Part shown: piece after piece, positions 1 to 53,489 of the stretch
How the letters are laid out: every line of letters starts with the position of its first letter
How positions within the stretch are numbered: the stretch's first letter is position 1
Assembly (NCBI GenBank): GCA_030620975.1
Contig: JAUXIO010000003.1
Span: 1-53,489 of the forward strand
Direction: 5' to 3'
DNA: 53,489 nucleotides
Source of the DNA: Dehalococcoidia bacterium
Lineage (GTDB): Bacteria; Chloroflexota; Dehalococcoidia; GIF9; JAUXIO01
Notes under the pieces: generated by a model
The model's database searches: none
The model's input: only the letters and a program-made list of their open reading frames with translations
Told to the model about the DNA's origin: nothing
Position numbers and translations under genes: made by a program

Positions 1-2
1 AC

Positions 3-1871
3 TCCAGATTTGTCATTTACGACGAAGAAGACCAGCTCAATGTGATAAAGCAAAGCATCCAAGAAGTAGGCCTCGACCCCAAACAGCACGCCCCAAAGTC
101 GGTGCAATCAGCCGTCAAAGCTGCTAAAAGCCGACTGCTTACTCCCAGAGATTACGCCGAACGAACTTACAGTTACTTTGATGAAGTAGTCCAGCGAGTT
201 TATGAACGCTATCAACAGCTACTTGGCCAAAGTCAGGCGGTGGACTTTGACGATTTGCTGATGAAAACGGCCCAGTTGTTCAGCGATCTCCCCGAAGTTC
301 TGGATAGATATCAGTCGCGCTACCTGCATATTCTGGTTGACGAATTTCAAGACACCAACCTCACCCAGTATAAGCTGATAAAGCAGCTGGGCGAAAAATA
401 TCACAATATCTGCGTGGTTGGCGACCCCGACCAGTCCATTTATTCCTGGAGATTTGCCGACTTGCGCAATATCCTGAGCTTTGAGAAGGATTACCCCGAG
501 GCCAAAGTGGTCTTCCTTGAGCAAAACTACCGCTCTACCAAAACTATCCTGGAGGCGGCTTCGGGCATCATCTCATCCAATATACAACGCAAGCCAAAAA
601 CCCTGTGGACAGAGAATGAGGTTGGAGTTCCCATAGCCATCATCGAGGCTTACAGCGAAGGTGAAGAGGCTCAATTCGTAATCAACGAAGTAGAAAAGCT
701 AATTAGCGAAAAGCTAGCCTCGGCCAGCGACTGTGCCGTGATGTATCGGGTTAACGCCCAATCACGGGCGCTGGAAGAGGCCTTTATGCGTTATGGGATC
801 CCCTATAAGCTTGTTGGCGGCGTCCGCTTTTATCAGAGGCGAGAAATTAAAGACATCATCGCCTATCTCAGGCTCATCCATAACCCTTACGATAATGTTA
901 GCTTAAATCGGATAATGAATGTTCCACCGCGAGGCATCGGTCAGCGCACAGCTGGCGAGCTATCAGCCCAGGCAAAAACTCAAGATGTGCCTTTATATGC
1001 CGCCCTACAAATGCTGAAGCAAAAAGAAGCGCCCACTTTCAGCAAACGCATTGAGCAAGCTTTAGGCAACTTTACCGCCCTCATTGATGAGCTCATTGCC
1101 AAAAGTCAAGGGTTAAACTTCAGCGGTTTGCTGGACGAGGTATTACAGACTACTGGATATAAGGAATACATCTCAGAGCGGGAAGACGGCGAAGAGCGCT
1201 GGGAAAATATCATGGAACTGCGCGCCGCAGCCAAGGAATATGATGAGCTTGACCCCCAAGAGGCTTTAACCGCATTTTTGGAGAAAGTCAGCCTGGTGTC
1301 AGATATAGACGAGCTGGATGAAAAAGCTGATGCAGTGACGCTGATCACTCTACATCAGGCAAAAGGCTTGGAATTCTCCGTAGTCTTTATCGCGGGCATG
1401 GAGGAAGGCATCTTACCCCACAGAAAATCGTTTGATAAGCTGGGTGAGATGGAAGAGGAGCGCCGCCTGTGCTACGTGGGAGTAACTCGAGCCCAAAGGC
1501 GCGTCTATCTACTTCGTGCCTACCGCCGCAACTTATTTGGCGGCTCGCTGAACCCACCCTCGCGCTTCCTCAAAGACATCCCATCCGAGCTGGTGGTCAA
1601 CAAAGGTCTGTGGGAGGAAGGCAAACTAGCTCCGAAGGTCAATTTACATATCCAGCCTTCACCCCACCCCCACGATACCTTAAGCCTAAAGGCAGGCGAC
1701 CACATTCGACACGCCAACTTTGGCCCGGGCATAGTAATAAATTGCCTCCCCACCAAAGATGACCAGGTGGTGACCGTGGCCTTCGACGAGATGGGAATTA
1801 AGAAACTGCTCTTAAGCCTGGCGCCCCTGGAGAAAATAGAAAAGGCTCCAAGTTCTCTAGGAAATTATTGA
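3..1871 (+). CDS. pcrA: ATP-dependent DNA helicase PcrA/UvrD (5' end outside the window)
   Basis: Frame is open from position 3 (SRFVIYDEEDQLNVIK). Motifs: LVDEFQDTN, VGDPDQSIY, LEQNYRST, YRVNAQSR, TLHQAKGLEF, EERRLCYVGVTRA and the C-terminal GDHIRHANFGPG domain. Confidence 0.97.
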   Translation, partial: SRFVIYDEEDQLNVIKQSIQEVGLDPKQHAPKSVQSAVKAAKSRLLTPRDYAERTYSYFDEVVQRVYERYQQLLGQSQAVDFDDLLMKTAQLFSDLPEVLDRYQSRYLHILVDEFQDTNLTQYKLIKQLGEKYHNICVVGDPDQSIYSWRFADLRNILSFEKDYPEAKVVFLEQNYRSTKTILEAASGIISSNIQRKPKTLWTENEVGVPIAIIEAYSEGEEAQFVINEVEKLISEKLASASDCAVMYRVNAQSRALEEAFMRYGIPYKLVGGVRFYQRREIKDIIAYLRLIHNPYDNVSLNRIMNVPPRGIGQRTAGELSAQAKTQDVPLYAALQMLKQKEAPTFSKRIEQALGNFTALIDELIAKSQGLNFSGLLDEVLQTTGYKEYISEREDGEERWENIMELRAAAKEYDELDPQEALTAFLEKVSLVSDIDELDEKADAVTLITLHQAKGLEFSVVFIAGMEEGILPHRKSFDKLGEMEEERRLCYVGVTRAQRRVYLLRAYRRNLFGGSLNPPSRFLKDIPSELVVNKGLWEEGKLAPKVNLHIQPSPHPHDTLSLKAGDHIRHANFGPGIVINCLPTKDDQVVTVAFDEMGIKKLLLSLAPLEKIEKAPSSLGNY

Positions 1872-1896
1872 TATTTTACACTAAACCGTGTAAACT
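1868..1896 (+). promoter_or_regulatory. sigma70-type promoter for mutL
   Basis: TTGATA-17 bp-TAAACT, ending 8 bp before the mutL ATG. Confidence 0.5.
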
Positions 1897-1904
1897 AAGC
1901 CGGT

Positions 1905-3560
1905 ATGCCCATTAAAGTTTTAGCTCCGGAGATAGCTGGCAAGATCGCCGCCGGCGAGGTGGTGGAGGGGCCGGCTTCGGTGGTGAAGGAGCTGGTAGAG
2001 AACTCGCTGGATGCCGGTGCCAGTCAAGTCAGGATTGAAGCTCAAGGTGGCGGCGTAAGCTCAATTAGGGTAACCGATAACGGGTGTAGTATCCCTTTAG
2101 CAGAAGTTGAGCTCGCCTTCCAACGCCACGCCACCAGTAAAATTGATGAGCTGGCCGACTTAGAGAATATCTCCAGCCTCGGTTTTCGCGGCGAGGCTTT
2201 GCCCAGCATCGCCGCCATGGCCAAGGTGGAAATGCTAACCAAGGCGGCATCAGATGCCGTGGGAAGCTACCTACACCTCAGAGATGGCGCCGTAGTGGAT
2301 AGGGGAAATAGAGCCAGAGTCCAAGGCACCACCATTACCATACACCGACTTTTCCGCCACTTCCCAGCTAGGTTCAAGTTCCTCAAATCGGCAACTACGG
2401 AAAATAGCCACATCGCCCACGTGGTAAGCCGATATGCCCTTGCCTTCCCCGAGGTAAGATTCAGTCTATCTTTAAACGGACGACTGGCATTGCATACCCA
2501 GGGTAATGGCAATTTGCAAGATGTGGTCGCCGAAATCTACGGCTGGGAAATAGCTCAAAATATGCTCAGGATAGCCGGCCTTGACAGCTTCCCCAAAGTT
2601 AGTGGCTTGATAAGCCCGCCATCTTCAAGTCGCTCCAGCCGCTCCTATATTAGCTTCTTTGTCAATCGACGCTGGGTACAAAGTCGCCTGCTAGCCCGAG
2701 CCGTGGAACAAGCTTACCAAGGCCGCCTCATGAGCGATAGGCATCCCATGGCAGTCATTAATATATCGCTGCCACATCAGGAAATTGATGTCAATGTGCA
2801 TCCAACCAAAACTGAAGTGAGATTCCGCGGGGAGCAAGCCATTTTCACTGCCGTGGAGAGAGCGGTAAAAGCGGCGTTGGCCAAAGCGCCCCTACCCAAA
2901 GTTAAAACCATGCTTTCTTACCCCTCGCCAGCTCAAAGTGAAGGGTTATGGACGATGAGAAACGGTGAGCCGACGGCAGCTGATTCCTTACCCATCCTGC
3001 GGGTGATGGGACAGCTGACCAACAGCTATATCATCGCCGAGGGTCCCGAGGGACTTTACCTCATTGATCAGCACGCCGCTCACGAGCGCGTCCTCTACGA
3101 AAAGCTGTTAACCCAGCAGTCGACACGGAAAGTAGAAATCCAAGGCCTACTGGAACCAGTGACCATAGAACTCGGTCCCAAACAAGAGGAGGTTTTAAAA
3201 GCTAGAAGCGAGGCCCTCACCGAGTTCGGCTTCAACATTGAGCCATTCGGTAGCAAGAGTTGCCTAATACGGGCTGCGCCCGCAGTAACGAGCGGAACAA
3301 ACTTGAGGGAAATGATAAGGGCGCTGCTGGATGACCTCGCCGCTGATGAGGCGCCGCTCAAGTGGCAAGAAAAAGTGGCTCAATCCCTAGCCTGCCACAG
3401 CGCCATCAAGGCGGGACAGGCATTAAGCAATGAGGAAATGAGAGAGCTGGTGAAACAACTTGAGCAGACGGCTCTGCCCGGCACCTGCCCCCATGGCAGA
3501 CCGACTATGATTCATCTAAGCTCCCACCAACTGGAAAGGGAATTTGGCAGGCTGGGGTAG
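1905..3560 (+). CDS. mutL: DNA mismatch repair endonuclease MutL (short linker)
   Basis: IAAGEVV, KELVENSLDAGA, HATSKI, LGFRGEALPSI, DVNVHPTKTEV; endonuclease motifs DQHAAHERVLYE, ACH, CPHGRP. Confidence 0.97.
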   Translation: MPIKVLAPEIAGKIAAGEVVEGPASVVKELVENSLDAGASQVRIEAQGGGVSSIRVTDNGCSIPLAEVELAFQRHATSKIDELADLENISSLGFRGEALPSIAAMAKVEMLTKAASDAVGSYLHLRDGAVVDRGNRARVQGTTITIHRLFRHFPARFKFLKSATTENSHIAHVVSRYALAFPEVRFSLSLNGRLALHTQGNGNLQDVVAEIYGWEIAQNMLRIAGLDSFPKVSGLISPPSSSRSSRSYISFFVNRRWVQSRLLARAVEQAYQGRLMSDRHPMAVINISLPHQEIDVNVHPTKTEVRFRGEQAIFTAVERAVKAALAKAPLPKVKTMLSYPSPAQSEGLWTMRNGEPTAADSLPILRVMGQLTNSYIIAEGPEGLYLIDQHAAHERVLYEKLLTQQSTRKVEIQGLLEPVTIELGPKQEEVLKARSEALTEFGFNIEPFGSKSCLIRAAPAVTSGTNLREMIRALLDDLAADEAPLKWQEKVAQSLACHSAIKAGQALSNEEMRELVKQLEQTALPGTCPHGRPTMIHLSSHQLEREFGRLG

Positions 3561-3562
3561 CT

Positions 3563-6109
3563 CTAGGGCAAGCTTGAATCACCCTTATAAATTCCAGTCT
3601 GTTCTCGCAGACATTCATAGAGGGCTTTCCCCTGTTCTTCTAAAATACCGTTTACCTGCCTTAATGCCCTCATATAATCAGAGAATTCCCTCCCCTCTAT
3701 GGCAACATTATAATCTTGAGCTAACCCTCCTACGATGGAGATCATTTCTTCCCTCAACAGTTCATAGAGTTCTTTTCCTTTAATATGGGAAAGTGCTCTG
3801 GCCAAAGCCAAAGATACAGACAAAATGGCATTCATTCCCAGAGTTCCTTTTCTCTGCATTACCAGGACCTGAGCCTCCTCTTTTGCTTCGGGAGATAATT
3901 TTCCGTTTTGAACGGCAGCTTCCCTCTCTAGATCAAGAAGAGTCTTATCTATATCTTTCAACGATAAACTAGCCAGATCTTTCCCCTCAAACTTGGGCGC
4001 AATTATTTTCACAACGTTCTCTGCGGCATTTAAGCAGCCTTTCCCTTCGTATCTCTCGGATTTGATAAAAAGTTGGATTAATTTCTCATCCCCAGTTTCC
4101 CTTACTTGGGATTCACTTACTCCTTTCTTGAACTCATAAGTGGCTTCCTCCACCTTTTGGAACAAATCCGAATGTCTATCTGCAACCTCTTTATATTCTG
4201 CGTATTCAATTAGAGAATCTATCAGGTGTATGGCTTCCCCAGCTCCGGCAGAAGTTCCTAAAGGAGTAGCTCCCCTCTTTTCCAAAATCAACTGCGTTTC
4301 GGGCGAATATACTTGCACCTCTACACCCACGGTAGGTATGCCAGCATTGGTAGGTTCTTCACAAGAAGTAAAATTCCTTATGATGGCCTTTGCTCCTTCC
4401 TTAAGCGAAGTAAGGGCAATGCCTCTTTCCAATTTGTTCATTAAATCGAGAACTTTCTGATATTTAACTAACCTTTCCGTGTTTGCTCCTCCACCCGCTT
4501 TCAAGCCCAAGGCATTGACCGCCAAAGCGATTTGAGCTTCCATATCGTCATTGGGTGATTTGGAGCGGTGAGAGACCACCAATTCCAAATTCTTGCCTAG
4601 AGCCACCAGCACGGCCAGGATCGTCTCATATAAAGTTCCTATTTGATTGGCTTTAATTAAAGCGGTGTTGATTAGGTGTCGGGAGGCAGACATCTCAATC
4701 GTCTTATCATTGGTAGTTACCAAGTCGTCACCAATCACGAGAATTCTATCTCCCAATTCTTCTAAGAGCATCTGCCAGCCCTGGTAGTCGTCCTCAGCAA
4801 AGCCGTCCTCGATAGAGATTATGGGTATCTCATACTCTTGAATGGCTTTCCTATATATTTCCAAAACCTCGTCCCTGCTGAGGATAACCCTGGCCTTATC
4901 TCTCCAGAACAAATATGTACCCACGCTGTCGGGCATGTTGTACTCTTCTCGATAAGCATTCTGTAATTCACTCATCGCGGGATCCAAGGCAATAGCTATA
5001 TCTACTCCCGGTTTATAGCCACATTCCTCTATAGACTGCTTCATCATCGTCCATAATCTTAGTTCAGGTAAAGGATAATCTCCCTTTTCAATGTAAGGAG
5101 CAAGACCTCCTTCCAAGCCTATTCCCATTACGCGGCAACCCTCTCCCTTCTCAATAATCTCCTTTAGACGATTCTGGAGCTTAACCGTCATCTCCTGAGC
5201 CTCTTCGTAATTTGGAGCTCCCAAAATTACGAACATTCCCTCCTGCATGCTTATGTTCGATTCGGGATATTCCTTCTCAGTATGTCTTCCCCCCATGCCG
5301 CAGTTCCTGAATTGCCAAGGGGCTTCCACTCTCCCCAAAGAAGGATGGACTGCTTTCTGAATTCTTTCCTCAAGCATCCGCTGCTTTACGCCCTGGGAGG
5401 CCTGGTACCAATCAGATACCTTTTCTACCATTTCGGCTTTATATTTTGCCTTTTCCTCCCTCTCTCTAAATTTCCTATATTTCCCGGGGTCGGCGATGAA
5501 AAAGTCTAGTAGAGTGACTAGTCCTATTCCTAAACATAATCTCCCTATGTACAGACTTGGTATATAGTTAAAGTGCAAACCGAAGTAGAGGAGCATTATG
5601 GCCAAGGGCAAGGCAAACAAACAAGCATCCCTGCTAGCCTTTGGTCCATTGGCAGCTACTGCCAGATTGTAAGGAGCATCAGGATAGTAATTTAGGCCTT
5701 CCCTCTTTATTCCCAAGGCCTTACCATAAGGAATGAGGATAAACATCTTAGCGTAGTAAAAAATCCTCTTCACAAGGCTCTGATTAAATTTTTGGTTGAA
5801 TCCCTCTTGAGCGCTTCGATTCAAAGCATTGATCCTGCCTGCCTCTAGGAAGTGTCCCATTTCATGGATGGCAATCCCAGCATGGAAGCTTATATACATA
5901 AATAAGGCGGAGATAAAGGTCTCAGGACTTACGAAGATGAATTTTAAGACCTCCGTCTTAAAGACATGGGCTAAGGGCAAAGATAAAACTGAGGAGATGA
6001 AAGCAACATGGAAGGAGACCAAAATATGGTTGGCTAGTACCCAACCTTTTTCTAGGCGAGCGCCATCTTTATATCCTGCTTCCAATTTCTTGTAATTGGG
6101 GGGCTTCAT
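3563..6109 (-). CDS. Fusion of an N-terminal membrane M50/site-2-protease-like domain with a circularly permuted enolase (barrel first, capping domain last)
   Basis: aa 1-210 are hydrophobic with AIHEMGH and VAANGP. aa 262-560 carry enolase barrel motifs (GGRH, QEGM, EGGLAP, ALD, SIEDG, GDDL, LIKANQIGT, SHRS, ERLVKY). aa 574-787 carry enolase N-domain motifs (GIPTVGVEV, PLGTSAG, RYEGKG, LGMNAILSVSLALARA). Confidence 0.9.
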   Translation of the reverse strand: MKPPNYKKLEAGYKDGARLEKGWVLANHILVSFHVAFISSVLSLPLAHVFKTEVLKFIFVSPETFISALFMYISFHAGIAIHEMGHFLEAGRINALNRSAQEGFNQKFNQSLVKRIFYYAKMFILIPYGKALGIKREGLNYYPDAPYNLAVAANGPKASRDACLFALPLAIMLLYFGLHFNYIPSLYIGRLCLGIGLVTLLDFFIADPGKYRKFREREEKAKYKAEMVEKVSDWYQASQGVKQRMLEERIQKAVHPSLGRVEAPWQFRNCGMGGRHTEKEYPESNISMQEGMFVILGAPNYEEAQEMTVKLQNRLKEIIEKGEGCRVMGIGLEGGLAPYIEKGDYPLPELRLWTMMKQSIEECGYKPGVDIAIALDPAMSELQNAYREEYNMPDSVGTYLFWRDKARVILSRDEVLEIYRKAIQEYEIPIISIEDGFAEDDYQGWQMLLEELGDRILVIGDDLVTTNDKTIEMSASRHLINTALIKANQIGTLYETILAVLVALGKNLELVVSHRSKSPNDDMEAQIALAVNALGLKAGGGANTERLVKYQKVLDLMNKLERGIALTSLKEGAKAIIRNFTSCEEPTNAGIPTVGVEVQVYSPETQLILEKRGATPLGTSAGAGEAIHLIDSLIEYAEYKEVADRHSDLFQKVEEATYEFKKGVSESQVRETGDEKLIQLFIKSERYEGKGCLNAAENVVKIIAPKFEGKDLASLSLKDIDKTLLDLEREAAVQNGKLSPEAKEEAQVLVMQRKGTLGMNAILSVSLALARALSHIKGKELYELLREEMISIVGGLAQDYNVAIEGREFSDYMRALRQVNGILEEQGKALYECLREQTGIYKGDSSLP

Positions 6110-6130
6110 TACGACCAGCTAACTATAGGC

Positions 6131-6160
6131 ATTCTAACACGACCCTAACTTCTGGGACAA
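6131..6160 (-). promoter_or_regulatory. sigma70-type promoter for the enolase-fusion gene
   Basis: Minus strand TTGTCC-18 bp-TAGAAT with TGn extension, 21 bp upstream of the ATG. Confidence 0.45.
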
Positions 6161-6185
6161 GCTGCTGCAAGGTGAGTCAGTTACT

Positions 6186-6941
6186 TCAAAGCTTCAGCTT
6201 GTCAGCTATTTCCCTTACCCCCAGTTGAAGAGGGGAATCTGGAGGTAACTGGATTAGAGGAATCCCCTTCACTTCCAAGTCAGCAAGGTTTGGATCCTCG
6301 AGAATGGTGGCGATGAGATGAAGCCCAAGACCATCAGCAGCCTCCTTTATTTCCCGAGGAGGCCCGCCTTTAACTCGGTTAATCATTAAATAAACCCCCC
6401 CAACCTTAGTTCTCAACTCTTGAATAAGTTCTTTCATGGCTGCAGCAGCAGTAATACCCCGCACCGTGGGGTCAGAAATGGTGAGCAAGACATCTATGTC
6501 TCCCGCCGTCTGCCGACTGATATGCTCCATGCCAGCTTCGCAATCAATGACCACATAGTCATAATTCCGAGTGAGGCGACCTATAGAAAGACGAAGCATG
6601 TGATTGGCAGCACAGTAACAGCCCGGTCCCTCAGGGCGCCCCATTGTTAACAGGTCGACCTTATCCGATTCAACCAGGGTTGCTCTTATTCTTCCCTGCA
6701 GAATGTCTTGCATAGGCACCCCGGTAGGAAGGCTCTGCTTTTGAATATCTTTGACCATCTCCTCACGCACTCCACCCACGGTGCCTTCAAGTGGCAGACC
6801 CAAAGCCAGATTAAGATTGGCACTAGGGTCGGCATCAACGGCTAGAACTATGCCCTTCTGCGAAAGCAAGTCTATAAGCAAGGCGGCAATTATGGTCTTC
6901 CCAACACCACCTTTCCCAGCAATAGCAATCGCGGTCGTCAT
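6186..6941 (-). CDS. cooC: CODH/ACS nickel-insertion ATPase (CooC/AcsF family)
   Basis: GKGGVGKT, DADP, MGRPEGPGCYC nickel-binding CxC, DCEAGMEHISR; lies in the ACS cluster. Confidence 0.92.
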   Translation of the reverse strand: MTTAIAIAGKGGVGKTIIAALLIDLLSQKGIVLAVDADPSANLNLALGLPLEGTVGGVREEMVKDIQKQSLPTGVPMQDILQGRIRATLVESDKVDLLTMGRPEGPGCYCAANHMLRLSIGRLTRNYDYVVIDCEAGMEHISRQTAGDIDVLLTISDPTVRGITAAAAMKELIQELRTKVGGVYLMINRVKGGPPREIKEAADGLGLHLIATILEDPNLADLEVKGIPLIQLPPDSPLQLGVREIADKLKL

Positions 6942-6949
6942 TTAGGCGC

Positions 6950-8863
6950 TTAGCCTCCAGCTTCCTTAGGGCTACTTGCCTCCGATGGAGGCAGTAAACT
7001 TATCGGCGATAGCTTTATGACGGCACTGTACTCAGAGGGACACATCTCAAGGCAGGTGCCACACTTAGTGCATTTGCTCTGGTCGATGACTTTTATCCCC
7101 TTTTCATTACTGGTGATGGCTTTAGGTGAGCAGGCCAAAATGCAATGCTCGCAGGCCCTGTCACACTTCTCGGGAAGAATATAATAAGCAGTAAGCTCCT
7201 TACACACCAAAGCGGGACAGCGCTTCTCGCGAATATGGGCCTCATACTCATCGCGAAAATAGCGAATGGTAGTTAGAACTGGATTGGGCGCAGTTTTACC
7301 CAAGTTACACAGCGAGCCCATCTTAATGTCCTCGGCCAACTCAAAGAGCAAATCGATGTCTTCAATTCTGCCCTTGCCGGCGGCAATGCCTTCCAAAATA
7401 TCCAGCATCTGCTTTGTGCCCAAACGACACAAAGTGCACTTACCACAAGACTCTTTCTGAATGAAGTCGAGGAAAAAGCGGGCGGTATCCACCATACAGT
7501 TGTCCTCATCCATAACAATCATGCCCCCCGAACCCATCATTACCCCCACCTCAATCAGCGAGTCAAAATCGACTGGGGTATCCAGCAAACTCTCAGGCAG
7601 ACAACCGCCCGATGGTCCACCAATTTGCACCGCTTTCAAAGCCTTACCCTCAGGTACGCCGCCACCGATATCAAAAATGAGCTCACGCAAAGTTGTACCC
7701 ATGGGCACTTCGGCCAAGCCGGTATTAACCAGCTTGCCAGCCAAAGCAAACACTGCCGTGCCTTTACTTCTCTCCGTGCCCATAGCAGAAAACCAATCTG
7801 CGCCGCAATTAATTATTAGCGGGATGTAAGCAAGGGTCTTCACATTATTTATCACGGTGGGCTTATCCCACAGTCCAGCCTCCGCGGGATAAGGCGGTCT
7901 CGGTCTGGGAACGCTCCGCTTGCCCTCAATAGCCTGCATTAACGCCGTCTCCTCACCAGAGACGAAGGCGCCAGCACCCAGTGCCAACCTTATATGGAAA
8001 TTGAAACCGCTGCCCAAGATATTATCCCCCAAAAAGCCCAGCTCTTCCGCTTGCTTTAAGGCAATTCCCAAACGCTCAATAGCTAAGGGATACTCGGCGC
8101 GGATATAAATATAGCCCTGAGAGGCACCCAGCGCATAACCGCCGATGAGCATACCCTCAAGAACCTCATGCGGGTCACTCTCCAAAATTACCCGGTCCAT
8201 AAAAGCACCAGGGTCTCCCTCATCGGCATTGCAAATCACATATTTGGGCTCAACCAAGGCATTGCGGCAGACCTGCCACTTCTCCCCGGTGGGAAAGCCA
8301 GCACCACCCCGACCACGCAACCCCGACCTTTTTACCTCCTCAATTACCTCTCCTTGGGGCATTCTCAAGGCTTTAACCAAACCCGCATAGCCGCCGCTGG
8401 CAATATAATGGTTTATATCCTCTGGGTTAACATAGCCGCAATGGCGCAAGAGCAGGCGTCTTTCGCGCTCAAACCTGAGTAACTCTGGAATATAAACGGC
8501 TTCGCCATCACCGCCTTCGACAGCCCCCAAAGCCAATTCCAGACAGGGGTCATCACCCAGAATATAACCTTCAACCAAGCGAGAAACAACTTCGGGGGTA
8601 ACCTTACCATAGCAAACGCGGAAGGAATCCGGCTTAATTATTACTACCAGGGGCTCGGCATAGCAAAGTCCCATGCAGCCAACTTGGGTGATATTAGCCT
8701 CGGCATTTTGCCGCCGAAGTTCCTCTCTGAAGGCTTCAACTACAGCTAACGCTCCGGCAGCTCTGCCACAGGTGGCGGTGCCGATAAGAATATTGGGCAC
8801 TTCGCCATGGTAAAGGGACTTCCATTGTGATACCGCTCGACTTTTAATTTGCTCAAAGGTCAC
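6950..8863 (-). CDS. NuoF/HydB-like FMN- and NADH-binding Fe-S flavoprotein, long bifurcating-type architecture
   Basis: N-terminal thioredoxin-like Fe-S domain (TCG...GCMGLC), SGLRGRGGAGFPTG, CNADEGDPGAFMDR, GGPSGG, ESCGKCTLCR, C-terminal 2x[4Fe-4S] domain. Confidence 0.92.
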   Translation of the reverse strand: MTFEQIKSRAVSQWKSLYHGEVPNILIGTATCGRAAGALAVVEAFREELRRQNAEANITQVGCMGLCYAEPLVVIIKPDSFRVCYGKVTPEVVSRLVEGYILGDDPCLELALGAVEGGDGEAVYIPELLRFERERRLLLRHCGYVNPEDINHYIASGGYAGLVKALRMPQGEVIEEVKRSGLRGRGGAGFPTGEKWQVCRNALVEPKYVICNADEGDPGAFMDRVILESDPHEVLEGMLIGGYALGASQGYIYIRAEYPLAIERLGIALKQAEELGFLGDNILGSGFNFHIRLALGAGAFVSGEETALMQAIEGKRSVPRPRPPYPAEAGLWDKPTVINNVKTLAYIPLIINCGADWFSAMGTERSKGTAVFALAGKLVNTGLAEVPMGTTLRELIFDIGGGVPEGKALKAVQIGGPSGGCLPESLLDTPVDFDSLIEVGVMMGSGGMIVMDEDNCMVDTARFFLDFIQKESCGKCTLCRLGTKQMLDILEGIAAGKGRIEDIDLLFELAEDIKMGSLCNLGKTAPNPVLTTIRYFRDEYEAHIREKRCPALVCKELTAYYILPEKCDRACEHCILACSPKAITSNEKGIKVIDQSKCTKCGTCLEMCPSEYSAVIKLSPISLLPPSEASSPKEAGG

Positions 8864-8868
8864 TAAAG

Positions 8869-9354
8869 TTAATCGCCCTTGTTTGCTTCTTGAATTTCAG
8901 ACTTTATGGTCGTCAGAACTTCCACCACCTTCCAGGGCGTCATTTTGGGGTAAACGGCATCACCAATTACCATTGCCGGAGCTATAGCACAGCAACCAAT
9001 GCAGGCTACCCTATCCAGGCTGAACTCGCCATCGGAAGTGAGCCCTCCCAAATCAACATCCAATTCCCTTTGCACCGCCTCCAGAACAAGCTCGCCACCG
9101 CTTAAATGACAAGCAGTCCCCATACATACTTTGATAGGGCGCCTTCCCAGAGGGGTAATCCGAAATTGGTTGTAGAAAGTAGCCACGCTGTAAACTAAAC
9201 TTTCTGGAATCTGCAAAAATTTAGCAACGCCGAGCATTGCCTCCTTAGGAAGATAGCCAAACTCAGCTTGAACTTCCTGAAGGATGGCAATCAAATCACC
9301 TCGACCGTCTCCCTGCGCCCTCAGAATCCTGGTTAATCCTTCTGCTACTTCCAC
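8869..9354 (-). CDS. NuoE/HydC-like [2Fe-2S] subunit
   Basis: GYLP, VATFY, VCMGTACH, VACIGCC. Confidence 0.92.
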   Translation of the reverse strand: MEVAEGLTRILRAQGDGRGDLIAILQEVQAEFGYLPKEAMLGVAKFLQIPESLVYSVATFYNQFRITPLGRRPIKVCMGTACHLSGGELVLEAVQRELDVDLGGLTSDGEFSLDRVACIGCCAIAPAMVIGDAVYPKMTPWKVVEVLTTIKSEIQEANKGD

Positions 9355-10709
9355 TTCTTTACAAGCTCCGGTAGAAAGGCTGGTATATCACTGGCTTCTC
9401 TGGGACCTACTATAACCTCCCAGCCTGACATGGCTTCCTCAAGTTCACCTCTGATTCTGGCTACTTTCCCCGGAATAACTAATCGCCTGTGGTTCACCTT
9501 GGCCTCAATGCCACATCTCTTAATAAATGGTTCAATGGTATCGGCGGAAAACTTGCCAGCCGCCCAAGCGGTGACCACACCAAGCCCTTCCGAATTCTTC
9601 ACGCAAAGCCATGACGGAACCTTACTTGCTTCCGTCTCCGAGGAGACGATGAAGTAAGTTAATGACCAGTTCGTAGTAAGTAGAACCGGAGACTGCTCAT
9701 TGGGTTCATTTATCTCATAGACCTTCTCCTCTACTGCCAGAGGCATCCGAGGGTCAGTATAAATATTGAGCCGCTGAACTAGCAGCGGCAGCAAAGAATA
9801 TTGGTCCGCATTGGAAATAACGATAATTCCCGCATACTTAATTATAAATACCGAGGCTGCAACAAATTCCTTCAGTTCCCCTTTAGTCATAAAACAGGGG
9901 AGGGCGATAGTGGGATAACCAAGGGGTCTAAATTTCTGCTTCAAGGCCGCTCTGCGCAGCAACGTCTGAGCCGCTATAGCCTCACGAAGGTTTCCGGAAC
10001 CGGGATCCAGAACTATCTCCTCAATGCCAGCTTCTTTCAATTTGAGGGTAAGCGGGACAAGCTGCTCTACAGTCTCTGCCCTAACCCCCACCGGCGTCGG
10101 TGATTGTTTAATTCGGGGAATAGCCCGGTCAATATTTTCTTCGGTTATGGGGTAGATTAATGGTTTTCTAGAGGCATATATGTCTCTCGCCTCAAAAAGG
10201 GCATCTAAATCGTCCGAGATTAAAACAACTCCGAGGTCAGTGGCTTCATAGGCCCTCCTCACCAAAGCCTCAAACTTAGACTTATCCCCGGATTCAAAGT
10301 ACAAAGCTAGAAGATCCGCCTTGAGGGTCAAGCCCACCCTATCAAACCGCAGCTCTCTTACTTTGTTTATCTTTCGCTCAATGCTCGCCTCAGTCTCCTC
10401 ATCAGACACGAGCAGGGCAATGCCAGGCTGATGAATGAAAGTCTTTTCGTGCCTATACAGCACCTCTTCATTGCCAATTTGCAGGGCATTTTCACCGTGC
10501 CCTATGGTCACCAAGTTAATCGGAGGTGCCAAGGCATCAGCCAGTTCAGCTTTAACCTGGGGGGAAATATAGGGACACTTATCAAGAGATATGCCTCCCG
10601 AAGCTAGCTTCATGGCGAAAGCAAAACAGGTGGGCAAGCCGCATTCCCTGCAGTTCTTCTTACCCCCCTCGGGTAACTTCTTTACAATATCAGTCCCTTT
10701 GATTGACAT
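9345..10709 (-). CDS. acsC: Corrinoid iron-sulfur protein large subunit (AcsC/CdhE, gamma)
   Basis: NCRECGLPTCFAFA...CP [4Fe-4S] motif, VLYRHEKTF, RLNIYTDP, TAWAAGKF, VGPREASDIP. Confidence 0.95.
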   Translation of the reverse strand: MSIKGTDIVKKLPEGGKKNCRECGLPTCFAFAMKLASGGISLDKCPYISPQVKAELADALAPPINLVTIGHGENALQIGNEEVLYRHEKTFIHQPGIALLVSDEETEASIERKINKVRELRFDRVGLTLKADLLALYFESGDKSKFEALVRRAYEATDLGVVLISDDLDALFEARDIYASRKPLIYPITEENIDRAIPRIKQSPTPVGVRAETVEQLVPLTLKLKEAGIEEIVLDPGSGNLREAIAAQTLLRRAALKQKFRPLGYPTIALPCFMTKGELKEFVAASVFIIKYAGIIVISNADQYSLLPLLVQRLNIYTDPRMPLAVEEKVYEINEPNEQSPVLLTTNWSLTYFIVSSETEASKVPSWLCVKNSEGLGVVTAWAAGKFSADTIEPFIKRCGIEAKVNHRRLVIPGKVARIRGELEEAMSGWEVIVGPREASDIPAFLPELVKKWK

Positions 10710-10733
10710 AACAATCCAAGTTTATGTCCTCAG

Positions 10734-11957
10734 CTATGGCAACTCCACTTCGCCTCTCAGCCAAGGGTGTCCCACCTTATCCACAAACTCAACGAGCTCA
10801 TCGGTATTGGTAGCATTTTCTTCCGTGGCTATTTTGTCATATAAATTTTCTGGAATAACATCCCTATATCTTTCTTTTATCTCCTTGGGCATCCACATCA
10901 CCCGGTATAGACCACCGTCCGCCCTCAGGAACTTGGGAGAGCGCATGTATTCTAATGCCATTCCCAAAGAGCCCTCTGCCTGCCTGCCGCCGCCGGTATT
11001 CCCCGCCATAGTAGAAAAAGAAGCTCCAATTGGCGTCTTACCAGCAAAGTCTCTGTGCACTACCCCAAATCCATCTACTTCGGGAATGTAAAAACAAATA
11101 GACTGGAAGCAACCACAAGAAGTATGAGGATGCTCAAAGGCGCTATGAAGATAAACTCGGTTATACTGACCTAATGACCTTTCAGCAATTACCTGATTTG
11201 CCCCGCTGTATTCCCCTTTTACCGGGTCCAAAAGCTCACCCTTGGGTACCTCAAAAATGGGGCCCTCAGGGTCAAGTTGATAAGCAGCTCTACCATCAAA
11301 CCAATTTATAGCCCCACATAATGAAAGGCGTTCTGGAGTTATAATGCAGGCATGAGTGGGCGCAAAACTCTGACACAGCACACAGCCATAAAACTGGTCT
11401 ACATCCTCCTCCCTCAAGCCCTTCAGCCTCTCATCCCTGGCATGGTAAACTTCCAAAGCATGGGGTAGAAGTTCCTGCACACGCTTTTCATCGGTAATGA
11501 AGGTTATGGCAACTCTCTCGATGACTGATAACTCCGAGGTATAAAGAAAAATGAGAATTTTGCCGAAGTCCCTTAAAGATTTTAGCCCCATTTTATAAGC
11601 ATCTTTACTTAATCTGACCCAGGCATCTTCTCTCTGATTCATATGGTAAAGTCCTTGGATATAATTGGTATACATATGTATTCTTCTCTCAATTACCGGC
11701 TCTGTTTCCTTCTCCAGCCTCTCACCGGCGACATCAATCAAAATGGCTAAAGGATAGCTACCTCCCTCCTCCAATTCAAATATGTCGGGGCCGATAACCT
11801 CTATTCTTCCATGCTCAACTTCAGCAGGGCTATTCAAGGTTACCAACTCAAACTTGCTTTTCGCTTTCGGTCCACCAAACTCAACGTACAAGTCCGCTTT
11901 CCTTATCACATCACCTTCATATTGAGGTCCAATATCCACCGGAAAAGCTTCTGTCAT
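10734..11957 (-). CDS. cdhC: Acetyl-CoA synthase, short archaeal-type beta subunit (CdhC)
   Basis: 407 aa with no bacterial N-terminal domain; FPVDIGPQYEG start; A-cluster ligands intact (GCVLCQSFAPTH, LCGAI, HTSCGCF). Confidence 0.95.
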   Translation of the reverse strand: MTEAFPVDIGPQYEGDVIRKADLYVEFGGPKAKSKFELVTLNSPAEVEHGRIEVIGPDIFELEEGGSYPLAILIDVAGERLEKETEPVIERRIHMYTNYIQGLYHMNQREDAWVRLSKDAYKMGLKSLRDFGKILIFLYTSELSVIERVAITFITDEKRVQELLPHALEVYHARDERLKGLREEDVDQFYGCVLCQSFAPTHACIITPERLSLCGAINWFDGRAAYQLDPEGPIFEVPKGELLDPVKGEYSGANQVIAERSLGQYNRVYLHSAFEHPHTSCGCFQSICFYIPEVDGFGVVHRDFAGKTPIGASFSTMAGNTGGGRQAEGSLGMALEYMRSPKFLRADGGLYRVMWMPKEIKERYRDVIPENLYDKIATEENATNTDELVEFVDKVGHPWLRGEVELP

Positions 11958-12021
11958 TTCTTGCTCCTTATCCCTAAATTAGTTACCAAACTTGATTAAA
12001 AGCCCAATAATCTCTATCAAT

Positions 12022-13359
12022 TTAGTGTACTACATCTTCCAATGACGCCTTGGATGGATAGGTGCCGATCAAAGTGGGCAGGCTTAAAGTCGGTTTTTCT
12101 TCCCAACCCACAGTAGGGAGGTAACTCATTACTTCCTTCTTAAAGAAGATGGGTATATCTGCAGTTCTCCTGACATATAAGTGGAGGTCATCGGGAAGAC
12201 CCTCAGCATATCGCTTATATAAAGAGATATAATGATTTAACTTTATCTGCCTTCCCTGCGGAGTATCATTCTTCCTGATACACAACTTGGCAATGCTAAC
12301 CATCGCCTCTTCCTTCGAATTGGCGACGCAAGCCAGATGCTGTGGCGATGGCTCCTTGGTATCTATAAGCTCTCCCTTCCTTCCATCCATTACCATCCAA
12401 TCGCTATCTCGCTTCTGGCTTAGATAGAGTCTCGCATATTGAGCTGGGCCTACCATCGTTGGAATCCCGTATCTGCTAAATCCAGCGGCTATGGGCAAAG
12501 CCTCTTGGGGCAGAGTTCCCCAAGCCACCCCACAAGCGCCAACTCGGCTAAAAACATAATCAGCTATCACTTCATAATTTGCCCGAACTGGTAATGAAGC
12601 AAATATCATGGCTATTTTTATCAAGGCTGCGGAGATGCGGCAACTCAGCATATAGTCACCAATATTAATTACTCCACCAAGGTTCAATGCCGATGAATAT
12701 TTATCGGTGACTACTACAATATATTTTCTCCGCACCAAGTCCTGTACCATCTCAAGCACGGGTTTAATGTCCTCGGCTAAATCAGAGCAACCGACAAAAG
12801 CAACAATGCCCGGTATGGCACCCATTACCAGAGGCGCCCCAACCGACCTTATGGTCACATCCTGCACCGGGCCATGCTCAGTGCTCGGCTCAAATGTAGT
12901 CTGGGCAATGTCAGCTGCTTCCATAACTACGTGGTCCAACATCCCGGCGTGAAGTGCCCCGGATTCACACTCTAAAGAGCTCGCTTCCAAATTGACAGAC
13001 TCAAGCCGACTGCATTGCCCCTCTGCGTAGTCAATCACTTTGCTTAAGTCATTCAAGCTCTCCGGCCTGAGTCCCACAACGGTTTTTATGTTTGGAGCTT
13101 CCACATCAAGTTCGTGGTCCTCACCATGCTTATCAACATAATTGCCAACAACCCCCCTGGCATAATCAATATGGGTGCGAAGACCCCTGACGCAGATGTT
13201 CATTACCACCCCGGCTGATACCGACGGCGCATAAGATGGCCTATAGATTTTGAAAAGCCTCATGTCCCAATTTCTCAAATCTGGGATTTCAGGCATCGGT
13301 GTTGGCCCCACCGGTTCCCAGGCGTCAGTAGCTCTTATAATTTCAGCTTTATTATCCAC
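12022..13359 (-). CDS. cdhA: Degenerate, internally deleted archaeal-type CO dehydrogenase alpha subunit (CdhA-like), probably non-catalytic
   Basis: CdhA signatures GPTPMP..DLRNWD, HAGMLDH.MEAADIAQ, IRSVGAPLVMGAIPGIVAFVGC, IADY..SRVGACGVAWG, AKLCIR.ND..GR.IKL.HY. Only 445 aa against about 780-800 for typical CdhA, with the Cys-rich segments absent. No frameshift or internal stop; start overlaps the acsD stop. Confidence 0.85.
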   Translation of the reverse strand: MDNKAEIIRATDAWEPVGPTPMPEIPDLRNWDMRLFKIYRPSYAPSVSAGVVMNICVRGLRTHIDYARGVVGNYVDKHGEDHELDVEAPNIKTVVGLRPESLNDLSKVIDYAEGQCSRLESVNLEASSLECESGALHAGMLDHVVMEAADIAQTTFEPSTEHGPVQDVTIRSVGAPLVMGAIPGIVAFVGCSDLAEDIKPVLEMVQDLVRRKYIVVVTDKYSSALNLGGVINIGDYMLSCRISAALIKIAMIFASLPVRANYEVIADYVFSRVGACGVAWGTLPQEALPIAAGFSRYGIPTMVGPAQYARLYLSQKRDSDWMVMDGRKGELIDTKEPSPQHLACVANSKEEAMVSIAKLCIRKNDTPQGRQIKLNHYISLYKRYAEGLPDDLHLYVRRTADIPIFFKKEVMSYLPTVGWEEKPTLSLPTLIGTYPSKASLEDVVH

Positions 13360-14254
13360 TTACTATCTCCTTCACCAACTTATAGCTTTCAGGATGTCTT
13401 AGAACCAAAATGTTAGCTCCAGCTAAAAGCAAAGAGGTAGCGGTTATCGCTTCCCAAAGTATCCCCTGCTCCCTACCCGCCTTCGCTTCCTTCGTCTTCC
13501 AGCATTCCCCGCCCAAGTTAGCAATAATGGGCATCTGCATCATCCCGTCTTTGAAAATTACGGCGAGCTGCTTTGCCCTCTCTATGATAGTAAAACTATA
13601 TTCCATACCATATCCCAACCCTGAACTTACAGGATCAATGACAATCTTATTCGCGGGAAAGGACTTACAAAGTTTTATATTTAGCTCCTTCATCAAATTG
13701 ATATCTACGGGGCTTTGAGCAATTACAGAATGCCCGTGTTCCAAAGCCACCTTACCTATCTCCTCATAGTTTTCCTTTAGCAGCGGGCCTAGAAGGAGAT
13801 TCTCGCTATCACACACCTCAGCAACTTTACTTAGTACCCGAACATCCGCCTTCTCATCTCCAGTGCCATAAACTATTAGGGGCACATCTAAAGCATCATT
13901 CACTTTCTTAACCAGCGCCGCTGCCTGCTCTGCAGACACAGCTTCCCCCGCCGGGTCAGTGCTCTCCAGTTGAAGGCAAATAGCCTCGGCACCAAAATCA
14001 TTCACGCATTTTCTTGCCCAGTTTACGGGGTCAGAGACCACTTCGCCGAAGGGCTCAAGCAGCCAATCAGGCCAGTCTGCTGGTTCCACATCATAGACTT
14101 CCAAGGCGAACCGCGGTGGATTGGCCACCGACCCCTCAAAAAGGTGAAGGGGAAGAATATTCTCCCCACCGATTTTTAAGGCTTTGTTTCCCCTCCCCAA
14201 CACCACCTCTCTAACTCTCCCAGCATAGACTTCAATTGGAGGATGATATATCAT
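13352..14254 (-). CDS. acsD: Corrinoid iron-sulfur protein small subunit (AcsD/CdhD, delta)
   Basis: KIGGENILP, ALEVYD, DINLMKELN, IVIDP..GLGYGMEYS, WEAITA, LRHP. ATG at 14254 chosen because GGAGGT lies upstream. Confidence 0.94.
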   Translation of the reverse strand: MIYHPPIEVYAGRVREVVLGRGNKALKIGGENILPLHLFEGSVANPPRFALEVYDVEPADWPDWLLEPFGEVVSDPVNWARKCVNDFGAEAICLQLESTDPAGEAVSAEQAAALVKKVNDALDVPLIVYGTGDEKADVRVLSKVAEVCDSENLLLGPLLKENYEEIGKVALEHGHSVIAQSPVDINLMKELNIKLCKSFPANKIVIDPVSSGLGYGMEYSFTIIERAKQLAVIFKDGMMQMPIIANLGGECWKTKEAKAGREQGILWEAITATSLLLAGANILVLRHPESYKLVKEIVSG

Positions 14255-14256
14255 TC

Positions 14257-15138
14257 TTAGACCTCCAGCCAAGCGTGGGAGTAAATCTCCCCTCCCATGA
14301 GCACTCTGGCGGTCTTCACATAATCTCGTTCCTTTTGTGAAAGACCGGAAAGTTCTAGATTCTCCTCATCCATTACCCCATAAATGAGGTCGACGATATT
14401 GGGCAATTCTCCCCTATTCAACCTTATAAGCTCCTCATCCAAGGCATCAGCAATTACAGAATACTGACCAGACTTGGCCAGCATTACCATATAAGTGCGA
14501 TTGAGAATCCCTCTGAGCGGCTGTGGCGTCCCATTAGATACATTTGAAAGTCCTATTACTGATTTAACGCCGGGCAGCAACTCAGGCAATATTTTAACGA
14601 ATTCCAAAACCTCCATAACCTGCCTTTGGTCAACGCTGACTGGCAGAAGGATGGGATCAACCCAAATGTCCTCGTTGGGAATACCCAGTTCATTGGCATA
14701 AGTAACCGTATCTATAATGCTCTCTATCCTTGAATCCACATCGGGAGGGCAGCCAATGTCGGTAAGCACTGAAATAACGACATCTATAGAATATTTTTTG
14801 GCCAAAGGCAGCATTAACTCTTTACTATCAGTCCTTCCTGAAGCTGAATTAAGCAAAGGCCTCTTTTTACAAAGTTTGAGGCCTGCCTCCATAGCTATAT
14901 GATTCATGGTATCCAAAGACAGAGGTAGATCGCTAGCCTCCTGAACCGTATTAACTAGCCACTGCATCACCTCCGCCGGGTTCTTGCGCGCTGGACCGAG
15001 GTTTAAATCTATATAGTCAACATCAACCTGAGCTAAAGCTAACTCTTGTATATGTTGAGGCTCTCTCTTATACATGGCCTCGCTAACCGCTTTAGAAATA
15101 ATGTGTATATTTTCACCAATGATAATCACTAAAATCAA
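14257..15138 (-). CDS. acsE: Methyltetrahydrofolate:corrinoid/Fe-S protein methyltransferase (pterin-binding barrel)
   Basis: IIGENIH, DYIDLNLGP, LPLSLDT, LLNS, WVDP, GLSNVSNG; cluster context. Start may be GTG at 15129. Confidence 0.9.
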   Translation of the reverse strand: MILVIIIGENIHIISKAVSEAMYKREPQHIQELALAQVDVDYIDLNLGPARKNPAEVMQWLVNTVQEASDLPLSLDTMNHIAMEAGLKLCKKRPLLNSASGRTDSKELMLPLAKKYSIDVVISVLTDIGCPPDVDSRIESIIDTVTYANELGIPNEDIWVDPILLPVSVDQRQVMEVLEFVKILPELLPGVKSVIGLSNVSNGTPQPLRGILNRTYMVMLAKSGQYSVIADALDEELIRLNRGELPNIVDLIYGVMDEENLELSGLSQKERDYVKTARVLMGGEIYSHAWLEV

Positions 15139-15668
15139 ATCCTGGGTGAAATAGATGGGTCAGGAGAGCGGATTTCCATAATTAAGAATCTATATCCCTT
15201 AACGATAACCTCTCGGCAAGGAGTAAATCCGCATTTTTCAAAGCATTTCTGCGCCCTTATATTCCAATCTAGGGTCTTAAGGTAAATTCTCTTTAACTTT
15301 GTGGTGGCAAAATTATGATTCAGCAAAGTAATCACTGCATCAGCACCATAACCTTTATCCCAGTAAGCCCGCTCGCCAATCATAATACCCAGCTCTGCCT
15401 CTCCTTCACCTTCATCTATATCAAAATAACCACAGTTGCCAATGTGCTCTCCATCCAGAGTCTCAATAGCAAAACGGCATTGTCCTCGCAGGGGATGGTT
15501 TAATTCTTCAGCATATATCTTCAAATATTCCTCGAAGGAACAAACCAAGGCCGGGGCCGCATCTAAACTGCTTAACTCGGGGTCTACTCGCCAAGCATAA
15601 TCGTTAGCAGCATCAGCCAATTTCTTTTGGCGCAGCCTCACTTTCTGCACGTTTAACAATTGGCACAT
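15135..15668 (-). CDS. GNAT N-acetyltransferase, RimJ/RimL type
   Basis: AELGIMIGE, YWDKGYG, NIRAQKCFEKCGF. Confidence 0.88.
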   Translation of the reverse strand: MCQLLNVQKVRLRQKKLADAANDYAWRVDPELSSLDAAPALVCSFEEYLKIYAEELNHPLRGQCRFAIETLDGEHIGNCGYFDIDEGEGEAELGIMIGERAYWDKGYGADAVITLLNHNFATTKLKRIYLKTLDWNIRAQKCFEKCGFTPCREVIVKGYRFLIMEIRSPDPSISPRI

Positions 15669-15671
15669 CAG

Positions 15672-16604
15672 CTAAAGCTCAAATAAATAAGGGTCTTCCC
15701 AAAACTCCAGTTCACTTAATGCCGCCTCGGCAGCCTGGCGAACCGGGTCACGAAAATCTTCCAATAGAGAGTAAAGAGTTTGCTTAGCTTCTGCTCCGCC
15801 TATTTCCCCAAGCGCTTTTATGGCCGCCTGTTGAACTTCAATATCTTCATCATGAACAAGATTAATAAGATGAGGTACTGCCTCCCTGGCTCCCAGTTCA
15901 CCACAGGCTGCGGCTGCCTCAAAAAGCATTTCAGCGTCTTCGCTATCCAGTTCCTTTATAAGAATAGGCAACCATAACCGATCACAATTGCGCCCCATGG
16001 CATACAAAGCGCTAATTTTAAGTCTAATGTCACCGCTCTGATAAGCTTGCTCAAGGAGTTCTGTTACCCGAGGTGAGTTGAAGGAGGCAATTGCTTCTAA
16101 GGCACGACGTTTCACTTCAGCTAACTCGGCCTCGTCTTCAAGAACTGTCAATAAAGCTGAAAAAACTCTAGCGGCCTGATTAGAAGGCAATTTCCCCAGC
16201 TCAGCCAATAAGGCAAACTTGCCCAAGGCAATGGCCGCAGCAACTCGAACATTTCCAGCATCATCCTCCCTCAATAGTCGAAACAGAGGAGAAACCAAGG
16301 AGTAATTCTCCGCCAAAGCTAACCCATTAACGGCCTGAGCTCTAACAACTTCGCTGGCGTCTCGAAGACAAATGGTAAAGATACCATCAAAGTTAAGTTC
16401 AAGGTTATCTTCAGCGAGCTCAACGAGCCGAGAAGTAAGCTGACACCGACGCTTTAGCTCCGTTTTAATCCAAGCTTTTTCAAAAAGCTCCAGCTCCTCG
16501 TCTGCTAAGTTGGATAAACATACTAATTTAGAATTGACTAACGGTTCCCCCAAATCAGAGATTCCAGCGAGCCGTTCCGTAAAGGAAGCGAAATCCCGTT
16601 CCAT
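15672..16604 (-). CDS. HEAT/PBS-lyase repeat protein
   Basis: Repeated D.d.eVR.aAa.ALG units (VRAQAVNGL, VRVAAAIALG, VQQAAIKALGEIG, VRQAAEAAL). Confidence 0.88.
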   Translation of the reverse strand: MERDFASFTERLAGISDLGEPLVNSKLVCLSNLADEELELFEKAWIKTELKRRCQLTSRLVELAEDNLELNFDGIFTICLRDASEVVRAQAVNGLALAENYSLVSPLFRLLREDDAGNVRVAAAIALGKFALLAELGKLPSNQAARVFSALLTVLEDEAELAEVKRRALEAIASFNSPRVTELLEQAYQSGDIRLKISALYAMGRNCDRLWLPILIKELDSEDAEMLFEAAAACGELGAREAVPHLINLVHDEDIEVQQAAIKALGEIGGAEAKQTLYSLLEDFRDPVRQAAEAALSELEFWEDPYLFEL

Positions 16605-17390
16605 CTAGTTGATCTCCTCCTCCCCCCGCTCCCAAATGGGCTCGGTGAAATGCCCAATAAATTCGCTCATAGCCTCGGCGGCTAACTTCTTCATTTCCTC
16701 ATCTGCCTGTTTAGCCAAGCTGGTAAGTTCAGTAAGATCGATCTCGATTCCAAGCACCTCAGTTAGAACTCTAAGGATAGCCAGAGAGGCTTTGGGATTG
16801 GCTACCCGCATGGCATATGTCGGCACCTCGCCCAGTAAACAAATACCCTCGATGCCCCGCTCTTTAGCTACCCCTAAAAACAATCCATTTAACCCAACAA
16901 TATGAAACTTCCCGCGGAAAACAACTTTATACTTCCTTAGACTCTCAATCAACTTATGATCCGTGGCTACTGCCCAAACTTTTGGCTCCTCGGTGTGATG
17001 AATCCGACTTAAGGCAGCAGCACAAGTGTATATTCTCCCCACTTTGAGCTTCTCCCCAACATCCAAAATGCAATTGGCCAACTCGTAGACTTTCAAATCG
17101 GGTTGCTGCTCACAAATAAACAAAGCTATGTCTCGCCCGGAGCCGGCATTCTGCCAGTAATAGAACTTGCCCGCGGGAAAGTTTGGAGCTTCAATTACGT
17201 CATCTTCAACCATCACGCCAGTTGGTTCAAAAAAACTGGGAGAGTCAATCTCACCTATTTCTTCAGCACCTAGTTTGTCTTTGATATAATTAGCAACGAT
17301 TAAAGAAACATTTCCAATGCCGGGCCAGGCAGCAATCATAGAACAAGCCTTGGGGTGTGGCTTCTTGTAAATTCTAACTGCACCTTTCAC
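16605..17390 (-). CDS. PAC2 (proteasome assembly chaperone) family protein
   Basis: AAWPGIGNVS, IVGLNGLFLG.AKERGIEGICLLGE, NPKAS, C-terminal coiled coil. Confidence 0.85.
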   Translation of the reverse strand: MKGAVRIYKKPHPKACSMIAAWPGIGNVSLIVANYIKDKLGAEEIGEIDSPSFFEPTGVMVEDDVIEAPNFPAGKFYYWQNAGSGRDIALFICEQQPDLKVYELANCILDVGEKLKVGRIYTCAAALSRIHHTEEPKVWAVATDHKLIESLRKYKVVFRGKFHIVGLNGLFLGVAKERGIEGICLLGEVPTYAMRVANPKASLAILRVLTEVLGIEIDLTELTSLAKQADEEMKKLAAEAMSEFIGHFTEPIWERGEEEIN

Positions 17391-17395
17391 GTTTG

Positions 17396-18703
17396 TTATC
17401 CCCCCTTTGTCCCCAATGACAAGTTAGAGCAATAAAGATAGGGAAGCCGTAAAACCCCACCAACCCACCGCGATTCTCGCCCCACAGCCACAATCCGCTC
17501 TAGGGCTTCATAAACGTTCCCCGACACCATAGTATCCTTTACCCGCCCCACTATCTCCCCGCCTTTTACCCTGTAGCCCAACAAAGCATTACCACTAAAG
17601 TCGCCAGCAAGCAAATTGCCTTGCTCGGCACCCATGAGTTCCTCAACAATTAAGCCTTCCTTCATATCCGCTACCATGTCTTGGAGGGATACATCTCCCT
17701 CGCCCACTATTAGAGAGCTTGTGCCGGGGCCGGGTAAACCGCCGCGAGCCCGAATGCCACTACCGGTACTCCGCATATTAGCTAAGGCCGCCGTTTGCAA
17801 GTCATATAAGAAATTCGATACCACCCCCTCACCAACCAGCAGCGTAGATTGGCTTGGCACTCCCTCATCATCACAAGGGCGACTGGCGACATGATAGGGC
17901 AAAATGGCATTATCCCATAACGAAAATTTTTTATCAAAAACCCTCTCCCCTAACTTGCCTCTCAGAGGTGATGCACCTTCAAGCACCATTTTGCCATTAA
18001 AGGCGGTGACCAAGGGGGCCACTAAAGCGCTAGCTACCCCACGCGGAGTAAAGATTACCGGTGATGACCCGGTTGATGCGGTAGCCTTACTCCCAGCTAG
18101 TTCTAGCTGCTTAATCACTCTATCGGCTACAACATTAAAATCAACTAAAGGATGACAGGAACTTTCACCATCGCCGACAAAAAGCATATCAGTATCATGA
18201 ACAACCAAGCCTTCCAAGTTTAGAGATGAGAGGCTTTTGCAATAACTCGCTTCCCCGCCTTTGGAGTTGAGGATATTAAAGAAGACAACTTCTTTGGTTA
18301 CGTCTGCTTCACAAAGAATGTCAGGAGTATGCTCTCTCACCCTGGCCACAAGGCGCCCACCAAGCTCTACCATCTTTTCCACAGCCAACTTGTCTGTCTC
18401 GGGATCAAATACCTCAACTTGAGGATAAGCCGCTGAAGCTGGAAAACTGAAATTGGCCGGGGCGCCAAACTGAGATGTATCTAATGCCATGTCAAGCAAA
18501 GTTTGGGCATTGACACAGCCAGTAGCTACCGAAAAGCCAATCCTGCCCTGCTTAATAATTCGCAAAGCGATGCTGACATGCTGTTTATTCTGAATTTGTT
18601 TCAGATGATTAGCTTCAAAATGAACAAGCGTTCTTTCTGAAGAGACCCGGAAAACTTCAGCTTCATCAGCTAACTCTCTAGCTTTAACTAAAAGTTGCTC
18701 CAC
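17396..18703 (-). CDS. pmbA: TldE/PmbA family protein
   Basis: PCDDEGVP, FLYDLQTAA, GDFSG, GRVKDTMVSGN; no HExxxH motif; coupled to tldD. Confidence 0.88.
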   Translation of the reverse strand: MEQLLVKARELADEAEVFRVSSERTLVHFEANHLKQIQNKQHVSIALRIIKQGRIGFSVATGCVNAQTLLDMALDTSQFGAPANFSFPASAAYPQVEVFDPETDKLAVEKMVELGGRLVARVREHTPDILCEADVTKEVVFFNILNSKGGEASYCKSLSSLNLEGLVVHDTDMLFVGDGESSCHPLVDFNVVADRVIKQLELAGSKATASTGSSPVIFTPRGVASALVAPLVTAFNGKMVLEGASPLRGKLGERVFDKKFSLWDNAILPYHVASRPCDDEGVPSQSTLLVGEGVVSNFLYDLQTAALANMRSTGSGIRARGGLPGPGTSSLIVGEGDVSLQDMVADMKEGLIVEELMGAEQGNLLAGDFSGNALLGYRVKGGEIVGRVKDTMVSGNVYEALERIVAVGRESRWVGGVLRLPYLYCSNLSLGTKGG

Positions 18704-20061
18704 TACCTGCCTCCCACGAGACAGCGGCGAATCCTAATATGTGGGCTGCCGTTAGACACGGGTAATGGCACCTGTTCCCCCTTACCACAACCACCTCCCT
18801 GATTCATGTGCAAGTCATCGCCAATGGCGTCTATATTGTCAAGAGTAACAAAAACGTTACCGCTAAGCACCGTTGGGCGTAATAACTCAGCCAATCTTCC
18901 CTTGCGAATCATGTAAGCCTCGCCCGCAGAAAAGGTAAACATTTCCAGGCAGGTCATGCCTCCATACCAATCCTTAACGTAAACCCCCTCTCTTATCCCA
19001 CTGAGCATTTCCTCAAAGGAGACCGAACCAGGTTCAATATAGGTATTAGTCATCCGCACTATAGGCGGGAAAAGATAGTTTAGAGCTCGGGCATTACCTG
19101 TAGGTTTTTCTCCCATTTTAGCCGCCGTCTCTCGAGAGTGAAGCCTTCCCTCCAGAATACCCTCCCGAATGAGATAAGTTTTGGTTGCAGGCACGCCTTC
19201 ATCATCATATTTATAGCTGCCCCGCAACCCGGGTACAGCAGCGCCATCAACGATATTGAGATGTTTACCACCAAATCTTTTGCCTAAAACCATGACTTCG
19301 AGTAGTTGCCGATTCTCATAAACGAAATCTGACTCAGATAGATGTCCAAAGGCCTCATGGGCAAAAACCCCAGCCAAAACCGGGTCCAAAATAACTGTAT
19401 ATTCCCCCGCTTTCACCTGCGCCGCAGAAAGGAGGTCAACTGCCCGCCGTGCCATCTCCCCCACCTGGTCATGCAAACCCTCTATGTCCGCAAAGTTGCC
19501 GCTGCTGCCCAGACTCAAACTGGCCTGCTGAACCTCACCGTTCCCCCGAGCTACAGCTAATAACCGCAGGCTGATGCCTGCTTTGCCCTGTTCTATGTAG
19601 GTGCCCTCGGAATTGACAAAAATGACCCTTCGATTACTGTCACGGTAATTAATGTTCGAAGTCTGGACCTTCGGAGTACTTAAAATAATATCGTTATACT
19701 CACCAAGAAGTTGCTTCTTTACAGTTAGTGATACAGTTGCCGCATCCTTCTCTGCCTCCACGTTTACCGTATCCACCACAGGTTCTACAGAGGCTAATTT
19801 GCTGACTTCCCCGCCCACGAGCCTTGCCTGTTTTACCGCCAGCTCCACCTTATCCCATAGTCCATTAAGCTCATTAAAGCTAACAAAGCCCCAACCACCG
19901 TTGACTAGGGCCCGAATATTGCCGCCTTTACTAAAGCTTCTCTCCATCTCATCCAGTCTCTTCCCCCGATAGATAATGCAAGTAGACTGGCCCTGCTCCA
20001 GGCGAACCTCAACATAATCAGCGTTATGCCCCTTTAAGGCCTCAATGAGCTGCTGACGCAT
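18703..20061 (-). CDS. tldD: TldD metalloprotease
   Basis: GVFAHEAFGHLSE, YDDEG, RMTNTYI, GCGK, GSPH. Confidence 0.93.
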   Translation of the reverse strand: MRQQLIEALKGHNADYVEVRLEQGQSTCIIYRGKRLDEMERSFSKGGNIRALVNGGWGFVSFNELNGLWDKVELAVKQARLVGGEVSKLASVEPVVDTVNVEAEKDAATVSLTVKKQLLGEYNDIILSTPKVQTSNINYRDSNRRVIFVNSEGTYIEQGKAGISLRLLAVARGNGEVQQASLSLGSSGNFADIEGLHDQVGEMARRAVDLLSAAQVKAGEYTVILDPVLAGVFAHEAFGHLSESDFVYENRQLLEVMVLGKRFGGKHLNIVDGAAVPGLRGSYKYDDEGVPATKTYLIREGILEGRLHSRETAAKMGEKPTGNARALNYLFPPIVRMTNTYIEPGSVSFEEMLSGIREGVYVKDWYGGMTCLEMFTFSAGEAYMIRKGRLAELLRPTVLSGNVFVTLDNIDAIGDDLHMNQGGGCGKGEQVPLPVSNGSPHIRIRRCLVGGR

Positions 20062-20185
20062 AAATCTCCCATCGTAAATTGAGTATAAGCCAAAATGACG
20101 GCAACAAGCTTGCCACTTTATAAGCTTCTAAGCGACTTTATTATAATACCACCCGAAGAAGCTCTCGTCTAACCTTGCCCTATGA

Positions 20186-21517
20186 TCAGCTCACCTCCAG
20201 ATATTTGGTAGCATAATCCAAAGCTTCTGCCACTACAAACAGAGAGCCAGTGACGCAAATGAGGTCAGCCTTCTCCGCCATCGCCACAGTCTGAGATAAC
20301 GCATCAAAAACATTTTCAACAACTTTCACCTCAACACCGCACTTGGTAAACTCTGCAGCTATCACCGAGGGAGAAGCTGCTCTGGGATGAGAAGAACGTG
20401 TAACGATAACCTGAGAGGAAAAAGGTGCCACCTCCTTTACCATGCCCGCTATGTCCTTATCACAAGATGCTCCGAAGATAAGAAGGCATCGAGTATAATC
20501 AAAATATTCCTTAATAGCTTGCTTCAGCCTCGCTACCGCATGAGCATTATGCGCCCCATCCACCACCACCATCGGTTGACGACTCAAAACCTGAAGTCGA
20601 CCGGGCCAGCTCACTCGGGCAAGACCTCGACTAATATCCCCTGTTGCCACCTTAACCCCCGAGGAAGCTAGAATTTCCAGAGTGGTGACCGCGGTCACCG
20701 CATTTTCCAACTGATGGTCACCAAGGAGGGGGATGGTAAGTTTATAATTGCCCAACTTTCCGCCGACTATAAAGGATTGCTGATAAAGGTCAGCACTCAC
20801 CTTATGCCAAGTAACTTCCTCAGCCACTTGAAGCAGCTTTGCCCCTTGTCTGTGACAAGCTTCGCTAATTACTTTGCTGACCTCTGGAAATTGCGGAGCG
20901 CTGACTACGATGCAACCAGGTTTAATGATACCCACCTTTTCAGCAGCTATCCCAGCTAAGGTATCACCTAGAACCTGCGTATGGTCCAAGCTGATAGAGG
21001 TAATGATGCAGACCTCGGGCCTAGCTACATTAGTGGCATCAAGCCTTCCCCCCAAACCCACTTCCAGCACCTGAAAATCCGCCCGCTTCTTTCTGAAATA
21101 AGCAAAGGCCAGAGCGGTCAATACTTCAAAAGTAGTCAGCCGCCCATAAGAAGCCTTGTAATTTATTGCCTCAATCTCAGGCTGAAGCTCACTTACCAGA
21201 TTGGCGAACTCTTCTTCAGAAATTAAGTCTCCGTTAACCTTAATGCGCTCCCTCAAGGTATGAAGATGTGGAGATGTGAACAAGCCAGTTTTGTAACCTG
21301 AGGTGCTTAATACCTCAGCGACCATGGCAGCGGTGCTTCCCTTCCCATTGGTGCCGGCAACGTGAATTGTTTTTGCCACCAAGTAAGGGTTCCCCAACCT
21401 CCGTAAAAGGGCTTCCACACGCCTTAAGTCGTAATTGGCTGAAGTATAATGACTTCCCGGTATCTTCTCATAATCGGTGAAGTTTAAAATATAATCTTCA
21501 GCCTGTCGGTAGTTCAC
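20186..21517 (-). CDS. folC: Folylpolyglutamate synthase/dihydrofolate synthase
   Basis: HVAGTNGKGST, FTSPHL, EVGLGGRLDATN, WPGRL, DGAHN, TGSLF. Confidence 0.96.
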   Translation of the reverse strand: MNYRQAEDYILNFTDYEKIPGSHYTSANYDLRRVEALLRRLGNPYLVAKTIHVAGTNGKGSTAAMVAEVLSTSGYKTGLFTSPHLHTLRERIKVNGDLISEEEFANLVSELQPEIEAINYKASYGRLTTFEVLTALAFAYFRKKRADFQVLEVGLGGRLDATNVARPEVCIITSISLDHTQVLGDTLAGIAAEKVGIIKPGCIVVSAPQFPEVSKVISEACHRQGAKLLQVAEEVTWHKVSADLYQQSFIVGGKLGNYKLTIPLLGDHQLENAVTAVTTLEILASSGVKVATGDISRGLARVSWPGRLQVLSRQPMVVVDGAHNAHAVARLKQAIKEYFDYTRCLLIFGASCDKDIAGMVKEVAPFSSQVIVTRSSHPRAASPSVIAAEFTKCGVEVKVVENVFDALSQTVAMAEKADLICVTGSLFVVAEALDYATKYLEVS

Positions 21518-21630
21518 TTCCTCATCCTCAAGCCTTCACATTATACTACTTATGCTGGCCGGCAAATTCAAGCAGCTTTAACTTTGGTGCTTCGTCTGAT
21601 ATCATCAGCTATTAGAGAAGGGAATAGAAA

Positions 21631-22449
21631 ATGGCAGTGAGATTCATTGATAAACTGCTTGGAACCACTCGACAGAATAATAGCTTGCTCTGCATTGGAC
21701 TAGATCCCGACCTAGACCTCCTGCCCAAAGTAAAGGCTCTGGACTTTAACAAGGCGATCATTGATGCTACCGTTGATTTGGTATGTGCTTATAAGCCCAA
21801 TCTTGCCTTCTACCAAGTGTTGAGCAGTAAAGGTATCAGTCTCCTAGAGAGCACCATCAAATATATACCAGAAGGCATACCAATAATCTGCGACGCAAAA
21901 TATGGTGACATAGGTAACACGGCTAAAGTCTATGCCGAAGCCATTTTCTCCACTCTTGGCTTCGATGCGGTGACGATTAATCCCTACCTTGGTTTAGACT
22001 CAATAGAGCCCTTCATCAATTACAGAGATAGAGGAGTGTTTGTTCTTTGTCGAACATCAAACCCCGGAGCCGCAGATTTTCAGAGCCTTTCTTGTGCTAC
22101 CAACTTAGCCTTATATGAAGTAGTAGCCCAAAAAGCCAAGGAATGGAACATTTACGGCAATATTGGTCTAGTAGTTGGGGCTACTTACCCTGAAGAGTTA
22201 AGGCAAATCCGCCAGCTTTGTCCCGAAATGCCCCTGCTAATTCCCGGAATTGGTGCCCAGGGTGGAGACTTAACTTTGGCGGTTAGCTACGGTGTAGATG
22301 CTCAAGGGGAAAAGGCAATCATCAACGTTTCAAGACAAGTCCTTTACGCCTCTCAAAAAGAGGATTTTGCCGAAGCGGCTCGACACCAAGCTAAGCAACT
22401 GCGAGACCAGATTAACTCCTGCCTAGCTTCTCGCTCAGAGGTAAAATAA
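21631..22449 (+). CDS. pyrF: Orotidine-5'-phosphate decarboxylase (subfamily 2)
   Basis: [43 protein letters not shown]. Confidence 0.96.
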
Positions 22450-22450
22450 T

Positions 22451-22636
22451 ATGGACATAAAGTTAGGCGATGTGGTTCGCTTGCGTAAGAAGCACCCTTG
22501 TGGTAGCTACGAGTGGCAAGTAGTGAGATTGGGTGCCGATATTAGCATAAAATGCCTCAGGTGTCAAAGGCAAGTCCTATTGGAAAGAAGCGTTTTTGAG
22601 CGCCGAGTTAAAGCTGTGACCCCCAGAATCAAGTAA
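22451..22636 (+). CDS. DUF951 family small protein
   Basis: [26 protein letters not shown] pattern. Confidence 0.88.
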
Positions 22637-23841
22637 TGGTTCGCTATATTTTGCACGTCGATTTAGACGCCTTCTTTGTCTCCGTGGAACAAGCGCTTAA
22701 CCCGGAGCTTAAAGGTAAACCAATGGTGGTGGGTGGACATCCCAACCGCCGCGGCGTAGTGGCTTCGGCCTCCTACGAAGCTCGCACCTTTGGCGTCCAA
22801 GCCGGTATGCCTTTAACTGCTGCCCGTCGTCTCTGCCCACAAGCCATTTTCCTACAGGGTAATCCATCCCGATATCGTGATGCCTCGGTCAAATTCATGG
22901 ACATCTTAGCTGACTTCTCTCCCTCCCTAGAGCCCGTGGGAATAGACGAGGCGTACCTTGATGCTACTGGCTGTGAGCCGATTTGTGGCACCCCACAGCA
23001 GTTGGCACTGAAAATTAAGGAACGCATCAAAAATGAAATTAACCTTACTGCTTCAGTGGGTATCGCCAGTTGCAAGGTGGTGGCCAAAATTGCCTCCGAC
23101 CTGTGCAAGCCAGACGGCTTGCTCCAGGTAACCACAGGGCAAGAGGCCATTTTTTTAGCTCCTCTCCCCATAGCCAAGCTGCCCGGAGTAGGTAGAAAAA
23201 CGGAGCAAGCATTGAAAGAGATGGGTATAACTACCATTGGCAACTTGGCAACTCTCCCCTTAAAGGTAGCCAAGAGGTACTTTGGCGCCGCCGGAATAAC
23301 AATTCACAATTACGCCAATGGCATAGATAATCGTAAAGTACAGGCGCCAGGTGAGGCTAAATCCATCAGTCGAGAAATTACCTTCGCCCAGGATACCGTG
23401 GACGCTCACTTTCTTAAAGCCGTTCTCCATTACTTATGTGAGCGAGTTGGCAGTGAGCTACGCCATCAAGGCAGACAAACCAAGTGCTTAACCCTAAAAT
23501 TAAGATACGCCGATTTTGAAACAACTACTCGCCGGCTCAGCCTAAGAGAAGCTGCCGATGCCGACCAAATTATCTTTGCTATGGTACTCCAATTGCTCGA
23601 TAAAGCTCTGGCTCAAAAACAGAACTTGGTACGCCTCATTGGCATTGAAGTATCAAATCTAAGCACAGAAGGGAAGCAGCTCCACATGTTTGATCTGGCG
23701 AGGCAAAGGTTGGAATACTTAAATAAAGCCATTGACCGCATTCGTCGAAGGTATGGCTTTGCCTCCATACAGAGCGGTTGGACGCTGCCTCTCAAAGAAC
23801 TTTTGCTTCAGACTAAGCCAGAGCCCCGACCGCTCAAATAG
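22636..23841 (+). CDS. dinB: DNA polymerase IV (Y family)
   Basis: HVDLDAFFVSVE, ASYEAR, GIDEAYLD, AKIASD..KPDG, KLRYADF. Confidence 0.96.
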   Translation: MVRYILHVDLDAFFVSVEQALNPELKGKPMVVGGHPNRRGVVASASYEARTFGVQAGMPLTAARRLCPQAIFLQGNPSRYRDASVKFMDILADFSPSLEPVGIDEAYLDATGCEPICGTPQQLALKIKERIKNEINLTASVGIASCKVVAKIASDLCKPDGLLQVTTGQEAIFLAPLPIAKLPGVGRKTEQALKEMGITTIGNLATLPLKVAKRYFGAAGITIHNYANGIDNRKVQAPGEAKSISREITFAQDTVDAHFLKAVLHYLCERVGSELRHQGRQTKCLTLKLRYADFETTTRRLSLREAADADQIIFAMVLQLLDKALAQKQNLVRLIGIEVSNLSTEGKQLHMFDLARQRLEYLNKAIDRIRRRYGFASIQSGWTLPLKELLLQTKPEPRPLK

Positions 23842-23843
23842 AC

Positions 23844-23872
23844 TTGTTTTTGTCTAAGCTGAAAGCTATAAT
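23844..23872 (+). promoter_or_regulatory. sigma70-type promoter for ilvE-plsY
   Basis: TTGTTT-17 bp-TATAAT; strong GGAGG Shine-Dalgarno downstream. Confidence 0.55.
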
Positions 23873-23917
23873 TCAGCTTAATTTTCGCAAAATAAAGTTG
23901 GGGGAGGAGAACAACTG

Positions 23918-24871
23918 ATGCCCGCTTATGCTTTTTTCAAGAAGCAATTCATGCCTCTTTCTGAAGCCAAAATTAGCATTCTGACCCACGCTTTTCATTA
24001 CGGCACCGCCTGCTTCGATGGCATCCGCGGCAACTGGAACGGTGAGCAACAGCAGCTCTATCTCTTTAGGATTAACGACCATTATGAGCGCTTGCTCAAT
24101 GGCTGCCGCTTGTTAAAAATCAAGCTTCCTTACTCGGTCGCTGAGCTTTCCCAGATAACGATTCAACTAATAGAAAAGAGCGGTTACCGCGAAGATGTTT
24201 ACATTCGCCCCTTAGCCTATAAGAGTTCCGAGGCGATAGGAGTTCGCCTACACGACCTAGAGGACGATTTTCTCGCTATTGCCACTACTCTGCCCCCTTA
24301 CCTTGATACCGAAAAGGGCACCCGCTGTGGCACTTCCTCATGGCGGCGCATTGATGACACAATGATTCCAGCCCGGGGAAAGATTACCGGCACCTATGTA
24401 AACAGCGCTTTGGCTAAAACTGAGGCCTGGGAAAACGGCTTTGATGAGGCAATACTGCTGACCCACGATGGGCACGTTTCCGAAGGTAGCGGTGAGAATA
24501 TCTTCCTGGTTCTGGGAGGAAAGCTGGTCACGCCGCCAACATCTGACAATATCCTTATGGGCATTACTAGAGATACAGTTATGAAAATAGCCAAGAAGGA
24601 GCTGGGCATAGACACTGAGCAAAGGTCCATTGACCGCAGTGAACTCTATATTGCTGAAGAATGTTTCTTAACCGGTACCGCCGCCCACATTAGCCAGGTC
24701 ATTGAAATCGACCATCGCCCTGTAGGTAACGGGAAAACTGGCAAAATAACCGCGGAGTTACAAAAAATCTATTTTGAAATAATACAGGGTAAGAACCCGA
24801 AGCACATCCATTGGTGCACTCCAGTTTATGTTAAACAGGTAGCAACACAGCATAGTCAGAGCCAACAATGA
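23918..24871 (+). CDS. ilvE: Branched-chain amino acid aminotransferase
   Basis: HAFHYGT, YIRP, GKITGTYVNS, EGSGENIF, GITRDTV, TGTAA. Confidence 0.95.
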   Translation: MPAYAFFKKQFMPLSEAKISILTHAFHYGTACFDGIRGNWNGEQQQLYLFRINDHYERLLNGCRLLKIKLPYSVAELSQITIQLIEKSGYREDVYIRPLAYKSSEAIGVRLHDLEDDFLAIATTLPPYLDTEKGTRCGTSSWRRIDDTMIPARGKITGTYVNSALAKTEAWENGFDEAILLTHDGHVSEGSGENIFLVLGGKLVTPPTSDNILMGITRDTVMKIAKKELGIDTEQRSIDRSELYIAEECFLTGTAAHISQVIEIDHRPVGNGKTGKITAELQKIYFEIIQGKNPKHIHWCTPVYVKQVATQHSQSQQ

Positions 24872-25467
24872 GTGAGGTTATTAACTCAGCTACGGTTATC
24901 GCCATTGCCTATCTGCTCGGCTCCATACCTTCAGCTTATATCATTGGGTGGCTGGCTAAAGGAATAGACATTCGGAAGGTGGGCGATGGCAGAATAGGGG
25001 CTTCAGCCACTTTCCACAATATAGGCATCCTTTGGGGCATTCTAGTTGGCTTTACCGACTTTAGTAAAGGTGCGGTGGCCATTCTTATCGCCAAGAGTAT
25101 GACAGTCCCTGAGCCCATCGTCCTCTTGGCGGGATTAATAGCCATAATAGGACACGACTGGTCAATATTCCTGCACTTTAAAGGTGGCAAGGGGGCCGCT
25201 ACTACCGGGGGAGTGCTCTCCGCTTTAATGCTCCGAGAGTTACTTATAGCTCTTTCCTTAGTAGGCGTGCTATTCTATTTCACCCGACGAAGTACCCTTG
25301 CCACTGCCATCACTCTCAGCTCGCTTCCCCTTCTGCTTTTTGCATTGCCTTTCACCGAAGCATCAGGTTTATTGGTATTCTATGCTCCCATGCTTGGCAT
25401 CCCCATGTTTATCAAGCACCTCTCCATGCCTAAGCCAACTGAAACCGAGATAAGGGAATCATGGTAG
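24868..25467 (+). CDS. plsY: Glycerol-3-phosphate acyltransferase
   Basis: AYLLGSIP, DIR..GDG.IGA, GHDWSIFL.FKGGKGAAT; multi-pass hydrophobic. Confidence 0.92.
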   Translation: MSEVINSATVIAIAYLLGSIPSAYIIGWLAKGIDIRKVGDGRIGASATFHNIGILWGILVGFTDFSKGAVAILIAKSMTVPEPIVLLAGLIAIIGHDWSIFLHFKGGKGAATTGGVLSALMLRELLIALSLVGVLFYFTRRSTLATAITLSSLPLLLFALPFTEASGLLVFYAPMLGIPMFIKHLSMPKPTETEIRESW

Positions 25468-25524
25468 AACATCCATATAACCTTAAGAGCTAAAAGAGGT
25501 CTTAACTGGGACATCAGGCCATGA

Positions 25525-26091
25525 TCAAGAAATATTTCCCACATTCAACGCTTTAACCAAATAAAGAAGGCGACAGCTGGCTTCCAGGGCAGTGGTATAT
25601 TCAAAGGCTTCTTCCAGCAATTGCCCAGCGGCAAAACTTCCGTGGCCTCGCACCAAAACAACCTTATATCCTTTCAGTGCTTCAGCTATTTCCTCGGCAA
25701 GTTCTCCGGGCTTTATCCCCCCACCCCCAGCTAAAATTGGCACCTTGGACAATAGAAGACGACCTTCGACATCGCGGGGAACAATCTCCTCTTCCATGAA
25801 GGACAAGGCAACAGCATGGGGTGGGTGAGCGTGAACCACAGCTAACGCCGGGGTTTGCCTATAGATCGAGCGATGGACTCTTAACTCCGTTGAGGCTAAA
25901 GGCGTCGCCCGGTCATTCTTGTTAATCCCAGTTTCTACTAGATCCTGCTCCCGCAAACAGCCCAACATACTATTACGATGGGTAATAAACAGCCGCTCTC
26001 CAAGTTTAATGCTGAGATTGCCGCTATGAGAGGAGACAAGCCCCTGAGCAAACAGGTCTCGCCCCACAGTTTGGAATTGGGACAGAATCAT
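25525..26091 (-). CDS. Class II aldolase/adducin family protein (fuculose-1-phosphate aldolase-like)
   Basis: SGNLS, STEL.VH..IY, VHAHP, GHG. Confidence 0.9.
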   Translation of the reverse strand: MILSQFQTVGRDLFAQGLVSSHSGNLSIKLGERLFITHRNSMLGCLREQDLVETGINKNDRATPLASTELRVHRSIYRQTPALAVVHAHPPHAVALSFMEEEIVPRDVEGRLLLSKVPILAGGGGIKPGELAEEIAEALKGYKVVLVRGHGSFAAGQLLEEAFEYTTALEASCRLLYLVKALNVGNIS

Positions 26092-26160
26092 CGCTTTCTC
26101 TGCAAATCTCCTCTATGCTTTGGCTAGCTTCTCACCAACGCCCAGAATGATTACGCCGTA

Positions 26161-26466
26161 TTAATCTTGAACCTCAGGCTTACCCGTTTCAATGCCCCCC
26201 GAAGGCAAGGCCACATTGAGTTTCTTCATTAAACGAGACTTAAGCCGAGCTGCTTTATTACTGTGAATTACTCCTTTCCCAGCCGCTTTGTCTATAGCAC
26301 CTATGGCCTTTGCCACAGCCAATTGTGCTGACTCCAACTCACCCGCGGCAATAAGCTGTTTACATTTGGTTCTATAAGTTTTAACAGCGCTACGGACTGA
26401 TTTATTACGGAGTTGCTTTCTTTGCGCCGAACGTGCTACCTTTTTGACTGATTTAGTAACTGGCAA
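26161..26466 (-). CDS. rpsT: 30S ribosomal protein S20
   Basis: RNKSVRSAVKT, IDKAAGKGVIHSNKAARLKSRL. Confidence 0.97.
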   Translation of the reverse strand: MPVTKSVKKVARSAQRKQLRNKSVRSAVKTYRTKCKQLIAAGELESAQLAVAKAIGAIDKAAGKGVIHSNKAARLKSRLMKKLNVALPSGGIETGKPEVQD

Positions 26467-26483
26467 TTCTACCTCCTGCTTAC

Positions 26484-28673
26484 TTATGATTTAGAGCCAA
26501 AACAAGCTTTATCTTCACCCCGCCTTGACGCGCTTATAACACCTTGAACAGCATAGAGCTTGGATAATAGCTGAGTTAACTGAGCCACTCCCTTGATCTC
26601 CAAAGTAACAAATACAGACATAGTGTAGTCATCATGCTCTGTAGTACTGATACTATCTATGTTTATTTTTTCCCCAGCAATAACGGCGCTAATATCTCTG
26701 ATTAAGCCCACCCTGTCCCAGGCATCAACTTGGATATCAACTGGGTACACTTGTTTGAAATGTCCCCAGCTCACCTCAATTAACCGTTCCTTTTCCGCTT
26801 TACCAACGATATTGGGACAGTCCTTACGATGTACGGTGATGCCATGGCTTCGAGTAATATAACCAATAATCTCATCATCGGGCAACGGGTGACAGCAGCT
26901 AGCTAGTTGAGTAAGTAAATTACCCACCCCAAGCACCTCAACTCCCAAAACAGCAGTCTTTCTTGATGGTGTAATTTCTGCCGGTGCTTGAAGTTGCTCT
27001 GAATCGGCAGCTAGTTTTAGTACCACCTGACGTGGGGTGATGCCACCACAGCCAAGGCTGGCGAAAAAGTCATCCAGGCTCTCATAGTTAAATGGACGCA
27101 TTGCCTCCTCAGGATTAGCCAAACCAATGCCCAGCCGCTTAAGTTCCTTTTCAAGAAGCTGCTTGCCGCGCTCTATATTTACAGCTCGCTCTTGCTTTCT
27201 AAACCACTGCCGAATCTTCTCCCTAGCGTGAGAAGTCTTAATACAACCAAGGTCAGGATTGAGCCAATCAAGGCTGGGGGCTCTAGCTCCCTTACTAGCT
27301 TTAATCTCTACTATGTCACCATTTTTAAGCTCATAACTTAACGGCACCAACCGACCATTCACTTTGGCCCCAATGCAGCGATAGCCCAGCTCGGTATGAA
27401 TTCGGAAGGCGAAATCCAGCGGAGTAGCACCTTTAGGCAAACCCTTAATTTCACCTTTAGGTGTATAAACAAAGACTTGGTCAATAAAGATATCAGTTTT
27501 AACTGACTCGAGAAACTGCTCGCTACTTAATTGCGCCTGCCATTGAATAAGCTGGCGTAGCCAAGCAATCTTGTCCGCAAAATATTTGTCATCCGCTCGC
27601 CCCTCCTTATAACGCCAGTGAGCGGCCACCCCGTACTCAGCAACTCGGTGCATATCGTAAGTTCGAATTTGTACCTCCAGAGGTGCTACCCCGCGGCACA
27701 TTACAGTAGTATGCAAAGATCGATAGCCATTGTCCTTAGAGTTGGCAATAAAATCGTTAAACTCTTCAGGGAAAGGATGCCATAAGCCATGGATAGTGCC
27801 CAAGGCATTGTAGCAATCTGAAACTGTATTCACTAAAACGCGAAGAGCAAACAGGTCGTGAATATCATTAAAATCCTTACCTTGGACAGTATACTTCTCC
27901 ATCTTCCCATAGATGCTGTAAATGTGTTTTGGCCTACCTGAAACCTCTGCCCTTATACCAGCTTTATCTAGCTCTTGCTTTATGATATTAATAGCTTCGG
28001 TTATGAAACTCTCCCGCTGCGTCCGACGAGTAGCTACCAAGTGAGCGACCCGATGATACTGCCGCGGCTCCAAATAGCGGAAGGCCAAATCTTCTAACTG
28101 CCACTTCGCCTTCCACATGCCTAAACGGTGCGCCAGAGGAGCATATATTTCTAGAGTCTCCTTGGCGATGGCTCGCCGCTTTCTCGGCGATAAAGCGCCC
28201 AAAGTACGCATATTATGTAGTCTATCCGCCAGCTTAATAAAGACCACCCTTATATCCTCCGCCATAGCTATGAGCATTCTTCGAAGGTTCTCAGCCTGAG
28301 GTTCCCAACTAGCCAAGCGCTCTTTAGTGGCCTTTGCCTCGCCTTCACTCTGCCATGAGACCTTACCCAGCTTAGTAACTCCAGCAACCAACTTAGCTAC
28401 TTCAGACCCCAAACCAGCTTCAATCTCATCTAAGGATATGTCGCAATCTTCAGGGACATCGTGGAGCAAAGCAGCGGCTAAAGTGCTGGCGTCAAGCTGA
28501 AGGTCAACTAACATCATGGCTGTTTGTAATGGGTGCTCCAAATAAGGTTCGCCCGATTTCCGTACCTGTCCCTCGTGCGCCCTCAAAGCAAACTCATAAG
28601 CCGCCTCTACCAAGGCTAGCTTATCTGCGGGCAAATACTCTTTAGCTTTTTGCAAAAGTGAAGTAACATCCAC
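26484..28673 (-). CDS. relA: Bifunctional (p)ppGpp synthetase/hydrolase (long RSH)
   Basis: HEGQVRKSGEPY, LLHDV, KLADRLHNMRT, GRPKHIYSIY, EVQIRT, TGS and ACT domains. GTG at 28673 chosen because the longer ORF runs antisense into hisS. Confidence 0.95.
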   Translation of the reverse strand: MDVTSLLQKAKEYLPADKLALVEAAYEFALRAHEGQVRKSGEPYLEHPLQTAMMLVDLQLDASTLAAALLHDVPEDCDISLDEIEAGLGSEVAKLVAGVTKLGKVSWQSEGEAKATKERLASWEPQAENLRRMLIAMAEDIRVVFIKLADRLHNMRTLGALSPRKRRAIAKETLEIYAPLAHRLGMWKAKWQLEDLAFRYLEPRQYHRVAHLVATRRTQRESFITEAINIIKQELDKAGIRAEVSGRPKHIYSIYGKMEKYTVQGKDFNDIHDLFALRVLVNTVSDCYNALGTIHGLWHPFPEEFNDFIANSKDNGYRSLHTTVMCRGVAPLEVQIRTYDMHRVAEYGVAAHWRYKEGRADDKYFADKIAWLRQLIQWQAQLSSEQFLESVKTDIFIDQVFVYTPKGEIKGLPKGATPLDFAFRIHTELGYRCIGAKVNGRLVPLSYELKNGDIVEIKASKGARAPSLDWLNPDLGCIKTSHAREKIRQWFRKQERAVNIERGKQLLEKELKRLGIGLANPEEAMRPFNYESLDDFFASLGCGGITPRQVVLKLAADSEQLQAPAEITPSRKTAVLGVEVLGVGNLLTQLASCCHPLPDDEIIGYITRSHGITVHRKDCPNIVGKAEKERLIEVSWGHFKQVYPVDIQVDAWDRVGLIRDISAVIAGEKINIDSISTTEHDDYTMSVFVTLEIKGVAQLTQLLSKLYAVQGVISASRRGEDKACFGSKS

Positions 28674-28759
28674 CAGTGAACCTATGATAACCCAACTGGG
28701 AAGGCTGATGCAAACAACTTTACAAAATCTCCCCGCATACTGTATCCTAGCTGGTGGAG

Positions 28760-30019
28760 ATGCCTCTATATAAATTGCCCCGGGGTACATTAGATATCTT
28801 ACCCGCAGAGCAAGTCTACTGGGAATATGTAAAGCACAAGGCAATTGCCTTGTGCCAACTTTACGGATACCAGCGTCTTGATACCCCGGCATTCGAAGAT
28901 TTTAACCTTTTTGCTCGCAGCATGGGGGAGGGAACAGACATTGTTGATAAGGAAATGTACACTCTTGAAGATAAGAGTGGTAAAAAGATGAGTTTAAGAC
29001 CCGAGGGAACGGCGCCAATTTGCCGGGCATATCTAGAGCACGGGTTATATAACTTGCCTCAGCCGGTAAGGCTCTACTATTTTGCTACCGTCTTTAGATA
29101 TGAGCGCCCTCAAGCTGGACGCTACCGACAACACTATCAATTTGGCTTTGAGGCAATTGGTGACGCCGACCCTGCCCTTGATGCTGAAATCATTAGTATG
29201 ACATGGCATTTCTGCCTTTCTTTAGGCCTTAAAGGGCTTTGCCTCCAGCTTAACAGCATCGGATGTAAGGTCTGCCGACCTCACTATCTGGAGAATTTAA
29301 AGCGCCATTACTCTGCTTGTCTGACTCAGCTCTGCCCCGACTGCAAAGCCAGATTAATCAGAAATCCCCTGCGCTTACTTGACTGCAAAAAGAAATCCTG
29401 CCAGGAAGCCATTGAGACGGCACCAAAAAGCATTAACTACCTCTGTCAGGAATGTAAGGCACATTTCGAAAGCATTCAGAGATATTTGGAGCTTCTGGGA
29501 ATTCCCTTCAAGGTAAGTCACAGGCTGGTCAGGGGCTTAGATTATTACACTAGAACCGTCTTTGAGATTCAATCCCCGGGGGAGGGAATACAAAATGCTC
29601 TGGGTGGTGGCGGACGCTACGATGAGCTCATTGAGGAGCTGGGAGGGAAATCTACCGCAGCGGTTGGTTTTGCCGCCGGTATGGAACGAATTATTCTTAA
29701 CCTGAAAAGGCAAAATGTGTCCATTCCAGCTCTACCCAGACCCAGTATTTTTATTGCTTATTTGGGAGATGAAGCCAAGGCTGAAGCGATAAAGCTTGCC
29801 TTCAAGCTTCGCCAGGCTGGAATTGCCGCAATAACAGCTATGGGCGGCAGAAGCTTAAAGGCACAATTAAGACAAGCTAACACCTTCGGCACCAGCTACA
29901 GCGTGATTATTGGTGAAGATGAAGTGAAAAGCCAGACCGTAGCATTGAGGAATATGACAACTAAAGAACAGAAGACCATCCCCTCAACAAAGCTTGAAGA
30001 ACTATTCAGAAGAGATTAA
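28760..30019 (+). CDS. hisS: Histidine-tRNA ligase
   Basis: PRGT.D, LRPEGTA, FRYERPQAGRYRQ, RGLDYY, GGGRYD. Confidence 0.97.
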   Translation: MPLYKLPRGTLDILPAEQVYWEYVKHKAIALCQLYGYQRLDTPAFEDFNLFARSMGEGTDIVDKEMYTLEDKSGKKMSLRPEGTAPICRAYLEHGLYNLPQPVRLYYFATVFRYERPQAGRYRQHYQFGFEAIGDADPALDAEIISMTWHFCLSLGLKGLCLQLNSIGCKVCRPHYLENLKRHYSACLTQLCPDCKARLIRNPLRLLDCKKKSCQEAIETAPKSINYLCQECKAHFESIQRYLELLGIPFKVSHRLVRGLDYYTRTVFEIQSPGEGIQNALGGGGRYDELIEELGGKSTAAVGFAAGMERIILNLKRQNVSIPALPRPSIFIAYLGDEAKAEAIKLAFKLRQAGIAAITAMGGRSLKAQLRQANTFGTSYSVIIGEDEVKSQTVALRNMTTKEQKTIPSTKLEELFRRD

Positions 30020-30043
30020 ATTCTTTCCTTTCCGCGCAGAATA

Positions 30044-30052
30044 TGATATAAT
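30044..30052 (+). promoter_or_regulatory. Extended -10 promoter element for gyrB
   Basis: TGATATAAT in the hisS-gyrB gap. Confidence 0.5.
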
Positions 30053-30158
30053 TATTTAATGTTAGCTTCTTCCTGTAAATTACTCCGTTTGCCTTTTACT
30101 TAATCTACCCCTTTTGAACTTCACTCTCAGCAGTACCCCAGTTAACTAATGAAAATAA

Positions 30159-32090
<1,932 letters not shown>

Positions 32091-32098
32091 GCTAGCCT

Positions 32099-32707
32099 CT
32101 AATTGCAGTATAACCCCTCCTCCATTATATATCTTTCCACATTGTCGGGCACCAAGTAGCGAATGGACAGCCCCTCAATAACGTGCCTTCGAATCTCTGA
32201 AGAACGTATGTCAATTAGTGGCGTATCAAGTAAAATGGTGCTTTTAGTTATGCCGGGGATAGTTGCTTCTAAAGATTCCAGATTGGGCTGGACGCAGCCC
32301 AATCTGGGAATAGCTACTAATTGGCACATTTCAATCAATCTATGCGGTTCTTTCCACGAAGGAAGCTCAGCAAGGCTATCGTAGCCGAGAATAAAGAAGA
32401 GCTTGGTTCCATTGCCTAGCTGCTGCCGTAGAATAGATACCGTGTCCACTGAGTAAGAGAAACCAGCACGCTCTATTTCAACATTAGAAAGCTTAAAATG
32501 TGGATTGTCAGTAATAGCTAAGCGCACCATCTCTACACGGTGATTTGCTGGAGTAATAGGCTTGTTTACCTTAAGCCAAGGTTGCCCCGCAGGTATAAAT
32601 AAGATCTCATTAAGTCTCAGCTTCAACCTAGCTTCTTGAGCTATGATAAGATGCCCTAGGTGAATGGGGTCGAAGGTGCCGCCGAGGATGCCTACATTCA
32701 TTTCCAC
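32099..32707 (-). CDS. nadD: Nicotinate-nucleotide adenylyltransferase
   Basis: GGTFDPIHLGH, ILGYD, IRSSEIR. Confidence 0.95.
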   Translation of the reverse strand: MEMNVGILGGTFDPIHLGHLIIAQEARLKLRLNEILFIPAGQPWLKVNKPITPANHRVEMVRLAITDNPHFKLSNVEIERAGFSYSVDTVSILRQQLGNGTKLFFILGYDSLAELPSWKEPHRLIEMCQLVAIPRLGCVQPNLESLEATIPGITKSTILLDTPLIDIRSSEIRRHVIEGLSIRYLVPDNVERYIMEEGLYCN

Positions 32708-32880
32708 TCGTTATTATGCATTACTTATATATTCTATTTAATTAATCTAATATGTATATTATAACTAAAAGTAATACTAATGTGGTGGATTTAATAAAGC
32801 AACTCAATTAAAGTAAACGTGGAAAGGGTGGTAATACCTCGTATGGTCGCTGATTGAGGAAGTGGAGAGATTGTTCACAG
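32708..32880. other. Probable chromosomal replication origin (oriC)
   Basis: Directly downstream of dnaA; very AT-rich at 32711-32780; minus-strand trio-like run TAG TAT TAC TTT TAG next to a degenerate box; further degenerate boxes (CGTGGAAAG 32818, AGTGGAGAG 32861, TTGTTCACA 32871). The + strand is C-rich to the left and G-rich to the right. Confidence 0.78.
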
Positions 32881-34281
32881 TTTTTGGGATCTTTTCCCAG
32901 ATTTCATTTTATTGTGTGAGGGTTCTGCGGTATGAAGTTGTTGTTGAATCTTTGACACTTGCTCTTGAAGGTGGGCATCGGTATTGATTTGCTTAGCTAT
33001 CTTTTCGTAGCTGTGCAGTACAGTTGAATGGTCTCTACTGCCCAGTTGTTTGCCAATCTGGCTTAAAGTATATTGACTTTCCTCGCGCATAAGGTATATG
33101 GCGATCTGGCGAGCATGAGTGGTTCTTCTATCCCTTTTTCTCCCGCTTATTTCCCCTGTGGGAATGCCAAAGTAGTTAGCTACTGTCTGCATAATAAAAT
33201 CGGGGCTGGTTGTTTTTTTGTAGTCATCTGGAACAAGTACCTCTGCCAGAACTTTGGCAGCCATTTCATGGTCTAGGCTAGCCCCGGTTAATTTGGCATA
33301 AGCAACTAACTGCGTTAAACCACCCTCAAGTTCGCGGACGTTGCGCTTGAGTTCCCTGGCTAACAATCGTAATACCTCGTCGGGGATCTTTAGCTTGTGC
33401 TGCTTGGCTTTGGCCTGCAAGATGGCAAGGCGCGTCTCCAGGTCGGGAGGTTCAATATTGACAATGAGCCCCGACTGAAAACGTGAGCGCAGTCTATCAC
33501 CAAGTGACAATATGACCTGGGGGGGGCGGTCACTAGTCATCACAATTTGGCGGCTGGCATTGTATAAAGCATTAAAAGTGTGAAACACGCATTCCTGAGT
33601 CTGCTCTTTACCGTCAATGAAGTGAATGTCATCGAGCAATAACAACTGAGCGTCCCTAAACCTGTTTCGGAACTCCTCGGTTTTGCTTTCCCTGATGGCG
33701 AGTATGAACTCATTAGTAAATTGCTCAGCACTAATGCAGATGACTTGAAATCCATTGGCTATAGCGGCGTGTCCGATGGCGTGTAATAAATGCGTTTTCC
33801 CCACGCCGGTGCCGCCGTAAATGAAGAGGGGATTGTAGATATGTCCTGGTGTTTCAGCTACGCCTTTAGCTGCGGCATGAATTAGGCGGTTGCTACGCCC
33901 TACAACGAAGTTATCAAAGGTGTACCTTGGATTGAGCCTCGTTTTCTTAATTTTGGAACTTATGCCACCATCAGTTTGCCAATTGCAAACCAAGCCGCCT
34001 GACTCATTCTGTTCAGGGCCGTGCACAACAAATTGGATATCAACATCGCCACCAATAATGCCAGCTAGTGTTTTTGCCACCAGGGAGCGAAGGCGAGCGT
34101 TTAGCCACTCAGCAACAAAAATATTGGGGGCGCTGATTACGAAGGTGCCATTTTGGTAACTTATCCCTGTGGTTTCCTTAAGCCAAGTGTTATAATTTGG
34201 CTTACTAATTTTGATTTGGAGCTCTCCCAGTGCTGCTTCCCATATTTCATTAGCTGACCTCAATTCGGGCTTCCTCCACAA
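32875..34281 (-). CDS. dnaA: Chromosomal replication initiator
   Basis: LNPRYTFDNFVVG, YNPLFIYGGTGVGKTHL, LLLDDIHF, NVRELEG, RDHSTVLH. Confidence 0.97.
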   Translation of the reverse strand: MWRKPELRSANEIWEAALGELQIKISKPNYNTWLKETTGISYQNGTFVISAPNIFVAEWLNARLRSLVAKTLAGIIGGDVDIQFVVHGPEQNESGGLVCNWQTDGGISSKIKKTRLNPRYTFDNFVVGRSNRLIHAAAKGVAETPGHIYNPLFIYGGTGVGKTHLLHAIGHAAIANGFQVICISAEQFTNEFILAIRESKTEEFRNRFRDAQLLLLDDIHFIDGKEQTQECVFHTFNALYNASRQIVMTSDRPPQVILSLGDRLRSRFQSGLIVNIEPPDLETRLAILQAKAKQHKLKIPDEVLRLLARELKRNVRELEGGLTQLVAYAKLTGASLDHEMAAKVLAEVLVPDDYKKTTSPDFIMQTVANYFGIPTGEISGRKRDRRTTHARQIAIYLMREESQYTLSQIGKQLGSRDHSTVLHSYEKIAKQINTDAHLQEQVSKIQQQLHTAEPSHNKMKSGKRSQKL

Positions 34282-34336
34282 GATTAATTATCGCTAGCAC
34301 TAGGCGTAAAGAATAATTGAACAGGTGCATGTTACC

Positions 34337-34356
34337 TGAGGAAAAACTGGGGAAAA
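34337..34356. promoter_or_regulatory. Two tandem DnaA-box-like 9-mers upstream of dnaA
   Basis: TGAGGAAAA and TGGGGAAAA, each one mismatch from TGTGGAAAA, 2 bp apart. Confidence 0.45.
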
Positions 34357-34450
34357 CGAGAGGGTACAACTGATTAAGCTAACTCTAAGCCCGCGCTTTT
34401 TCAAGGGGGTTTTTGACATAACAAAAAAATTATTCAAAAATACCTCTGAC

Positions 34451-35395
34451 ATGGCGACACCGGTTATTTTTATGGGCACCCCAGAATTTGCTGTACCCAT
34501 CATGGAGTTTTTACTTCGGGCTCAGTATCAGATAGTTGCCGTATATACTCAGCCTGACAGGCGGGTTGGCAGAGGGCAACAAATTGCCTTCTGTGCGGGG
34601 AAAAGGCTAGCTCTAGCTCGCGGGTTGCCGGTAATCCAGCCAGAGAATATGAGACAGCCGAAAATACTGGAGCAATTGGCAGGTTTTGACCCTAAGTTGA
34701 TTGTAGTCGCCGCCTTTGGACATATTTTAACCCCTGAGATATTAACCCTGCCAAAGTTTGGTTGCCTTAATGTTCACCCCTCTTTGCTGCCTCGACATCG
34801 GGGCCCCTCACCCGTAGCTGCTGCTATTCTCCACGGCGATGAAGTAACCGGTGTCACTATCATGCTAATGGATACCGGCTTGGATACCGGTCCGATTCTA
34901 GCTCAACGGGAAGTGCCTATCTCCGTTGAGGATACTACCGGGTCGCTTACTGTTAAGCTGGCTCGGGTTGGTGCTGATTTATTAATGGAGACCTTGCCGC
35001 CGTGGCTTCAAGGTAAGATTAAGCCACAACACCAAGAGGAGAGCCAGGCCACCTACTCTAAAATTATAAATAAGCAAGATGGGGAAATAGACTGGCATCT
35101 CTCGGCATCGGAACTCTGGTGCCGAATACGAGCTTTTAACCCTTGGCCAGGGTGTTATACTTGGTGGCAGGGTAAGCGACTTAAGATCACAAAAGCCATG
35201 CCTTTAACTGGCTCAGGCGATGGCGAGGAGGGTAGAGTAATAACCTTGCCCTCACCGAGTCCGCTGACTGTTGGAGCTAATACTGGAGGTGGGGTTCTTG
35301 GCCTTCAGCGGCTTCAGTTGGAAGGTAAACGAGAAATGTCGGTAGATGAGTTTGTGCGAGGGCATACGGGCTTTATCGGCGGTTTGCTGACTTGA
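34451..35395 (+). CDS. fmt: Methionyl-tRNA formyltransferase
   Basis: FMGTPEFA, TQPDR, NVHPSLLP, GLDTGP. Confidence 0.96.
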   Translation: MATPVIFMGTPEFAVPIMEFLLRAQYQIVAVYTQPDRRVGRGQQIAFCAGKRLALARGLPVIQPENMRQPKILEQLAGFDPKLIVVAAFGHILTPEILTLPKFGCLNVHPSLLPRHRGPSPVAAAILHGDEVTGVTIMLMDTGLDTGPILAQREVPISVEDTTGSLTVKLARVGADLLMETLPPWLQGKIKPQHQEESQATYSKIINKQDGEIDWHLSASELWCRIRAFNPWPGCYTWWQGKRLKITKAMPLTGSGDGEEGRVITLPSPSPLTVGANTGGGVLGLQRLQLEGKREMSVDEFVRGHTGFIGGLLT

Positions 35396-35503
35396 ATTTG
35401 CATCTCGTTTTGCTTAAAATTGTGCAACATAGTATCTAGCTGGTCCCGCTCTAAAATAAAAAGATATTCGCAACACGAGGGGTAGGCTTAGGGGGAGTAG
35501 AGG

Positions 35504-36211
35504 ATGTTTATATTTGACCCAATGTGGTTCTTGTTCATGATACCGCCGTTCATATTCATGATGTATGCCCAGTCTAGAGTAAATTCTGCTTTCAAGAAGT
35601 ACTCTAAGGTGGCTAACATGCGGAGAATAACTGGAGCACAGGCGGCGGAAACCTTACTTCGCAGTAATGGTTTGAGCCACGTTAAAGTTGAGGGGATAAG
35701 AGGGCGTTTGGGTGACCATTATGATCCCAGACATAAGGTGCTGCGACTTTCCCCTGATGTTTATTCTAAGCCCTCGGTAGCTGCTCTGGGCATTGTTGCC
35801 CATGAAGTTGGACATGCGGTGCAAGACAAGGTTGGTTATTCCTTTATGAGGCTGCGAAGCTCCTTGGTACCGGCGGCTAACCTGGGTAGTCAGCTAGGTT
35901 TTATCTCTGTGATTCTGGGCGTTATCCTTGCTTGGTTGGGGATGGAGTTTGGCTTAACCGTTGCCTGGGCGGGCATTTTTCTCTTCGCGCTCGTGGTGCT
36001 GTTTTCTTTAGTTACCCTCCCCGTGGAATTTGATGCCAGTAATCGGGCGCGGCAGATGCTGCGTAATACCGGCTTGGTTTCTGTTCAAGAGTATAATGCT
36101 GCCAGCGCCGTTCTATCAGCTGCTGCCCTAACTTATGTAGCCTCTTTCCTCCAAGTAGTGGCGCAACTTTTCTACTTCATATTGCTCGTCTCCGGTATGG
36201 GACGGCGGTAA
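35504..36211 (+). CDS. Membrane zinc metallopeptidase (YugP / Zn_peptidase_2 family)
   Basis: DHYDP, AHEVGHAVQ, TLPVEFDASNRA, VLSAAALTYVA. Confidence 0.92.
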   Translation: MFIFDPMWFLFMIPPFIFMMYAQSRVNSAFKKYSKVANMRRITGAQAAETLLRSNGLSHVKVEGIRGRLGDHYDPRHKVLRLSPDVYSKPSVAALGIVAHEVGHAVQDKVGYSFMRLRSSLVPAANLGSQLGFISVILGVILAWLGMEFGLTVAWAGIFLFALVVLFSLVTLPVEFDASNRARQMLRNTGLVSVQEYNAASAVLSAAALTYVASFLQVVAQLFYFILLVSGMGRR

Positions 36212-36293
36212 CTTCATTAGTTTACTTTAATAGTAGTTGTTATTCCCCTGCGCGCTGTATAATTTGAATATATTGCTGTGAGGTTTTGATAAT

Positions 36294-37073
36294 TTGCCCT
36301 TCTTTAAAAATCCGGGTAGCTTTGGCACGCTGAAGAACATCATCGCTAGGTTGCGTAGCCCCCGAGGCTGTCCTTGGGACAGGCGGCAAACTCATGCCTC
36401 GCTTAGAGCCGGCTTGCTTGAGGAGTGCTACGAGGTTTTGCAAGCTTTGGACCAGGAGAACTCAGAAAAGCTTTGCGAGGAGCTTGGCGACCTGTTAATG
36501 CAGATCGTGCTTCACGCCCAAATAGCTAGTGAAGCTGGTAAATTCAATGTTGCAGATGTGCTCAGGGGCATCAATACTAAATTAATTCACCGCCATCCCC
36601 ATGTCTTTGGCGAGCTTAAATTAAGAAATGCCCAGGAGGTAGTGCTCAACTGGGAGTCCTTGAAGAGAGAGGAGCGGCGAGAAGGGGAATCTCTCTTGGC
36701 TGGCGTTCCTGGGGAGATGCCAGCTTTGGCTTACAGCCAGGCTGTTCAGCGGCGGGTAGCAACAGCTGGCTTTGATTGGGAAGAAGTTGATGGAGTTATA
36801 GACAAGCTGGTCGAGGAAGTAGCGGAGTTTAAGCAGGCGGATGACGAGGAAGAGAAGGCAAGGGAGTTTGGAGATTTACTTTTTACTCTGGCCAATATTG
36901 CCCGCAAACTGGGTATAGACTTGGAGGCGGCCCTTCGCTCTGCCAACCAGCGCTTTTATCGGCGCTTTGTGTATATGGAAGGGATATGCCGCCAGCAAGG
37001 CATTAATTTTGATAACCTCTCTTTTGCTCAACAGAATGCCTTGTGGGAAGAAGCTAAGCAAAAGGTAAAATAG
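36294..37073 (+). CDS. mazG: Nucleoside triphosphate pyrophosphohydrolase
   Basis: GCPWD..QT, EELGDLL, RHPHVF, EFGDLLF. Confidence 0.95.
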   Translation: MPFFKNPGSFGTLKNIIARLRSPRGCPWDRRQTHASLRAGLLEECYEVLQALDQENSEKLCEELGDLLMQIVLHAQIASEAGKFNVADVLRGINTKLIHRHPHVFGELKLRNAQEVVLNWESLKREERREGESLLAGVPGEMPALAYSQAVQRRVATAGFDWEEVDGVIDKLVEEVAEFKQADDEEEKAREFGDLLFTLANIARKLGIDLEAALRSANQRFYRRFVYMEGICRQQGINFDNLSFAQQNALWEEAKQKVK

Positions 37074-37075
37074 CA

Positions 37076-38161
37076 ATGAGAGCTATTATCTTGGTGGGTG
37101 GTGAGGGAACCAGATTACGTCCCCTGACCTATAATGTGCCTAAGGCTGTAGTGCCGGTTCTGAATGAGCCCTTTTTGAAGCATGTGCTCTACTATCTTAA
37201 GGGGCATGGGGTTGATCAGGTTATCCTCGCCCTGGGGCATCAGGCTGAGCAAATCCAAAGTTGTTTTGGTGGCGGCAGTGAGCTCGGACTAAAACTAATC
37301 TATTTGATTGAGCATTCACCTTTGGGCACTGCTGGAGCGGTAAAAAATGCCGAAGCATTTCTGGATGAGCCCTTCTTTGTGTTTAATGGTGATATTTTCA
37401 CAGGCATTGATCTGACTGCCATGATGCATCAGCACCGGGAAAGAAGGGCCAGTGTGAGCATAGCGCTAGTCCCAGTAGAAAACCCGACTATTTATGGTGT
37501 CGTCGAAACCGATGCTGGCGGCAGGGTAAAGCGCTTTGTGGAGAAGCCGAGCTGGCGCCAGGTTACTACTAATATGATAAATGCTGGCATTTACATTGTT
37601 GAGCCCTCTGTGCTTAAACATATTCCTCCCCTTACCCGCTTTACTTTTGAGCATGGTCTTTTCCCGCAGCTTTTGGAGCTAGGTGAGCCTATTTTTAACT
37701 ATCCGTCTGATGCTTATTGGATTGACATAGGTGCGCCGCAAAAATATCTGAAGCTGAATTGTGACCTGCTTCTCGGCAAAGAACATTCAATCTTTTATCA
37801 GCCCGATGTGAATAATGGCGTTAACTTTAAAGGTGAAAGTTTTGTTCATTCCACGGCTCAAATTGAGGGGCCGCTGATGATTGGTGAGAACTGTGTTATT
37901 GAAAGAGATGTGCAGCTAAAGGGACCCGCTGTCCTGGGAATGGGATGCAGGCTCAAACAGGGTGCAGTTGTGGAAAGGGCTGTATTGTGGGAGGACATCG
38001 AGATGGGCGGGAGTGCTGTTCTCAAAAACTGTGTTATAGGCTCGCACAGCCGCATTGAAGAAGCGGTTAGCCTCGATGATTGCGTGGTTGGCGAGAATAC
38101 TATCATCAGTAAAGGCAGTAAATTAGCTTATGGTCTCAAGGCTTGGTCTTGCGGTTTTTAG
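37076..38161 (+). CDS. NDP-sugar pyrophosphorylase (mannose-1-phosphate guanylyltransferase-like) with left-handed beta-helix
   Basis: GGEGTRLRPLT...PK, LGTAGA, NGD, FVEKP, WIDIG; hexapeptide repeats. Confidence 0.9.
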   Translation: MRAIILVGGEGTRLRPLTYNVPKAVVPVLNEPFLKHVLYYLKGHGVDQVILALGHQAEQIQSCFGGGSELGLKLIYLIEHSPLGTAGAVKNAEAFLDEPFFVFNGDIFTGIDLTAMMHQHRERRASVSIALVPVENPTIYGVVETDAGGRVKRFVEKPSWRQVTTNMINAGIYIVEPSVLKHIPPLTRFTFEHGLFPQLLELGEPIFNYPSDAYWIDIGAPQKYLKLNCDLLLGKEHSIFYQPDVNNGVNFKGESFVHSTAQIEGPLMIGENCVIERDVQLKGPAVLGMGCRLKQGAVVERAVLWEDIEMGGSAVLKNCVIGSHSRIEEAVSLDDCVVGENTIISKGSKLAYGLKAWSCGF

Positions 38162-38188
38162 TTTGTGTGGTTACTGGAAATGAGGACA

Positions 38189-38262
<74 letters not shown>

Positions 38263-38272
38263 ATAATTTGAT

Positions 38273-38301
38273 ATTATAGGCTGATTTAACCCAAGGGGCA
38301 A
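38273..38301 (-). promoter_or_regulatory. sigma70-type promoter for tRNA-Pro
   Basis: Minus strand TTGCCC-17 bp-TATAAT, 10 bp upstream of the tRNA. Confidence 0.65.
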
Positions 38302-38326
38302 CAATTATAAGACTAAAGGATAGAAC

Positions 38327-39514
38327 TTGAAATATTGTGTTGTGATAATTGATGGTGCCTCTGGCTGGCCATTGAGCGAGCGCGGCGGTAAGACTTGCTT
38401 GGAGCTTGCCTACACTCCAAACCTTGATGTCATGGCGCAAGAAGGCGCTTTGGGACTCACCGTCACTGTACCAGCGGGGATGGAACCCAGCAGCGCCTGT
38501 GCCTGCATGTCGGTACTCGGTTATGACCCCAAACTTTACTACCGGGGGAGGAGTGCCATTGAGGCCAAGAGTATGGGTGTTACCATTGGTGCTGGTGAGG
38601 TGGTCTTTCGTTGTAATCTGGTTGCCATACGTGATGGAAAGATGTGGAGCTACAGCTCTGGTTACATTAGCAGCGGCGAAGCTCAAGTTCTTATTGCCGC
38701 CTTAGAGGGAAGCCTCGGCGGCGATAAAGTGCACTTTTATCCCGGCGTTAGCTATAGACACATATGCAAGATAAGGGGGCGGGAAGATACACTTTTGGCT
38801 ATTTGCACCCCTCCGCATAACATTCCAGACAAGCCCATCGCCGAGTTTCTCCCCAGTGGTCCGGGAAGTGAGCTGCTGCGGGACTTGATGGAGCGCTCAG
38901 AGGCTGTGCTTCGGGAACACCCGGTGAACATAAGTAGGAGGTCTCGTGGCGATATCCCGGCCACGATGATTTGGCTATTCTGGGGTAGCGGGAGGATACC
39001 TGACATGCCCGCCTTCAAGCGGGTTTACGGACTTGATGCCGCCATGACATCCGGGGTTGACCTTCTCAAAGGTTTGGCTCAAATGACGGGAATTAAGATG
39101 CTGGATATTCCAGGTGTGACCGATGGATTGGACAATGATTATGCCGCCCAGGTAGCCGGAGCCCTAAAAGCACTTGAGGAATGCGATTTAGTAGTTATTC
39201 ACGTTGAGTCACCAGACGAGGCTGGCCACGCCGGCTCCATTGATGATAAAGTAGAGGCCATTCAGAGAGTGGATAGAGAGATTGTGAGCCAAATCCGCTT
39301 TTGGGGCAAGGATGCCCTTCGGGCACTGATTATGCCCGACCACTCAACGCCGATCAAGATTCAGACCCATTCTCGGGACCCAGTTCCATTTATGCTCTGG
39401 GGACCCGGGTTTGCAGCCAGCAGGGCGAAAAGATTCACCGAGGCGGAAGCTAAAAGGACAGGAATTTTCATTGAAGAGGGGTATAATATTATGGGCAGAC
39501 TAATAAAAGTGTAG
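38327..39514 (+). CDS. apgM: Cofactor-independent phosphoglycerate mutase, ApgM type (proposed homoserine-kinase-related subfamily)
   Basis: IIDGA, TPNLD, GYDP..YY.GR..IEA, FRCNLV, HVESPDEAGH, PDHSTP, HSRDPVPF. Confidence 0.9.
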   Translation: MKYCVVIIDGASGWPLSERGGKTCLELAYTPNLDVMAQEGALGLTVTVPAGMEPSSACACMSVLGYDPKLYYRGRSAIEAKSMGVTIGAGEVVFRCNLVAIRDGKMWSYSSGYISSGEAQVLIAALEGSLGGDKVHFYPGVSYRHICKIRGREDTLLAICTPPHNIPDKPIAEFLPSGPGSELLRDLMERSEAVLREHPVNISRRSRGDIPATMIWLFWGSGRIPDMPAFKRVYGLDAAMTSGVDLLKGLAQMTGIKMLDIPGVTDGLDNDYAAQVAGALKALEECDLVVIHVESPDEAGHAGSIDDKVEAIQRVDREIVSQIRFWGKDALRALIMPDHSTPIKIQTHSRDPVPFMLWGPGFAASRAKRFTEAEAKRTGIFIEEGYNIMGRLIKV

Positions 39515-39563
39515 CCAAGATAATATATTATTAACTAAAGTAGGCATAGGCAGAGGGAAGGGT

Positions 39564-40787
39564 ATGGCACTAATAGTTCAAAAATATGGTGGTAGTTCGG
39601 TGGCTGATGCCGAGAGAATCAAAAATGTAGCTCGGCAGGTAGCTGAAACTAAGGAGAAGGGAAATCAGGTAGTGGTGGTTGTCTCGGCAATGGGTGATAC
39701 CACCGACGAGTTAATAAAGCTAGCCTGCCAGATTAGTGAGCAGCCGGGAGAGCGGGAGCTTGATGTTTTGCTTTCCACTGGCGAGGTAATTTCCAGTACC
39801 CTTTTGGCCATGGCTCTGGGGAGCTTGGGTTATAAAGCTATTAGCCTCAGTGGCGTTCAGGCTGGCATCTTCACTGATGCCAGCTACAGTCGGGCTCGGA
39901 TTCTTCACGTTGCTCCAAAACGCATCGTTGATGAGCTTGATAAAGGCAATATCGTTATCGTGGCTGGATTTCAGGGAGTAACCGAGGGCATGGATATCAC
40001 CACTTTAGGTCGAGGTGGCTCTGACACCACGGCAGTTGCCTTAGCTGCTAGTTTGGGAGCTCAAGTATGCCAAATTTATACCGATGTTGACGGGGTTTAC
40101 ACTGCTGACCCTCATTTGGTTAGCGAGGCATGTAAAATGAGAGAAATTGGCTATGAAGAAATGCTGGAGCTAGCCACTTATGGGGCGAAGGTAATACATC
40201 CCCGGGCGGTGGAATTAGGCGAGTTATATAATATACCTATTCTGGTGGCTTCCAGCTTTACCGATACGCCGGGCACTATTATTCATGGAGGGATTTCTAT
40301 GGAAGTGAGAAGCAAGGTACGAGGCATAGCCCATGACCTCGACGTGGCTAAAATTACTGTAGTTGGCGTCCCTGATCAACCGGGCATCGCTGCAGCTATA
40401 TTCGAGCCGCTGGCCAGAGCAAATATAAGCGTAGATTCCATCGTTCAGAATGCCAGCGTTAACAACATTACCGACCTGACCTTTACCGTTGCCCGAAGCG
40501 ACTTAGCCAAAGCATTATCTCTTATTGAACCTATGGCGAAGTCTATTGGAGCCAGGGAATGCCTCGGTGATTCCACGCTGGCAAAGGTTAGCATTGTGGG
40601 CACGGGGATGCAAAATACGCCAGGCTATGCGGCTAGGATGTTCCGCGCCCTCTACGAGCAAAAAATTAATATTCAGCTGATCACCACTTCAGAAATAAGG
40701 ATAACGTGTATTATTGCTGAAAGCAGAGTTGAGGATGCGGTTAGGGCGCTACACAGAGCTTTTGAGCTTGAAAAAGCTCAAGTTTGA
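39564..40787 (+). CDS. lysC: Aspartate kinase
   Basis: VQKYGGSSV, VVSAMGDTTD, TTLGRGGSDTTA, TDVDGVYTADP, two ACT domains. Confidence 0.96.
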   Translation: MALIVQKYGGSSVADAERIKNVARQVAETKEKGNQVVVVVSAMGDTTDELIKLACQISEQPGERELDVLLSTGEVISSTLLAMALGSLGYKAISLSGVQAGIFTDASYSRARILHVAPKRIVDELDKGNIVIVAGFQGVTEGMDITTLGRGGSDTTAVALAASLGAQVCQIYTDVDGVYTADPHLVSEACKMREIGYEEMLELATYGAKVIHPRAVELGELYNIPILVASSFTDTPGTIIHGGISMEVRSKVRGIAHDLDVAKITVVGVPDQPGIAAAIFEPLARANISVDSIVQNASVNNITDLTFTVARSDLAKALSLIEPMAKSIGARECLGDSTLAKVSIVGTGMQNTPGYAARMFRALYEQKINIQLITTSEIRITCIIAESRVEDAVRALHRAFELEKAQV

Positions 40788-40795
40788 TGAGGCGG

Positions 40796-41014
40796 TTAAA
40801 CGGCGATTATTTGCTTAATTTCTGGTATCTCTGCCTTTAATATGCGCTCGATACCGTTCTTTAAAGTGAGGGCAGCCATGGGACAACCAGCACAGGCGCC
40901 GCGAAGTCTTAGCTTAACTACACCTTCACTAACATCAATTAGCTCTACATCGCCGCCATCAGCCTGGAGGTTGGGGCGGATAGAATTTAAGACGGCCTCT
41001 ATCTTGTTCCGCAT
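40796..41014 (-). CDS. NifU/Nfu C-terminal domain Fe-S carrier
   Basis: IRPNLQADGGDVEL, GACAGCP, TLKNGIE. Confidence 0.93.
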   Translation of the reverse strand: MRNKIEAVLNSIRPNLQADGGDVELIDVSEGVVKLRLRGACAGCPMAALTLKNGIERILKAEIPEIKQIIAV

Positions 41015-41124
41015 AAGTATCTCTCTTCCGCTCTTAGCTTGTAATACTAATTAATACGCTAACACAGTTGGTTGGCCTCGTCAAATTGGTTTATACTTAA
41101 GTGTAAATGAGTTGTAGCGCTTGC

Positions 41125-41153
41125 TTGCATTGCCAAGATGCCTACTATAAAAT
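41125..41153 (+). promoter_or_regulatory. sigma70-type promoter for TPR-gyrA
   Basis: TTGCAT-17 bp-TAAAAT. A divergent TTGACG-17 bp-TAGCGT for the nifU-like gene lies in the same gap. Confidence 0.5.
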
Positions 41154-41199
41154 TGGGGCTCATTGATTATCATTTTAAATTAATGTAACTTTTGGAAAA

Positions 41200-42021
41200 A
41201 TGTCTTATCAAGAAGGAGAAGCTCGGTTAAGGCGGCGGCTAAGCCGCGAGGCGATTATTCTGGCAAAGCAAGGTCGCTGGGAAGAAGCAGAAGCAGTTAA
41301 CAGGAGTATAATTGAAAGCTTCCCTGCCGACGTTGATGCCTATAATCGCCTCGGTAAGGCCCTGTTAGAGTTGGGTAAGTTTGCCCAAGCCAGGGAAGCT
41401 TACAGCCAAGCTTTAGAACTCTCCCCCAATAACGCCATTGCTCAAAAAAATCTGGCTCGATTATCCTCTTTAACAGAACCCGACGCAGCTCCCAAAGGCG
41501 AGCGGCATAAAGTCATTCCCGAACTTTTTGTTGGCGAGATGGGGAAAGCTGGGATAGTTAATCTTTTTGATTTAGCTCCAAAGGAAGTGTTAGCTAAGGT
41601 GAGCGCTGGCAATCAAGTACATTTGAAGGTTAGCGGACAGTATCTAATTGTAGAAAACGGCCGGGGAGAATATTTAGGGAAGGTTGAACCGAAGCACGGG
41701 CTTCGTCTTGTTAAACTGATGGAAGGTGGCAATGAGTATATTGCGGGTATAGTTAGCGCTGAAGAGGACAAAGTAAAGGTCGTAATTAAGGAAATGTTCC
41801 AGCACCCAAGTCAGACCGGGCAACTATCCTTCCCCGTTAAAACCACAAAGGGCTCTCGCCCCTATGTTAGAGATAATCTTCTTAGGCGGGGAGTTGTTGA
41901 AGAGGAAAGCTGGGAGGAGGTTGAGTATCCTGAAAGGGAAGAGGAAGCTGAACTTTTACCTGAAGGCTTTTCCATTGTCGAAGAGGCTATTTTGCCAGAG
42001 GAGGAATTAACCGAGAAGTAA
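41200..42021 (+). CDS. Tetratricopeptide-repeat protein with beta-rich middle domain and acidic tail
   Basis: [35 protein letters not shown]; Glu-rich C-terminus; TAATG overlap with gyrA. Confidence 0.85.
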
Positions 42022-44480
42022 TGGAAATTGGGTTAGTTAAGCCGGTTGCCATTGAAGACGAAATGAGAAGCTCATACCTTGATTATGCTATGAGCGTTAT
42101 CGTTTCTCGGGCATTACCCGATGTGCGTGATGGGCTGAAACCGGTACAGCGGCGCATTCTCTATGCTATGGATGGTTTGGGGCTTCGTCATGCCAGCGCT
42201 CATAAAAAGAGTGCCCGCATTGTTGGTGAGGTACTTGGCAAGTACCACCCTCACGGAGATGCTTCAATATATAGTGCTATGGTGCGGATGGCACAAGATT
42301 TTTCCATGAGACATGTTCTTGTTGATGGGCAAGGTAATTTCGGCAGCCTGGATAATGACCCGCCAGCAGCTATGCGTTACACTGAGGTACGGCTAGCTGG
42401 GATTGCTGAGGAGATGCTGGTTGATATTGATAAGGATACCGTAGATTTCACTTCCAATTTTGATGATAGCCTTAAAGAGCCTTCAGTCCTGCCAGCCAGG
42501 CTGCCCAACTTGTTAGTTAATGGTTCAGTGGGCATTGCTGTTGGTATGGCTACCAATATCCCCCCCCATAATCTTGGGGAGGTTTGCAATGCTATAGTTC
42601 ATCTCATTGAAAATCCTGAAGCTACTGCAGAGGAGCTCACGCAGTTTGTTAAAGGTCCGGATTCTCCCACCGGCGGCATATGTTTGGGTGGGGAAGCCAT
42701 TAGGGATGCCTATATTACGGGGAGGGGTAAAATTGTAACCCGGGCTAAGATTAGCGAGGAGGGTGCAGAGGGAGGGCGGTACCAAATAATTGTTACTGAG
42801 CTTCCTTATCAAACCAATAAGGCGGCTCTAGTGGAGAAGATAGCTGAGTTAGCTAAGGAAAGGAACATAGAGGGGATAAGCGAGGTGCGTGATGAATCGG
42901 ATCGCCAGGGCGTACGCATCGTTATTGAATTGAGGAGGGGGGCTCAACCTAAGCGGATATGTAATAACCTTTATAAGTATACCCCGATGCAATCTGCTTT
43001 CTTTATCAACATGGTGGCGTTAGTCGATGGGCAGCCCAAACTAATTAACTTAAGGGAAGCTCTAAATTGCTATATCGATTTTCGTTGTGGAGTAATTAGC
43101 CGGCGCTCTCAATTTGAACTCCAGAAGGCGAAGAGTAGAGCTCATATTCTGGAAGGTTTTAGAATTGCCCTTGATCATCTAACTGAGGTGATTAATACCA
43201 TCCGACATTCGGAGACTGTTGAATCAGCCCGAGACAAATTAATGGGAGATTTTGGTCTATCTCAGGTGCAGGTGCAATCCATTCTAGATATGCAGCTTCG
43301 CCGTTTGGCTCGCCTGGAGCGGAAGAAAGTAGTTGATGAATATGCTGAAGTGGTGAGAACTATTGCCTATTTGGAAGATCTTTTAGCTAATCCGAGGAAG
43401 ATACTTTTCCTTGTCAAGGAAGATGTTCAGCAGCTAAAGTCTAAATATGGTAACCCACGGCGCACTTTGATTAGCGAAGCAGAAGCTGTGGAATTCCGTG
43501 AAGAGGACCTTATTACTCATGAGAACGTAGTAGTTACCCTGAGTAAACAGGGCTACATAAAGAGAATACCGACCAAGACTTATCGACTGCAACATCGCGG
43601 CGGCAAGGGCATTATAGGGATGGCGACGCGTGAAGCCGATGTGGTAGAACGCCTTTTAGTAGCTGATACTCATGATATCCTGCTTCTCTTCACTAATAGG
43701 GGCAAGGTTTTTAAGCTCAAATGCTATGATATTCCCCAAGATTTATCCCGAACGAGTAAAGGGGTGGCTTTAGCTAATTTATTGGCCATGGACTCAGGGG
43801 AGCGGGTAACCGCTTTGGTGGGGCTAGAAAGCTTAGTGAGTCCAGAAGTATTTTTATTGATGGTTACTTCTAGAGGAAGGGTAAAGAAGACCAGCCTTAG
43901 TAAATTTAGCTCAGTTCGGCGCTGCGGGCTTATTGCTGTGAAGCTCGGTAGCAAAGAGGAGCTGGTGACAGCTTGTAAGGTGATGGATACAGACGAAGTT
44001 ATGTTAGTAAGCCAAAGGGGACAAGCCGTTAAATTTCTCGTTAAGCCCCTGCGGGTTGCTTCTCGAACTAGTGGTGGCGTGCGGGGCATTCGGCTTAGTG
44101 CCGATGACCGAGTAGTGGAAATGGGGGTTATTTTCCCCAATGCTCAGCTTCTCACGGTTACCGAGATGGGCTTTGGCAAGCGCACTCGGGAACGCAACTA
44201 TCCCCTTCAGGCACGGGGTGGTAAGGGGGTGCGTGCTCATAAAATAGCTGAAAAAACAGGTAATGTTGTTGCTGCTAAATTGATTCCTCCCTCTCAGCAG
44301 CTTATGATTATTTCAAGCGAAGGCATTATTGTCCGCATTCCCATTGATGAAGAAATTCCTCTACACGGCAGAGCTACCCAAGGAGTTCACTTGAAAAAAC
44401 TTGACCCTGGTGATAGGGTGGCTGCCGTTGCCTTTCTCCTTCAAGAGGGCGTTGAAGAGCCTCAAAAGGCAGGAAAATAA
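42021..44480 (+). CDS. gyrA: DNA gyrase subunit A
   Basis: [30 protein letters not shown] catalytic Tyr, GyrA-box QHRGGKG, pinwheel repeats. Confidence 0.97.
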
Positions 44481-44486
44481 ATAGCT

Positions 44487-46319
44487 TTAGTTATTAGTTG
44501 GGGGTTTGGTAGCAGTTGCCTTAAATTTTTGTTGGCAGCTTGGTTGCCAATGTTGAAGTCCACAGGCGTTACATGGTCCGTGTCGGCAGTCCGGGGTTTC
44601 TTTATCTTGCCAAATACGCTCGTATTCTTTTTTAAGGAAGCTGGAACTTATGCCGGTATTAATATGTTCCCAAGGCAATAGCTCATCTAGGGAGCGTTGT
44701 CGATGGGCATAAAAAGCGGGATCAACCCCATTCTCTTGAAAGGCAACAAGCCAGTCATGATAGTTGAAATGCTCATGCCAAGCGTCAAATTTACAACCTA
44801 ATTGCCAAGCATAGTAGATGACCTTACTCAGCCGTCGGTCACCTCTGGATAGGCAGGCTTCAAGTTGGCTGGCATTGGGGTCGCGCCAAGATAATCCAAT
44901 TCTAGCTCGGCGCAATCCTTGTTTAAGTAGTTCAAGCTTGGGAAGGAGTTGTTCTTTTTCCTCTTGACCTAGCCATTGGTAGGGAGTATGGGGCTTGGGA
45001 ATGAGAGTTGATACGCTGACTCTAAGCTGAGGTTGCCTGCCTCCAGGTTTGCCCCTTAAATGGCTTATTTTGTGTACTAAGTCAATGATGCCCTGTATAT
45101 CCTCGATAGTCTCAGTAGGTAGCCCAATCATGAAATATAGCTTAAGGTTCCAACCTTTATTAAAGGCAGCAGCAATTGTATTTAACATCACCTCTTCGGG
45201 GATGGCTTTGTTAATAATGCGGCGTAGTCTTTCTGTCCCAGCTTCGGGAGCAAAGGTGAGGTTGATTTTGCGCCGTAATGGTAGTGAGTCCATTAGCTTT
45301 GATGATATATCAAGGCGCAAACTGGGCAGAGACAGAGTTAAGTTGTCTCTGTGGTATTGCCGTGATAGTTCAGTAATTAGTTGATCGGCGTTGCTATAGT
45401 CTCCACTGCTCAGAGAAACAAGAGATATCTCTTTATAACCGCAGTACTTTATTATCTCGCCCACGGCGTTGATTATCTCTTCTTGAGGACGCTCACGTAC
45501 CGGTCGGTAAATTATCCCCGCTTGGCAAAAACGGCAACCTCGACTACAGCCGCGTTGAATTTCTATGGCGGCGCGGTCGTGGATAACCTGAATATAGGGA
45601 ACAACTGGCCTGGTGACCGGGGGCGGCAGTTTGGTTACCACTCGCCGCTCCACAGTTGGCTTAGCCTCGGGTGCTACAGGCATGAAACTAGTTACAGTGC
45701 CATCCTTTTTGTAGTTAACTTGATATAGGCTGGGGACATAGATGCCGCGGAGGCAAGCTGCCTTTCGTAATAGTTCTCGCTTGCTACCTCTGTAGGCTCG
45801 GAAGCTCTCTAACAGTTCAAGTATTACTTCTTCGCCTTCACCAATAACAAATAGATCTATAAATTCGGCCATTGGCTCGGGATTGAGTGCACAACTACCC
45901 CCGGCTATTATTAACGGATAGGAATTATCCCTTTGCGAGCTCAAAGGTGAAATCTGAGCTAGATCGAGCATATTGAGTACGTTGGTGTAGGTTAGTTCGT
46001 GACCTAAGGAAAAGCCGATAACATCGAAATCCTTTAGAGGGCGCCTAGACTCTAGGCTAAATAAGGGAGTGTTGTGGAGGCGCATGGCTGCTTCCATATC
46101 TACCCATGGAGCGTAGACCCTTTCAGCGAGGGCATCAGGTTGGCTGTTAATTATTTCATAAAGGATGGGCAGAGCTAGATTCGACATACCGATTTCGTAA
46201 GTATCGGGGTAGGCTAGCACGATTCGGATTGGGGTCGTTTCCCAATTCTTAGCAGTGCTATTCCACTCACCCCCGCTATAACGCCCGGGTTTGGAAACTT
46301 GATAAAGCATATTACTCAA
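44487..46319 (-). CDS. TIGR03960-type B12-binding-like radical SAM protein
   Basis: KPGRYSGGE, YPDTYEIGMSNL, NPEP, RGCSRGCRFCQAG, TFAPEAGT, YFMIGLPTE, C-terminal C..C..CG. Confidence 0.9.
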   Translation of the reverse strand: MSNMLYQVSKPGRYSGGEWNSTAKNWETTPIRIVLAYPDTYEIGMSNLALPILYEIINSQPDALAERVYAPWVDMEAAMRLHNTPLFSLESRRPLKDFDVIGFSLGHELTYTNVLNMLDLAQISPLSSQRDNSYPLIIAGGSCALNPEPMAEFIDLFVIGEGEEVILELLESFRAYRGSKRELLRKAACLRGIYVPSLYQVNYKKDGTVTSFMPVAPEAKPTVERRVVTKLPPPVTRPVVPYIQVIHDRAAIEIQRGCSRGCRFCQAGIIYRPVRERPQEEIINAVGEIIKYCGYKEISLVSLSSGDYSNADQLITELSRQYHRDNLTLSLPSLRLDISSKLMDSLPLRRKINLTFAPEAGTERLRRIINKAIPEEVMLNTIAAAFNKGWNLKLYFMIGLPTETIEDIQGIIDLVHKISHLRGKPGGRQPQLRVSVSTLIPKPHTPYQWLGQEEKEQLLPKLELLKQGLRRARIGLSWRDPNASQLEACLSRGDRRLSKVIYYAWQLGCKFDAWHEHFNYHDWLVAFQENGVDPAFYAHRQRSLDELLPWEHINTGISSSFLKKEYERIWQDKETPDCRHGPCNACGLQHWQPSCQQKFKATATKPPTNN

Positions 46320-46398
46320 GAAGTTATCTTGTGCCTAGATTGACTATTATAGTTTCTAGCTCGACCTTCTTCAACTGTAATCGATTGATGCTAGATTG

Positions 46399-46428
46399 TT
46401 GACATCATCCATATAATCGTGCTAAATT
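46399..46428 (+). promoter_or_regulatory. sigma70-type promoter of the str/S10 operon
   Basis: TTGACA-18 bp-TAAATT with TGn extension. Confidence 0.55.
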
Positions 46429-46476
46429 ATAAATTTGGCATTGATTGGCCACTAAAATAGGCTGAGAACTCCGAGG

Positions 46477-46543
46477 AAACCGGCTGGTTGAAGTCGGGAG
46501 GAACTCTATGGGAAGTAGATCGGCATACAACTGGCGGGTTTTT
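46477..46543 (+). promoter_or_regulatory. Candidate structured RNA leader of rpsL
   Basis: 46477-46490 pairs with 46528-46541 (13 of 14 pairs, counting G-U), with inner stems and a trailing U run. Confidence 0.45.
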
Positions 46544-46565
46544 AATTATTGGGGAGGAATTAAGA

Positions 46566-47003
46566 ATGCCCACAATTAATCAGCTTGTTCGTAAAGGGCG
46601 GCGGAAGCTTACTAGGCGGGTGAAGGCGCCGGCATTGCATTTTAGCTATAATGCCTTGCAAAATAAGACTGAGTGGAATAGGGGCTCGTCACAAAAGCGC
46701 GGGGTTTGTATTCAGGTAAAAACTATGACTCCGAAGAAACCCAATTCCGCTCTACGTAAAGTTGCTCGGGTGCGGTTGACCAATGGCATCGAGGTAACTG
46801 CTTATATTCCCGGAGAAGGGCATAATTTGCAGGAGCATTCGGTAGTTTTAATTCGCGGAGGGAGAGTGAAAGATTTACCCGGAGTTCGTTATCATATTGT
46901 TCGCGGCGTTTTGGATGCTGAGGGAGTAGCTGAGCGCCAGCAGGGGCGCAGTAAATACGGGACAAAGCAAGCCAAGAAGTCCTCGCGTGTTGAGGGAGAT
47001 TGA
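46566..47003 (+). CDS. rpsL: 30S ribosomal protein S12
   Basis: [35 protein letters not shown]; GGAGG upstream of ATG 46566. Confidence 0.98.
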
Positions 47004-47474
47004 ATGCCAAGGCGCGGTAAAGTAATAAGAAGAGAAGTACGTCCTGACGCCAAGTATGGAAGTGTCACTGTAGCTCGGTTTGTTAGTAGGGTGATGATGC
47101 AAGGTAGGAAAGCTACGGCTGAGCAAATCGTGTATGGTGCCTTGCAGCTCGTTAGCCAACAGCTTAATCAAGGCCCTGTGGAAGTTATGGAGCAGGTAAT
47201 TAAAAATGTTACACCGTCGCTTGAGGTTAAACCACGCCGTGTTGGTGGCGCTACTTATCAGGTGCCAGTGGAGGTTCAGCCCAGGCGGGGGCTTTCTCTA
47301 GCTATACGCTGGCTTGTTCGATCGGCTCGAGCTAGACCCGGCAAATCTGCGGTGGATAAGCTGGCCGCTGAGATTATTGATGCTGCTCAAGGTCGAGGGG
47401 CAACTGTCAAAAAGTGTGAGGATACTCGCAGAATGGCTGAAGCTAATAAAGCTTTTGCTCATTATCGATGGTAA
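47004..47474 (+). CDS. rpsG: 30S ribosomal protein S7
   Basis: [29 protein letters not shown]. Confidence 0.98.
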
Positions 47475-47512
47475 TGAGTTCTCAGGCGACTCAGTTAAAG
47501 ATAGGTTTTGGA

Positions 47513-49600
47513 ATGAGAAATAGCTTTGTGTTGAGAGATTTTCCTTTAGAGCGAGTACGGAATATAGGGATTATCGCTCACATAGATGCGGGGAAGACTA
47601 CCGCCACTGAAAGAATCCTGTATTACGTTGGGCGTACCTACAAGGTTGGCGATGTCGATGAGGGAACGACAGTGATGGATTGGATGCAGCAGGAGCGAGA
47701 GCGTGGCATCACGATTACTGCGGCAGCTACTACTTGTTACTGGCGCGAACATCGCATCAATATTATTGATACACCGGGGCACGTGGATTTCACTGCCGAA
47801 GTTGAACGTTGTCTCCGGGTATTGGATGGGGGAGTAGTAGTCTTGGATGCCGTGGCTGGTGTTGAGTCTCAATCGGAGACGGTGTGGCGGCAAGCAGACA
47901 GATATGGGGTTCCCAGGATTTGTTTTGTTAATAAAATGGACAGGGCTGGAGCCGATTTTCAGCGCACTGTAACTATGATTGAGGAACGGTTGCAGGCGAA
48001 AACCTTAATGATACAGCTACCTTTGTTTACAGAAGATCTTTTCCAAGGAACTATTGACCTTGTGGAAAACAAGGCTTTATTTTTTTCTGGGGAGCCCAAT
48101 ACACCGCCAATGGAGGCAGCCATCCCGGAGAGCCAGAGTTCGTCGGTAGCTAAACATCGCCAGGCACTCATTGAAAAGCTAGCTGAGAACGATGATCAGC
48201 TTATGTTGGCTTACCTTGAAGGAGGGGACATTACTTCTTCTCAGCTCAAGGCAGCTATAAGAAAACTAACTCTAGCTAATCGGATGGTACCTATTCTTTG
48301 TGGTAGTGCCCTGAGAAATAGGGGAATCCAGCCTTTAATTGAGGCCATTGTTGGTTATTTACCATCCCCTTTAGACAGACCCCCGGTTCGCGCTATTGCC
48401 CCTGAAACTGGGGTGGAGGTCTTTCGTCAACCAAGCGATGAGGCACCTTTTTCCGCCTTAGCCTTCAAGGCAGTTTCCGACCCATTTATGGGTAAATTAG
48501 TTTATCTTCGGGTCTATTCAGGTAGGGTGAAGACGGGGGGGCAAGTCTTCAACGCCACTCGCGGAGTAAAGGAACGCGTGGGAAGGTTATTTCTTATGCA
48601 TGCTAATCGCCGTGAGGAGGTTAAACAAGCAGATACTGGAAGCATCGTGGCTACCTTGGGCTTCAAGAGAACCCTTACCGGGGACACTTTGTGCGATTTA
48701 AGTGACCCCGTGCTTCTTGAATCAATTCGCTTTCCTGAGCCGGTACTTTCAGTAGCTGTTGAACCCAGGGACGAAGCCGACCAGGATAAATTGATTGATG
48801 TGCTAGCTAAACTGATCGAGGAAGATCCGACCATCAGCATCCGCCATGATCAGGAGACGGGACAAACTATTATTTCAGGAATGGGCGAGTTGCATCTTGA
48901 GATTTTAAGGGAGCGTACACTCCGTGAGTTTGGGGTGAAGGTGAAGGCCGGTAAGCCTCAAGTAGCTTATAGAGAGACAATCGCCGTCCCCGTAGAGGTT
49001 GAGGGAAGGTTTATTCGTCAGTTTGGAGGTCGGGGGCAATACGGTCATGTGTGGCTTAGGCTTGAACCTGGCGAGCGTGGTAGTGGCTTTAAGTTTTTCG
49101 ATCGGGTTCAGGGTGGAGCTATACCGAAAGAGTATATTCCGGCTGTAGAAGTGGGAATCAAGGAAGCTTTGGAAAGTGGGGTAGTGGCCGGCTATCCAGT
49201 AGTGGATATCAAAGCAACCTTATATGGTGGCAGCTTTCATGAGGTTGACTCGTCAGAAGTGGCTTTTAAGATGGCGGGGTCAATAGCTTTAAAGAATGGG
49301 CTTAGCAAAGCCAAGCCCATTCTTCTTGAGCCCATCATGAAGTTGGAGGCAGTGACACCAGCACCATTTTTAGGTGATATTATTGGTGATTTAAATTCAC
49401 GAAGGGGACGCATTGGTGGCATTGAGACGCGTGCTGACACTTGTATTGTGAGCGCTTTCGTTCCCTTGTCCGAGAGCTTCGGCTATGCCACTAACCTAAG
49501 ATCGCTAAGTCAGGGCAGGGCAACGCATTCTATGGAATTTTATTGTTATGAAGAAGTAGGTCCCGATTTGGCCAAGCAAATTGCGGCTGGGAGTAAGTAG
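47513..49600 (+). CDS. fusA: Elongation factor G (start uncertain: 47513 or 47531)
   Basis: [47 protein letters not shown]. Confidence 0.97.
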
Positions 49601-49608
49601 AAGTAAAT

Positions 49609-49917
49609 ATGCCTGAGCAAAAGATTCGCATTAAAATTAAAGGGTTTGATCACAGGTTGGTTGACCAGTCAGCGAAGCAAATTGTGGAGACGGCGGAACG
49701 AACCGGGGCCTTGATCGCCGGTCCAGTGCCTTTGCCTACGCGAATTCAGAAATTTTGTGTCATCCGCTCTCCCTTCATTGATAAAGACTCTAGGGAGCAG
49801 TTTGAAATTCGCACCCACAAGCGACTCATTGATATTTTAAAACCAACTTCTAAAACTATAGATGCTTTGACTCAACTTAATTTACCTTCGGGCGTAGAAA
49901 TAAATATTAAGTTATAG
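49609..49917 (+). CDS. rpsJ: 30S ribosomal protein S10
   Basis: [30 protein letters not shown]. Confidence 0.98.
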
Positions 49918-49924
49918 CAGAAAT

Positions 49925-50545
49925 ATGGTTTCAGGCATAATTGGTAAAAAAATAGGCATGACTCAGTTTTTTAGAGCCACGGGCGAGGTGGTAGCGGTAA
50001 CTGCTGTTGAGGCCGGACCTTGCTATGTTGCCCAACTAAAGACTGAGGCGAGAGAGGGCTATAATGCCATTCAATTGGGTTTTGGGCAAGCTAAGAGACT
50101 CAATTCTCCCCAGAAAGCCCATCTTAAAGGCATGGATCAGCTTAAGTATCTCCGTGAGTTCAGAGTGGGGGACGTTACTTCTATTCAGGTGGGGCAAAAA
50201 GTTGATGTTAGCTTGTTTAGGCCGAATGACCTGGTAGATATTATTGGCTTCTCTAAGGGCAGAGGGTTCGCCGGCGTGGTGAAACGTCATCATTTTGCCG
50301 GCGGACCGAAAACTCATGGTCAGTCTGACCGCCATCGGGCTCCTGGTTCCATTGGTGCCGGTACTTTCCCAGGACGCGTACTTAAAGGAACGCGGATGGC
50401 GGGGCATATGGGAAATAAGAGGGTAACTGTGCGTAATCTGGAGGTTATTGAGGTTGATCCGGCTCGTAATTTACTTCTGGTTAAAGGGGCGGTGCCTGGA
50501 GCCAGAAAAGGATTATTGCTTATAAAAAAGGCTAAGTGGATATAA
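49925..50545 (+). CDS. rplC: 50S ribosomal protein L3
   Basis: GKKIGMTQ, KGRGFAGVVKRH, APGSIG, MAGHMG. Confidence 0.98.
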   Translation: MVSGIIGKKIGMTQFFRATGEVVAVTAVEAGPCYVAQLKTEAREGYNAIQLGFGQAKRLNSPQKAHLKGMDQLKYLREFRVGDVTSIQVGQKVDVSLFRPNDLVDIIGFSKGRGFAGVVKRHHFAGGPKTHGQSDRHRAPGSIGAGTFPGRVLKGTRMAGHMGNKRVTVRNLEVIEVDPARNLLLVKGAVPGARKGLLLIKKAKWI

Positions 50546-50550
50546 CGAAT

Positions 50551-51204
50551 ATGCAAATTCCCGTTTATAGCTTGAAGGGCGAAGTAATTGACAAGATTGA
50601 ACTGAGAGAGGATGTTTTTGGTATCCTCTTTAATGAAGGAGTAGTTCACCAAGCATTGGTGAGGCAGCTAGCCAATAGGCGACAGGGCACTGCCGATACT
50701 AAGACGAGGGCAGAAGTTTCTGGAAGCGGTAGAAAAGCTTTCGCTCAGAAGCATACTGGGAGGGCGCGTCGGGGGGGTAGCCGGTCGCCTCTTCTTAGAG
50801 GGGGTGGTGTAGTCTTTGGCCCTCATCCGCGGAGTTACAGACAGGCTATGCCCAAGAAGATGCGGCGATTGGCTTCAAGATGTGTTTTCTCGGCTAAGGC
50901 AAGGGAAGGGGAATTGAAAGTTGTAGACAAACTTGAACTTCAAGAAATGAAAACGAGAAGGATGGCTGAAATCTTATCAGCTTTAGAGGTTTATACTTCA
51001 GTGCTTATTGCTACTGCTGGAGTGGAGCCCATTGTGGTTAAATCAGCTCGCAATCTACCCGGAGTTAAGATACTGCCGGCGGCTTTGCTTAATATTGGGG
51101 ATTTACTTTCTTATAGAATATTAATAATGACTGTAGCCGCGGTGAGAGAGGTAGAGCGGATTTGGGGACAAAGGCAAGCTCAGGAAGTGGTAGTAGTTCC
51201 TTGA
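50551..51204 (+). CDS. rplD: 50S ribosomal protein L4
   Basis: RQGTADTKTRAEVSG, QKHTGRAR, GGGVVFGP, KSARNLP. Confidence 0.97.
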   Translation: MQIPVYSLKGEVIDKIELREDVFGILFNEGVVHQALVRQLANRRQGTADTKTRAEVSGSGRKAFAQKHTGRARRGGSRSPLLRGGGVVFGPHPRSYRQAMPKKMRRLASRCVFSAKAREGELKVVDKLELQEMKTRRMAEILSALEVYTSVLIATAGVEPIVVKSARNLPGVKILPAALLNIGDLLSYRILIMTVAAVREVERIWGQRQAQEVVVVP

Positions 51205-51230
51205 GGGAGATTTAGCGGGGATGCTAGAAG

Positions 51231-51515
51231 ATGCATGTTTATGAGGTATTGCGGCGCCCGTTAGTTACTGAGAAAAGTGCTTTGCTTCGGGAGCAGGGCA
51301 AATATGCTTTTGAGGTAGCGGGGAAAGCCACCAAGCCCCAAATTAAGGAAGCAGTAGAGACTGCTTTTAAAGTGAAAGTGGCTGGAGTAAACGTAATGAC
51401 TGTTCCTGGGAAGATGAAAAGGCTGGGCAGGAGACAGGTGATGACTGCATCGTGGAAGAAAGCAATGGTTACCCTGGAGCCGGGGCACAAGATTGAATTT
51501 TTTGAAGGTGTTTAA
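51231..51515 (+). CDS. rplW: 50S ribosomal protein L23
   Basis: RPLVTEKS, ATKPQIKEAVE, WKKAMVTL. Confidence 0.97.
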   Translation: MHVYEVLRRPLVTEKSALLREQGKYAFEVAGKATKPQIKEAVETAFKVKVAGVNVMTVPGKMKRLGRRQVMTASWKKAMVTLEPGHKIEFFEGV

Positions 51516-51530
51516 TTAGCGAGGTTAAAT

Positions 51531-51626
51531 TTGGGTTCGGTTATTAAAAAGCGTCGGAAGAAGATGGCAAAACATAAGCAGCGGAAGCTTTTGAAGAAGA
51601 CCCGTTGGCAGAGGCGGCATCCATAA
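51531..51626 (+). CDS. 30S ribosomal protein bS22 (AURKAIP1/COX24/mS38-like), 31 aa; absent from the ORF track
   Basis: GAGGT Shine-Dalgarno at 51521, TTG start, translation MGSVIKKRRKKMAKHKQRKLLKKTRWQRRHP*. Closely matches the bS22 pattern MGSVIKKRRKRM.K.K.RKLL..TR.QRR. Confidence 0.92.
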   Translation: MGSVIKKRRKKMAKHKQRKLLKKTRWQRRHP

Positions 51627-51659
51627 TAAGTTATTATAGAAAAGGGAAAAGGTAATTTC

Positions 51660-52484
51660 TTGGCAATAAAAGTTTACCGACCAACATCTCCGGGGAGGCG
51701 AGGTATGACTGGTGCTACTTTTGAGGAGATAACCAAGACCATACCTGAGAAGTCTCTGCTCATGCCGCTTAAGAAGCAAGCCGGGCGGAATAGCCGGGGG
51801 GTAATAACAGTTCGGCATCGCGGAGGTGGAGCTAAGCGCAGGCTTCGTATTATCGACTTTAAGCGGAATAAAATTGGTATTCCGGGGAAAGTGGCTGCTA
51901 TTGAGTACGACCCTAATCGTTCAGCTCATATCGCTCTTATTCATTATGTTGATGGTGAGAAGCGCTATATTCTTGCCCCTTCGGGGCTTGGTTTAGGTGA
52001 TATTATAAAAGCGGGCAATGACGCTGAAGTGAAGCCTGGCAATGCCTTACCGTTAAACTCAATCCCTGTAGGTGCTTTAATTCACAATATTGAGCTTAAA
52101 TTAGGCAGGGGTGGGCAATTAGCACGCAGTGCTGGTGAAGCAGCTCAACTTGTGGGTAAGGAAGAGAAGTATGTTTTGGTTCGTTTGCCATCAGGTGAAT
52201 TACGCCGCATTCATGGTGGTTGCTTAGCTACAATTGGGCAAGTAGGTAATATTGATCATGGAGGTATAAAGCTTGGTAAGGCTGGACGCAAAAGGCATCT
52301 TGGGTGGCGACCTTCGGTCCGAGGTTCTGCCATGTCTCCACGGGACCATCCCCATGGGGGTGGTGAAGGCAGGTCTCCGATTGGAATGAAAGCACCCAAG
52401 ACGCCGTGGGGCAAACCGGCTTTAGGCTATAAAACACGTCGCCGTAAAGATTCCGATAGATTGATCGTAAAGAGGAGAAAATAG
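51660..52484 (+). CDS. rplB: 50S ribosomal protein L2
   Basis: [31 protein letters not shown]. Confidence 0.98.
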
Positions 52485-52506
52485 CAGAGTTAATTAGGGA
52501 GAAGTG

Positions 52507-52800
52507 ATGTCAAGATCGTCCAAAAAAGGTCCTTATTATGATGCCAAATTGTTTGCAAGAATAGAGGCGCTTAATCGTTCTGGAGACAAGACGGTAATAA
52601 AAACTTGGTCACGCGCCTCTACTATCCTTCCCCAGATGGTGGGCTATACTATAGCGGTCCATGACGGCAGGAGGCATGTACCCATCTTTATTACCGAAGA
52701 TATGGTAGGGCATAAGCTGGGAGAATTTGCCCCCACTCGGACTTTTAGGAGACATACTGCCAAGGCACAAACAGTTGTGCAGGCGGGAAGGAGGAAGTGA
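52507..52800 (+). CDS. rpsS: 30S ribosomal protein S19
   Basis: [31 protein letters not shown]. Confidence 0.98.
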
Positions 52801-52812
52801 TTTAGGACGATA

Positions 52813-53151
52813 ATGAGAGTTAGAGCTGTGGCTAAAGATGTGGGTATTTCACCTCGGAAGGTTCGTTTGGTGCTGGATGCAGTTCGAGGAAGGAAGGTGG
52901 ATGAGGCGTTAACTATTTTAAGATTTTTGCCGACGCCGGCAGCTCGGACTGTAGCCAAGGTGGTTAAATCAGCAGCTGCCAATGCTGAAAATAATTTTGA
53001 GATGTCCCCTTCCGGCCTCAAAATTATTGATATTTTTGCTGGTCAAGGGCACACCTTAAAAAGGTTTCGCCCTCAAGCACGAGGGCGAGTAAATCCGATC
53101 TTGAAGCGGTCTAGCCATATTACAGTTTTTGTCGCTGAGGAGGGAGAATAA
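52813..53151 (+). CDS. rplV: 50S ribosomal protein L22
   Basis: ISPRKVRLV, SAAANAENN, RFRPQARGR, KRSSHITV. Confidence 0.98.
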   Translation: MRVRAVAKDVGISPRKVRLVLDAVRGRKVDEALTILRFLPTPAARTVAKVVKSAAANAENNFEMSPSGLKIIDIFAGQGHTLKRFRPQARGRVNPILKRSSHITVFVAEEGE

Positions 53152-53489
53152 TTGGGTCAGAAGGTTCATCCTTATGGCTTTAGGATTGGTATTATTCGCG
53201 ATTGGCAAGCCAAGTGGTATGCTGAGAAACACTATGCTGAATTTTTGCAGCAGGACTTAAAGTTGCGTCGAACTGTTGAGAAAGAATGTTCTGAAGGCGG
53301 CATTGCCAGCGTAGAGATTGATCGCCGGGGTGCTGAAGTACTTCTAACCGTTTACTCGTCTCGTCCCGGTATTGTTATTGGTAGGGGCGGGCAGCGTGCT
53401 GAAGAGTTGAGATCGAAATTGGAGAAAACTGTTGGGAAGATGGTTAGATTAACTATTAGAGAAGTTGAGCAACCTGAACTTGAAGCTTG
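53152..53489 (+). CDS. rpsC: 30S ribosomal protein S3 (runs off the window end)
   Basis: TTG start at 53152; MGQKVHPYGFRIG, KH motif RPGIVIGRGG; no stop before the window end. Confidence 0.96.
   Translation, partial: MGQKVHPYGFRIGIIRDWQAKWYAEKHYAEFLQQDLKLRRTVEKECSEGGIASVEIDRRGAEVLLTVYSSRPGIVIGRGGQRAEELRSKLEKTVGKMVRLTIREVEQPELEA

Follow-up and report, generated by a model that had tools for sequence, protein, structure and literature searches.

A membrane-fused, circularly permuted enolase that appears to be the sole enolase of a Dehalococcoidia bacterium

The stretch of DNA analysed here (the window; 53,489 nucleotides of contig JAUXIO010000003.1 from a Dehalococcoidia bacterium) encodes on its minus strand, at positions 3563..6109, a protein of 848 residues plus stop codon (P0001) in which the two domains of enolase occur in reversed order, with a complete set of active-site residues, behind an N-terminal membrane domain. 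Judging from sequence comparisons, we favour, with a probability of roughly 0.6, the reading that this is a membrane-tethered, active enolase that has replaced the canonical one. Few enzymes are as conserved or as intensively studied as enolase, and its order of cap before barrel is, to our knowledge, regarded as universal; the window protein is a naturally occurring permutant whose active site is intact, permanently joined to a membrane HExxH domain. No permuted or membrane-fused enolase appeared in the full-text literature searched, which lay outside subscription journals, in keeping with the initial annotation, which knew of no characterised natural enolase permutant. That annotation had recognized the swapped order and the full active site but passed over a 210-residue membrane domain and a 60-residue C-terminal tail; its interpretation is supported but incomplete, as the protein is an HExxH membrane protein and most of its family are ~2,050-residue PPDK-like fusions.

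The permuted enolase occupies positions 3749-5326, exactly aa 262-787 of the minus-strand frame, as first annotated. Its TIM barrel (aa 262-561; 4427..5326) was delimited using Pfam Enolase_C and an alignment to PDB 4a3r, and its capping domain (aa 574-787; 3749..4390), which contains the lid serine S620, using Enolase_N. Within the single reading frame, Enolase_C (PF00113) matches aa 272-561 (E = 5.4e-54) and is followed by Enolase_N (PF03952) at aa 590-730 (E = 1.1e-14; 55.1 bits vs a cut-off of 35), the order that had been anticipated, so the barrel precedes the cap where a canonical enolase has its cap at the N-terminus. The NCBIfam eno model TIGR01060 is likewise matched out of sequence, first at model positions 142-413 and then at 40-96 and 99-134, and its score of 241.4 bits lies under the equivalog cut-off of 300, as a linear model cannot fully score a permuted protein; reconstructions that call enolase missing in such genomes may err, given that this model scores the protein below its cut-off. 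A phmmer comparison with PDB enolases gave E = 2.8e-47, far above chance. The inter-domain linker that forms the permutation's new junction (aa 562-573; 4391..4426) is bridged by contigs of runs X1 and X2; it had been put at about 13 residues, and while the linker itself is present, its length is better given as about 12-30 residues, depending on where the capping domain begins, and varies across the family.

The enolase motifs listed in the initial annotation (GGRH276, Q289-E290, E333, D376, E434-D435, D461, K486, H514-R515-S516, K537, S620, RYEGKG and LGMNAILSVSLALARA) are all found in the translation at the residue numbers given, and the complete active site is borne out by alignment with Bacillus subtilis enolase (4a3r) and with the canonical enolase of a relative's genome. 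E333 is assigned as the general acid and K486 as the general base, D376, E434 and D461 as Mg ligands, H514, R515 and S516 as the phosphate site and S620 as the lid serine. All 14 catalytic and ligand positions of enolase are present, and they are retained in 219-225 of 227 family sequences (221-225 for the barrel residues, 219 for S620). The barrel is 33% identical to canonical enolase over 298 columns, and the HSP for the capping domain covers canonical residues 66-142. Compared with canonical enolase (Eno; 4a3r), with which it shares both Pfam domains and all catalytic and ligand residues, the window protein has the barrel before the cap and adds a four-helix HExxH membrane domain and the 60-residue tail; its cap is enlarged by two inserts, one of ~50 residues (aa 633-683) and another around aa 730-750, and the H276-Q289 loop of the barrel is five residues longer. 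The flank of the phosphate site is diverged, as had been pointed out, reading SHRSKSPND where canonical enolase has SHRSGETED, and together with the longer loop this could shift specificity. MR/MLE-type enzymes of the enolase superfamily also combine a capping domain, placed first, with a barrel, and perform metal-assisted enolate chemistry; the window protein, however, matches enolase proper, a sub-threshold MR_MLE_C match being seen in one homologue only.

The organism seems to have no enolase other than the permuted protein. Whether the genome also has a canonical eno had been raised as a check, and its outcome backs the initial interpretation more than any other: TIGR01060 finds solely this open reading frame in an assembly (71 contigs, metagenome-type) that is 94.65% complete, leaving ~5% in which a relocated eno could sit. 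Canonical eno is present in 39 of 40 order-level relatives. In all eight relatives examined for position it lies between the orthologues of C14:17918-18466 and C14:16845-17831, which in this genome are neighbours, 87 bp apart, with no N and no eno between them. The genome also has PGK, two apgM-type phosphoglycerate mutases and an 819-residue PPDK_N-containing frame (on contig C43) that we take to be a PEP synthase/PPDK, so a step between 2-phosphoglycerate (2-PG) and PEP is needed. Horizontal transfer is the probable source of the gene: its GC content (0.441) is in the lowest 2.9% of windows across the genome and a sample of 250 further genomes of the class contained no copy, both of which fit such an acquisition.

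Relatives are spread over many phyla and occur in no fewer than 245 species genomes. The reversed architecture, for which a homologue search had been proposed, is common to these 245 genomes; both Pfam enolase domains are present in all homologues listed, and the barrel-first order was confirmed in those rescanned. Matches over the whole 848 residues comprise one homologue at 96% identity and hundreds more at 52-67%, and mean column identity in the family alignment is 60%. Every carrier identified is an uncultured, metagenome-assembled genome, a possible reason for the family having been overlooked; the habitats in which the gene occurs include marine sediments and cold seeps. Canonical eno status was looked up in 25 of the 245 carriers, and in a second phylum, WOR-3, the two genes are complementary: in a sample of 121 genomes, 5 of 11 carriers are without canonical eno, and 4 of 110 non-carriers are without a full eno, three of these four having contig-end fragments. 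Four more WOR-3 carriers without canonical eno were found (genome G046 is counted in both sets). Among five carriers without canonical eno (G045-G049), PGK is present in four and PPDK-sized genes in all five; pyruvate kinase (PF00224) was detected in none of five WOR-3 carriers, which have PPDK-sized genes instead. At least two lineages are thus without a detectable canonical enolase, suggesting that the permuted protein substitutes for it there. Canonical eno is retained in all seven long-form genomes tested (see below) and in both other Dehalococcoidia carriers tested (G043 and G044), and in four WOR-3 genomes the permuted gene adjoins it, with immediate same-strand adjacency confirmed in the two checked. 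Since the canonical gene is kept alongside the permuted one in many carriers, the family is not simply redundant with Eno; it may have another primary role. Given the HExxH membrane domain and the predominance of PPDK-like fusions, simple glycolytic enolase activity may not be the whole of its function.

Four strongly hydrophobic segments (about aa 23-50, 54-82, 158-183 and 185-209) make up the core of the N-terminal membrane domain (aa 1-210; 5480..6109), which was delimited by hydropathy, invariant residues and profile search. K/R enrichment at both ends of the domain points to an N-in/C-in topology, in which the enolase would be cytoplasmic. The HExxH motif H82-E83-M-G-H86 (5852..5866) lies at the inner end of the second segment and is invariant in alignments A1 and A2 (A2 and A3 sample every second locus, with 37 and 25 sequences); of 227 family sequences, 219 have H82 and H86 and 215 have E83, and D202 and D207 are nearly invariant. 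A charged linker with 14 K/R and 10 D/E (aa 211-261; 5327..5479) leads from the membrane domain to the barrel, and the protein ends in a tail (aa 788-848; 3566..3748) in which R835 and Y841 are conserved in the family alignments. The membrane domain resembles M50 (site-2) proteases in carrying HExxH inside a hydrophobic helix and, as far as can be judged from the sequences, in having a GP-containing segment and then an LD-containing helix after it, in the same order. At E <= 0.1, Peptidase_M50 (PF02163) is matched by 30 of the 37 N-terminal domains compared, the best at 6.8e-5; scores of 14.2-16.5 bits were seen, and the gathering cut-off of 27.2 is never reached. All of the closest clusters by protein language model are M50 (score 0.88), which we treat as a lead only. 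In contrast, profile-profile alignment covers the HExxH helix alone: hhalign against seven small M50 proteins aligned 21 columns round HExxH at a probability of 3%, with D202 and D207 not aligned to LDG, and its local and global runs returned either that helix or no alignment. The membrane-domain profile gave no PDB match at E <= 10, and among 1.84 billion proteins it retrieved 142 clusters, all of them family members or fragments, and no canonical M50 protein; in the cases examined from this search the domain is always paired with the permuted enolase module. We consider an M50-like identity for the domain unproven.

If the protein is an active enolase tethered to the membrane, the four-helix domain with its membrane-embedded HExxH site would be the anchor, the charged linker would hold the barrel in the cytoplasm, and the C-terminal cap would fold back onto the barrel, bringing S620 together with the barrel residues to make the usual two-Mg2+ active site. 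This permuted, catalytically competent enolase would interconvert 2-PG and phosphoenolpyruvate, thereby connecting the phosphoglycerate mutase and PEP synthase steps of gluconeogenesis and lower glycolysis, and would have taken the place of a canonical enolase deleted from its ancestral locus in a small genome. The protein also offers a naturally occurring system in which to study circular permutation of a two-domain enzyme. A purely glycolytic function does not explain why the module is always fused to a membrane domain with an invariant HExxH. In an alternative that we regard as unlikely, the enolase module is a 2-PG/PEP-sensing regulatory domain (with or without turnover) that gates site-2-protease-like proteolysis at HExxH, any glycolytic activity being incidental. 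Its counterpart would be the cytoplasmic CBS domains that some M50 proteases have. Such a sensor-protease would account for the near-invariance of HExxH and D202/D207, and it agrees with the M50 matches and language-model clusters, with a membrane domain never seen without the enolase module among those examined, and with the canonical eno kept by most carriers tested. However, every M50 match is under the gathering score, with the hhalign and PDB searches as described, and the general acid, general base and all metal ligands are invariant, which would be needless for a pure sensor; nor would sensing explain why eno is lost only where the permuted gene is present.

The window gene belongs to the family's short branch, which is without the PPDK part; the long form adds PPDK-like phosphotransfer domains to the same module. 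At 49 of 72 classified loci the product is a ~2,050-residue fusion of the permuted module with a PPDK-like ATP-grasp and a phosphohistidine domain, in which the C-terminal tail runs on into a ~690-residue middle region and then into the PPDK-like part, the C-terminal ~500 residues matching PPDK residues 10-342 and 415-515 (E = 8e-72). The catalytic histidine of GGSTSHAA is invariant in the long forms (49 of the 50 ORFs of at least 2,000 residues were aligned), and no PEP-utilizers_C domain is found in them. Thus the long forms share with PPDK (PDB 1kbl / 9pzl) the ATP-grasp nucleotide domain and the swivel domain with its catalytic His; unlike PPDK they are without the PEP/pyruvate TIM barrel and have instead the permuted enolase, the membrane domain and the middle region, which is without known relatives, whereas the window protein holds no PPDK part. 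In another branch (P0175) a PPDK_N domain is placed N-terminal to the same module, and at four loci the C-terminal PPDK-like module is a separate downstream ORF. These fusions hint at an undescribed form of PEP handling at the membrane. One speculative extension, to which we give a low probability, is a bifunctional membrane machine in which an active enolase is coupled to a metal-dependent intramembrane site (for proteolysis or other chemistry) and, in most phyla, to a PPDK-type ATP/AMP phosphohistidine relay that does without a PEP barrel, the enolase site doubling as the PEP-binding site. Were this so, 2-PG would drive nucleotide phosphorylation at the membrane by way of PEP, or glycolytic flux would gate intramembrane proteolysis; the short form in the window would then represent the machine's minimal core while also serving the housekeeping enolase role.

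It is rather improbable, in our estimate, that the module's native job is PEP handling within a phosphotransfer machine, the short form being a remnant that cooperates with a separate partner or acts on a related 2-phospho-acid instead of serving as an independent glycolytic enzyme. The prevalence of the fusion, its strong PPDK match with an invariant catalytic histidine and no PEP-utilizers_C, and the four loci with a detached module would all suit this idea, as would the P0175 branch, which implies that the association arose or persisted in two arrangements. Yet protein and HMM searches of the window's genome for the middle region and the PPDK-like module gave only a marginal match (E = 0.0065) to its own PPDK_N gene on C43. 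Furthermore, a split with 100% local support separates the short forms from the clade of long forms, which makes them an established lineage rather than the product of a recent truncation (the tree leaves out L025, L029, L043, L054, L063, L065 and L073, which are without the N-terminal trimming motif, and L019), and it is in short-form genomes that the loss of canonical eno falls.

That pieces of an enolase gene were misjoined, in a chimeric assembly or a pseudogene, is effectively refuted: the unusual order in a 71-contig, metagenome-type source is all that would suggest it, but the junction, which the initial annotation had singled out for checking, is crossed at 4387-4432 by contigs from two independent studies (run X1, 4,640 nt, spanning 3300-6400; run X2, 1,949 nt, spanning 3743-5691), the frame is open, and the same order recurs in 245 species genomes at the column identity given above.

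The surroundings of the gene vary, no neighbour being shared family-wide and the largest neighbour cluster comprising 10 loci. The CODH/ACS cluster upstream of the window gene was not found at other loci and is taken as coincidental. A role in defence was considered and set aside, as PADLOC returned no matches for short or long forms. An RNA library (X17) yielded contigs that cover a relative at ~92% identity, which is not evidence that the window gene itself is transcribed. In WOR-3, an M48 peptidase with a zinc ribbon lies downstream at six loci. A Dehalococcoidales homologue is located directly upstream of PEP carboxykinase, which fits an enolase role.

The permuted enolase is encoded by a minus-strand open reading frame of 848 aa (3563-6109), of which the stretch described in the initial annotation (3749-5326) represents aa 262-787. 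The reversed order proposed there, barrel and then capping domain in one frame, is what Pfam returns, with Enolase_C at aa 272-561 (E = 5.4e-54) followed by Enolase_N at aa 590-730 (E = 1.1e-14); the NCBIfam eno model TIGR01060 likewise matches as three pieces in permuted order, scoring 241 bits, under its 300-bit cut-off. When the protein was searched against the PDB with phmmer, it matched 67 enolase sequences, the top one from B. subtilis (4a3r, E = 2.8e-47), and H276, Q289/E290, E333, D376, E434, D461, K486, H514-R515-S516, and K537 align on enolase catalytic or ligand residues. The same residues aligned by BLASTP with the canonical enolase of a relative, in keeping with the complete active site that had been claimed. 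The PLGTS620AG segment, mapped by motif and with reference to yeast enolase numbering, corresponds to the lid loop.

This arrangement is not an assembly artifact. The gene is present in contigs of public sequencing runs from studies of marine sediments and cold seeps, and two of these contigs, each from a separate study, bridge the barrel-cap junction (nt 4387-4432): one of 4,640 nt covering 3300-6400 and one of 1,949 nt covering 3743-5691. A chimera is therefore rejected, the more so as relatives are encoded in 245 genomes (scanned at one genome per species). A word-indexed search that scored 8,000 candidates gave 968 proteins with E ≤ 1e-3, and the best 120 of these all carry both enolase Pfam domains, at 48-96% identity and 65-100% query coverage. 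The relatives from 80 of the 245 genomes were retained as loci; all 80 are from metagenome-assembled genomes, and they span Acidobacteriota, Aminicenantes, Planctomycetota, Gammaproteobacteria, Myxococcota, Gemmatimonadota, Thermodesulfobacteriota, Chloroflexota (Dehalococcoidia), and WOR-3, among others. Databases name these proteins "enolase" or "hypothetical protein", and a full-text literature search turned up no account of an enolase that is permuted or that is fused to a membrane domain or to PPDK. The permuted, membrane-fused protein represents a whole family and is not an isolated oddity.

The enolase part of the initial annotation stands, but it missed both a longer form of the protein and an N-terminal membrane domain. 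The latter (aa 1-210) has four strongly hydrophobic segments with flanks rich in K/R, and H28, H34, H76, H82-E83-xx-H86, D202, and D207 are invariant. Sub-threshold matches to Pfam Peptidase_M50 occur in 30/37 members (best E = 6.8e-5), and the protein-language-model neighbors of one homolog's N-terminal part are all M50 clusters (score 0.88), which we treat as a lead only; in profile-profile comparison with seven small M50 proteins the HExxH helix alone aligned, and the domain profile had no match in the PDB. The domain forms an obligate pair with the permuted enolase, because its profile finds only 142 clusters among 1.84 billion representative proteins and the barrel follows the domain in all nine matches of 835-2,561 aa that were rescanned, the three weakest included; the single short match rescanned (360 aa) has no Pfam match. 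The domain is internal in two giant proteins, P0133 (6,041 aa) and P0194 (4,136 aa), and in the differently extended P0120, where a weak HD-domain match lies N-terminal to it.

Among the 227 family members of 780 aa or longer, the 14 enolase catalytic or ligand positions are each retained in 219-225 sequences; for the HExxH motif the figures are 219 (H82 and H86) and 215 (E83). Sequences that depart from this are either fragments truncated at the N terminus or members of a small divergent group (represented by P0162 and P0163), where E83 and almost all of the enolase catalytic residues have been replaced jointly; the latter look like pseudo-enzyme derivatives.

The permuted gene is the sole enolase homolog found in its own genome (1.02 Mb, 94.65% complete). 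Canonical eno is present in 39/40 order-level relatives, none of which has a second, permuted-type match, and in 8/8 relatives examined it sits between orthologs of two genes that, in the window's genome, are adjacent on contig C14 (16845-18466). Judging by their sequences, one resembles an MBL-fold hydrolase and the other a small Rossmann-type protein. Because 87 bp separate the two and the contig is continuous, the ancestral eno has been deleted rather than missed by assembly. Neighboring steps are retained: PGK, two apgM-type mutases, and, as the presumed PEP synthase/PPDK, an 819-aa frame that contains PPDK_N. One mutase, a cofactor-independent phosphoglycerate mutase, lies in the window (38330-39427, plus strand; 470 bits to NF003242) and scores equally well against a "proposed homoserine kinase" model; the other adjoins pgk on contig C60. 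The permuted gene was found in none of 250 other genomes sampled from the class and its GC content falls within the lowest 2.9% of genome windows, both of which fit horizontal acquisition.

WOR-3 shows the same pattern in a second lineage. The permuted gene occurs in 11 of 121 sampled genomes, 5 of which lack canonical eno, and the 110 non-carriers have a full eno (106), contig-end fragments (3) or nothing (1), although these genomes are mutually related and the counts not independent. Five tested carriers, one of them also in that sample, add four further cases without canonical eno. In a subset of five carriers that lack canonical eno (G045-G049), PGK was found in 4/5 and PPDK-sized genes in 5/5. 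Canonical eno is kept in 7/7 long-form genomes tested and in both other Dehalococcoidia carriers tested, and it adjoins the permuted gene on the same contig in four WOR-3 genomes, which counts against simple redundancy with Eno. In two of these (L113, 2950-7061; L114, 2682-6710) the ORF listing shows eno starting 20 and 96 bp past the permuted gene in the same orientation, an apparent two-enolase operon.

The most likely account, to which we give a probability of roughly 0.6, is that the window protein is a membrane-tethered, predicted active enolase replacing the canonical enzyme in this genome. That the module is instead the sensor domain of a protease, a reading to which the HExxH motif would lend itself, seems unlikely, weakened as it is by the fact that the catalytic residues are all kept and by the pattern of eno gene loss.

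The long form, an ORF of ~2,020-2,300 aa, accounts for 49 of 72 classified loci. The enolase module is followed by ~690 aa without known relatives and then a region matching PPDK (E = 8e-72) over residues 10-342 (ATP-grasp) and 415-515 (phosphohistidine swivel domain), in which the GGSTSHAA histidine is invariant. The ATP-grasp and swivel domains are common to both proteins, whereas the PEP/pyruvate barrel of PPDK is absent from the long form. The C-terminal module is a separate downstream ORF in four loci, and in one divergent branch (P0175) PPDK_N lies at the N-terminal side instead. In a FastTree tree computed without bootstrap, a split with 100% local support divides the long-form clade from the short forms (the window's sequence, two from Dehalococcoidales, and eight from WOR-3). 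Neither the middle region nor the PPDK-like module was found in the window's genome, the sole match being marginal (E = 0.0065) and to its own PPDK_N-containing gene on contig C43. Use of the enolase module in PEP phosphotransfer, which probably suits the long form better than the window's short form, is a still more doubtful reading. In one Dehalococcoidia locus (L019, 8070-13070) a single open frame of 1,666 aa contains the short-form module twice, in near-identical copies, with the membrane domain duplicated and partial and GMGGKH replacing GMGGRH; this reflects either a genuine tandem duplication or an assembly repeat collapsed or expanded.

The gene neighborhoods differ among carriers. 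Upstream of the window's gene, on the same strand, lies a Wood-Ljungdahl-type cluster (6186-20061, minus) encoding a CooC/MinD-like ATPase, NuoF-like and NuoE-like subunits, CdhD, CdhC/ACS beta, a prismane/CODH-like protein, a second CdhD, and a pterin-binding protein; it is not common to other carriers. A Dehalococcoidales locus (L010, 10742-12526) has a GTP-dependent PEP carboxykinase ~220 bp downstream of its short-form gene, on the same strand. Six WOR-3 loci (L075, L076, L077, L079, L080, and L083) share a downstream gene for an M48 metallopeptidase with a C-terminal zinc ribbon, followed in five of the six by an endonuclease III-like gene.

Follow-up and report, generated by a model that had tools for sequence, protein, structure and literature searches.

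The CODH/ACS operon and its shortened cdhA gene

The window, by which we mean the whole 53,489-nucleotide stretch that was analyzed, carries a CODH/ACS operon on its minus strand. In the direction of transcription, it comprises an acsE-like methyltransferase gene (14257..15138, 293 amino acids [aa]), acsD/cdhD for the small subunit of CoFeSP (13352..14272, 306 aa), a shortened cdhA gene that we refer to as mini-cdhA (12022..13359, 445 aa), cdhC for acetyl-CoA synthase (10734..11957, 407 aa), acsC/cdhE for the large subunit of CoFeSP (9345..10709, 454 aa), a NuoE-like gene (8869..9354), a gene for a NuoF-like Fe-S flavoprotein (6950..8863), and a gene for a CooC/AcsF-like P-loop ATPase of the CbiA family (6186..6941). 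The acsE-like, cdhC, and acsC labels come from profile matches, which also confirm that CdhC is of the short, two-domain type; the NuoE- and NuoF-like labels come from reading of the sequence. CdhC has F198 and cysteines at the invariant positions of its family (presumed A-cluster ligands), and AcsD is of the short (313-aa) type that lacks the long N-terminal region invoked by the archaeal model. The order acsE-acsD-cdhA-(cdhB)-cdhC-acsC-nuoE-nuoF-cooC is whole at 16 of the 18 relatives' loci and is cut by contig ends at the other two. The absence of cdhB was considered as a marker of CODH loss and rejected, since four of these 18 loci combine a full-length cdhA with no cdhB, and the genomes concerned gave no PF02552 match.

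The mini-cdhA gene, for which the original prediction had given no strand, runs from a GTG start (13357-13359) to a stop at 12022-12024. Its first 8 nt are shared with the end of acsD, in line with the coupling to acsD that had been proposed. A Shine-Dalgarno motif read from the sequence (AAGGAG, 13367..13372, minus strand) lies inside the end of acsD, with a 7-nt spacer to the GTG. The cdhC gene follows 64 nt downstream as a separate open reading frame (ORF), so mini-CdhA lacks the covalent fusion to A2-A3 found in AcsB.

To locate what mini-CdhA has lost, we aligned it with eight full-length (~768 aa) Chloroflexota CdhA proteins and measured each deletion against one of them (P0003, 769 aa). 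The N-terminal arm (aa 1-47, WEPVGPTPMPEIPDLRNWDMRL; 13219..13359) lacks 10 aa. It is followed by the helical domain (aa 48-155; 12895..13218), where 28 aa that contain the B/D-cluster Cys motif (FCDLCCFCTFGKCDLT..GACGIDIA) are missing after YRPSYAP, as originally predicted, together with two shorter stretches of 6 and 3 aa; two of three conserved His of the helical stretch are replaced. A FEPSTE linker (aa 156-161; 12877..12894) stands in place of P0003 residues 203 to 464, that is, of Rossmann fold 1 and the E/F ferredoxin insert. The original prediction had recognized the loss of this block after DIAQTTF but put it at roughly 300 aa, whereas the alignment gives 262. In Rossmann fold 2 (aa 162-330; 12370..12876), a 19-aa loop with a C-cluster Cys (GCAAMVAGMKKDKDGLTLY) is gone after aa 218, so that the SGC cysteine was lost by deletion and not, as had been read, by substitution to TDK. 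The changes of GSC to GDY (aa 234-236) and of SQK to PQE (aa 284-286) are both borne out by the alignment. A further 2 aa (HS) are missing, whereas the CdhA-specific C-terminal domain (aa 331-445; 12025..12369) is conserved as in catalytic orthologues. The total loss is 324 aa, and the deletions are selective and in frame, as had been claimed.

These losses dismantle the metal sites of the enzyme. Neither the B-/D-cluster Cys motif nor the E/F ferredoxin insert is present, and the number of Cys falls from 26 in P0003 to 8 (C56, C116, C131, C191, C240, C276, C344, and C360). We took the ligand scheme (one His and five Cys for the C-cluster, plus an acid-base His and Lys) from Table 2 of PMC6344411, with VGC, SGC, and GSC assigned as Cys3 to Cys5 and the SQK lysine as the acid-base catalyst by order and invariance. 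On this scheme, C191 (VGC) is the sole survivor among the three C-terminal C-cluster Cys, as anticipated, and mini-CdhA does not have the ligand and acid-base set of a catalytic CdhA. Profile searches reflect the same damage: the TIGR00314 cdhA model matches in four stretches at 393.2 bits, where its cut-off for the full-length family is 781.3, and the Pfam Prismane model gives 26 bits, below its cut-off of 27.

Occurrence, descent, and selection

The genome assembly (1.02 Mb, 94.65% complete) is fragmented into 71 contigs, which invites the suspicion that the deletions arose in assembly or binning. That explanation, however, is already refuted. Two metagenome contigs (L028 and L029) carry the same 445-aa form at 97.1% nucleotide identity to the window, with no indel in the gene. 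The 90% cluster holds five further distinct 445-aa variants from four sources beside the window's own sequence, and contigs from DNA runs of two other studies (X2 and X6) bridge all three large junctions at an identity of at least 99%, with no indels or joints listed. Homologues of ~445 aa with the same deletions, which the original prediction had called for, thus exist beyond this assembly. Contigs from RNA libraries also cover mini-cdhA, although such contigs do not show transcription. The known variants are at least 98% identical and represent one narrow lineage.

Among ~440 class relatives searched (40 genomes of the same order and 400 others), we found no second Dehalococcoidia mini form. 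In the same order, 36 of the 40 genomes gave a match, and 34 of these 36 C-terminal matches lie within open frames of 698 to 863 aa; the frames in G010 (241 aa) and G007 (130 aa) were rejected because, by their coordinates, the matches lie at contig ends. In the class scan, 47 of the 400 genomes gave a match. Here, we set aside a 407-aa frame (G201) that proved to be a frameshifted full-length gene, a match at 32% identity that is cut by a contig end (G181), and three short frames that, by coordinates, lie at contig starts (G306, G406, and G105). A short frame of 305 aa was also seen in G395. The best 120 homologues of mini-CdhA are dominated by full-length CdhA, a set in which rarer short forms could not show, and a search of representative sequences was more useful. 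From the latter, four sequences of 437 to 471 aa (P0267, P0247, P0350, and P0378) were discarded, since they keep the cluster motifs and are either fragmentary or without an initial Met. The literature that we searched contained no description of a cluster-less or truncated CdhA; supplements, which lay outside that search, may list such sequences.

In the tree, mini-CdhA nests in a clade (support 100*) with 18 full-length Dehalococcoidia CdhA proteins, whereas the A1 domain of a relative's AcsB (locus L107) is a long outgroup branch. The stem branch of mini-CdhA measures 0.50 substitutions per site, compared to 0.007 to 0.2 for its full-length neighbors. Mini-CdhA is thus a rapidly evolved descendant of a full-length CdhA of Dehalococcoidia. 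The divergence is uneven along the protein. Measured as the fraction of positions that match the consensus, in mini-CdhA versus the 18 full-length relatives, conservation is 0.77 versus 0.79 in the C-terminal domain and 0.70 versus 0.78 in the N-terminal arm; it drops to 0.50 versus 0.74 in the helical domain and to ~0.53 versus 0.85 in Rossmann fold 2, the most diverged part. Thus, the description of the last 200 aa as strongly CdhA-like holds at orthologue level for the last ~115 aa but not for the full 200.

A gene that has lost every catalytic element, sits on a long stem branch, and is ~16 points less identical to its relatives in the retained columns than CdhC and AcsC predict could be a decaying relic whose frame stays open by accident, or solely to maintain translational coupling within the operon, and whose product has no function. 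We consider this very unlikely. Between the window and L028, 27 of the 36 changes in mini-cdhA are synonymous and 9 are nonsynonymous, which gives a Nei-Gojobori dN/dS of 0.092 (binomial test against neutrality, P = 4e-11); this value comes from one pairwise comparison within the narrow lineage that is known. Against the full-length relatives (55 to 60% amino acid identity), synonymous sites are saturated. The neighboring genes gave 0.184 (cdhC), 0.117 (acsC), 0.097 (nuoE-like), and 0.15 to 0.20 (nuoF-like). In addition, all six distinct 445-aa sequences keep the frame with no frameshift or stop, the N-terminal arm and the C-terminal domain are conserved about as well as in the full-length orthologues, and the gene has a Shine-Dalgarno motif of its own. 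Mini-cdhA is thus under purifying selection as strong as that on its neighbors and is not decaying, so the earlier preference for selection over decay stands; loss of catalytic residues together with purifying selection makes the product a pseudoenzyme.

An A1-like architecture and its possible role at CdhC

We next consider the fold that remains. An AlphaFold2 model of mini-CdhA is of moderate quality (pLDDT 70.2, pTM 0.75), with low pLDDT in the N-terminal arm and values of 87 to 94 over most of the C-terminal domain. In Foldseek comparisons, the model aligned to CdhA chains with a query TM score of 0.80 to 0.85 and covered the A1-only chains 9g03_D, 6yua_D, and 9fnc_D with target TM scores of 0.74, 0.71, and 0.72, respectively. 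The sequence matches the A1 domain of AcsB collinearly across the large deletion (6ytt_A, residues 10 to 285; E = 3.4e-7), and the AcsB of the relative at L107 matches it as well (E = 5e-7). In both the model and these collinear HMM and BLAST matches, a helical bundle leads directly to one Rossmann fold, with no clusters, as in A1. The suggested likeness to the CODH-fold-related N-terminal domain of AcsB is therefore found in sequence and in fold.

The stretch R171-S-V-G174-A175-P-L-V178 (12826..12849, minus strand) corresponds to the gating helix, and F253 (12601..12603, minus strand) corresponds to the Phe at the choke point of the CO alcove or channel. By alignment and hand count, R171, A175, V178, and F253 align with Arg500, Leu504, Val507, and Phe601 of the Methanosarcina thermophila CdhA (residues from PMC11474084). 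All four equal the full-length Chloroflexota consensus, and three of the four equal the M. thermophila residues. The gating-helix pattern of Arg, Gly, a hydrophobic residue, and Val plus the alcove Phe (R171, G174, A175, V178, and F253) is thus present by sequence position, and residues 173 to 179 of the model have a pLDDT below 50. Retention of all four alcove positions is statistically weak evidence, with an estimated chance of ~0.08 at the regional match rate.

No other CODH gene was found in this genome. PF03063 and TIGR00314 matched only the mini-cdhA ORF and ferredoxin-like pieces, and PF02552 (CdhB) had no match; a search for Fhs (PF01268) gave only a 16-bit, subthreshold match, at the same 94.65% completeness. 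At this completeness, Fhs or a CODH could still lie on unassembled DNA. In AcsB, A1 binds to a CODH dimer and extends its CO tunnel; no CODH gene that would allow such docking was found here. With no CODH, the pathway likely runs as acetyl-CoA cleavage with CO release, or in the synthetic direction with CO supplied from outside, as in Dehalococcoides that lack CODH.

We think it probable that mini-CdhA serves CdhC as a separate lid and docking partner that resembles A1. In the solved archaeal complexes, the CdhA-ACS interface is largely formed by Rossmann fold 2 and the C-terminal extension (PMC11474084), and Rossmann fold 2 of CdhA plays the role of A1 in archaeal ACDS (PMC11474084; PMC13370988). 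By analogy, the parts retained in mini-CdhA would be those that touch ACS. In the mechanism that we propose, mini-CdhA would dock on the two-domain CdhC through Rossmann fold 2 and the C-terminal domain, which would set the gating helix and F253 over the A-cluster and supply the closed state and CO alcove normally given by catalytic CdhA. The stand-alone cap or CO channel of the original prediction would then be borne out. Making or breaking of a C-C bond at the A-cluster would need such a lid even where CODH is absent. [quoted passage not shown] 2010), and two CODH-less relatives (G008 and G013; 99 to 100% complete, with no Prismane match) have a three-domain AcsB with A1. A co-fold of mini-CdhA with CdhC gave weak support for binding, with a score of 0.51 (runs of 0.60, 0.43, and 0.51; best of three controls, 0.00), and this score may derive from solved complexes of the same kind (9c0s and 9c0t) already known to the predictor. 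Of 80 solved complexes, 58 reach the co-fold mark, as do 2 of 110 mismatched pairs; at scores of 0.60 or less, only 7 of the 80 reach it, together with both of the passing mismatches. The runs share at least 62% of contacts, and the partner has a pLDDT of at least 85.

Some features of mini-CdhA speak against a lid. Rossmann fold 2, reportedly the main surface that contacts ACS, is the part that has diverged most, the conserved N-terminal arm is without an assigned partner here, and AcsD is without the region that the archaeal model invokes. The best-conserved parts, the arm and the C-terminal domain, would fit a noncatalytic protein that serves as a structural or assembly factor for the CoFeSP/ACS/NuoEF-like module, or that helps CdhC to mature together with the CooC/AcsF-like ATPase. 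The conserved, disordered N-terminus of CdhA has been proposed to tether CODH to the CoFeSP scaffold (PMC13370988), and the operon keeps its cooC-like and nuoEF-like genes. Even so, we regard an assembly or maturation role as rather unlikely: the short AcsD does not have the scaffold region found at the N-terminus in archaea, mini-CdhA has retained the residues of the alcove and gating helix, and no evidence links CdhA to maturation of the A-cluster. Still less probable is a metal site, or another catalytic activity, kept or gained through the eight remaining Cys. These include C191, at a C-cluster ligand position, and C276, in a family-conserved GACG, and strong purifying selection is compatible with catalysis. 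Yet the deletions removed the B/D motif, the E/F insert, and Rossmann fold 1, the expected site of the N-terminal ligands of the C-cluster. Under the scheme of PMC6344411, only one of the three C-terminal C-cluster Cys survives; the SQK lysine, which we assigned as the acid-base catalyst by order and conservation, is lost, and two of the three conserved His of the helical stretch are replaced. None of the known cluster motifs is left in mini-CdhA.

Mini-CdhA amounts to a natural deletion experiment, in which the genome gave up CO oxidation while selection has kept the A1-like half of CdhA beside a two-domain ACS. Whether A-cluster chemistry as such requires a lid can thus be tested directly on a pair of small soluble proteins, and fusion of mini-CdhA to CdhC would recreate an AcsB-like enzyme. 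These points touch on two open questions, namely, the origin of the A1 domain of bacterial ACS and its role beyond CODH docking. An independent archaeal family (described below) and the A1 domain of AcsB have the same architecture, and this architecture would therefore be a recurrent evolutionary solution. The broader reading, that mini-CdhA is a living example of an A1-type lid carved from a CODH subunit and needed by a two-domain ACS for C-C chemistry even without CODH, is somewhat short of an even chance in our estimate. There is also a consequence for annotation. Pfam misses mini-CdhA by a single bit, and CODH surveys drop short or motif-deleted sequences by design, as described in PMC6344411 and PMC8776680. 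Pipelines may instead call the protein a CODH/ACS alpha subunit and so report a false complete Wood-Ljungdahl pathway in Dehalococcoidia of marine sediments and cold seeps.

Comparison with known systems

Mini-CdhA shares its descent with the archaeal-type CdhA of ACDS (Ni-CODH clade A, TIGR00314), the subunit seen in 9c0q to 9c0t of M. thermophila, 3cf4 of M. barkeri, and 8riu of "Ca. Ethanoperedens." The tree and the syntenic position of its gene between cdhD and cdhC identify it as a CdhA by descent, and both proteins have the N-terminal arm, helical domain, Rossmann fold 2, and CdhA-specific C-terminal domain. In contrast to these enzymes, mini-CdhA is 324 aa shorter, is devoid of Rossmann fold 1 and of the motifs for clusters B, D, E, and F, has E286 in place of the SQK lysine, and comes from a genome in which no CdhB partner was found. 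In architecture, it resembles the cluster-less A1 domain of AcsB (Moorella thermoacetica 1mjg and 6x5k, Carboxydothermus hydrogenoformans 7zkj, and Clostridium autoethanogenum 6ytt, 6yua, and 9g03), with the same gating-helix pattern, R-x-x-G-x-x-x-V plus a Phe (PMC11474084; PMC12289521). It differs from A1 in that it is unfused, carries the additional C-terminal domain and N-terminal arm of CdhA, and has no CODH in its genome on which to dock. Nor does it share the descent of A1; the suggested echo of how the bacterial domain arose is therefore one of convergence and not of common ancestry.

In keeping ACS and CoFeSP without CODH, the genome resembles Dehalococcoides mccartyi, which has a CODH-less module of AcsB and AcsCD, belongs to the same bacterial order by its kinship label, and cleaves acetyl-CoA to a methyl group and CO (PMC7005905, citing Zhuang et al. 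2014). The relatives G008 and G013 share this layout. However, genomes of the D. mccartyi type have a three-domain AcsB with a built-in A1, whereas this genome has a two-domain CdhC and a separate A1-like protein; it also contains acsE and MetF, which are missing from D. mccartyi according to the papers on that organism. Other members of the CODH family are shortened or incomplete in their motifs, among them mini-CooS (clade G) and Ni-CODH groups A-4 and A-6 (PMC8776680; PMC6344411). In groups A-4 and A-6, all three C-terminal Cys of the C-cluster are still present together with the E/F region (PMC6344411), features of which mini-CdhA has almost nothing left, and the small mini-CooS is described with a complete cluster motif (PMC8776680), which mini-CdhA does not have.

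A parallel in form is a family of 454- to 459-aa archaeal proteins (P0271, P0290, P0403, and P0404; locus L100 of a Thermoproteales archaeon metagenome-assembled genome [MAG]) with the same two large deletions. These proteins are collinear with aa 27 to 422 of mini-CdhA, have R, V, V, and F at the alcove positions, and are encoded next to the gene for the large subunit of CoFeSP. They are 26 to 28% identical to mini-CdhA, occupy a separate place in the tree, and keep the loop that is lost here. Alongside them, their genome encodes a CooS-type CODH and CooC, with CdhC on a separate contig. The archaeal family is thus independent of the mini-CdhA of Dehalococcoidia.

Gene, operon and relatives

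A single open reading frame on the minus strand of the window (12022..13359) encodes mini-CdhA, a 445-aa CdhA derivative with a GTG start. It belongs to a minus-strand operon that comprises acsE (14257-15138), acsD/cdhD (13352-14272), mini-cdhA, cdhC (10734-11957; 407 aa, two-domain type), acsC/cdhE (9345-10709), NuoE-like and NuoF-like genes and, last listed, a gene for a CooC/AcsF-like ATPase. The first 8 nt of mini-cdhA are shared with the end of acsD, and an AAGGAG lies 7 nt before the GTG; 64 nt separate mini-cdhA from cdhC, which has an AAGGAG of its own. Immediately upstream of acsE, 15135-17390 (minus strand) encodes a GNAT acetyltransferase, a HEAT-repeat protein and a PAC2-family protein. 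Since PAC2 and GNAT genes also lie upstream of acsE in a relative (L081), this linkage may be conserved. Elsewhere in the window, an 848-aa frame (3563-6109, minus strand) has an unusual enolase domain order, with the C-terminal TIM barrel (Pfam; aa 272-561) preceding the N-terminal domain (aa 590-730) and about 270 N-terminal residues without assignment.

The source genome (1.02 Mb, 71 contigs, 94.65% complete) contains MetF; searches of it found no CdhB, no Fhs and, beyond ferredoxin-like pieces, no second Prismane/CdhA match. The nearest homologues among the matches listed are labelled Chloroflexota or Dehalococcoidia. Of 40 same-order genomes, 36 gave a match, none of them a mini form; for 34, the open frame around the match is 698-863 aa long. 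Likewise, 47 of 400 other genomes sampled across the class matched, none with a demonstrable mini form. Operon synteny is kept across the 18 relatives' loci inspected. In 14 of these, cdhB lies between cdhA and cdhC; the other 4 have full-length cdhA yet lack cdhB, so absence of cdhB by itself says little. A supported subclade of full-length CdhA (L083, L093, L097 and L098, from genomes G011, G009, G026 and G018) has no CdhB (PF02552) match in its loci or genomes, and the G011 protein reads YVPVTDKCNLC where others read FCDLCCFC. Some full-length relatives have a DUF166 gene between cdhA and cdhB (L080:7169-7867, minus strand; likewise in the corresponding gap of further f2 relatives), which is absent from the window operon. 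In a further class relative (L084; G201:C2:101000-113000), cdhA and acsD are each broken by a single frameshift; the breaks are assembly errors or else mark CODH/ACS decay by a second, different route.

Losses, authenticity and selection

The NCBIfam cdhA model matched mini-CdhA in four pieces totaling 393 bits (cut-off, 781), and Pfam Prismane scored slightly below its cut-off. Against a solved CdhA (8riu_A), residues 10-46, 52-155 and 162-420 align to 28-64, 98-209 and 479-759. Alignment with eight full-length Chloroflexota CdhA proteins bore out the original prediction of a CdhA stripped of its metal sites. Counted against one of these references (P0003), mini-CdhA is 10 residues shorter at its N-terminus and has lost the Cys-rich B/D-cluster motif (28 aa), stretches of 6 and 3 residues from the helical domain, a 19-aa loop and 2 further residues; where P0003 has 262 residues comprising Rossmann fold 1 plus the E/F ferredoxin insert, it has FEPSTE. 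This large deletion before Rossmann fold 2 had been anticipated, at about 300 aa rather than the actual 260 or so. The proposed changes of GSC to GDY and SQK to PQE are both present, and C191 of VGC is, as noted earlier, the sole survivor of the three C-terminal C-cluster cysteines. The SGC cysteine, thought to have been substituted in a change to TDK, was instead deleted with the 19-aa loop. In all, 8 cysteines are found in mini-CdhA and 26 in P0003.

These deletions are not an artefact, nor are they unique to this assembly. The 445-aa gene recurs, free of indels, on two metagenome contigs (L028 and L029), which match the window at 97.1% identity across 5.3 kb and each other at 99.98%. Six distinct 445-aa sequences from four sources, that of the window included, fall in the 90% protein cluster, together with two fragments. 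At least 10 of the sequencing runs listed, from four studies with a possible source study set aside, contain at least half of the sampled words. Contigs from runs X2 and X6, at least 99% identical, span all three large junctions (near 13224, 12873-12891 and 12705) with no insertions, deletions or joints reported; contigs from two RNA libraries (X16 and X17; 95-99% identical) also span the junctions, though contig presence is no proof of transcription. The acsC of L028 (about 2846-4209) has a 1-nt gap relative to the window, probably an assembly error, because the otherwise 99.98% identical L029 aligns without a gap.

Decay, the alternative to selection, is countered by a dN/dS of 0.092 for mini-cdhA (window versus L028), a single pairwise comparison inside a narrow lineage. 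Of the 36 differing sites, 27 are synonymous and 9 non-synonymous, where neutrality predicts about 23% synonymous (p = 4e-11). Values for cdhC, nuoE-like and nuoF-like genes were 0.184, 0.097 and 0.15-0.20 (versus L028), and for acsC 0.117 (versus L029).

In a tree of the shared 445 columns (quick search, LG+G4), mini-CdhA falls inside a fully supported clade with 18 full-length Dehalococcoidia CdhA proteins, on a stem branch of 0.50 substitutions per site versus 0.007-0.2 for its neighbours. Mini-CdhA shares an identity of about 0.57 with its relatives, roughly 16 points less than the divergence of CdhC and AcsC would predict. This acceleration is regional. The fraction of positions matching consensus (mini versus relatives) is 0.50 versus 0.74 in the helical domain and about 0.53 versus 0.85 in Rossmann fold 2, but 0.70 versus 0.78 in the N-terminal arm and 0.77 versus 0.79 in the C-terminal domain; the latter two are thus conserved much as in catalytic orthologues. 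The arm (aa 1-47; window 13219-13359; WEPVGPTPMPEIPDLRNWDMRL) reaches about this level despite predicted disorder. The archaeal scaffold model would pair the arm with a long N-terminal region of AcsD, which is absent from the AcsD encoded in the window.

Likeness to the AcsB lid domain

Mini-CdhA also resembles A1, the N-terminal lid domain of three-domain bacterial AcsB. Across its large deletion, mini-CdhA is collinear with this domain (6ytt_A residues 10-285; NF040764 positions 3-255; a relative's AcsB). Its AF2 model, of moderate quality (pLDDT 70.2, pTM 0.75), gave TMq 0.80-0.85 on CdhA chains and, covering the whole of A1, TMt 0.71-0.74 on A1-only chains.

In a study of Methanosarcina thermophila CODH/ACS (PMC11474084), CdhA Rossmann fold 2 stands in for the absent A1, the CdhA C-terminal extension also contacts ACS, and the CO alcove and gating elements are built from Arg500, Leu504, Val507 and Phe601; an M. 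acetivorans study takes the same view of Rossmann fold 2 (PMC13370988). By alignment and hand count, these four residues, on which the alcove argument turns, correspond to R171, A175, V178 and F253, which match the full-length Chloroflexota consensus at 4/4 and M. thermophila at 3/4. The gating helix is poorly modelled, and Rossmann fold 2, the supposed main ACS contact, is the most diverged region.

Co-folding with CdhC, each protein with its own alignment (A2, A3), scored 0.51 (runs 0.60, 0.43 and 0.51), and the best of three controls 0.00. At least 62% of contacts agreed between runs, and partner pLDDT was at least 85. The mark is passed by 58/80 solved complexes and 2/110 mismatches; scores of 0.60 or less comprise 7 of the 80 and both passing mismatches. 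The outcome was weak support and, because a like complex is already solved, it speaks to likeness rather than binding.

Interpretation and parallels

The most economical reading is that mini-CdhA is a pseudo-enzyme and a free-standing A1 analogue; CdhC binding, a lid function and the metabolic direction are inferred. CO oxidation would have been lost first, after which selection would have retained only the ACS-serving parts of CdhA. The whole case concerns one narrow lineage and an incomplete genome. Our literature search returned no described cluster-less stand-alone CdhA, although an earlier mention is possible; CODH surveys leave out such sequences by design (PMC6344411, PMC8776680).

A representative search revealed a second, archaeal family (P0271, 454 aa; P0290, 459 aa; P0403; P0404) that is collinear with mini-CdhA and shares its two large deletions, but is only 26-28% identical and has a separate tree position; its alcove positions are R/V/V/F. 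In a Thermoproteales archaeon MAG, in which no full-length CdhA was found, this gene (L100:7775-9139, plus strand; 454 aa, no Pfam match) follows cdhE and adjoins CooC and a 633-aa CooS-type CODH (neighbours at L100:6261-7685 and L100:9837-12542), with CdhC on a different contig. The archaeal protein may be an unfused adaptor of a CooS-type CODH to a two-domain ACS.

Two same-order genomes (G008 and G013, loci L107 and L108; 99-100% complete) have no Prismane-family match and encode a 733-736-aa AcsB with full A1, followed by acsD, so relatives without CODH keep the A1 module too. ACS truncation work, as cited in PMC12289521, reportedly found the N-terminal domain critical for C-C bond breaking. 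This layout of three-domain AcsB without CODH is that described for Dehalococcoides; in D. mccartyi, according to PMC7005905, acetyl-CoA is cleaved by AcsB and CO exits the cell.
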